Part shown: positions 1 through 24,000 of the stretch, piece after piece
How positions within the stretch are numbered: position 1 is the stretch's first letter
Layout of the letters: every line of letters starts with the position of its first letter
Assembly: GCA_965660875.1 (NCBI GenBank)
Contig: CBFIBQ010000004.1
Location: 53,749-77,748, forward strand
Reading direction: 5' to 3'
Source: Salibacteraceae bacterium
GTDB taxonomy: Bacteria; Bacteroidota; Bacteroidia; Flavobacteriales_G; Salibacteraceae
Length of the DNA stretch: 24,000 bases
Position numbers and translations under genes: made by a program
Notes under the pieces: generated by a model
The model's database searches: none
What the model saw: the letters and a program-made list of their open reading frames with translations, nothing else
What the model was told of the DNA's origin: nothing

Positions 1-2850
1 GCTCTGCTGCCAGCCAGGAAAGCTAACTATACGGACTATGGCGTCAATGTCATTGACAATACGCTCAACAACTGCGGGCGTTTGATCGGTTTTTAGTTCA
101 TAAAACAATTCGGTTAATGCGGTTTGAGGTGACTTTTCTTGAATTTCTAATACCAAGTCTTTTTCGGCTTGAACAGTTTCTTGTGCGATCTTACACAATT
201 CCTTGACAAATTCAATGGAGGTAATTAACCCTTGCTCTGCTTTATTTCTCAAGTCTTCGAGGCGCTCACTGAGTTTCTTGAATTTTGGATTTCCCTCATG
301 CTTTTTGAAGCGCTTTACAAGAGTCTTTTCCAGTTCTTTTGCCTTTTTCGGATCTGGATTATTGAAGATGTCTTCAATAACATCAGCATCCAATACGAAC
401 TCTTGTAAATCATGAACCTCACCTACATGCGTGTTTTCATGCATTATTTTTAAGGTCATTGGGCCATGTGTATACCAGAGCAGTTTTCCAATGGTATCGG
501 AAGCTGGCCTAACGGATTCAAAAACTTGTGAAAGCCATTTGTAATCCTGATTGTAAAGATCCAATGAATTGTCTGGAGATAAGGATTCCCACAAACGAGA
601 CAAGTATTTATAGTCCTTAGCGAAGGCATCTTTCTTTTCGTCGCTGTTAATGGCGTTTTGAGCTAGTTCTAAGCCCTCAAAACCTTCAACTGTTCTATCT
701 ATTTCTTTGAAATGGCTCAACGCTCCCGCAACGGCTTTTGGCAATTTATCTCTCAACTCTGAAAGATTGGAAATGACTTGTTTTACGCTTTCTTCATCGA
801 ATTGCAAAGCCTTCGCTGCGTCATCAAACACTCCGAAGTAATCTACAATCCTACCATAGGATTTACCTGGATACAATCTATTGGTTCTGCAAATGGCTTG
901 CAACAAAGTATGATCTTTTAACGACTTATCTAAGTACATAGTTTGAAGAACAGGTGCATCAAAACCCGTTAACAATTTGGCTGTGACGATAATAAACTTG
1001 AGGTTGGAATTAGCGTCACAAAATGATTCTACAATCTTTTCTTGCTGACTTTTGTCTATACCCCATTTCTGCTTGAACTCCAAGTCGTCGTTTGCCGATG
1101 TGGATATAACCACTGCACTTTCTTCCGTTGGAAAGTAATTATCTAACTCCTCCTTGTAAAGCACGCATGCAAGCCTGTCTGGAGTTACTATCATAGCTTT
1201 GAAACCGTGTGGTTGAACTTTTTCTTTAAAATGATCAGCGATGTCTTCCACAATTTTTGAAACACGCTCTGGAGATTTTAGAAAAGCCGCCATTTTAGCG
1301 GATTTCTGATTGAGTGCATCGGCATCTTCATCAGACAAGGCAGCACTTTCCTTAAAATCGGCCATTGCCTTGTCTATCTTTTCTTTATCCAAATGAATAT
1401 CGACCAACCTCGGCTCAAAGTGCAAAGGCAACGTTGCATCGTCTCGAATGGAATCGTGAAAGGTATATCGAGATAGGTAGCCTCCTTCATCGTCTACTGA
1501 GCCAAATGCCCAAAAGGTATTCTTATCTGCTTTGTTTACTGGAGTTCCTGTAAGTCCAAATAAAAATGCATTGGGTAATGCCGCCCGCATTTGACGCCCC
1601 AAATCACCCTCTTGGGTTCTATGAGCTTCATCTACCAATACAATGATATTATCCCGCGTATTCATATTAGGCTTAGCATCTCTAAACTTATGAATCATAG
1701 AAATGATAATCTTACGCGTATCACGCTGTAGCAAGGTTTGTAGCTCTTGAATACTATCCGTGCTTTCTACATTGGAAACATCCGCAGCATCAAAAATTCC
1801 ACTGATTTGGGTATCTAAATCGGTTCGGTCCACCAACACAACTACTGTTGGACTTTTTAAGGTTGCAGTGCGTCTCAATTTTTGAGCAGCAAACACCATT
1901 AAAAAGGATTTACCCGAACCCTGAAAGTGCCAAATCAATCCTTTTTTAACTTTACCTGCTATTACTCTTTCTACAATTTTATTGGCTCCTTCGTATTGCT
2001 GAAAACGAGGAATAATCTTGATTCTTCGTTTCTTTTTGTCGGTAGAAAACAAGGAAAAATTTAGCAGAATATCTAACAATCTTGCTGGGCTCAATAAATC
2101 GGACAGCTCTTTCCCGATTTCGGTTAATCCTAATTGTTTGGCAATTTTATCATCGTCATTCTCCATTCTCCAAGGCGCCCAGTATTCCAACGGACTTCGA
2201 ATTGAACCGTAATACAGCTCTTTGCCTTCAGTAGCGAAGGAAAGAATGTTGGGTACGAATAATTGAGGAACACTGTTTTCGTAAATATCGTGCACCTCGT
2301 GTGCTCCGTCTAACCAACTAACCGAAGGGCGTATGGGAGTTTTTGCTTCACCAATCACCACAGGAATGCCATTTATTAGCAAAACAACATCGGGAATTTT
2401 AGTTTCTCTGTGGTGAATTCGGTATTGATTGGTAACCACGTATGAATTGTTGGCTAGGTTATCAAAATCGATGAGCCGGACCGGAACATGACGGTTGTTT
2501 TCTCCAAAAGGCATGGTATGTTCACCTGTCATCCATTTAAAAAACTCTTCGTTGGCTTTTACCAACCCCACTTGGTTTACAGCTATTAAGATTGTCCGAA
2601 GCTTATAAATAACTTCATCGGCAAGATTATGATTCGCTTCAATTTCAGGATTTAAACGAATTAGAGCTTCCTTTAATTCTTGTTCTACAAGCACCTCATT
2701 AACACCTCGTTGGATTTCATTGGATGATTTATACACCCAGTCGATACCATAAGTGGGATTAGGCTCTTGAACTCGATTGTTATTTAAGTTGGAGCCACTA
2801 AGCTGATGAATAATAAAATGTTCTACGCTATTGAGTTCGTTAAATGTCAT
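1..2850 (-). CDS. hsdR: Type I restriction enzyme R subunit (HsdR); C-terminal end runs off the left window edge
   Basis: Absent from the ORF track because no stop lies in the window. Hand translation from the ATG at 2850 gives MTFNELNSVEHFIIHQLSG... It shows helicase motif I HFQGSGKS (~1905-1930), a DEAH box NIIVLVDEAHRTQEG (D codon 1630-1632, in frame with 2850) and DAPVLQTMYLDKSLKDHTLL (~900-960). The frame is still open at base 1. The ATG overlaps the upstream gene's stop (ATGA, 2847-2850). Confidence 0.95.
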   Translation of the reverse strand, partial: MTFNELNSVEHFIIHQLSGSNLNNNRVQEPNPTYGIDWVYKSSNEIQRGVNEVLVEQELKEALIRLNPEIEANHNLADEVIYKLRTILIAVNQVGLVKANEEFFKWMTGEHTMPFGENNRHVPVRLIDFDNLANNSYVVTNQYRIHHRETKIPDVVLLINGIPVVIGEAKTPIRPSVSWLDGAHEVHDIYENSVPQLFVPNILSFATEGKELYYGSIRSPLEYWAPWRMENDDDKIAKQLGLTEIGKELSDLLSPARLLDILLNFSLFSTDKKKRRIKIIPRFQQYEGANKIVERVIAGKVKKGLIWHFQGSGKSFLMVFAAQKLRRTATLKSPTVVVLVDRTDLDTQISGIFDAADVSNVESTDSIQELQTLLQRDTRKIIISMIHKFRDAKPNMNTRDNIIVLVDEAHRTQEGDLGRQMRAALPNAFLFGLTGTPVNKADKNTFWAFGSVDDEGGYLSRYTFHDSIRDDATLPLHFEPRLVDIHLDKEKIDKAMADFKESAALSDEDADALNQKSAKMAAFLKSPERVSKIVEDIADHFKEKVQPHGFKAMIVTPDRLACVLYKEELDNYFPTEESAVVISTSANDDLEFKQKWGIDKSQQEKIVESFCDANSNLKFIIVTAKLLTGFDAPVLQTMYLDKSLKDHTLLQAICRTNRLYPGKSYGRIVDYFGVFDDAAKALQFDEESVKQVISNLSELRDKLPKAVAGALSHFKEIDRTVEGFEGLELAQNAINSDEKKDAFAKDYKYLSRLWESLSPDNSLDLYNQDYKWLSQVFESVRPASDTIGKLLWYTHGPMTLKIMHENTHVGEVHDLQEFVLDADVIEDIFNNPDPKKAKELEKTLVKRFKKHEGNPKFKKLSERLEDLRNKAEQGLITSIEFVKELCKIAQETVQAEKDLVLEIQEKSPQTALTELFYELKTDQTPAVVERIVNDIDAIVRIVSFPGWQQS

Positions 2851-3542
2851 TTCTTTTGGCTATTAATGATTCGATCAATTTTCTCTTGTACAATGGGCAT
2901 TCGCTCATCTACCATCAATGGGTGAATGTGCGACAGCAGCACTTCGTCCATCATTCCTTCATTTTTTACGTTGACTAACATTTCGATTAAAAAGGCTTTT
3001 ATGGAATCTTCTGCATTAAGAATTTCGTCCACTATAGTTGTTCTGTTGTCGAGCACATAAATTACGTCTTCAATGTCGTGGCTTGTTCTCCAATCGTTTC
3101 CTCTGTCCTTAAATGCCTCTAGCTTGGTGGCTAAGTAACAAGGAGCGGAGAATATTTGAATGTTTTGGCCTTCGACTTCAACATTGTGTATATCGTTGAA
3201 CCCAATGGAATACCATTTATTCGCGGGACCCATTGGCCCATCCTGGGCGGACATAAAATCAACTGGAATGTCTTTGTATTTATAACTGCAAATGGAGTGT
3301 CCAAAAGGATCGGGATGAAATCCAAGCTCAGCAAGCTTTTTTTGGGTTTTGCTCCATTCCACTATTCCAACAGCATGAAAAGTAAGGTCAATATCGGCAG
3401 TTGGTCGAATTTCATCTGCTGCCGGATCATCGGTATATAAACTAACTACGGCACCACCAACAAACACGACTTGATCGAGAATGTCGTGTAAAGCCGCTGC
3501 AACTTCTGCCACTACTGTTAGATTTATGATTTTATTTTCCAA
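2847..3542 (-). CDS. Nucleotidyltransferase-fold protein, AbiEii-like putative toxin
   Basis: 231 aa. VFVGGAVVSLY...IRPTADIDL matches the minimal NTase hGG...R-x-T-x-DID signature typical of AbiEii/AbiGii-type proteins. It overlaps the upstream wHTH gene by 11 nt and hsdR by 4 nt. Confidence 0.6.
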   Translation of the reverse strand: MENKIINLTVVAEVAAALHDILDQVVFVGGAVVSLYTDDPAADEIRPTADIDLTFHAVGIVEWSKTQKKLAELGFHPDPFGHSICSYKYKDIPVDFMSAQDGPMGPANKWYSIGFNDIHNVEVEGQNIQIFSAPCYLATKLEAFKDRGNDWRTSHDIEDVIYVLDNRTTIVDEILNAEDSIKAFLIEMLVNVKNEGMMDEVLLSHIHPLMVDERMPIVQEKIDRIINSQKK

Positions 3543-4056
3543 AACCCAATCTGCTTTTTAATTCTTGAATAGCAATTTCTCGTTCTCTAGTTCTGCCCAC
3601 CCGAAGCGCATCGGCCAAAGCAAGTAATTCATGGAACTGCTCATCTTTAAGTGCTGCTTCTGGCACGGAAGGATACAAAGGAACTATACTGTGCCCTCTA
3701 AGCTTTCCTTTGCCGTAGGGCCAAACATAATGTTCTGTACTTACAATTTGTTCCTTCAAAGGATGGGCAGAATGTGCAGTGGGGACACCACGTACAACAG
3801 CACCTGGCTTTTGAGGAAAAGCATAGCGCAATCCAAACTGAAGAAATTCCAATAGGGCCATTTTCATTACTTTTTTGCCTGTAGGATCGAGTAATCCTGC
3901 ATACTTGGACCGAGCTACGGACTCACTAACCTCTGATTGGCTCATACCCACCGCGTCTGCTAGGGGTTTTTGATTCCAAGCCGCGTTGTTCAGGCTTATT
4001 ATTTTAAGCAACAGAACGACATCCTGTGGCTTCATTATGGGCTGCTGTAATTTCAT
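3532..4056 (-). CDS. Winged-helix/HTH DNA-binding protein, AbiEi-like putative antitoxin and autoregulator
   Basis: 174 aa. The N-terminal PLADAVGMSQSEVSESVARSKYAGLL reads as an HTH. It sits directly upstream of the NTase gene and overlaps it. A palindromic operator-like sequence lies immediately upstream of its start. Confidence 0.5.
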   Translation of the reverse strand: MKLQQPIMKPQDVVLLLKIISLNNAAWNQKPLADAVGMSQSEVSESVARSKYAGLLDPTGKKVMKMALLEFLQFGLRYAFPQKPGAVVRGVPTAHSAHPLKEQIVSTEHYVWPYGKGKLRGHSIVPLYPSVPEAALKDEQFHELLALADALRVGRTREREIAIQELKSRLGFGK

Positions 4057-4067
4057 TGCTCTTTTTT

Positions 4068-4119
4068 ATATCGCGTATCGCGATATGCAATATTAGTCTA
4101 TTTCATTCTAATAATCAAA
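4068..4119 (-). promoter_or_regulatory. Candidate promoter plus operator of the wHTH/NTase pair
   Basis: Read on the minus strand: TTTG (4119-4116), 20 nt, then TAATATTG (4095-4088), close to the Bacteroidota TTTG/TAnnTTTG consensus. This is followed directly by the perfect palindrome TATCGCGATA (4076-4085) within atatcgcgtatcgcgatatgcaata (4068-4092). Confidence 0.4.
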
Positions 4120-4644
4120 CTATTGCGCTACTGTATCGTGTATCGCGATATGCGATAATGTATATTCAAACATCTGCGCTGCTAAGGCCCTTGCTTTAGT
4201 AGGACTATCATTATTAAAATGAATCTCATTTTGACACGCTGGCCATTTATCCGTTTTGGTACGAACTAGAAACACCAATTCTGCTTCAATGGCTTCCGCA
4301 AAGTGCTTTGCTTTTTTATCTTGTTTCTCAATTCCCGAAAAGGGTTCTAAAACAAAAACAAACAACTCTACATCATCGTGTTGTTTCCACCCATATCCAT
4401 GGTAACCACGTTTGCCCTCTGATCTCAGACCGTGTGTAATTCTAGAGGTAATGGATTGGCTGGAATACCCTACATAAAGGATCTCACTATTTTTGGTGAT
4501 GACATAGATTTTAGGATGTTGTGTATTGGTAAGGGGTTTTCTGAAATTTACCACTTTGCCATTTTTCTTCTTGTGCAAAAGGCGGCGTGTCTTTTCCGAA
4601 CCTCTAATACTTAAAGAATAATGGTGTGGTTCCATGTCTTCCAC
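4120..4644 (-). CDS. GIY-YIG-like nuclease-domain protein
   Basis: 174 aa. KIYVITKNSEILYVGYS fits a GIY-x10-YIG arrangement. It is followed by SRITHG (Arg), AEAIEAELV (Glu) and CQNE (Asn) at plausible spacing. Confidence 0.55.
   Translation of the reverse strand: MEDMEPHHYSLSIRGSEKTRRLLHKKKNGKVVNFRKPLTNTQHPKIYVITKNSEILYVGYSSQSITSRITHGLRSEGKRGYHGYGWKQHDDVELFVFVLEPFSGIEKQDKKAKHFAEAIEAELVFLVRTKTDKWPACQNEIHFNNDSPTKARALAAQMFEYTLSHIAIHDTVAQ
4133..4157. repeat. Second copy of the operator-like 25-mer (22/25 identical), inside the 3' end of the GIY-YIG ORF
   Basis: gtatcgtgtatcgcgatatgcgata (4133-4157) compared with atatcgcgtatcgcgatatgcaata (4068-4092). Both contain the palindrome TATCGCGATA (4141-4150 and 4076-4085). 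Confidence 0.85.
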
Positions 4645-4662
4645 TTTTTGTTGGGTTTACAA

Positions 4663-5712
4663 TTATGCAAATCCAGATTCAGCATGACTGGTTAATCGTG
4701 ATGAGGCCAATTGAATGTGCTTGTACTCAAATAAATCCTTCTTTCGCTCACTCCATTCACCAATGCTAGATTTAATTTCCTCTGGTGTTGGGTTTTGGTG
4801 TTTGTTAGAAACAAAATCAACCGTTGCAAGTAACTCCAAGGCAAATGAAGATTCAAAGCCAGATACTAGCTTCAAAACACTTTGCAAACGGTCTTTCTGC
4901 TCATGAGAAAGCATTGTGTCTACATAGTTTTTTACTTCTTCAAACCGTTTATAGTTTAATTCTAAAGGCTCAAATGGTTTTGCCTCATTTTGCTCCATTC
5001 CTTTAATGTATTTCCCATTCAAATAGAGTAAAACGTGATTGAGCTGAACAGCATAAGGACCATAGTGATAGGGTTCAAAATTAAGCCTAAGTTTTTCTCC
5101 GCTGCGCTGAAGAAAATAGGCCAATTTGTTGGCCGCGAATAAACTGCTTTGTTCACCCAAGGATTCATAATGAAACATTAAATAAAGCAGCATAGCCCGA
5201 GCTGGAGTCAATTTCTTTTGTGAGGGTGATTCTTCTTTTTTTAAAATCTGCTTTATCAACGCATTCGGCTGAAAAATTTGAATCTCACAATTAAGATCCG
5301 AAAGCTCACTTTCCATCAAGGTTTTTACCCTTTCCCATTCTAAGCCTCCATTGCCGCATCCTAAAGGTGGAATTGCAATGCTTTTGATACCATTCGAAAG
5401 AATAGCTTCTTTGAGTGCAATTAAACCAGAGGAAATGTATTCGTATTTTGAATCTCCTCTCCAGTGCTTTTTGGTTGGGAAATTGATAATGATTTTTGAG
5501 TTTAAGAGATCTCCTTCGCGAACAACCAATACCTCACCAACATCAAATGTTTTAGCCTTACAAGCTTTTTGATAAATCTTGGTATTATTTGGAAAACGAT
5601 TCTTGAATTGAAGCGCAATTCCCTTACCCATAACACCAACGGTGTTTACGGTATTGACAAGTGCTTCTACGTCAGCACTTAATAAATCACCTTTCTTAAA
5701 GCTAATCATCAT
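4663..5712 (-). CDS. darG: DarG: macrodomain antitoxin of the DarTG system
   Basis: 349 aa. The N-terminal macrodomain reads GDLLSADVEALVNTVNTVGVMGKGIALQFKNRFP...IAIPPLGCGNGGL, with a C-terminal extension. Its start abuts the darT stop (TGAATGATG at 5707-5715). Confidence 0.9.
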   Translation of the reverse strand: MMISFKKGDLLSADVEALVNTVNTVGVMGKGIALQFKNRFPNNTKIYQKACKAKTFDVGEVLVVREGDLLNSKIIINFPTKKHWRGDSKYEYISSGLIALKEAILSNGIKSIAIPPLGCGNGGLEWERVKTLMESELSDLNCEIQIFQPNALIKQILKKEESPSQKKLTPARAMLLYLMFHYESLGEQSSLFAANKLAYFLQRSGEKLRLNFEPYHYGPYAVQLNHVLLYLNGKYIKGMEQNEAKPFEPLELNYKRFEEVKNYVDTMLSHEQKDRLQSVLKLVSGFESSFALELLATVDFVSNKHQNPTPEEIKSSIGEWSERKKDLFEYKHIQLASSRLTSHAESGFA

Positions 5713-6351
5713 TCAATAGTACAAATTACGCTTAGTATCTGCAATAACTTTAATGGGCAACTCTAAATTATCAACCAGCGATTGAAAATAAGTTCTGCGT
5801 TCTTTCGAAAAAACAGCTATTCCATGAATGCAATTGACTGGTACATGATTCCGAATTAAAAACTCTGCTTGTTTGTAATCCTTGCGGTGCAGATGTTCCG
5901 TCGTCGTATTCCACCTTTTACTTTTAATGTAGTTCCACTTGAGTTTATCAAAATCTGACTTTAAGTTAAAAAAGTCTGCAATAGTCAGTTTGGCATTCAT
6001 ATCGGTAAAACAATATTCTAACCCTTCTTGTTCAATAATTTCGAATTTGGAGGCAATGAAAACAATATCGTTTTGAGGCGTTTTTTCCACTCCTCCAAGA
6101 CCATCTTTAATTAGAAAAAGCATAGGAGAATGACCAGCAAAATAAAAAGGAACATACTCTCCCAAATTACCAGCTCCTCGTAACGGTATAGGATGTTCAT
6201 GTCTATCTGAAATTAATTGCTTGTGCCCAATATTTACATAATTTGGATCCGCATTTTCGTGTTCGCGACAACACATACCATGATTGAGAATATGCTCTAC
6301 ATTTTCCCAATGTACCATGCGATACAACCATATGTTATCTGGTACTGCCAT
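5713..6351 (-). CDS. darT: DarT: DUF4433 ssDNA thymidine ADP-ribosyltransferase toxin
   Basis: 212 aa. Motifs seen: LYRMVHWENVEHILNHG, EYVPFYFAGHSPML, YKQAEFLI (catalytic Glu context), IAVFS and a C-terminal LYY. These match the DarT pattern as I remember it. Confidence 0.9.
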   Translation of the reverse strand: MAVPDNIWLYRMVHWENVEHILNHGMCCREHENADPNYVNIGHKQLISDRHEHPIPLRGAGNLGEYVPFYFAGHSPMLFLIKDGLGGVEKTPQNDIVFIASKFEIIEQEGLEYCFTDMNAKLTIADFFNLKSDFDKLKWNYIKSKRWNTTTEHLHRKDYKQAEFLIRNHVPVNCIHGIAVFSKERRTYFQSLVDNLELPIKVIADTKRNLYY

Positions 6352-6353
6352 AC

Positions 6354-7484
6354 CTAAAACACCTTATTAATTAAACCCTTTTGAAGGGATTTAGAACTTA
6401 TGATTTTAGATTTAACCAGCTCAATATTTACTTTTAATGAATTAAATAAATCAATAATTGAAGATTGTCTTTCTTTCCCCAATTTAGGAATTTGAATATT
6501 CTCAATTATACCAGGATCGACGTGTGGAATAGCTGACCCAACAGTTGCTCTTTTTATGTCATTTGTTTTAAATCTTAAAAATTGGAATACAAATTCTTTT
6601 AAAAATTCATTATTAGTCATTTCAAGTTTACACATAGTACTTGCCAGAAAACCTTTTTTTCCAAAAAGCATCTCTCCAGCATTAGAACCATCCCATAAAA
6701 CTAAAATATCCGTTTCATCAATTTTTACGGCTTTTTTTCCAGCTTCTTCTGGTACTATAGATTCAATTTCCCCAGTACGTAAATACTTGGCGGTACAATA
6801 TGGAAGGCCTTCACCCTCCTCTAATAATACTGAAGGTTTCTTCCCTTTCTTTATTGAAATTATTTCTTTTAATCTCACCCTTTCCGAGACTTTATCGTCA
6901 TAAAAAAAGTGCTTCAGATAGGACAAGTCGTCTTTTCCTAATTTCTCTAAAACTTCCTTCTCCATCTCAATCACCTCATCCATAGCCCAAAGCAACTCGG
7001 CCAGTTGGGCTTGTTGGTCTTTGGGTGGGAGGAGGAATTCGTAGTTGGCAACATCTCTCCATCTACAATGAGGGTTTGTGGAGCCAATTATAGCTCCTGT
7101 CGTATGAGCATAGAAGGATTCACTGTGAAAAAGAAATGGTATGAATTCAGGGAGTACAAAATCTACATTTGGCTCAAGTGTCAAAGTTTTTTCTCCTGTA
7201 ATTCCATCAAATGATGCTAAGGCCGTTCTTTTCAAATGTGGATTTCTGGTTGGAAACAAAATTTGACCTTTTCTGAAAATCTTATAGAAATAGGGATTCA
7301 ATTCATCACCATTTTCTTGACTCGACCATCTTTTGATGTGCAAGCACTCGGCATCCATGTGGTTTACCTTTAAAAATAGATCGAACCTATTTTTCGCGTT
7401 CTCCTTGTCGTTTTCTTCTCGTTTAGTGAATACATCATTTATTTTAACCTTTGCCCAGTTACTCTTATCAATTTTCAACTTCAT
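6354..7484 (-). CDS. hsdS: Type I R-M specificity subunit (HsdS)
   Basis: 376 aa with a two-TRD layout and conserved central and C-terminal helices (QQAQLAELLWAMDEVIEMEKEVLEKL; IIDLFNSLKVNIELVKSKI). It shares 1 nt with hsdM (TAATG at 7482-7486). Confidence 0.85.
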   Translation of the reverse strand: MKLKIDKSNWAKVKINDVFTKREENDKENAKNRFDLFLKVNHMDAECLHIKRWSSQENGDELNPYFYKIFRKGQILFPTRNPHLKRTALASFDGITGEKTLTLEPNVDFVLPEFIPFLFHSESFYAHTTGAIIGSTNPHCRWRDVANYEFLLPPKDQQAQLAELLWAMDEVIEMEKEVLEKLGKDDLSYLKHFFYDDKVSERVRLKEIISIKKGKKPSVLLEEGEGLPYCTAKYLRTGEIESIVPEEAGKKAVKIDETDILVLWDGSNAGEMLFGKKGFLASTMCKLEMTNNEFLKEFVFQFLRFKTNDIKRATVGSAIPHVDPGIIENIQIPKLGKERQSSIIDLFNSLKVNIELVKSKIISSKSLQKGLINKVF

Positions 7485-8947
7485 TAGCCCAAGGTTTTAA
7501 ATAACTGATTCATGCTTGATTTTAAGTCACTTGAAGACTCTTCCCAATTGTTGAACACCTCCCCAAAAGGAACCTTATTCTTATCTTTTATCCTTGAAGA
7601 CTTCACATAGTTAGTAACCAATAATGAGGCGTTATTTTTAATAACGTCATCTATATCAACAAGCTTGGCGAAATCCTTAATGTCCTTATAATCTTCGTAG
7701 GCTTTGAATATCTTATCAATGTGATGGTCTAGCAAATACGAAATAGTTTTCTCATCCTTTACTTCCTCATATGCATTAATAAAAAGAATTTTCCCTTTCT
7801 TTTTTTGCTCCTTATTGGTTCTTCTAATAAGCAAGGCTGACTCCATCGAAGAATTGTAGAACAGGTTTTTACCCAAAGCAATTACACAATCTACAGTATC
7901 AGTTTCAACCATTTTCTTGCGCATTTTCTTTTCATTGTCTCTGAAAAGAATACCATGAGGCCAAAGCTGTACACATCGGCCATTGTTACGATCCATACTT
8001 TTATCAATATGCTGTTCAAAAGCATAATCTGCACATCCTTGTGGAGGTACACCCCAAAGGTTTCGTCCATATGGGTCGTTGGTAAATCCTTTTTGGTCCC
8101 ACGCTTTTATGGAGTAAGGAGGGTTGGCCAAAATCACGTTAAACTTTTTGAGTTCGTCGTTTTCCAAAAATGCAGGATTTGCAAGCGTATCGCCTCTTAC
8201 AATGCTAAACTCCTCTATTCCGTGCATAAACATGTTCATGCGGGCAATGGCAGAAGTAATCAGGTTAATTTCTTGTCCGTACAACTTAAGTGTTCGATAT
8301 TCCTTGCCTTCTTCTTTGAGGTGCAAGGCGCAATTGAGCAACAAGCCACCGGAACCACAAGTAGGATCGTAAACCGATTCACCCGGCTGTGGGTCCATAA
8401 TCATGGTCATGAGTTTAACCACCGTTCGGTTGGTATAAAACTCCGCAGCGGTATGGCCGCTGTCGTCGGCAAATTCTTTTATGAGGTACTCGTAAGCATT
8501 TCCCAGTTTGTCATCAGGAATGTTGCTTAAACTGAGTTTGTGCTGCGAGTAATGCTCTATGAGGTTGGTTAAGGTTTCGTCGCTCAATCGGTTTTTGTTG
8601 GTCCAAGAAGAATCACCAAAGATGCCGTATAAGGTGTCGGGATTAGCCTTTTCAATTTCGCGCATGGCATCTTGCAAGGCAATACCAACATTAACAGTGG
8701 TTTCTCTTACATCATTCCAATGAGCTCCTTTGGGCACCAAAAAATGGTGATGTTCCGCAAAGGCGGCGTATTCCATATCGCCATCACTCTCTTCCAACGC
8801 TTTTTCAAATTCTTCATCATACACATCACAAATGCGTTTGAAGAACATCAATGGAAAGATGTACTGTTTGTAATCTCCTGCATCTATGGTTCCACGCAAT
8901 TGGGTAGCAGCACCCCAGAGGTATTTTTCGAGTTGTTGTTGGGTCAT
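7484..8947 (-). CDS. hsdM: Type I R-M N6-adenine DNA methyltransferase (HsdM), copy 1
   Basis: 487 aa. N-terminal HsdM domain (LWGAATQLRGTIDAGDYKQYIFPLMFFKRICDVYDEEF), SAM motif DPTCGSGGLL, catalytic ILANPPYS. Confidence 0.95.
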   Translation of the reverse strand: MTQQQLEKYLWGAATQLRGTIDAGDYKQYIFPLMFFKRICDVYDEEFEKALEESDGDMEYAAFAEHHHFLVPKGAHWNDVRETTVNVGIALQDAMREIEKANPDTLYGIFGDSSWTNKNRLSDETLTNLIEHYSQHKLSLSNIPDDKLGNAYEYLIKEFADDSGHTAAEFYTNRTVVKLMTMIMDPQPGESVYDPTCGSGGLLLNCALHLKEEGKEYRTLKLYGQEINLITSAIARMNMFMHGIEEFSIVRGDTLANPAFLENDELKKFNVILANPPYSIKAWDQKGFTNDPYGRNLWGVPPQGCADYAFEQHIDKSMDRNNGRCVQLWPHGILFRDNEKKMRKKMVETDTVDCVIALGKNLFYNSSMESALLIRRTNKEQKKKGKILFINAYEEVKDEKTISYLLDHHIDKIFKAYEDYKDIKDFAKLVDIDDVIKNNASLLVTNYVKSSRIKDKNKVPFGEVFNNWEESSSDLKSSMNQLFKTLG

Positions 8948-9351
8948 GATAACTCTTTAATTTTTTCTTGAACCTGTTCCTTAATTTCCATGGCCAAGTC
9001 ATTGTGCCAATTTCTAAATACAAACCTGAATCTATCGGGAAACTCAGATTCAATTTTCTTTCCTGTGTATTTACATAAAGCTATTCTATTCTTTGGTGCT
9101 TTGTTTTCCGGTCTGATTATTTGAATTAACACTACTTTAAGTTCTGGGTTTTCTTCTAGGTATGGCCAAATTTTAATAACATTTGTGTTGGGGTGTTTTT
9201 GTCCTTTTTCTACTTCAAGTAATACAAGTAAGTTCTCCTGTTTACTGAAGAAGTCAACATTACCCCATCTTCCTAATTGTAATTCGTTCGATTCGAAATT
9301 AACTCCTAGTCTATCGGCAATAAATAAGTTTTCTTCTGTTACTCTAGCCAT
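8944..9351 (-). CDS. Small hypothetical protein with a PD-(D/E)xK-like motif, translationally coupled to hsdM
   Basis: 135 aa. NVDFFSKQENLLVLLEVEKGQKH fits D-x13-E-x-K. Its stop overlaps the hsdM ATG (ATGA, 8944-8947). Confidence 0.5.
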   Translation of the reverse strand: MARVTEENLFIADRLGVNFESNELQLGRWGNVDFFSKQENLLVLLEVEKGQKHPNTNVIKIWPYLEENPELKVVLIQIIRPENKAPKNRIALCKYTGKKIESEFPDRFRFVFRNWHNDLAMEIKEQVQEKIKELS

Positions 9352-9352
9352 G

Positions 9353-9400
9353 TTATGTGCTTTTTAAAGAGAGATGTATTTCCAGTTGTTGTTGGGTCAT
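9353..9400 (-). pseudogene. Remnant of an hsdM 5' end, preserved as a 15-codon mini-ORF (MTQQQLEIHLSLKST)
   Basis: gtatttccagttgttgttgggtcat (9376-9400) nearly duplicates gtatttttcgagttgttgttgggtcat (8921-8947), which is the true hsdM start (MTQQQLEKY). The same ATGA overlap with the upstream gene's stop occurs at 9397-9400. The mini-ORF stops at 9353-9355, 1 nt before the ATG of the 135-aa gene. Confidence 0.7.
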
Positions 9401-10005
9401 CGTTTTACAGCTTTTAAAATTTCGTCGAATGCAGTTTTATTTAAATTATAGCCGTCATCTTTTTTCTCATATAAAACATGTACTTCTATGTTCGGATAGT
9501 CTCCCGCTTTTTTGATGTTTTCTTTCAATAAATCCTGATTAATATTCCAACCGTAAACGATTACCATTTGGTACTTTAGGTCAGCAGAAACAATAATATC
9601 TTGCTGCCAATTCGGCCATTTAATCCAAGCTTTTTTTCCCTTTATTTTTTCAATAAAATTATTTTTATCTCTAAGGTATTCGGCAAAATTCCTATTCCAA
9701 CCCATGTTCGTCTTCAAATCAAAATAATGCGTTAAAACATTATCATCAATAATTGATAAGTCTGGTTTAAAAGATTTGGCTTTTTCATTCTGGTTGAATC
9801 GAATTGACGTTACTTTATCGACATAATAATCTAGGTCTATAGATTTAATGTTTTTAGCTATAAACAAGGCAAATAGATCTTCTACATATCCAGAAATGCC
9901 ATGTGCCATACCTCTCTGTATTTTGTAACCCCCATCTCCTTCAATTAGACGATCAGCTGTAGAACGGTGTGTTTCAAGCTTTCTGAAAAACTCTTCTTTA
10001 GTCAT
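9397..10005 (-). CDS. Small PD-(D/E)xK (restriction-endonuclease-like) protein
   Basis: 202 aa. KPDLSIIDDNVLTHYFDLKTN fits PD-x13-D-x-K, with an upstream acidic residue in YVEDLFALF. It overlaps the upstream gene by 8 nt. Confidence 0.5.
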   Translation of the reverse strand: MTKEEFFRKLETHRSTADRLIEGDGGYKIQRGMAHGISGYVEDLFALFIAKNIKSIDLDYYVDKVTSIRFNQNEKAKSFKPDLSIIDDNVLTHYFDLKTNMGWNRNFAEYLRDKNNFIEKIKGKKAWIKWPNWQQDIIVSADLKYQMVIVYGWNINQDLLKENIKKAGDYPNIEVHVLYEKKDDGYNLNKTAFDEILKAVKR

Positions 10006-11173
10006 CCGTTGTTTTTAAGTATGAATTGTTGCTAGACATTAGACCTATCTGCTGTAACAATTGATCATTTACCGGACGCAAATCTTCATCTAAAAATGTC
10101 ATTAGTTCTTTTGCAAAATTTTGTCCCAATTTGTCAACGTTTGTAAAGTCAATTGTTCCCTTCATTAAGTATAACCATTCCTTTCCAGGCTTACTGTCAA
10201 GCACGTGGAGGTCCAAATGAGAACACCGCTTTTTAAGATCCTCTGCACTACCTCCTTCTTTCCACTTTTTTAGAGATTCACCGTACAACCAGTATTGGTA
10301 ATCGCATTTTTTTTCAGAAAAAACACGCTCAAATTCGACCACTATTGAAATATGTGGGTCGGCATATTTAAGACTCAAACTATATGGGTTTTTCCTATAG
10401 TAGGTATAACCTGGAACGGCATTCAATAACTCCGAAGCTTCAGCAGCTAATTCTGATTCCGCTTTCTTTTTTAATTGGGTAAGTTCATTAATTGTCTTTC
10501 CGTGTTTGAAGCAAAAATCGAGGCTTTCTGTGTGCTTTTCTGAACTCATTCGTTTTAGATTATTGATAAAGTCAAATAAATATGGAAGGTGATCAATCTG
10601 ATTGTCTATTAGATTTTTACCAAGTTCTTTTTTTATTTCATCAATTAACTCTTGGTAGGTAATATTTACAAATTGTCGGTTCTTCACAACCATTGGTTTA
10701 GCGGATAACACAACCCCTACTTTACTGGCAGCTTTGGTTGATTTATAATAATCGGTGAGGTTATTATACAACTCAGCAAATACTTTGTGTTCAACTACCA
10801 ATGCATTATCGTAGGTTTCTTTTTCCAGTTCATCAGAGGTAAGCTGATCGTATAGCAACAAGTCAATAAATCCTTTTTTGTCAGTTTGTTTTTCTTGGAT
10901 AACGTGAATTTCTCCAGTCAACCAACTAAGGTCTACATCAATGCCCTTTTCTTTCGCTTTTAGTGTAATTAGCGAGAATAAAGCATCGCCAAAAATGACT
11001 GACAAGCCATGCGTATTATCCGATTCAAGAAAATAGGCGAACCAATTACTCAATACGGTTTCTCGATGCGGATGTCCAGAAATAGAGAACAAATCATCTC
11101 GTAAAGAATTTGCCTGGGGTAGCTGTTCATTTTCAAGAAGTAACACCTCTTGTTCCAATTGTTCTAGGCTCAT
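9998..11173 (-). CDS. PD-(D/E)xK nuclease superfamily protein (PDDEXK_4-like)
   Basis: 391 aa. HPHRETVLSNWFAYFLESDNTHGLSVIFGDALF is the N-terminal signature I associate with this family. KGFIDLLLYD...ALVVEHKV gives a D...E-x-K core. Its ATG overlaps the hsdM2 stop (ATGA, 11170-11173). Confidence 0.65.
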   Translation of the reverse strand: MSLEQLEQEVLLLENEQLPQANSLRDDLFSISGHPHRETVLSNWFAYFLESDNTHGLSVIFGDALFSLITLKAKEKGIDVDLSWLTGEIHVIQEKQTDKKGFIDLLLYDQLTSDELEKETYDNALVVEHKVFAELYNNLTDYYKSTKAASKVGVVLSAKPMVVKNRQFVNITYQELIDEIKKELGKNLIDNQIDHLPYLFDFINNLKRMSSEKHTESLDFCFKHGKTINELTQLKKKAESELAAEASELLNAVPGYTYYRKNPYSLSLKYADPHISIVVEFERVFSEKKCDYQYWLYGESLKKWKEGGSAEDLKKRCSHLDLHVLDSKPGKEWLYLMKGTIDFTNVDKLGQNFAKELMTFLDEDLRPVNDQLLQQIGLMSSNNSYLKTTDD

Positions 11174-12648
11174 TTAACGAATTTAGATAAGATGGTTTTA
11201 AACTTTTCTTCTGCCTTCAAACTTTCATTCCAAGTCGTTTTTAAATCAGCTAACGCTTCTTCAACAGAAGGCAGATTGTCTTCGATGATCTTCTCAACAT
11301 ACAATGGAATATTCAAATTGTAATCGTTTTCTATCAGGTCTTCCTTAGAAGCTACTTTTACGTAATTCTCCACATCTTCATAAGCCTGCGTCCATTCAAA
11401 TATTTGATTCACATGTTCTGGTTCCAAGTAATTTTGTGCTCTACCTACTCTTACTTGGTCAGAAGCATCAATGAATAGCACTTTACCTTTTTTCGCGGCT
11501 TCCTTTTTCTTTTTGAAAACCATAACACAAGCGGCCAGCTGTGTTCCGTAAAAAATATTGGCTCCTAATCCTATAACTGCTTCAAGCATATCTTGCTCTA
11601 ATAATGCTTGTCGAATTTTTCCTTCAGCTCCTTTCCGAAACAGCGCGCCGTGTGGTAAGACCACGGTCATTCGCCCATCGTCATTCATGGACTTAATCAT
11701 GTGCTGCACCCAAGCCATGTCACCGTTTCCTTTTGGTGGTACTCCTGCAATGTTTCTTCCGTAGGGATCATTGGCCCAATTTTCTGCACCCCATTCTTTA
11801 AGCGAAAATGGAGGATTGGCAATGACACAATCAAAAGTTTTTAATCCGTCAGCTTCAAAAAATGCAGGGTTTCTAAGGGTATCACCTCTATATATTTGAA
11901 AGTCTTCAATGCCATGTAAAAACATGTTCATTCTGGCTATTGAACTAGAAGTCAGGTTCTTCTCTTGTCCATAGAGTTTGAGCGTTCTGTAGTCTTCGTT
12001 GTTCTCTTTGAGATGATTTACAGATTCAAGCAACATTCCGCCCGTTCCACATGCAGGATCGTAAATGGATTCACCCTCATGCGGATCAAGTATCAACCCA
12101 AGCAAATGAACAACAGACCGTGGTGTATAGAATTCGCCTGCTTTTTTATTGGTAAGATCAGCAAAGTGTTTGATCAAATATTCGTACGAGTTTCCAAGTA
12201 AGTCTGAATCTACATTGCTATTACATAAATCGTACTGCGAGAAATGCTCAATTAGATCAATCAGCAGTCGATCGGAGAGTTTGTTTTTATTACTCCATTG
12301 AGCGTCGCCAAATATGCCGTACAAAAACTCTTGATTGGCCTGTTCAATTCCTCTTAACGCTTTTTCAATGGCTAATCCTACATTGGTTGTTGTCTCACGC
12401 ACATCTTTCCAATGGCAGCCTTCTGGTATTTCGAATCGATGAAACTCGGGTAGGTTCGCATAATCTTCGTCCCCATCAGATTCCTCCAATGCATTTCGGT
12501 ATTCTTCATCGTACACATCCGATATCCTTTTGAAAAACAATAAAGGAAAAATGTACACTTTGAAGTCAGAAGCATCTACAGGGCCTTTAAGAATCCAGGC
12601 TGCTTTTGATAAATATTGTTCTAGCTGGGAGAGGGTAATTTTTTCCAT
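11170..12648 (-). CDS. hsdM: HsdM-like N6-adenine DNA methyltransferase, copy 2 (no adjacent hsdS)
   Basis: The track ORF runs to 12837, but HsdM homology starts at MEKITLSQLEQYLSKAAW (ATG at 12648, 1 nt after the upstream gene's stop at 12650-12652). Motifs: FYTPRSVV, DPACGTGGML, VIANPPFS. By-eye alignment suggests roughly half or more of residues are identical to copy 1. Confidence 0.9.
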   Translation of the reverse strand: MEKITLSQLEQYLSKAAWILKGPVDASDFKVYIFPLLFFKRISDVYDEEYRNALEESDGDEDYANLPEFHRFEIPEGCHWKDVRETTTNVGLAIEKALRGIEQANQEFLYGIFGDAQWSNKNKLSDRLLIDLIEHFSQYDLCNSNVDSDLLGNSYEYLIKHFADLTNKKAGEFYTPRSVVHLLGLILDPHEGESIYDPACGTGGMLLESVNHLKENNEDYRTLKLYGQEKNLTSSSIARMNMFLHGIEDFQIYRGDTLRNPAFFEADGLKTFDCVIANPPFSLKEWGAENWANDPYGRNIAGVPPKGNGDMAWVQHMIKSMNDDGRMTVVLPHGALFRKGAEGKIRQALLEQDMLEAVIGLGANIFYGTQLAACVMVFKKKKEAAKKGKVLFIDASDQVRVGRAQNYLEPEHVNQIFEWTQAYEDVENYVKVASKEDLIENDYNLNIPLYVEKIIEDNLPSVEEALADLKTTWNESLKAEEKFKTILSKFVK

Positions 12649-12649
12649 A

Positions 12650-13645
12650 CTATTTTGGGCTAAAAATGGCGCCCGTAATTGTTCTTTTAGAAAGTTGTTT
12701 TCCTTGATTCGATTGCCAAATGCGATTCCGAAAGTAGAAAATTTCCAGCTTCCTTTTTTTGGAGTCCAAAGCATTCGAAACAACACAAATTCTAAAGTGC
12801 TTTCTATTAGCCACTTTTTGACTATTGGCATATTCATTTGGAGTCAATTCAATAGATAAAAATGGACCACTTAATCCTTTTGCTTCTAACAATAATGTTT
12901 GCTTTCCATTTTTTGCCTCCATATCCCAACCAACATTTTCCTTGTGGACATAGTCTATTCTATAACCTCGATTCGTGTAATATTCTTCGACTAAATCCAT
13001 GGCAGCATATTCTACCTTTTTTCTAACTTCTGGATCAGGCTGTCTCGGTCGTCCAATTTTTCCTTTTTTCGGATTTCGTTCTATCCAAAACTTTGGATCT
13101 TTAAAAAAGTTATCCAAGTCGGTCAAAAACTTCTTTCGTTTCGGATAATTGTCTACATACCAGGCATTTGCTTGGCCCGGGCCTTTTTTCATTCTGTCGG
13201 GCATTTCAAAAACCCTGTCTTCAAGTGGAATCAATGTTCCATTTTTTACAAGGCATTCTATATTGTAGAGGGTGTGATCCTTCCTAGCTCCTTTTCTTAA
13301 TGATTGGAGGGACCTGTATAACGTTGCATTTTCATATTTCCCAACAACATATTGTCCACCTGTACTCGGTTCAGTAGCAAAAAGCACCACTGTGACATCT
13401 TTTATTCTGTCGTCGACAACTGTGGCCCCTAATCTCTCAATCCGAATATTATGTCCTTGTTGCATTCGAGAATACGCAAGGTATTTTCCATTATGAGGCA
13501 AGAAATTATAGACCTCTCCGCCATCACTATGCTCATTAACATAACTTCCAGCACCAACAGGATAGTCATCTTTTGTAATGCCCTTATAATTTCTCATCGA
13601 GGCAACTCGTAAAAAAATGATTGGATAAGTTTTCTTTTTACTCAT
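12650..13645 (-). CDS. Two-domain protein: unrecognised N-terminal domain plus C-terminal DUF3883-like PD-(D/E)xK domain
   Basis: 331 aa. The C-terminal part reads VEYAAMDLVEEYYTNRGYRIDYVHKENVGWDMEAKNGKQTLLLEAKGLSGPFLSIELTPNEYANSQKVANRKHFRICVV. This fits the DUF3883 pattern G-(Y/W)-D...E-x-K...LT-x-NE...hhhV. Its ATG overlaps the upstream stop (ATGA, 13642-13645). Confidence 0.6.
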   Translation of the reverse strand: MSKKKTYPIIFLRVASMRNYKGITKDDYPVGAGSYVNEHSDGGEVYNFLPHNGKYLAYSRMQQGHNIRIERLGATVVDDRIKDVTVVLFATEPSTGGQYVVGKYENATLYRSLQSLRKGARKDHTLYNIECLVKNGTLIPLEDRVFEMPDRMKKGPGQANAWYVDNYPKRKKFLTDLDNFFKDPKFWIERNPKKGKIGRPRQPDPEVRKKVEYAAMDLVEEYYTNRGYRIDYVHKENVGWDMEAKNGKQTLLLEAKGLSGPFLSIELTPNEYANSQKVANRKHFRICVVSNALDSKKRKLEIFYFRNRIWQSNQGKQLSKRTITGAIFSPK

Positions 13646-14340
13646 AACATGGTCCTTATTATATCAATTTCTAGGCTCTGGGAATCCTTCGAATTACCGG
13701 CTCTACGCCAAAGATTTGGCCCCCGAAAACTAGGATGAATTAAAAATCCAAATGGAATTAAGTCGCCCTTTAAATCCACTTCAATACTACTTTTTTCTAT
13801 TGTGTTGAATTGACTTGTTTTAGAAAAGCCCTTCCAAGCACTTGTTAACTCTGGAAAAACTGGGCGAACAAACTTTACTACTTCCAAACCCAACAATAAG
13901 ACACCGCGTGGCTGAAGCACTTTAATTTGCTCAATCATAAATTGTTGACAATGCTGGACAAATGCTTTGTCTTTGCGAGCTTCCAATGGGCCGGTGATTT
14001 TTTCAGAAACTCTAACCCCAGGAAAGCAGTTCGAATAAAAACAGGTTTCTGGCTTCACGCCAGCTTCAATTAACAATTTATTGAGGTTGACCCAAGTTGG
14101 GTTTTTGTCCTCTTCGTGTCCTATTTCTTTGATTTTTTCTAGGTATGATTCATGCCCAAAATCTTGCCCTAAAATAAGTATGGGTTTTTTTGGAAATGGT
14201 TTTTCTGGGTCAGAAACACCCGAACAAATTGGAAAGAACCCGAATCCAGGATACATTAATTTGTTTAATTTTTGAGTTTCGGGGAAGGGAAAATCTTGGT
14301 AATACTTAGCATAAAGCCTGAATAGTTTGTTACTTAACAT
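13642..14340 (-). CDS. Uracil-DNA-glycosylase-superfamily (UDG-fold) protein
   Basis: 232 aa. ILILGQDFGH resembles motif A (GQDPYH / GEAPG types). CFYSNCFPGVRV resembles the hyhTN-x-hkCrP segment. HCQQFMIEQIKVLQPRGVLLLGLEV fits C-x2-hh...P+hhhhLG. FLIHPSFRG resembles motif B (HPS). Confidence 0.7.
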   Translation of the reverse strand: MLSNKLFRLYAKYYQDFPFPETQKLNKLMYPGFGFFPICSGVSDPEKPFPKKPILILGQDFGHESYLEKIKEIGHEEDKNPTWVNLNKLLIEAGVKPETCFYSNCFPGVRVSEKITGPLEARKDKAFVQHCQQFMIEQIKVLQPRGVLLLGLEVVKFVRPVFPELTSAWKGFSKTSQFNTIEKSSIEVDLKGDLIPFGFLIHPSFRGPNLWRRAGNSKDSQSLEIDIIRTML

Positions 14341-14395
14341 TTGAGTTTAATTTGATGTACCTACTTCTCCAATTGCCATTGCATTTTATTTCCTT

Positions 14396-15526
14396 TCATT
14401 CTTTATCGTAATGATTTAGTAAATATTCTTCTATTTCAACTTCGTTCAATTTTTGGGAAGATGCCTGTCCTCTAATAAAAAATTCCATATCTATTTCACC
14501 ATACCTTCTATTTTCCAAGTAGATTGGTGTATTTGCTTCTTCTACCACAGCCATGAAAACATGCGTACCTTCAGAAACTTCGAGTGTGACTGTGTTTATT
14601 ACTCCGAGCACCCATTTGGGTAAAAACTGGGTGACCATCGAATCAAACTCCAATTTAAAATTGTCCAATTTACCACCACAGCATAGTTTGATATCAAACT
14701 CCTCAATACCATGTACTTGCTTGTCATCAGATAGCCCTATGATCAATACTCCGCCTTTAGTATTCAAAAATGAGGCGAGCGTCTTGGCGCAATGGTATTT
14801 GGCAGTAATCCCAGGTTTACCAGTCTTGGGGTTGAAAACTAAAAATGGTTTAAACTCCAGTTGACGTCCTTCGCCATTTTCGGTCAATTCGTTAAAGTAA
14901 GCGCGGTTATCTGCAAGCTCTACTTTTCGCTTCCATGCGTTTTCCTTTTCTATTTGAGCATCTTCCTTATTATAATTCTCAGAATCCCATTTATAGTTAA
15001 CTTTTAAAATTTGGTTGACAGAATCTACATAACCCGACGAGACATAATCCTCCCCATAATACTCAATTGTCATCTCACTATGGCTAGTATCAATGTTCAA
15101 ATCTTGGTAGATGTGGTACTCTCTAATTACAAAGTCAAACATGTCATCGGGGTTTACACTTTGCGATAAAATTCCTACATTTCCAATGCCATATACCACA
15201 TTTTCCTTTTCCGCGTGAAAGAGTTCTTCCTTTGCATTATTTATTGTAGCCAACGCTTCATCACTCAATACGAGAGTTATTGAAATGAATGGCCCCAACT
15301 TAACATCAATGAATTCATATTCATTAGTCTCCTCGTTCAATTTTACTCGATTATTATCTTTAAGTCCCTCGATACAGTTATAAAAAAACTCAAAAGCATT
15401 TTCTCTATTTACAAATGGATCTTCTACTTCAAAAGATCTTGAAAATGATTGAATTTCAACATCATCTTTCGAATGAAAAATGGGCAAGTGGAAGTGCACT
15501 CTATAAGTAATTGGAGCTTCAAGCAT
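14396..15526 (-). CDS. Schlafen/AlbA_2-domain protein with an unrecognised ~210-aa N-terminal region
   Basis: 376 aa. The C-terminal half reads ENGEGRQLEFKPFLVFNP...AKTLASFLNTKGGVLIIGLSDDKQVHGI...VFMAVVEEANTPIYL...FFIRGQASSQKLNEVEIEEYL, which fits the AlbA_2 (divergent AAA/Schlafen) pattern. Confidence 0.7.
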   Translation of the reverse strand: MLEAPITYRVHFHLPIFHSKDDVEIQSFSRSFEVEDPFVNRENAFEFFYNCIEGLKDNNRVKLNEETNEYEFIDVKLGPFISITLVLSDEALATINNAKEELFHAEKENVVYGIGNVGILSQSVNPDDMFDFVIREYHIYQDLNIDTSHSEMTIEYYGEDYVSSGYVDSVNQILKVNYKWDSENYNKEDAQIEKENAWKRKVELADNRAYFNELTENGEGRQLEFKPFLVFNPKTGKPGITAKYHCAKTLASFLNTKGGVLIIGLSDDKQVHGIEEFDIKLCCGGKLDNFKLEFDSMVTQFLPKWVLGVINTVTLEVSEGTHVFMAVVEEANTPIYLENRRYGEIDMEFFIRGQASSQKLNEVEIEEYLLNHYDKE

Positions 15527-15571
15527 GGTTCAAATTTAAATTATGTTGCGAACAAAAAGAATAGCAATCGA

Positions 15572-16027
15572 TCATGACTCTAAATTGGATAATAAATACT
15601 GCTTAACCGGTTCCCAATTCCGAAAACTCCCACCACCAAACTGTATCCATTCCCCTTCAAAGTATTCCGCACCGTTATTTGGGCGGTCATCAATAAGATA
15701 ATCGCCCTTATTGAGGTTTTTGTGGTGGGAGAGTATCAATCGTTTCCAGGCTTTATTGCCTAGGTACTTTTTTACCCAAATTACCTTATCCGACCAAGCA
15801 CTTGGGTTTTCCCATGGCGCGGTTGAAAGAATGTAGGTATCGTATTGGGTGGCTAGCTTTTCAAAGGCTTCAATGGCGCCCTTCATGGGTTTCATTAGGC
15901 CAAAAATACCCGGTACTTCGTCCAGGCGGCCTTCGTATTCTTTTTTGGTTTTTTCGTCCAATTGGTCAATTCCCGATTGGAAATCAACCAAGACATTGTC
16001 CATGTCTATGTACAGTGTTTTCTTCAT
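15572..16027 (-). CDS. 5'(3')-deoxyribonucleotidase (HAD superfamily, NT5C-like)
   Basis: 151 aa. LYIDMDNVLVDF is the DxDxV HAD motif I, followed by ILSTAP and YLIDDRPNNG. Confidence 0.8.
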   Translation of the reverse strand: MKKTLYIDMDNVLVDFQSGIDQLDEKTKKEYEGRLDEVPGIFGLMKPMKGAIEAFEKLATQYDTYILSTAPWENPSAWSDKVIWVKKYLGNKAWKRLILSHHKNLNKGDYLIDDRPNNGAEYFEGEWIQFGGGSFRNWEPVKQYLLSNLES

Positions 16028-16050
16028 TGTTTTTATTATTTAGGTTTTCG

Positions 16051-16596
16051 TTACCCCTGTTTCAATTTATTATTGACTTTTTCGGCTATCACTTTCTTGT
16101 ATTGCTCGTAGTCGAATTCATAAGACCAATAGTCTAGTCCGTCTACTGGGTCGGGTATGTAGTTTTTATCGTCGTCATTATCGTCATCATCGGGTGCATA
16201 CTTGACAACAACGGTGCTGTTATCGAGGGCCTCATCGATATACAAATCCACCGGTTCGTCCTCGTGTTCCTTAATGTTTGAACTTATGGCAACAATGTTT
16301 CCCCTATCCTCAAAACGGGCAATCGCTTGGTTGTACTCTTCGCATACTTTACCTTCTAAAGTAACGGTACCGAAGTAGTACTCCTCCTCCATTTCATGTG
16401 CCCGTTCCAGTTTTTTCATGGTTAAAGCAGAAGTAGTGATGGATGTTGGGTGAAAATGCTTGTCGTGTTTAGCGTAGAATTTCCGCAAACACCGCTCGAT
16501 GAAAGTGCTCATGGTTTCTTCATTCGTTTGGGGAAGGTAGCTTCCGTTTTTGTCGTAATCCTCCGAGGTAAAATAGTAGTGTTCTTCTAAAATCAT
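16051..16596 (-). CDS. Highly acidic hypothetical protein (first gene of the minus-strand array)
   Basis: 181 aa, rich in D/E, with YAPDDDDNDDDKNYIPDPVDGLDYWSYEFDYEQY. No domain recognised. Confidence 0.6.
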   Translation of the reverse strand: MILEEHYYFTSEDYDKNGSYLPQTNEETMSTFIERCLRKFYAKHDKHFHPTSITTSALTMKKLERAHEMEEEYYFGTVTLEGKVCEEYNQAIARFEDRGNIVAISSNIKEHEDEPVDLYIDEALDNSTVVVKYAPDDDDNDDDKNYIPDPVDGLDYWSYEFDYEQYKKVIAEKVNNKLKQG

Positions 16597-16639
16597 AGTC
16601 TTTAGTTTTTGTTTCTATTCGAAAATTAGGTATTCATTC

Positions 16640-16654
16640 CGCCATAGTTTGGCA
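16640..16654. promoter_or_regulatory. CGCCA-N5-TGGC(A) palindromic box, copy A
   Basis: ccgccatagtttggcag lies 44 nt upstream of the acidic-protein ATG (16596). Confidence 0.35.
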
Positions 16655-16671
16655 GGGTAAAGTGCGTAATG

Positions 16672-16722
16672 CTGTCGTTCTCGATACACCCTTCGTTTTG
16701 CTCAGGGCACTCGAACTGACAG
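16672..16722. other. Long imperfect hairpin in the divergent intergenic region
   Basis: ctgtcgttc (16672-16680) pairs with gaactgacag (16713-16722): 9 bp with one bulged A. An inner GCCCU/AGGGU-type pairing is possible. No flanking U-run. Confidence 0.3.
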
Positions 16723-16772
16723 ACAACTTCTTTCATATAGAAATTATAAAATGACCCCGATGAAATGGACCC

Positions 16773-16860
16773 TTTTTTGGCAAAACCTAAAATGGGCCTA
16801 CACTACTATATTGTTTATTGACAGACCGTTTTCCGCGGAGGGGTTTTTTGGCAAAACCTA
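16773..16860. repeat. Two perfect 17-bp direct repeats TTTTTTGGCAAAACCTA
   Basis: Copies at 16773-16789 and 16844-16860, 71 bp start to start, in the intergenic region between the divergent operons. Confidence 0.9.
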
Positions 16861-16872
16861 GGAGCTTTCAAT

Positions 16873-16887
16873 CGCCATTAGTTGGCG
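16873..16887. promoter_or_regulatory. CGCCA-N5-TGGCG palindromic box, copy B
   Basis: cgccattagttggcg lies 44 nt upstream of the WYL regulator ATG (16931). Confidence 0.4.
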
Positions 16888-16930
16888 GAAGAATTTTTCC
16901 TGGTTATCTTGCAGGTTTAAAATCAAACCT

Positions 16931-17797
16931 ATGGCTTCACACTTTGGAATATTACGGTCTTACTTTAAATTGGTAAATCGGGCACAAGTTGGGGATTACC
17001 CCAGCAAAAAAAATTTACTCGACTTGTTTGAAGAAAGTCCAATTTCTGCTCGGACCTTGGAGCGCTATTTATTCGAATTGAACGAGGAGTTTGGCATCAA
17101 CATCAAATACAATCGATCCAGAAAAGGATACGAACTGGTAGCGGAAGATGATATTGGGGTAGAGCAATTCTTTAAATTCATGGAGTTTAGTGGCAAGGCC
17201 AACCTCATGCAAGACATTCTGAATACCGGAAAAGAAGGGCTGAAATATCTGGACTTTGAAGAAAAAGGGTTGTTGAAAGGCGTTCACTTTCTATCGCCTT
17301 TATTTCATGCCACCCGAAAACAGCAGGTATGTGCGTTGAGCTATTATAAGTTCGATTCGGAGGAAGTGCACGAGCACGTCTTATATCCCTATTTATTGAA
17401 AGAATATCAAGGGCGTTGGTACATAATCGGCTATTGCGAAGACCAAAAAGATACCCGCACCTTTGCGGTGGACCGTATACGCGAATTGGTCGTTCGAAAA
17501 GATAAATTCCGTAAAAAACCCCTCTTCAAAAAGCTCGAAAACCTCGACCATTGCATCGGGCTAAACTGGTCGAATGAAAAGATCGAACGTATTGTCATCC
17601 GGTTTACGGAATACCAAGCCAAATACCAACGCGCCTTACCCTGGCATTGGAGCCAAAAGGAATTGGAAACAGAACCAACCACGCCTAAGGGCTTTGTTGA
17701 TTTTGAGTTTCGATTGATTATCAATTATGAACTCAAGCAAAAGATCTGGATGTTGGGGAAAGAGGTGGAGGTGTTGGAGCCGGAGGGGTTGAAGTAA
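16931..17797 (+). CDS. HTH-WYL-WCX transcriptional regulator (BrxR/CapW-like)
   Basis: 288 aa. N-terminal HTH (SARTLERYLFELNEEFGINIKYNRSRKGYEL), WYL domain (YPYLLKEYQGRWYIIGYCEDQKDTRTFAVDRIREL) and a C-terminal VEVLEPEGLK. Confidence 0.85.
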   Translation: MASHFGILRSYFKLVNRAQVGDYPSKKNLLDLFEESPISARTLERYLFELNEEFGINIKYNRSRKGYELVAEDDIGVEQFFKFMEFSGKANLMQDILNTGKEGLKYLDFEEKGLLKGVHFLSPLFHATRKQQVCALSYYKFDSEEVHEHVLYPYLLKEYQGRWYIIGYCEDQKDTRTFAVDRIRELVVRKDKFRKKPLFKKLENLDHCIGLNWSNEKIERIVIRFTEYQAKYQRALPWHWSQKELETEPTTPKGFVDFEFRLIINYELKQKIWMLGKEVEVLEPEGLK

Positions 17798-17806
17798 TTT
17801 TTATCC

Positions 17807-17821
17807 CGCCAACTTGTAGCG
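17807..17821. promoter_or_regulatory. Degenerate CGCCA-N5-TAGCG box, copy C
   Basis: tcccgccaacttgtagcg lies between the WYL gene stop and the DUF2779 start. It shares the TCCCGCCAA left flank with copy D. Confidence 0.3.
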
Positions 17822-17856
17822 AACTGTTGTTTTAACCTTGTAATTTAAAGAGAATT

Positions 17857-19326
17857 ATGCTATCAAAATCTACATACGTAAGAGGCCACCAATGTTTAAA
17901 AAGCCTTTGGCTGCATAAAAAGAAACCGGAGTTAAAAGACGATATTTCAGCGCAACAAGAAGCCTTGTTTGCTCAAGGAACTTCGGTCGGTGAATTGTCG
18001 CAACAACTTTTTCCGGGCGGAAAAGATGCTACTCCTGAAGATTATTACCATTGGAAACCTTCCTTCGAAAAAACGAAGCAATGGATTGAAGAAGGTCAGG
18101 AGGTCATCTATGAGGCGGCATTTAATTATGGAAATGTAATGGCGGCCCTCGATATCTTGGTGAAACGCGATGGAGAATGGCATGCCATTGAGGTAAAAAG
18201 CTCTACGTCTGTAAAGGACTATCACCGAATAGATGGCAGCCTGCAATATTGGGTAATGAGTTTAGCTGGCATTAAACCCGATAAGTTCTTTTTGATGCAC
18301 ATCAAAAACCAATATGTGCGGGAAGGTGAGCTAGACATCGAACAGCTTTTTACTTTAGAAGATATTACGGCTGATGTGCTGGCCAGACAACACGAGGTTC
18401 AACCTTATTTAACCGATTGTTTTGATGTACTTAAACAAAAAGCAGAACCGCAAGTGCCTATAGGCGATCAATGTTCCGATCCATTTCCTTGTGATTTTAT
18501 TAGTCACTGCTGGAAACATGTGCCCGACTATTCCGTGTTTAATATTACTCGAATAGGAGGAAAGAGCTGGGATTTATACCACAAAGGTATTTACGAGATA
18601 AATAAAGTACCTGATGATTATCCTTTGAGCGAAAAACAACGCCATCAGGTTGAAGGGGTTAAAACGGGTAAAGAAGTATTTCTAAAAGATGAAATCGAGA
18701 CTTTTCTGAATGAATGGGAATTCCCGCTTTATTTTTTTGACTTTGAAACCATAGGTCCTGCCGTTCCGCTATACGATGACACTCGACCTTATTCCCAATA
18801 TCCTTTTCAATACTCACTTCACGTATTGCAAGCGTCTGGGGAGGTAGAACACTTCGAGTACTTGGGTGATGGAAAAACAGACCCTCGACCTGGTTTGATC
18901 AATCAAATGCTACGTGACCTCGGGACCAAAGGAAGTATTGTAACCTACAATATGGGGTTTGAAAAAGGAAAAATAACGGCTATGGCTGAAAACTTTCCTG
19001 AATATAAGGACTCACTGTTGGACATTAATGAGCGAGTCGTTGACCTCATTATTCCGTTTCGCAAACATTGGTTGTACACTCCGAAAATGAAGGGTTCGGC
19101 TTCCATAAAGTACGTTTTACCTGCCTTGGTACCTAATCTGTCATACAACGATTTGGAAATCAAAGAAGGCGGAACAGCCAGCGCAACTTTCCAGGCAATG
19201 TGCGAAGGAACTTTTACCGGAGATATTGAAGAAACACGCAGGCAACTACTGGACTACTGTAAGTTGGATACTTGGGCGATGGTTGAGATTTATTGGTATG
19301 TGAAAAACAGACTCAAAGCCAACTAA
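17857..19326 (+). CDS. DUF2779-type protein: N-terminal Cas4/RecB-like PD-(D/E)xK nuclease with Cys cluster plus C-terminal DEDD (RNase H-fold) exonuclease
   Basis: 489 aa. LDILVKRDGEWHAIEVKSS gives D...E-x-K, followed by LQYW. Cys residues: HQCLKS plus CSDPFPCDFISHC (four Cys). The C-terminal half has YFFDFETIG (Exo I), TYNMGFEKG (Exo II-like) and LLDYCKLDTWAM (Exo III-like). Confidence 0.8.
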   Translation: MLSKSTYVRGHQCLKSLWLHKKKPELKDDISAQQEALFAQGTSVGELSQQLFPGGKDATPEDYYHWKPSFEKTKQWIEEGQEVIYEAAFNYGNVMAALDILVKRDGEWHAIEVKSSTSVKDYHRIDGSLQYWVMSLAGIKPDKFFLMHIKNQYVREGELDIEQLFTLEDITADVLARQHEVQPYLTDCFDVLKQKAEPQVPIGDQCSDPFPCDFISHCWKHVPDYSVFNITRIGGKSWDLYHKGIYEINKVPDDYPLSEKQRHQVEGVKTGKEVFLKDEIETFLNEWEFPLYFFDFETIGPAVPLYDDTRPYSQYPFQYSLHVLQASGEVEHFEYLGDGKTDPRPGLINQMLRDLGTKGSIVTYNMGFEKGKITAMAENFPEYKDSLLDINERVVDLIIPFRKHWLYTPKMKGSASIKYVLPALVPNLSYNDLEIKEGGTASATFQAMCEGTFTGDIEETRRQLLDYCKLDTWAMVEIYWYVKNRLKAN

Positions 19327-19341
19327 ATCAATACCATAGTG

Positions 19342-19403
19342 GGATAATATATTATCTATATGTGTTAATTTTTTATATATTTGGATAATATATTATCTAT
19401 ATG
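19342..19403 (+). promoter_or_regulatory. hipBA promoter with duplicated palindromic operator
   Basis: ggataatatattatctatatg occurs twice (19342-19362, 19383-19403). Each copy contains the perfect 14-bp palindrome GATAATATATTATC (19343-19356, 19384-19397). TATATTTG at 19376-19383 matches the TAnnTTTG -7 box exactly and lies between the copies. The second copy covers the hipB ATG. Confidence 0.6.
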
Positions 19404-19676
19404 CCTAGTTATTCTCTTTCTAAACAACCGCGTGAAGTGATGTTGGAATTAGCTTCCAAAATACGGACGATTCGCAAAGCCAAAAAATGGAGTCAGGCAG
19501 CACTCGCAGATCGGTCTGGAGTATCCCTCGGTAGTTTAAAACGCTTTGAAACACAAGGCGAAATATCGCTAATATCGCTCCTAAAACTAGCGCATACTTT
19601 GGGTCGATTAGAGGAATTTAATGACCTGTTTCAACCAACCGCGCAAGGTGATTTAAACCAGTTATTCTCTTCTTGA
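19401..19676 (+). CDS. hipB: XRE-family HTH antitoxin (HipB-like)
   Basis: 91 aa. IRTIRKAKKWSQAALADRSGVSLGSLKRFETQGEISL is a Cro/C1-type HTH. The gene ends 1 nt before hipA. Confidence 0.8.
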   Translation: MPSYSLSKQPREVMLELASKIRTIRKAKKWSQAALADRSGVSLGSLKRFETQGEISLISLLKLAHTLGRLEEFNDLFQPTAQGDLNQLFSS

Positions 19677-19677
19677 T

Positions 19678-20904
19678 ATGCGAACAGAACGGATAAACGT
19701 ATTCTTAAATTTTGGTACCGAACATCCCGCGATAGAAATCGGAGAATTGGTGGTTAGTGATCGCTTGATTCATTTTAAGTGTTCGGATGCCTATTTGCAA
19801 AGTCCTTATGAATTATCGCCTTTTAAAATGCCAAAATCGACCGAGATTTATACCGGTGATCCTCGACTTTTTGAAGGGTTGCCCGGATTGTTCTACGATG
19901 CCTTACCCGATACTTGGGGTAGATTAATCACAGACCGAGCCATAAGTGCAAAAGGTACAAATACATCAAGCATAACTGCCTTAGATCGTTTGGCATTGGT
20001 GGGTAAAAACGGTCCAGGAGCTTTGCAATTTCTTCCAGAGCACAGCAGCGAAAAGCCTAAACTCAATATTGATCTTGACGTATTTGCCCATGAAAGCAAT
20101 GAAATCATATCGGGGTCGGATTCGGAGGTTATTGAAGCACTTTTTCATTTAGGTGGTTCGTCAGGCGGAGCACGACCAAAAATTGAACTATTGGTTAACC
20201 CGGCAATTAAAGAACTGAAGTCTCATGGTGTTGCAGAAGGTTTTGAAAATTGGATCATTAAATTTCCTTCTCGATTTGATGAGCCGGACATTGCGCACAT
20301 CGAATACGCCTATTACTTAATGGCTAAAGCAGCGGGTGTATCCATTTCAACTAGTGAGCTATTTACAGGTAAATCTGGGAAAAAGTATTTTGGAACCAAA
20401 CGTTTCGATAGGCAACAAGGCAAACACCTTCATGTGCATTCTGTAGCGGGATTGCTCCATGACGATTACCGTTATTCACAGCTAGACTATGGCCATATAT
20501 TAGATGCGGGTTTTAATTTGACACACAGAGTAAAAACGCATGAAGAAATTCTACGCCTGGCTGCATTTAATCTATATACGCACAACCGAGACGACCACAG
20601 CAAGAATTTTTCATTTTTAATGGACGAAACAGGCGAATGGAGTTTTGCCCCTGCCTATGACCTTACCTTTTCGAGTTCATCGCACGGGCATCACAGCACA
20701 ACTTATGCTGGAGAGGGGCTAAATCCAAATGCCAAGCACCTGTTGGAACTCGTAAAAACCTTTGATATCCGAAACGCTAAAGAGATTATTGAAGAAGTGA
20801 AAACTGCAGCTTGTAATTGGACCCATTTTGCAGAGGAAGCAGAAGTGACCAACGCCTCCAGAAAAAAAATAACCAAAGTGCTGGACGGGTTGATAGTAGG
20901 ATAA
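19678..20904 (+). CDS. hipA: HipA-family serine/threonine kinase toxin
   Basis: 408 aa. N-terminal coupling domain LPGLFYDALPDTWGRLITDR; LGGSSGGARPK; catalytic loop HNRDDHSKNFSFL; AYDLTF. Confidence 0.9.
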   Translation: MRTERINVFLNFGTEHPAIEIGELVVSDRLIHFKCSDAYLQSPYELSPFKMPKSTEIYTGDPRLFEGLPGLFYDALPDTWGRLITDRAISAKGTNTSSITALDRLALVGKNGPGALQFLPEHSSEKPKLNIDLDVFAHESNEIISGSDSEVIEALFHLGGSSGGARPKIELLVNPAIKELKSHGVAEGFENWIIKFPSRFDEPDIAHIEYAYYLMAKAAGVSISTSELFTGKSGKKYFGTKRFDRQQGKHLHVHSVAGLLHDDYRYSQLDYGHILDAGFNLTHRVKTHEEILRLAAFNLYTHNRDDHSKNFSFLMDETGEWSFAPAYDLTFSSSSHGHHSTTYAGEGLNPNAKHLLELVKTFDIRNAKEIIEEVKTAACNWTHFAEEAEVTNASRKKITKVLDGLIVG

Positions 20905-20924
20905 CATTTTTATTTCAACCTTCC

Positions 20925-20939
20925 CGCCAATCCATGGCG
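20925..20939. promoter_or_regulatory. CGCCA-N5-TGGCG palindromic box, copy D, spanning the start codon of the UVR-motif gene
   Basis: ccgcca (20924-20929), atcca, tggcgg (20935-20940). The ATG at 20934-20936 sits at the loop/stem junction. Confidence 0.35.
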
Positions 20940-21389
20940 GAGCATAACTTTTCTTTTGTTTCTGTGAATACAACATCGATATCAGAAACAGCAGACGCTT
21001 TGGAGCAATTAAATAATTTACACGGTCAACTCAAGAGGTCACCAAATACGGACTTGGAACTGTTGGAGGAGATTAAAATAGTACTCGAATCCTTCAAATA
21101 CATACACCCACCTCAGCCTATTGAAATTGCCTTTGGGCTGGTGGTAAAAGATGATGCTTACGTCGAAAGTTTTCGCAAGTATTGGAACTTGCTACTCCAG
21201 AAGTTTCATGCTACCCAGCAAGGTAAATTTGAAGAGGCCGCAAAATTCAGGGATAGTGCAAGAAGAGAAATCGAAACTGCCATGAGCCAATTGTTACAAA
21301 AGCTATTTACCCACCAAGGACCTTTTTACCAATATCAAGGTCGTGTGTTTTATCATAAGTTGGATTCGAGGGTTGAAGGGTTGTTATAG
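20934..21389 (+). CDS. Hypothetical protein with a UVR-like motif
   Basis: The track ORF starts at 20817 but overlaps hipA in another frame. The likely start is MAEHNF at 20934 (151 aa). QGKFEEAAKFRDSARREIE resembles the UvrB/UvrC-type UVR motif. Confidence 0.4.
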   Translation: MAEHNFSFVSVNTTSISETADALEQLNNLHGQLKRSPNTDLELLEEIKIVLESFKYIHPPQPIEIAFGLVVKDDAYVESFRKYWNLLLQKFHATQQGKFEEAAKFRDSARREIETAMSQLLQKLFTHQGPFYQYQGRVFYHKLDSRVEGLL

Positions 21390-21419
21390 ATTAAAGAAAA
21401 TTTGAAGGTTTCGATATTC

Positions 21420-22265
21420 TTAAGACTTCATTTTATGGTTTAAAATTAATTCCTCGGCCCATTTATATACATCTGAACTATCGATAACAAAGTCTTGCCC
21501 TATTCCAGTTGATTGAACGAATATTCTTTTTCGGCCTTTTTCATCATTATAAAACATACGCTTTTCTTCGTATTTGGGCATGCGTGAGATTTTTGCATTT
21601 TCAAAGCAATCAGGAAGCGACCAAAGACTTTTCGGAAATCCTCTTCTAGTTAATACTAAATCATCGTGATAATAAAACGTTCCATAGGAACTTTTATTCT
21701 TTGCGGGATAAATCGCATTAAATCTATAGTCTTGTTTTGGTCCGTCAAGTTTGGCGTTTTCGAAATGTGGATGCCCTTCGAATTCGGGGTGATTCAAGAT
21801 TTCTCGACCGAGAATTGGTTTGTCCGATTTTAGGAATCCATAAATGATATGTCTTTCATAGTCCCGCTCGAACCTAATAGTTCCATTAATACTTGTAGTT
21901 CTTCTAAAACTTCCAAAGAACAAAAAAATATCATCCCCGCCCACATCATTATTAACTAAGTGTTTTTGGGCTGCCGAATTTTGCCCAAATGCACCCTTCC
22001 AGTTTGCCTGTCTTTTCTTTAAGATATTTGTTCTGATGTCTGGGTCTAAATGACATTTTTGAGGAATTGATTTAGAATAGAGAGCATCAATAAGTGATTG
22101 ATAGTTGGCTTTATTGTCGTACATCAAACTAGTGTATTTGATCCCTTTGTTTTTTATCTCTGGGATGGGAAGCGAAATCAGCTCTCCATTTGGCATAATT
22201 GGACTGGCGCCACCACCATAGGCGCTATCAAATCCCTTTCTACTTAGAATAACCTTTTTACTCAT
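21420..22265 (-). CDS. Retron-associated 281-aa protein, possibly of the Nmad3 (nucleotide-modification-associated domain 3) family
   Basis: It lies on the same strand as the retron RT, 79 nt downstream. The N-terminus ILSRKGFDSAYGGGASPIMPNGELISLPIP matches my memory of the Nmad3 family start; this is unverified. No ATPase, TOPRIM, HNH, TIR, TM or NDT signatures seen. Confidence 0.35.
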   Translation of the reverse strand: MSKKVILSRKGFDSAYGGGASPIMPNGELISLPIPEIKNKGIKYTSLMYDNKANYQSLIDALYSKSIPQKCHLDPDIRTNILKKRQANWKGAFGQNSAAQKHLVNNDVGGDDIFLFFGSFRRTTSINGTIRFERDYERHIIYGFLKSDKPILGREILNHPEFEGHPHFENAKLDGPKQDYRFNAIYPAKNKSSYGTFYYHDDLVLTRRGFPKSLWSLPDCFENAKISRMPKYEEKRMFYNDEKGRKRIFVQSTGIGQDFVIDSSDVYKWAEELILNHKMKS

Positions 22266-22344
22266 CTTAATCCGTTATAATTTTACTGATCGGTGCTGAA
22301 ATAGCATCTTCTTTCAGAATCATTTTTATTATCTAATACCCATT

Positions 22345-23400
22345 TTAGTCATGTTTCATTGTATTCAGTTCGTTAAACTTTATCCTTAACTTTAAGTACA
22401 CCTCATCTTTCCAACCTCTTACCTGACCTACCCAGTCAATCTTTCCTTTCAAAGAGTTCTTGAAGGTCTGCTTTGTGGATTGATTAAGGCGGAGCCGCAA
22501 GTTTTGGTTTTTACTAAAGTATCTAATTGAAGCCGCATGACAACCCTCACGCTCCCAATTGTGTAAAATAGCCCGTAGGTTGCGAATGTACTTTCGGTCG
22601 ATATTAAACTTTTCATTGACCTTAATTCCTGTTACATATTTTGCTTGATTAGGGCCGAGAAATAAAGTCTTTTCTTGGTTTAATTTTAAATCAAATGCAT
22701 CCAGTTCACCCTGAATAAAATTGGCCACCGCCTTGTGGTGCATTTTTGTTTCGGAGCTGATACTTATATCATCTGCATAGCGCGTGTACGTGCATTTAAA
22801 TTGATCAATTCTTGCCAAAACTCTACGGTCAAATTCATGCATAAATAATTCTGCAACAACAGATGATGTAGGTGCTCCAGTGGGCAGGTTATTATTTTTT
22901 GTGCAAAGTAAAGTGAGTAGATAAGCCACCTCATCATTTACATTCAAGTGGTTCTTGAATAAAGGAATCAAGTGATTCCCTTTTATACTAGCGTAAAAAT
23001 CTTTAATGTCTAATTTCAATAAATATGGTTTACCAATATGCGGATTGGCATTGCTCATAATGGGCGAATAACCTCCTCTTTCGTTTAAAGAAAAGGATGC
23101 CAGTTGAAAAAATGTATCCTCTTTTTTATCTTCCATCCACGACCTATAGTCAATCAGTAACTGATCAGCGAATATCTTCTGGATGCGCGCAAGTCTTGGG
23201 CACGGTACCGAAATCTTTCTCAATCCGCCCCGCTTTTTTGGTATGCTAAAAGTGGAATAGGTATTTCGAATTAGGGTTCGCTTCAAATTAAATTCGCTGG
23301 TATTCAATAAAAAACTAACCCTTGACACATCAAACTTTCGTTTTCCGCCCCATATCAACGAGTCATCGGAGTGAAAAAGAAGAGAAGAAGAACCGTACAT
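22345..23400 (-). CDS. ret: Retron-type reverse transcriptase
   Basis: 351 aa. Motifs: FSIPKKRGGLRKISVP (RT1), RIQKIFADQLL (RT2), SNANPHIG (retron NAxxH-type), LLKLDIKDFYASI (RT3), LPTGAPTSSVVAELF (RT4), YTRYADDISIS (RT5, YADD), LNQEKT (RT6), VTGIKVN (retron VTG motif). Confidence 0.9.
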   Translation of the reverse strand: MYGSSSLLFHSDDSLIWGGKRKFDVSRVSFLLNTSEFNLKRTLIRNTYSTFSIPKKRGGLRKISVPCPRLARIQKIFADQLLIDYRSWMEDKKEDTFFQLASFSLNERGGYSPIMSNANPHIGKPYLLKLDIKDFYASIKGNHLIPLFKNHLNVNDEVAYLLTLLCTKNNNLPTGAPTSSVVAELFMHEFDRRVLARIDQFKCTYTRYADDISISSETKMHHKAVANFIQGELDAFDLKLNQEKTLFLGPNQAKYVTGIKVNEKFNIDRKYIRNLRAILHNWEREGCHAASIRYFSKNQNLRLRLNQSTKQTFKNSLKGKIDWVGQVRGWKDEVYLKLRIKFNELNTMKHD

Positions 23401-23521
23401 CTAAATTTCGTTTTCATTTTCAGATAAAATGACAAACGCGTAAGCGGAATACATCACATTAATGTATTGACTGCAGTTGCACAGCCTTAAATCCTCGCAT
23501 GTCTTTGGGTTACTTCTTCTC
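23382..23521 (-). ncRNA. Candidate retron msr/msd non-coding RNA bounded by a1/a2 inverted repeats
   Basis: On the minus-strand RNA, GAGAAGAAGUAACC (23521-23508) can pair with GGUUCUUCUUCUC (23394-23382): 13 bp with one bulged U. The element spans the whole dnaB-RT spacer and the first RT codons. Internal hairpins: AAUACAU/AUGUAUU (about 23449-23469) and an 11-bp AU-rich stem with one bulge (23410-23437). Confidence 0.4.
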
Positions 23522-23537
23522 AACTTTATTCCTTTTT

Positions 23538-24000
23538 TCAAAATGGTTGTTCGGCATCTTTATCGAGTTTCTTTAACTCGATAACTCGCAATCTTGCTTC
23601 GTACATTTCTCGAAACGAATCAAATTCATTAAACCCTCTTTCAGGTGCATAGTCTCTGGTACTAAATCGAGCTTTTAGAGCTTCAAACTTGAGCTTTATG
23701 GTGTCTGTAACACCATATTTATTTTTTGCTACAATTAGTTCGGCTAATTCCTCCGTCGGATAACCGTCTTCATCCTCCGAAATGCCGTAATATACTGGCC
23801 GATATAAAAACCAAACCATATCAGCATCTTGCTCAATTGAACCACTTTCTCTTAAATCGGATAGTTGGGGTCGTTTTTCCCCTCCTCTGGTTTCAACAGC
23901 CCGACTAAGCTGGCTCGAAATTATAATGGGTACTTCTAATTTTCTACTGAGCACTTTTAATTCTTTCGTGATGTATGAAACTTCTCTTTCACGATGGTGA
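23538..24000 (-). CDS. dnaB: Replicative DNA helicase DnaB, C-terminal part (N-terminal part beyond the right window edge)
   Basis: The frame is open from base 24000: HHREREVSYITKELKVLSRKLEVPIIISSQLSRAVETRGGEKRPQLSDLRESGSIEQDADMVWFLYRPVYY...IVAKNKYG. This is the RecA-like DnaB C-terminal signature. The track start at 23954 is only an internal GTG. Confidence 0.9.
   Translation of the reverse strand, partial: HHREREVSYITKELKVLSRKLEVPIIISSQLSRAVETRGGEKRPQLSDLRESGSIEQDADMVWFLYRPVYYGISEDEDGYPTEELAELIVAKNKYGVTDTIKLKFEALKARFSTRDYAPERGFNEFDSFREMYEARLRVIELKKLDKDAEQPF

Follow-up and report, generated by a model that had tools for sequence, protein, structure and literature searches.

A UDG-superfamily gene of the 'GQDF' family in a type I restriction-modification defence island: a candidate stand-alone anti-phage glycosylase

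The window, meaning the whole stretch of 24,000 nucleotides that was analysed, carries a gene with uracil-DNA glycosylase (UDG) motifs directly against a nuclease gene. This arrangement raises the question of whether the protein is part of a base-excision system together with the nucleases and methylase beside it, acts on its own against phages, or is a repair enzyme that lies in a defence island. The first-pass annotation had favoured the first of these, describing a UDG-fold enzyme that opens a nuclease/methylase operon and is hard-wired to its nucleases. The genes on which the argument depends are as follows:

1 to 2859, minus strand: hsdR, at least 950 aa, continuing beyond the start of the window
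4663 to 5712, minus strand: DarG macro-domain protein, between hsdS and hsdR
5713 to 6351, minus strand: DarT, between hsdS and hsdR
6354 to 7484, minus strand: hsdS of a type I restriction-modification (R-M) system
7484 to 8947, minus strand: hsdM1 of a type I R-M system
8944 to 10005, minus strand: two small genes without a family, 135 aa (8944-9351) and 202 aa (9397-10005)
9998 to 11173, minus strand: PDDEXK_4 protein, 391 aa, matching the PADLOC candidate PDC-S26
11170 to 12648, minus strand: hsdM2, methyltransferase subunit of a type I R-M system, 492 aa from an internal start
12650 to 13645, minus strand: NOV_C/DUF3883 protein, 331 aa, with a C-terminal PD-(D/E)XK nuclease domain
13642 to 14340, minus strand: UDG-superfamily protein of the 'GQDF' family, 232 aa, identified by motifs, Pfam, HMMER, an AlphaFold model and Foldseek
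14396 to 16596, minus strand: a 181-aa protein (p181), an NT5C-like 5'-nucleotidase of 151 aa and an SLFN_AlbA_2 protein of 376 aa
16931 to 17797, plus strand: WYL/WCX transcription-regulator-like protein, divergent from the array

The island is framed by a type I R-M locus, of which hsdR is the closing gene, and the window also holds HipA and RT+Nmad3. PDC-S26 is a defence candidate that occurs embedded in other defence systems. The 555-aa ORF of hsdM2 overlaps the NOV_C gene, and its product is 51% identical to that of hsdM1. In the NOV_C protein, D241, E254 and K256 of the nuclease domain are invariant, and residues 1-200 form a conserved N-terminal domain of unknown function. Searches of this domain, the 202-aa protein and the 135-aa protein against Pfam and with PDB profiles returned nothing usable. 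A D…EVEK motif can be seen by eye in the 135-aa protein. Because the whole window is island, GC content was uninformative. A scan of the window for promoters and terminators gave results at chance level using a method that is ill-suited to a probably Bacteroidota-like organism.

Reading of the UDG ORF confirmed its length of 232 aa and all of the motifs previously quoted: ILILGQDFGH, with motif A at residues 58-63, CFYSNCFPGVR, QPRGVLLLG and IHPSFRGPN. In terms of the superfamily, motif 1 is GQDF (D60), motif 3 is N104 in CFYSN…G108.R110, and motif 2 is H202-P-S. The Pfam UDG model (PF03167) scored 25.3 bits, barely over its cutoff of 24.3. Searches of PADLOC, NCBIfam and PDB sequences with the protein as query found no match, and PADLOC-DB v2 contains no model for the family. 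A single-protein word-index search likewise returned one relative only. The family became visible in a full HMMER scan of 1.84e9 representatives, which yielded 1060 relatives at E<=1e-3, 150 of them at E<=1e-30. Thus, despite the marginal Pfam score, the gene is real, based on these 1060 relatives, the high-confidence model and the UDG-fold structural matches described below.

The 1060 relatives are clusters at 50% identity and define a family with the signature FFPGG.G…GQDF…TW.NL…CFFTNA.MGLR…HPS.R..N, in which motif 1 also occurs as GHDF, GHNF and GNDF. Over 117-192 members, conservation was 97% for G58, 86% for D60 (otherwise Asn), 99% for N104 and 99% for H202. All near-invariant positions of the family are present in the protein studied here, which has two additional cysteines, C39 and C105, beyond the consensus. 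Residues 60 and 110 covary: Asp occurs with Arg in 135 sequences, Asn with a non-Arg residue in 19, and mixed pairs in 4. The family is sporadically distributed and highly divergent; the closest relative is only 34-36% identical. Where the sources name it, the annotation is 'uracil-DNA glycosylase (family 4)'.

An AlphaFold (AF2) model based on a 50-sequence alignment had a pLDDT of 92.6 and a pTM of 0.91; an earlier run with two sequences (pLDDT 53.6) was discarded. The model contains a four-stranded parallel sheet (54-60, 100-106, 146-150 and 193-200) in an alpha/beta/alpha arrangement. Foldseek matched it with probability 1.00 to 47 UDG chains of the PDB at E<=1e-3, the best being family 4 UDG 4zbx and UdgX (E about 1e-7, TM 0.5-0.57, 17-19% identity; E 1.6e-7 and TM 0.56 for the closest). 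The family profile matched the family 4 UDG of T. maritima (E 3.5e-5), aligning CFFTN with the family 4 Asn strand and C131 with one Fe-S ligand. Judged from the predicted fold and from motifs 1, 3 and 2, the protein is a member of the UDG superfamily.

Within the superfamily, the closest structural and profile matches are family 4 (S. tokodaii 4ZBX, T. maritima 1L9G, T. thermophilus 1UI0) and UdgX. The 'GQDF' family shares with these the order of its strands, a motif 3 that begins with Asn on beta2, HP(S/A) in motif 2, a Cys aligned to one Fe-S ligand and a segment preceding motif 1. Unlike family 4, it has GQDF rather than GE(A/G)PG as motif 1. Moreover, only C100 and C131 are conserved, the N-terminal CxxC is lacking, Gly108 occupies the position of the family 4 'KC' ligand, and three of the four Fe-S cysteines are absent from the consensus; a family 4 4Fe-4S cluster was accordingly rejected. 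FFPGG.G, TW.NL and MGLR are unique to the 'GQDF' family compared with family 4 and UdgX. From family 1 UNG (GQDPYH / HPSPLS) it has only the Gln-Asp of motif 1, in place, and HPS of motif 2. The Pro-Tyr-His that follows the Asp in UNG and the sequence of the Leu-intercalation loop are absent. The Tyr of UNG motif 1 excludes 5-substituted bases. No family 1 chain was found in the PDB sequence or profile searches, and the family-1-like BdiUNG (5gn2) was a far weaker structural match (Foldseek E 8e-4, TM 0.41). Membership of the DR0022-like group, in which motif 1 starts with Leu (LEAP; PMC9796141), was ruled out by the Gly at that position (G58). Assignment to families 1, 4 or 5, DR0022 or Brig1/Brig3 was rejected in favour of a separate family.

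Foldseek, profile and conservation thus agree with the earlier description of a family-1-like Gln-Asp in a family-4-like scaffold. The clade appears to derive from a family-4-like ancestor by loss of the 4Fe-4S cluster and acquisition of the Gln-Asp of motif 1. The N-terminal extension that had been noted is present, and its FFP..G segment is kept throughout the family, with F35, F36, P37 and G41 invariant. Its reading as something added did not hold. Judging by the sequences, it probably corresponds to the segment before motif A ('VFGEG') of family 4 UDGs minus the CxxC iron-sulfur ligands, so that the protein would contain no added domain.

We evaluated whether the tight packing of the genes reflects a functional unit. 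As originally described, the TGA stop codon of the UDG gene overlaps the ATG of the NOV_C gene by 4 nt (ATGA). Similarly, NOV_C and hsdM2 are separated by 1 nt, and hsdM2 overlaps PDDEXK_4 by 4 nt. The UDG gene is not the first of the array: it is preceded on its strand by p181, the NT5C-like gene and SLFN_AlbA_2, with spacings of 23, 45 and 55 nt, and a long intergenic gap comes only at 16597-16930. The same close spacing, with overlaps and tiny gaps, is seen through all 17 genes of the array, among them the unrelated DarTG and hsdMS. Outside the window the association disappears. None of the 24 other loci with a UDG family member had a NOV_C, PDDEXK_4 or SLFN neighbour, and no UDG occurred at any of 81 NOV_C-family loci. 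NOV_C recurs beside HsdM, HsdS and HsdR only, at positions that vary, and is a module of its own, generally found inside type I R-M operons. All-against-all clustering of neighbours revealed no partner common to the UDG loci and, in the absence of a conserved neighbour, the 'GQDF' UDG is a solo gene. A contig that UDG and NOV_C homologues seemed to share (both 16592 bp) proved to be a coincidence, the two coming from different samples. A contig size of 27250 bp is also common to the two lists of homologues.

The wider setting of the family was evaluated using related loci found with a 25-sequence subset that was biased to 'CFFTNAIM' members, mostly Bacteroidota. In this small sample of 25 distinct loci, window included, at least 7 had recognised defence genes within about 8 kb, and 4 had type I R-M within 8 kb, compared with a rough random expectation of <1%. 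The defence content of the window itself comprises type I R-M, DarTG, PDC-S26, SLFN, WYL, HipA and RT+Nmad3, which bears out the earlier statement that the gene is in a non-repair setting. Elsewhere, relatives occur in an island of GmrSD/SLFN, HsdMS, AAA_15/21, caspase, HNH and NERD genes (L020), within a type I R-M operon (L022/23), directly after BREX PglZ-BrxL (L006), and near CRISPR-Cas and transposases (L003), TIR-NACHT and a resolvase (L021) or HsdM (L018). The remaining loci, about half of the sample or more, lie among ordinary housekeeping genes (for example, L002, L004, L024 and L025). No family member was detected on plasmids (tblastn with three queries, PLSDB) or in phages (tblastn against GenBank phages; IMG/VR scan).

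As the first-pass annotation stated, restriction of phages by glycosylases has been recognised recently, in the form of the single-gene UDG-fold enzymes Brig1 (PMC11078745), Brig2 (10.1101/2025.10.29.685425) and Brig3 (PMC13160076). The protein resembles Brig1 and Brig3 in its single-domain UDG fold, size and occurrence in defence islands. Further similarities are associations with BREX and with ADP-ribosyl-glycohydrolases, represented here by the locus after BREX and by a family member fused to a microbial PARG (P0126). The best structural match of Brig1 is also the S. tokodaii family 4 UDG (PMC11078745). Nevertheless, the family HMM did not match the Brig1 sequence (supplement of PMC11078745) at E<=100 using hmmsearch --max. 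Brig1 has LGLNPG and NFELYPWHS motifs with key residues Y121/E147 where the present protein has Asp, Asn and His. The targets also differ: Brig1 and Brig3 act on cytosine derivatives (alpha-glucosyl-hmC, hmC), whereas the triad here predicts uracil-type bases. Brig2, an integron UDG-like enzyme that restricts phages with hypermodified thymidine, was compared by description only. It shares the UDG fold, the solo gene, a patchy occurrence near mobile or defence loci and a pyrimidine (thymine-derived) target, predicted or known. Its homologues are reported mostly from Pseudomonadota and Bacillota, whereas the members found here, in a pattern-biased scan, are mostly from Bacteroidota. Finally, the UDG, NOV_C, PDC-S26 and DarTG genes, located within or next to a type I R-M operon as are relatives at L020, L022/23 and L026, resemble cases of 'guilt by embedding', in which defence genes occur inside type I R-M, BREX and DISARM loci (Payne et al., 10.1101/2024.01.29.577857). 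The concept describes the location of such genes, not their mode of action.

The explanation that we prefer, to which we assign a probability of roughly 45%, is that the gene encodes a stand-alone, monofunctional, Brig-like glycosylase of a previously undescribed UDG clade, directed at uracil-type or modified pyrimidines, and that NOV_C, hsdM2 and PDDEXK_4 are modules of their own rather than required partners. From the conserved motifs we infer catalysis. The target base would be flipped into the pocket, where Asn104 would read the N3/O4 face of a uracil-type pyrimidine and His202 would stabilise O2 of the leaving base, in keeping with the published functions of these motif 3 and motif 2 residues in recognising uracil (PMC5387724, PMC9796141). 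Asp60, paired with Arg110, would position the attacking water. The reaction would leave an abasic site. The most likely role would be the removal of uracil, or of uracil or thymine that is 5-substituted or hypermodified, from the DNA of phages; the resulting abasic sites may then prevent replication or serve as substrates for host AP endonucleases. The UDG would thus be one of many independent cassettes in a defence island framed by type I R-M.

The possibility next in weight, which we consider doubtful but real, is an accessory DNA-repair glycosylase for uracil, hmU or deaminated or oxidised pyrimidines that spreads horizontally and happens to lie in a defence island, without a specific function against phages. 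The full uracil-recognition triad, as read from the alignment, is equally to be expected of an ordinary UDG, and the family 4 annotation fits this reading. So do the many housekeeping neighbourhoods: 114 neighbours in 14 genomes were mostly housekeeping genes, including polA, CoA transferase, aminotransferases and AcrB, and one homologue is next to polA. In two Mucilaginibacter species, moreover, the gene is at a syntenic site with 74% identity, which looks like vertical inheritance. The sporadic distribution and high divergence of the family argue against a repair role, as do the recurrent defence genes and type I R-M systems at related loci, the fusions to PARG and to a nuclease-like domain, and the fact that every neighbour in the window over >20 kb is defence-related.

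A coupled system, in which UDG, NOV_C, hsdM2 and PDDEXK_4 form one base-excision restriction(-modification) system that passes abasic DNA to the nucleases, is improbable. It would account for the overlaps and the 1-nt gap, and Brig3-BapA is a precedent, in which the gene of a UDG-fold glycosylase overlaps that of its functional partner (PMC13160076). In addition, one family member (P0015) has a C-terminal nuclease-like domain that contains a D…EVK motif and scores below threshold in Pfam against the PD-(D/E)XK families UPF0102 and DUF4143 (E about 0.2). However, BLASTP detected no similarity between this domain and the NOV_C protein of the window; this and the sub-threshold scores make the 'Rosetta-stone' fusion argument weak. 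The lack of co-occurrence at 24 and 81 loci, the restriction of NOV_C to Hsd neighbours and the array-wide packing all count against coupling; downstream of the closest UDG relative, moreover, the 200 nt left on its short contig contain no ORF. The appearance of a glycosylase wired to nucleases is an effect of defence-island packing. Least probable is a UDG fold that is inert or non-hydrolytic, serving as a modified-base sensor, a DNA binder or a UdgX-like covalent binder of AP sites. Foldseek did match UdgX and the UDG-like N-terminal domains of phage PolA with E-values like those of true glycosylases. Nevertheless, the Asp, Asn and His of motifs 1, 3 and 2 are conserved at 86-99% and, by sequence reading, the protein lacks the KRRIH loop, specific to UdgX, that carries the cross-linking His.

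A bolder reading is conceivable, which we offer tentatively. The 'GQDF' family may be a fourth independent anti-phage base-excision lineage, distinct from Brig1 and Brig3 and possibly from Brig2. It would act on hypermodified bases derived from uracil (hmU, glucosyl-hmU, aminoalkyl or putrescinyl thymidines) or on phages with uracil DNA, and type I R-M and BREX loci would have acquired it again and again against phages whose modified DNA escapes those systems. The N-terminal domain of the NOV_C nuclease, 200 aa long and conserved, has no known homologue; in a more radical version, the UDG of the window would work locally with this nuclease so that abasic sites become double-strand breaks.

For the study of defence islands, these results counsel care in reading operon function from overlapping stop and start codons. 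They also delimit a UDG lineage, hitherto uncharacterised, that comprises about a thousand clusters and has a clear signature, a high-confidence model and predicted catalytic residues. Base-excision immunity, comprising Brig1-3 and the Dag families, is a young field in which each new glycosylase lineage has exposed a new phage DNA modification. Its recurrence at type I R-M and BREX loci makes the 'GQDF' family a concrete candidate for action against phages that have uracil DNA or carry modified thymidine.

The protein encoded at 13642-14340 (minus strand) is a 232-aa member of the UDG superfamily. Inspection of the ORF confirmed the motifs described in the first-pass annotation, GQDFGH, FYSNCFPG, QPRGVLLLG and HPSFRG, within ILILGQDFGH, CFYSNCFPGVR, QPRGVLLLG and IHPSFRGPN, as well as the reported overlap of its TGA with the ATG that opens the adjacent downstream gene (12650-13645), the two together reading ATGA. 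Pfam assigned the protein to UDG marginally (25.3 bits against a cutoff of 24.3), and no match came from PADLOC, from NCBIfam or from a search of PDB sequences. A word-indexed search of 5.8e9 proteins yielded a single relative at 34% identity. When 1.84e9 cluster representatives were scanned in full with HMMER, 1060 relatives passed E<=1e-3; of these, 727 had E<=1e-10 and 150 had E<=1e-30. With few exceptions they are 230-260 aa long and align from end to end, N-terminal region included. The number and full-length alignment of these relatives argue for a genuine gene whose family is sizeable and has no curated name.

The AlphaFold2 model, based on a 50-sequence alignment, had a pLDDT of 92.6 and a pTM of 0.91 and contained the classic four parallel strands. 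Foldseek ranked the family 4 UDG of S. tokodaii first in the PDB (4zbx; E 1.6e-7, TMq 0.56, 17% identity), with UdgX and the family 4 enzymes of T. thermophilus and T. maritima also among the top ranks; SMUG1, TDG/MUG and a family-1-like enzyme ranked far lower. Family 4 was again first when the family profile was compared with PDB sequences (1l9g, E 3.5e-5). The first-pass placing of a Gln-Asp like that of family 1 in a scaffold like that of families 4/5 was thus accurate. The ~55-aa N-terminal extension exists as a conserved segment; by our reading, it probably corresponds mostly to the N-terminal segment of family 4 and not to an added domain.

The family consensus was YP…I.G.AFFPGG.GL - IMvLGQDF - TW.NL - CFFTNA.MGLR - C..F…Q…P..I..LG - HPS.R..N…R. 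Near-invariant positions were F35, F36, P37, G41, G58, W83, C100, F101, N104 (99%), G108, G151 and H202 (99%), all of which are retained in the window protein; its local departures are FFPICSG for FFPGG.G and SNCFPG for TNA.MG. Motif 1 occurred most often as GQDF, then GHDF, then GHNF/GNDF. Across the family alignment (P0001-P0192), the motif 1 Asp covaried almost perfectly with the Arg of MGLR (D/R 135, N/non-R 19, mixed 4; Fisher 2e-20, without correction for phylogeny), GHNF members pairing with MGL[I/K/M/S/T]. As replacement of Asp by Asn is accompanied by loss of this Arg, the alignment suggests an Asp-Arg pair, possibly a salt bridge, in the active site. It also suggests that the Asn-type members form a distinct subclade. 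One homologue, in a Saprospira MAG (L005 5708-6412), is interrupted by an in-frame stop at precisely the MGLR Arg codon, after which the reading frame resumes; either the gene is a pseudogene or the assembly is wrong here. The polA gene lies two genes upstream of it.

Assignment to established groups was evaluated using these features. Family 1 was rejected because the Asp is not followed by PYH and structural similarity is weak. Family 4 was rejected on both motif 1 and the Fe-S cluster, which appears to have been lost since C131 is the sole counterpart of the four cysteines. DR0022-like enzymes have LEAP as motif 1 (PMC9796141) and were likewise rejected. Among the published anti-phage glycosylases of UDG fold, Brig1, whose sequence was taken from its paper's supplement, has its own motifs, LGLNPG and NFELYPWHS, and the family HMM did not match it even when every filter was switched off and E values up to 100 were allowed. 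Brig3 is presumed to lie outside the family because it is reported to align with Brig1 (PMC13160076). The GQDF family thus appears to be an uncharacterised UDG lineage, which may or may not coincide with Brig2. At locus L006, a second, unrelated UDG-like ORF (9760-10413, minus strand; 217 aa, motif 1 IIGLNP) lies ~1 kb downstream of the GQDF-family gene; it matched the family HMM weakly (E 4e-5) and had no BLAST similarity to Brig1.

A type I R-M locus frames the defence island that makes up the window, whose features are as follows:

16596 to 1, minus strand: single co-directional array of 17 genes, in the order p181, NT5C-like, SLFN_AlbA_2, UDG, NOV_C, hsdM2, PDDEXK_4 (PADLOC PDC-S26), p202, p135, hsdM1, hsdS, DarT, DarG, GIY-YIG-like, HTH-like, AbiEii-like NTase, hsdR
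14396-16596, minus strand: p181, NT5C-like and SLFN_AlbA_2, upstream of UDG
16597-16930: nearest long intergenic region, facing the WYL gene
16931-17797, plus strand: WYL/WCX regulator, divergent from the array
17857-19326, plus strand: DUF2779 protein, near the NOV_C gene
21420-23400, minus strand: RVT_1 reverse transcriptase (351 aa), then Nmad3 protein (281 aa), directly consecutive
23538-23954: DnaB C-terminal fragment, adjoining the RT-Nmad3 pair

Besides DUF2779, Nmad3 with the RT, and the DnaB fragment, the remaining genes comprise an HTH gene with HipA. Because the array continues upstream to 16596, where the long intergenic region begins, the UDG gene is the fourth of the array and not the first, as had been proposed. 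Every junction is an overlap or a gap of <=63 nt, and some of the seven stop/start overlaps, of which UDG/NOV_C is one, join demonstrably unrelated systems. The type I locus (1-12648, minus strand) has two hsdM paralogues, 51% identical, for a single hsdS, and an hsdR of at least 950 aa that extends past the window start. PDC-S26 and two small genes of no known family lie between the hsdM genes; DarT/DarG, the GIY-YIG-like gene and an AbiEii-like nucleotidyltransferase pair lie between hsdS and hsdR. Upstream of UDG, p181 is an acidic protein (181 aa) without assignment; the SLFN_AlbA_2 protein likewise has no assignment for its N-terminal half (200 aa); the NT5C-like protein (151 aa) resembles a short deoxypyrimidine 5'-nucleotidase. 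The RT and Nmad3 ('nucleotide modification associated domain 3') look like a DRT-type defence pair; NMAD domains are among the predicted, unvalidated defence domains of DefensePredictor (PMC13092281).

The first-pass annotation placed the UDG in a nuclease/methylase operon and suggested that, hard-wired to the nucleases, it could excise a phage-specific base and pass abasic DNA to them. Linkage was evaluated at 24 further loci that carry a family member (15 one-genome-per-species contigs and 9 assemblies-index loci). In tblastn searches with every window protein, UDG was the generally shared gene: NOV_C, PDDEXK_4, SLFN and NT5C had no matches at the 24 loci, and the few extras were HsdM at 3 kb (L018), HsdM/HsdS (L020) and one WYL (L006). 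None of p181, NT5C-like and SLFN_AlbA_2 recurred beside UDG homologues. All-against-all comparison of neighbours revealed no recurrent partner except for synteny in two Mucilaginibacter species and one small protein of no known family common to two loci. Downstream of P0003, the closest relative by profile score, no ORF was present in the 200 nt to the end of the 1.7-kb contig.

The reciprocal comparison gave the same result. The NOV_C family (~320 aa) is well conserved, with 219 full-length matches at 35-54% identity and invariant D241, E254 and K256. Its N-terminal domain (residues 1-200) is strongly conserved (IFLRIAWM..Y.G, GGEV.NF, GGQYIVGWY, GPGQ.N.WY) and had no Pfam, PDB-profile or PADLOC match. 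The UDG HMM had no matches at 81 NOV_C loci, whose sole recurrent neighbours were HsdS (12 loci), HsdM (10) and HsdR (6) in variable order: HsdM-NOV_C-p86-HsdS-HsdR in L026/L029 and, as in the window, NOV_C-HsdM-HsdS in L041. Based on these neighbours, NOV_C is a passenger of type I R-M operons in its own right. DUF2779 directly adjoins NOV_C homologues in two unrelated metagenome loci (L041 1749-3104; L055 6986-8503). Within the sample, the UDG-NOV_C pairing occurred in the window alone, and a system coupling UDG to its neighbours is unsupported and improbable.

Family members stand alone as single genes in diverse surroundings. Defence or mobile surroundings were those of the window itself and of L003, L006, L018, L020, L021 and L022/L023. 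In L020, the UDG comes after HsdM-HsdS, an AAA_15/21 ATPase and a caspase-like gene; GmrSD/SLFN, HNH and NERD are close by. It is directly after BREX PglZ-BrxL in L006, a Cryomorpha MAG, where a WYL protein 36% identical to the window's lies ~4 kb away (12925-13830, minus strand). Other homologues occur with CRISPR-Cas and transposases (L003), TIR/SEFIR-NACHT and a resolvase (L021), HsdM (L018), and two genes past hsdR in a type I R-M operon (L022/L023). Between its hsdS and hsdR (1060-4094), the latter operon carries a gene of 158 aa, a SMODS nucleotidyltransferase, a UDG-superfamily protein of another kind (GTMPG motif, 249 aa; by our reading, probably family-6/HDG-like) and DUF3644. Type I R-M lay within 8 kb at 4/25 loci, far above the <1% expected for a random gene, the latter being a rough estimate and the sample small. 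The proposed non-repair context holds for the window, which is a defence island. The homologues of L002, L004, L024 and L025 are in housekeeping contexts, as were most of 114 neighbours in 14 genomes. In L002 (9157-10750), the homologue and three small ORFs separate the genes for the two subunits, N- and C-terminal, of a split transketolase, and the homologue's stop overlaps the downstream subunit gene. No members were found in phage or plasmid collections. Fusions included a GQDF-type UDG joined to a microbial-type PARG catalytic domain in a single 693-aa ORF (P0126; L107 150-2231; PF10021, E 1.7e-28), a domain that contains D…EVK and matched PD-(D/E)XK families below threshold (P0015), and several N-terminal domains of no known family. 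Brig1 homologues are reported to adjoin ADP-ribosyl glycohydrolases; together with the PARG fusion, this may link base excision to ADP-ribose removal.

Family 1 enzymes use the motif 1 Asp to activate water and a Tyr to exclude 5-substituents. Uracil is recognised in family 4 and its relatives through the motif 3 Asn, which forms bidentate hydrogen bonds to N3/O4, and O2 of the leaving base is stabilised by the motif 2 His (PMC5387724, PMC9796141). The Asp, Asn and His are all conserved in the GQDF family; the family 1 Tyr is replaced by Phe, Trp or Gln, differently placed. From these residues, we infer that the protein would hydrolyse uracil-type pyrimidines from DNA as a monofunctional glycosylase and may tolerate C5 substituents. 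Such substrates would occur both in ordinary repair, as U and hmU, and in phage DNA, as uracil in uracil-DNA phages, hmU and hypermodified thymidines, the last as for Brig2. The fold, motifs and linkage results are observations, and the catalysis, substrate and biological role are inferred. The best explanation, to which we assign a probability of about 0.45, is a stand-alone, Brig-like glycosylase; an accessory repair UDG is the main rival, albeit a less likely one. The first-pass interpretation is thus partly supported: the UDG is divergent and lies among defence genes, but its coupling to nucleases or methylase is unsupported. The GQDF family holds no conceptual surprise and is a well-defined candidate for experimental screens.

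Follow-up and report, generated by a model that had tools for sequence, protein, structure and literature searches.

Which gene works with the retron-type reverse transcriptase (RT) encoded in this Salibacteraceae contig? The window, by which we mean the whole 24,000-nt stretch of DNA that was analyzed, is a dense defense island throughout. A preliminary description, made from the letters of the window, named as the only co-oriented partner of the RT a 281-amino acid (aa) protein whose gene starts 79 nt downstream on the same strand, and saw in it a possible effector with a chemistry new to retrons. The analysis leads to a different answer. The functional unit is likely to be a two-gene cassette on the minus strand, consisting of a DnaB_C-like gene, a noncoding RNA (ncRNA) and the RT, with the 281-aa protein, a member of the Nmad3 family, encoded by a separate gene of the island.

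The reverse transcriptase and its RNA

The RT gene (22345-23400, minus strand), defined by ORF translation and HMM matches, encodes 351 aa without a fused effector domain. RVT_1 is the only Pfam domain in these 351 aa (2e-22), and the same search revealed no protease domain. As originally listed, IPKKRGG, SNANPHIG, LDIKDFYASI, YADD and VTGIKVN are all present in the translation; they include the retron-specific NAxxH of region X and VTG of region Y, together with YxDD, and the catalytic motifs are intact. The best PADLOC model was RT-Protease_XI (1e-74, 250 bits), followed by RT-Toprim_I-C (1e-68, 231 bits) and RT-TIR_XII (4e-67, 225 bits); the RT-Protease_XI match covers the RT part of that model alone (positions 9-320 of 506), with the I-C and XII models within 25 bits of it. 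The RT scored below every NCBIfam retron cut-off (186 versus 600 and 176 versus 450). Its closest counterpart, 48% identical, is encoded at a syntenic locus (L081), and in a crude neighbor-joining tree the two RTs form a pair on their own long branch, outside the main DnaB_C-linked clade.

The candidate msr/msd that had been proposed directly upstream of the RT proved real. The predicted ncRNA (23382-23521, minus strand) is 140 nt from a1 to a2, as delimited by its minimum free energy (MFE) fold and by comparison with relatives; in this fold, the two ends are paired (z = -2.1). The terminal helix, P1, joins a1 (23508-23521, GAGAAGAAGUAACC), which begins at 23521, exactly where the preliminary description had placed the end of the system, to a2 (23382-23394, GGUUCUUCUUCUC), which lies inside RT codons 3-7. 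The two arms form 9 bp, a 1-nt bulge and 4 bp. An inner helix, P2, pairs ACAU (23502-23499) with AUGU (23397-23400), the second arm including the ATG start codon of the RT (23400-23398), and an invariant G at 23498 follows the first arm. The msr hairpin, P3 (23469-23486), reads GGCUG-UGCAACUG-CAGUC. All of these elements are on the minus strand, and the 3′ end of the RNA overlaps the RT ORF by the first 19 nt of the latter. On the branch formed by the window and L081, the start codon of the RT falls within the ncRNA.

This architecture recurs in 12 further lineages. The gap between the DnaB_C-like gene and the RT, which measures 131-199 nt, contains the a1/a2 repeats, the inner helix, the invariant G and the conserved hairpin. 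When a1 and a2 came from the same lineage, they formed a mean of 9.5 contiguous pairs, versus 2.1 in cross-lineage combinations. The 5′ arm of P2 is NNAU followed by G in 13/13 lineages, and its partner arm changes with it (UUAU/AUAA, ACAU/AUGU, CCAU/AUGG and, in L274, UCAU/AUGA). P3 is kept in the 13 lineages as GGYUG or GAUUG paired with CARYC, C-G being exchanged for U-A and G-C for A-U. We infer that the G at 23498 is a candidate branching guanosine.

Full-length MAFFT alignments (A3, A4 and A5) were rejected for counting pairs. As they shifted the inner helix, along with some of the a1 and a2 arms, out of register, pairs were counted on a core alignment of 13 sequences and 37 columns, whose segments were picked by eye around the proposed structure, so that the pair counts are biased toward it. 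With that bias, 97.5% of cells in the core alignment pair, compared to 71% when shuffled and 34-53% when slid, and compensatory changes occur in 12 of the 17 pairs. The covariation score was 0.738 versus 0.204, and was reached in 0 of 500 shuffles. As an unsupervised control, RNAalifold applied to A5, from which the window is excluded, recovered both P1, with six compensatory pairs, and P3. A duplex search between the intergenic ends was dropped, as it over-extended the helices. No Rfam family reached its gathering score anywhere in the window, and the intergenic region gave a chance match alone. Since the RT carries the retron motifs and is flanked by an a1/a2-bounded RNA that covaries across relatives, we conclude on sequence grounds that the RT and the neighboring structured RNA are a genuine retron. 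This part of the original interpretation stood, while the partnership with the 281-aa protein did not.

A DnaB_C-like gene upstream of the RNA

The 281-aa ORF is not the only co-oriented neighbor of the RT. A DnaB_C-domain gene on the same strand, missed in the preliminary description, lies upstream and runs off the end of the window. Its 3′ part, about 150 codons, occupies 23538-24000 (minus strand), matches Pfam DnaB_C at 1.9e-32, and stops at 23538, 16 nt before a1. The full gene is present in another assembly of the same contig (L087:421-1521), where it encodes a DnaB_C-like ATPase/helicase of 366 aa (DnaB_C, 5.6e-67).

The protein aligns to residues 144-438 of the 444-residue DnaB in PDB 2q6t and keeps the Walker A and B motifs and all of the DnaB helicase motifs. 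The DnaB N-terminal domain (PF00772) is absent, and the protein therefore falls short of replicative DnaB as defined by TIGR00665, against which it scores 245 bits (cut-off 385) over model positions 126-432. The DnaB_C-like proteins of the cassettes behave alike, with 245-298 bits against the same cut-off and matches that run from about positions 102-126 to 435. The nearest proteins are full-length replicative DnaB proteins of Bacteroidota, at 40-46% identity.

A gene for such a protein directly precedes the RT, in the same orientation, in 16/16 lineages (the window, the P0122 loci, L088/092/093/098/099/107, L168/169/171/172, L216 and L274/276/279). In the main unfused clade of the neighbor-joining tree, it is found upstream in all ten members for which upstream sequence was available. 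The reverse search agreed, as each of three short DnaB_C-only homologues has an RT as the next gene downstream. Distances between the DnaB_C-like proteins co-vary with those between the RTs (Mantel r = 0.74, p = 2e-4, 11 lineages). Thus, the DnaB_C-like/ncRNA/RT cassette is inherited as a unit whichever protein the search starts from, and the two proteins have diverged in step. Judged from this linkage, the conserved partner of the predicted retron is the truncated DnaB_C-like protein encoded upstream and not Nmad3. Because a1 begins between -2 and 30 nt past the DnaB_C-like stop codon across the cassettes, the DnaB_C-like gene and the RNA probably share a transcript.

A pair consisting of a helicase-like protein and an RT could also serve the replication or maintenance of a mobile element and have no role in immunity. 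No helicase motif is missing from the DnaB_C-like protein, its nearest relatives are replicative DnaB proteins, one cassette (L216) is on a predicted viral contig, and a “replication-related function” has also been raised by Toro (doi 10.64898/2026.05.14.725207). However, NAxxH and VTG, both specific to retrons, are present in the RT, which is accompanied by an msr/msd-like RNA bounded by a1 and a2, and the genes around the cassettes are defense genes rather than integrases or genes for replication or conjugation. Moreover, the DUF2779 and WYL genes that flank the cassette are 76% and 82% identical between the window and L081, far above the 48% of the RTs. Divergence is therefore much more rapid in the cassette than in the flanking genes, as it is in defense genes. 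We regard a replication module as improbable. The WYL and DUF2779 genes themselves were considered as retron components and rejected, as they are conserved with L081 as flanks only and are absent near most other cassettes.

Nmad3 and the gene after the reverse transcriptase

The gene that follows the RT is a different one in each lineage. Besides Nmad3 in the window, the slot holds a convergent 268-aa ORF, YhcG, an M81 peptidase, GH25, PIN, Exo_endo_phos or unknown proteins, and these downstream genes share no homology except among close relatives. One could read this variety as a constant sensor module of DnaB_C-like protein, ncRNA and RT that is combined with an exchangeable downstream effector, which would be Nmad3 here and the YhcG nuclease, PIN, Exo_endo_phos or GH25 elsewhere. 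Several of the downstream genes share the strand of the RT and encode enzymes that could be toxic, and retrons are modular (Mestre et al., 2020; PMC7736814). Against this, no downstream family recurs between lineages, the RT and the next gene are separated by anything between 9 and 445 nt, and some neighbors are convergent. Some of the genes are plainly not defense genes (the MlrC/M81 peptidase) or are self-contained modules (PIN and YhcG/PDC-S02), and the variety is the pattern expected from ordinary turnover of a defense island. We consider an exchangeable effector quite unlikely.

The Nmad3 gene itself (21420-22265, minus strand) encodes the 281-aa protein, whose proposed resemblance to Nmad3 was borne out by a full-length match to PF18754 (1.1e-56; 192.7 bits versus a cut-off of 27; profile positions 1-247 of 247). 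The protein has the invariant polar residues of the family (R9, K10, D13, H72, D74, D76, Q95, H139, H165 and H167), and its AF2 model has a pLDDT of 90. It has no PADLOC or NCBIfam match, in agreement with the earlier view that it lies outside the known effector classes, and neither Mestre et al. (2020) nor Toro (2026), main text and supplement alike, mentions “Nmad.” Searches of the literature, the PDB and known folds found no function, solved structure or structural relative for Nmad3; specifically, the structure search gave no fold match, the PDB no sequence match, and the literature no functional work on Nmad3 or Nmad2.

Conserved linkage between the RT and Nmad3 was absent in both search directions, an outcome that the preliminary description had itself named as refuting the partnership. 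Nmad3 was found near RT relatives in 0 of 165 loci (0/80 metagenome loci, 0/80 viral loci and 0/5 looked-up lineages), and no RT adjoined Nmad3 in about 100 loci (80 genome loci, 16 viral loci and three closest-homologue look-ups). In two Nmad3 loci an RT lies less than 6 kb away, and we rejected both as evidence of linkage because other complete systems lie between. At one of them (L054) the RT is of type VI and PDC-S49 separates it from Nmad3; at the other (L059) the RT belongs to clade 8 and is accompanied by a HisKin-conflict/iREC operon, and McrBC is nearby. In 20 of the 80 genome loci, an Nmad2 gene (PF18753) is immediately 5′ of Nmad3, at a median distance of 9 nt. Otherwise Nmad3 has no fixed partner and, unlike the copies paired with Nmad2, it stands alone in the window and in its closest relatives.

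At the syntenic L081 locus the cassette is present and Nmad3 is absent, and the segment between the cassette and the DUF2779-WYL flanks has been swapped between the two loci. Nmad3 is most likely an independent gene of the island. Within the cassette explanation as a whole, we think it probable that it is a mobile, stand-alone gene occupying a variable slot between the cassette and the conserved DUF2779-WYL pair.

That Nmad3 is the retron effector, whose nucleotide- or base-modifying chemistry would be released upon phage infection, is very unlikely. In favor of this role are the shared strand, the spacing of 79 nt behind the RT with no terminator predicted there, an RT that carries no effector domain of its own, invariant polar residues that look enzymatic, the lack of a match to any catalogued effector family and the setting in a defense island. 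Against it, Nmad3 fails the linkage counts in both directions, is missing from the syntenic L081 cassette and sits in a slot that holds unrelated genes across lineages. As a retron effector, Nmad3 is not worth pursuing. A narrower version holds that Nmad3 was recently acquired by the DnaB_C-type retron of this one lineage and is transcribed with it as an additional effector. Since the genes share a strand, the gap is 79 nt and no minus-strand terminator is predicted in it, co-transcription of the RT and Nmad3 in this genome is possible; these are the sole grounds for a capture, and we give it very little weight. If true, it would be the first retron with an Nmad-type enzyme, presumably directed at nucleotides or bases. 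A scan for sigma-70 promoters was uninformative, the promoters presumably being of the Bacteroidota type. Nmad3 is widespread (PF18754 proteins form more than 2,700 clusters), confidently folded and turns up in defense islands, and it merits a study of its own.

Possible mechanism and relation to known systems

If the cassette of DnaB_C-like gene, ncRNA and RT is the unit, the DnaB_C-like gene and the ncRNA would be transcribed together. The RT would prime on the invariant G after P2 and copy the msd part into msDNA, for which a length of roughly 60-70 nt is expected, and the complex of RT and msDNA would bind the DnaB_C-like protein. The next step is speculative. We prefer a role for the DnaB_C-like protein as a mimic of the replisome, which could take two forms. 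It may be a decoy that is sensed by phage-encoded loaders or inhibitors of host DnaB. Alternatively, it may be a collar-less helicase that, once released, poisons replication and so arrests both phage and host DNA synthesis. In either form, the truncated-helicase partner offers a testable idea, that of a retron mimicking or guarding the replisome.

The guard-type retron Ec48 reportedly monitors RecBCD. By analogy only, the window retron would likewise be coupled to the state of a core DNA-transaction machine that phages attack; unlike in Ec48, its partner is a shortened version of the replicative helicase itself.

Among established retrons, the closest RT sequence models are those of the canonical clade-8 types, namely type XI, type I-C (Ec67/Eco2) and type XII. 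These comprise RT-trypsin-like protease, RT-TOPRIM and RT-TIR proteins, respectively (Mestre et al., 2020; PMC7736814). Whereas in the canonical types the protease, TOPRIM or TIR domain is fused to the RT C terminus, the window RT has no fusion, and its DnaB_C-like partner also lies outside the 13 classical effector classes.

Retrons of this kind have been described in one computational preprint, which reports protease-less, type XI-like retrons with DnaB_C accessories (Toro, bioRxiv May 2026; doi 10.64898/2026.05.14.725207). In its group TXI_noncan_h, a DnaB_C accessory was found in 20 of 29 loci and an a1/a2 ncRNA was also present. Its supplement lists RTs of aquatic Bacteroidota, labeled “type I-C3, low confidence,” with DnaB_C neighbors, and for that reason the lineage of the window may have been binned among them. 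A paper on a Wolbachia plasmid that names a DnaB-like protein and a retron proved irrelevant.

By its described features, the window cassette probably belongs to TXI_noncan_h or a close relative. As in that group, the RT is unfused, the immediate neighbor is a DnaB_C-only protein, a compact a1/a2 ncRNA lies just 5′ of the RT, and the relatives appear to be Bacteroidota. The best-scoring RT model is that of type XI, with types I-C and XII within 25 bits. A stand-alone DnaB_C gene within two genes of the RT, by which the group is recognized, was found in the window and in 15 related lineages. The reported arrangement differs, as Toro (2026) places DnaB_C at “+1” in 14 of 20 loci, with genes ordered by genome coordinate and not by strand, whereas here the DnaB_C-like gene precedes the RT in transcriptional order in 16/16 lineages.

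The locus is thus a clean and compact example of a class known from that preprint. To the published picture it adds a strand-aware architecture (DnaB_C-like gene, ncRNA, RT), a reciprocal linkage test with evidence for co-divergence of the DnaB_C-like protein and the RT, a base-pair-level model of the RNA with a candidate branching G, and the description of the accessory as a protein related to the host-type replicative helicase but truncated at its N terminus. Since DnaB_C retrons have already been described, we assign the window retron to this recently proposed kind rather than to a new class.

A retron RT and the gene upstream of it

Near the end of the window, the minus strand encodes a 351-aa reverse transcriptase (RT; 23400-22345) that matches RVT_1 in Pfam and contains, on translation, IPKKRGG, SNANPHIG, LDIKDFYASI, YADD, and VTGIKVN. 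Its top-scoring models are all retron RTs (RT-Protease_XI, 9.6e-75; RT-Toprim_I-C, 9.6e-69; RT-TIR_XII, 4.2e-67), each covered just in its RT portion, and in an NCBIfam scan it fell under every curated cut-off. With retron motifs present and its best scores on retron RT models, the protein had been correctly called a retron RT in the preliminary description. That description took a 281-aa ORF (22265-21420, minus strand), which follows the RT after a 79-nt gap, as the only co-oriented partner. However, a co-oriented gene also lies upstream: its 3′ end matches a DnaB_C domain, and its stop at 23538 (minus strand) is followed by a 137-nt gap to the RT ORF. In another assembly of the window's contig (L087), this gene is complete (366 aa) and is followed by the RT, Nmad3 (the 281-aa ORF), a 151-aa ORF, HipA, HipB, DUF2779, and WYL.

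Clustering of the genes neighboring the RT's relatives yielded one dominant family, whose members encode proteins of ~348 aa and lie, co-oriented, a median of 153 nt upstream of the RT. This family is DnaB_C-like, and we found it in loci L088, L092, L093, L098, L099, L107, L168, L169, L171, and L172 and on a viral contig, L216. The RTs of the linked loci form one clade in a neighbor-joining tree, and the DnaB_C-like gene is present in every member of that clade having upstream sequence available. The RTs of the window and of L081, the syntenic contig carrying the nearest RT homolog (P0122, 48% identity), form a separate long branch. For the reverse test, we used the window's protein as a query and picked three short DnaB_C-only homologs; all three were followed, ~170-200 nt on, by an RT of 342-367 aa. 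Pairwise distances among the RTs and among the DnaB_C-like proteins co-vary (Mantel r = 0.74, p = 2e-4). Each lineage has a different gene 3′ of the RT, with no relationship among these genes save between close relatives. The real system is the RT paired with the DnaB_C-like protein.

In an alignment with a DnaB structure of 444 residues, the DnaB_C-like protein covers residues 144-438, which comprise the linker helix and the RecA-like domain. Matches to TIGR00665 start at model position 102-126 and score under the curated cut-off, and a domain search found no PF00772 N-terminal domain. The family retains Walker A (GxRPxMGKT/S), Walker B (hhhDYLQ), SQLSRxxE, and LSDLRESGxIEQxAD. The nearest relatives in the databases, at 40-46% identity, are Bacteroidota replicative DnaB proteins of full length (~500 aa), so by sequence the protein looks as if derived from a host-type replicative helicase by loss of the N-terminal part. 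A C-terminal Pro-Phe dipeptide ends 10 of the 11 aligned retron-linked proteins (among them L087:421-1521 and those of L081, L088, L092, L093, L099, L107, L168, and L169). Together, these features suggest that a host helicase was copied in truncated form, with a tail that may serve for docking.

A structured RNA between the two genes

The preliminary description also placed a candidate msr/msd directly upstream of the RT, and an RNA closed by a1/a2 arms indeed lies there (23521-23382, minus strand, a1 to a2); an Rfam search returned no family match for it. The spacer between the DnaB_C-like gene and the RT is 131-199 nt, with an anatomy common to all lineages. The terminal helix P1 (a1/a2, 8-14 bp) varies in sequence by lineage, with variants including GAGCCGUUG, GAGAAGAAG, CCGCCCUUGC, GGGAAGAAUCGUUA, CCGGAGGAUGA, and AACCACUGUCC. 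An internal loop separates P1 from P2, a helix of 4-5 bp (UUAU/AUAA, ACAU/AUGU, CCAU/AUGG, or UCAU/AUGA) whose 5′ arm is immediately followed by an invariant G. Next come P3, a hairpin that is conserved (GGYUG-loop-CARYC), the presumed msd, which is a long hairpin region that varies, and an AGAU motif that runs into the P2 3′ arm.

Contiguous a1/a2 pairs averaged 9.5 within a lineage versus 2.1 across lineages. The core alignment covered 13 lineages in 37 columns; its segments were picked knowing the structure, which biases the counts towards it. Standard pairs filled 97.5% of its cells, compared to 71% in shuffles and 34-53% with partners slid; two-sided changes occurred in 12 of 17 pairs, and the covariation score was 0.738 versus 0.204, a value reached by none of 500 shuffles. 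When RNAalifold was run as a control on ten sequences aligned by MAFFT without supervision, the window excluded, it still found P1 (six compensatory pairs) and P3.

In all 12 lineages measured, a1 begins −2 to 30 nt past the DnaB_C-like stop codon. Since this leaves little space for a separate promoter, we infer that the DnaB_C-like gene and the ncRNA are co-transcribed. In the window (23382-23400) and L081 (6001-6019), the RT start codon falls within the P2 3′ arm and a2 spans codons 3-7, so that the folded ncRNA would block access to the site where RT translation starts; outside this branch, a2 stops 3-21 nt short of the start codon. The cassette at L216:3661-5648 has its own a1/a2 and a CCAU/AUGG P2. 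As this 43.8-kb IMG/VR contig is classed as viral, phage or prophage can carry the cassette.

Nmad3 and the surrounding defense island

The protein of the 281-aa ORF matches the Nmad3 profile over its full length (PF18754, 1.1e-56), as the preliminary description had suggested; no defense-system or NCBIfam model matched it. Since the sequence features and the Nmad3 match were confirmed, the factual account in that description was right, except for the sole-partner statement. Its proposal of Nmad3 as the retron's partner was wrong: linkage was examined from both sides, and none was seen. The Nmad3 family comprises 2,765 bacterial and archaeal clusters at E ≤ 1e-3. Among 80 genome loci with 6-kb flanks, an RT-like ORF occurred in two and adjoined Nmad3 in none. 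At L054, a PDC-S49 gene separates a type VI retron RT from Nmad3; at L059, a clade-8-like RT leads a HisKin-conflict/iREC/receiver operon, and McrBC adjoins Nmad3. No RT was found at 16 viral-contig Nmad3 loci. Conversely, Nmad3 was absent from 80 metagenome and 80 viral-contig loci of RT relatives and from five RT lineages looked up individually.

At the P0122 locus, Nmad3 is likewise absent. L081 carries a DnaB_C-like gene (348 aa), the RT, a variable segment, DUF2779, and WYL; the slot that holds Nmad3 and HipBA in the window holds a convergent 268-aa ORF, Fic, and a UVR-domain gene. Because WYL and DUF2779, a Cas4-like nuclease (window 16931-19326; L081:9541-11944), are 82% and 76% identical while the RTs have diverged to 48%, conserved flanks enclose a cassette that diverges fast and a stretch of cargo that has been exchanged. 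The WYL/DUF2779 region looks like a defense-island hotspot with conserved anchors.

The closest relatives of the window's Nmad3 (45-49% identity) are standalone genes in unrelated contexts, beside type IX-secreted giant adhesins, YfbU, PDDEXK_4, malate dehydrogenase, and transposase genes, among others. The most frequent neighbor is Nmad2, which forms a tight pair with Nmad3 in 20 of the 80 genome loci (L001-L080), preceding it directly in the same orientation; restriction systems, McrBC, and other defense candidates also recur beside Nmad3. On the simplest reading, Nmad3 is one more independent gene of the island. That it is a lineage-specific add-on effector of this retron is very improbable.

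Nmad3 gave a confident AlphaFold model (pLDDT 90, pTM 0.90). Foldseek searches of PDB and BFVD with it yielded no match (best E ~0.1, TM ~0.1), nor did a profile search match PDB sequences. In the alignment, many polar residues are invariant: R9, K10, D13, H72, D74, D76, Q95, H139, H165, and H167. A literature search found no paper dealing with Nmad3; the DefensePredictor paper lists an "NMAD" domain among predicted, unvalidated defense domains.

The island is dense. The genes for DarT (5713-6351) and its macro-domain, DarG-like partner (4663-5712) lie directly downstream of type I HsdM (7484-8947) and HsdS (6354-7484), with ends that abut or overlap (4663-8947, all minus strand). A further minus-strand run of defense-type genes (9998-16027) comprises PDDEXK_4 (9998-11173), a second HsdM-like methylase (11170-12837), NOV_C (12650-13645), a UDG-like gene (13642-14340), SLFN_AlbA_2 (14396-15526), and an NT5C deoxynucleotidase (15572-16027); the UDG-like gene and NT5C together hint at a nucleotide-directed system. 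The island also includes an AbiEii-like gene and, besides WYL and DUF2779, HipB (19401-19676) and HipA (19678-20904). Next to HipA, an ORF of 151-190 aa (20817/20934-21389) without a family match converges on Nmad3, ending 30 nt from it.

Proposed mechanism and relation to known retrons

From this anatomy and the general retron paradigm, our preferred mechanism is one in which an RT-msDNA complex would be coupled to the DnaB_C-like protein as a truncated replicative-helicase mimic, which may either sense replication or poison it.

None of the 13 retron types of Mestre et al. (2020) includes Nmad or DnaB. In that classification, the fused types I-C, XI, and XII make up RT clade 8, and no ncRNA was recognizable in type XI. 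Two other arrangements appeared among our loci. In one (L059:29-4318, L100, L109, L118, L127, L132, L140, and L165), genes for a HisKin-conflict kinase, an iREC domain protein, and receiver-domain proteins come after clade-8-like RTs in the same orientation, and a gene for a WYL protein often precedes the RT; this represents a distinct set of accessories for type XI-like RTs. In the other (L094:1958-4147), a separate gene for a 248-aa trypsin-like peptidase precedes an unfused type XI-like RT, which looks like a split form of the canonical RT-protease fusion.

The RT and DnaB_C-like system has already been described computationally, in a survey of SPIRE genomes (Toro, May 2026 preprint) that mentions Nmad3 in neither text nor supplement. 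Its lineage of protease-less type XI-like retrons, TXI_noncan_h, comprises 29 loci from Bacillota and Bacteroidota, 20 of them with a DnaB_C protein, whose role the preprint leaves open. The RNA is compact and lies upstream of the RT, with a1/a2 and 13 covarying pairs. As gene offsets there follow genome-coordinate order and not strand, the "mostly downstream" position that the preprint gives for DnaB_C is compatible with the uniformly upstream DnaB_C-like gene here. The supplement also contains aquatic Bacteroidota RTs ("type I-C3, low") with DnaB_C neighbors. The window cassette and TXI_noncan_h share an RT, a DnaB_C protein, and an a1/a2 RNA upstream of the RT, and the cassette probably belongs with this recently proposed kind, possibly as a divergent sub-branch.
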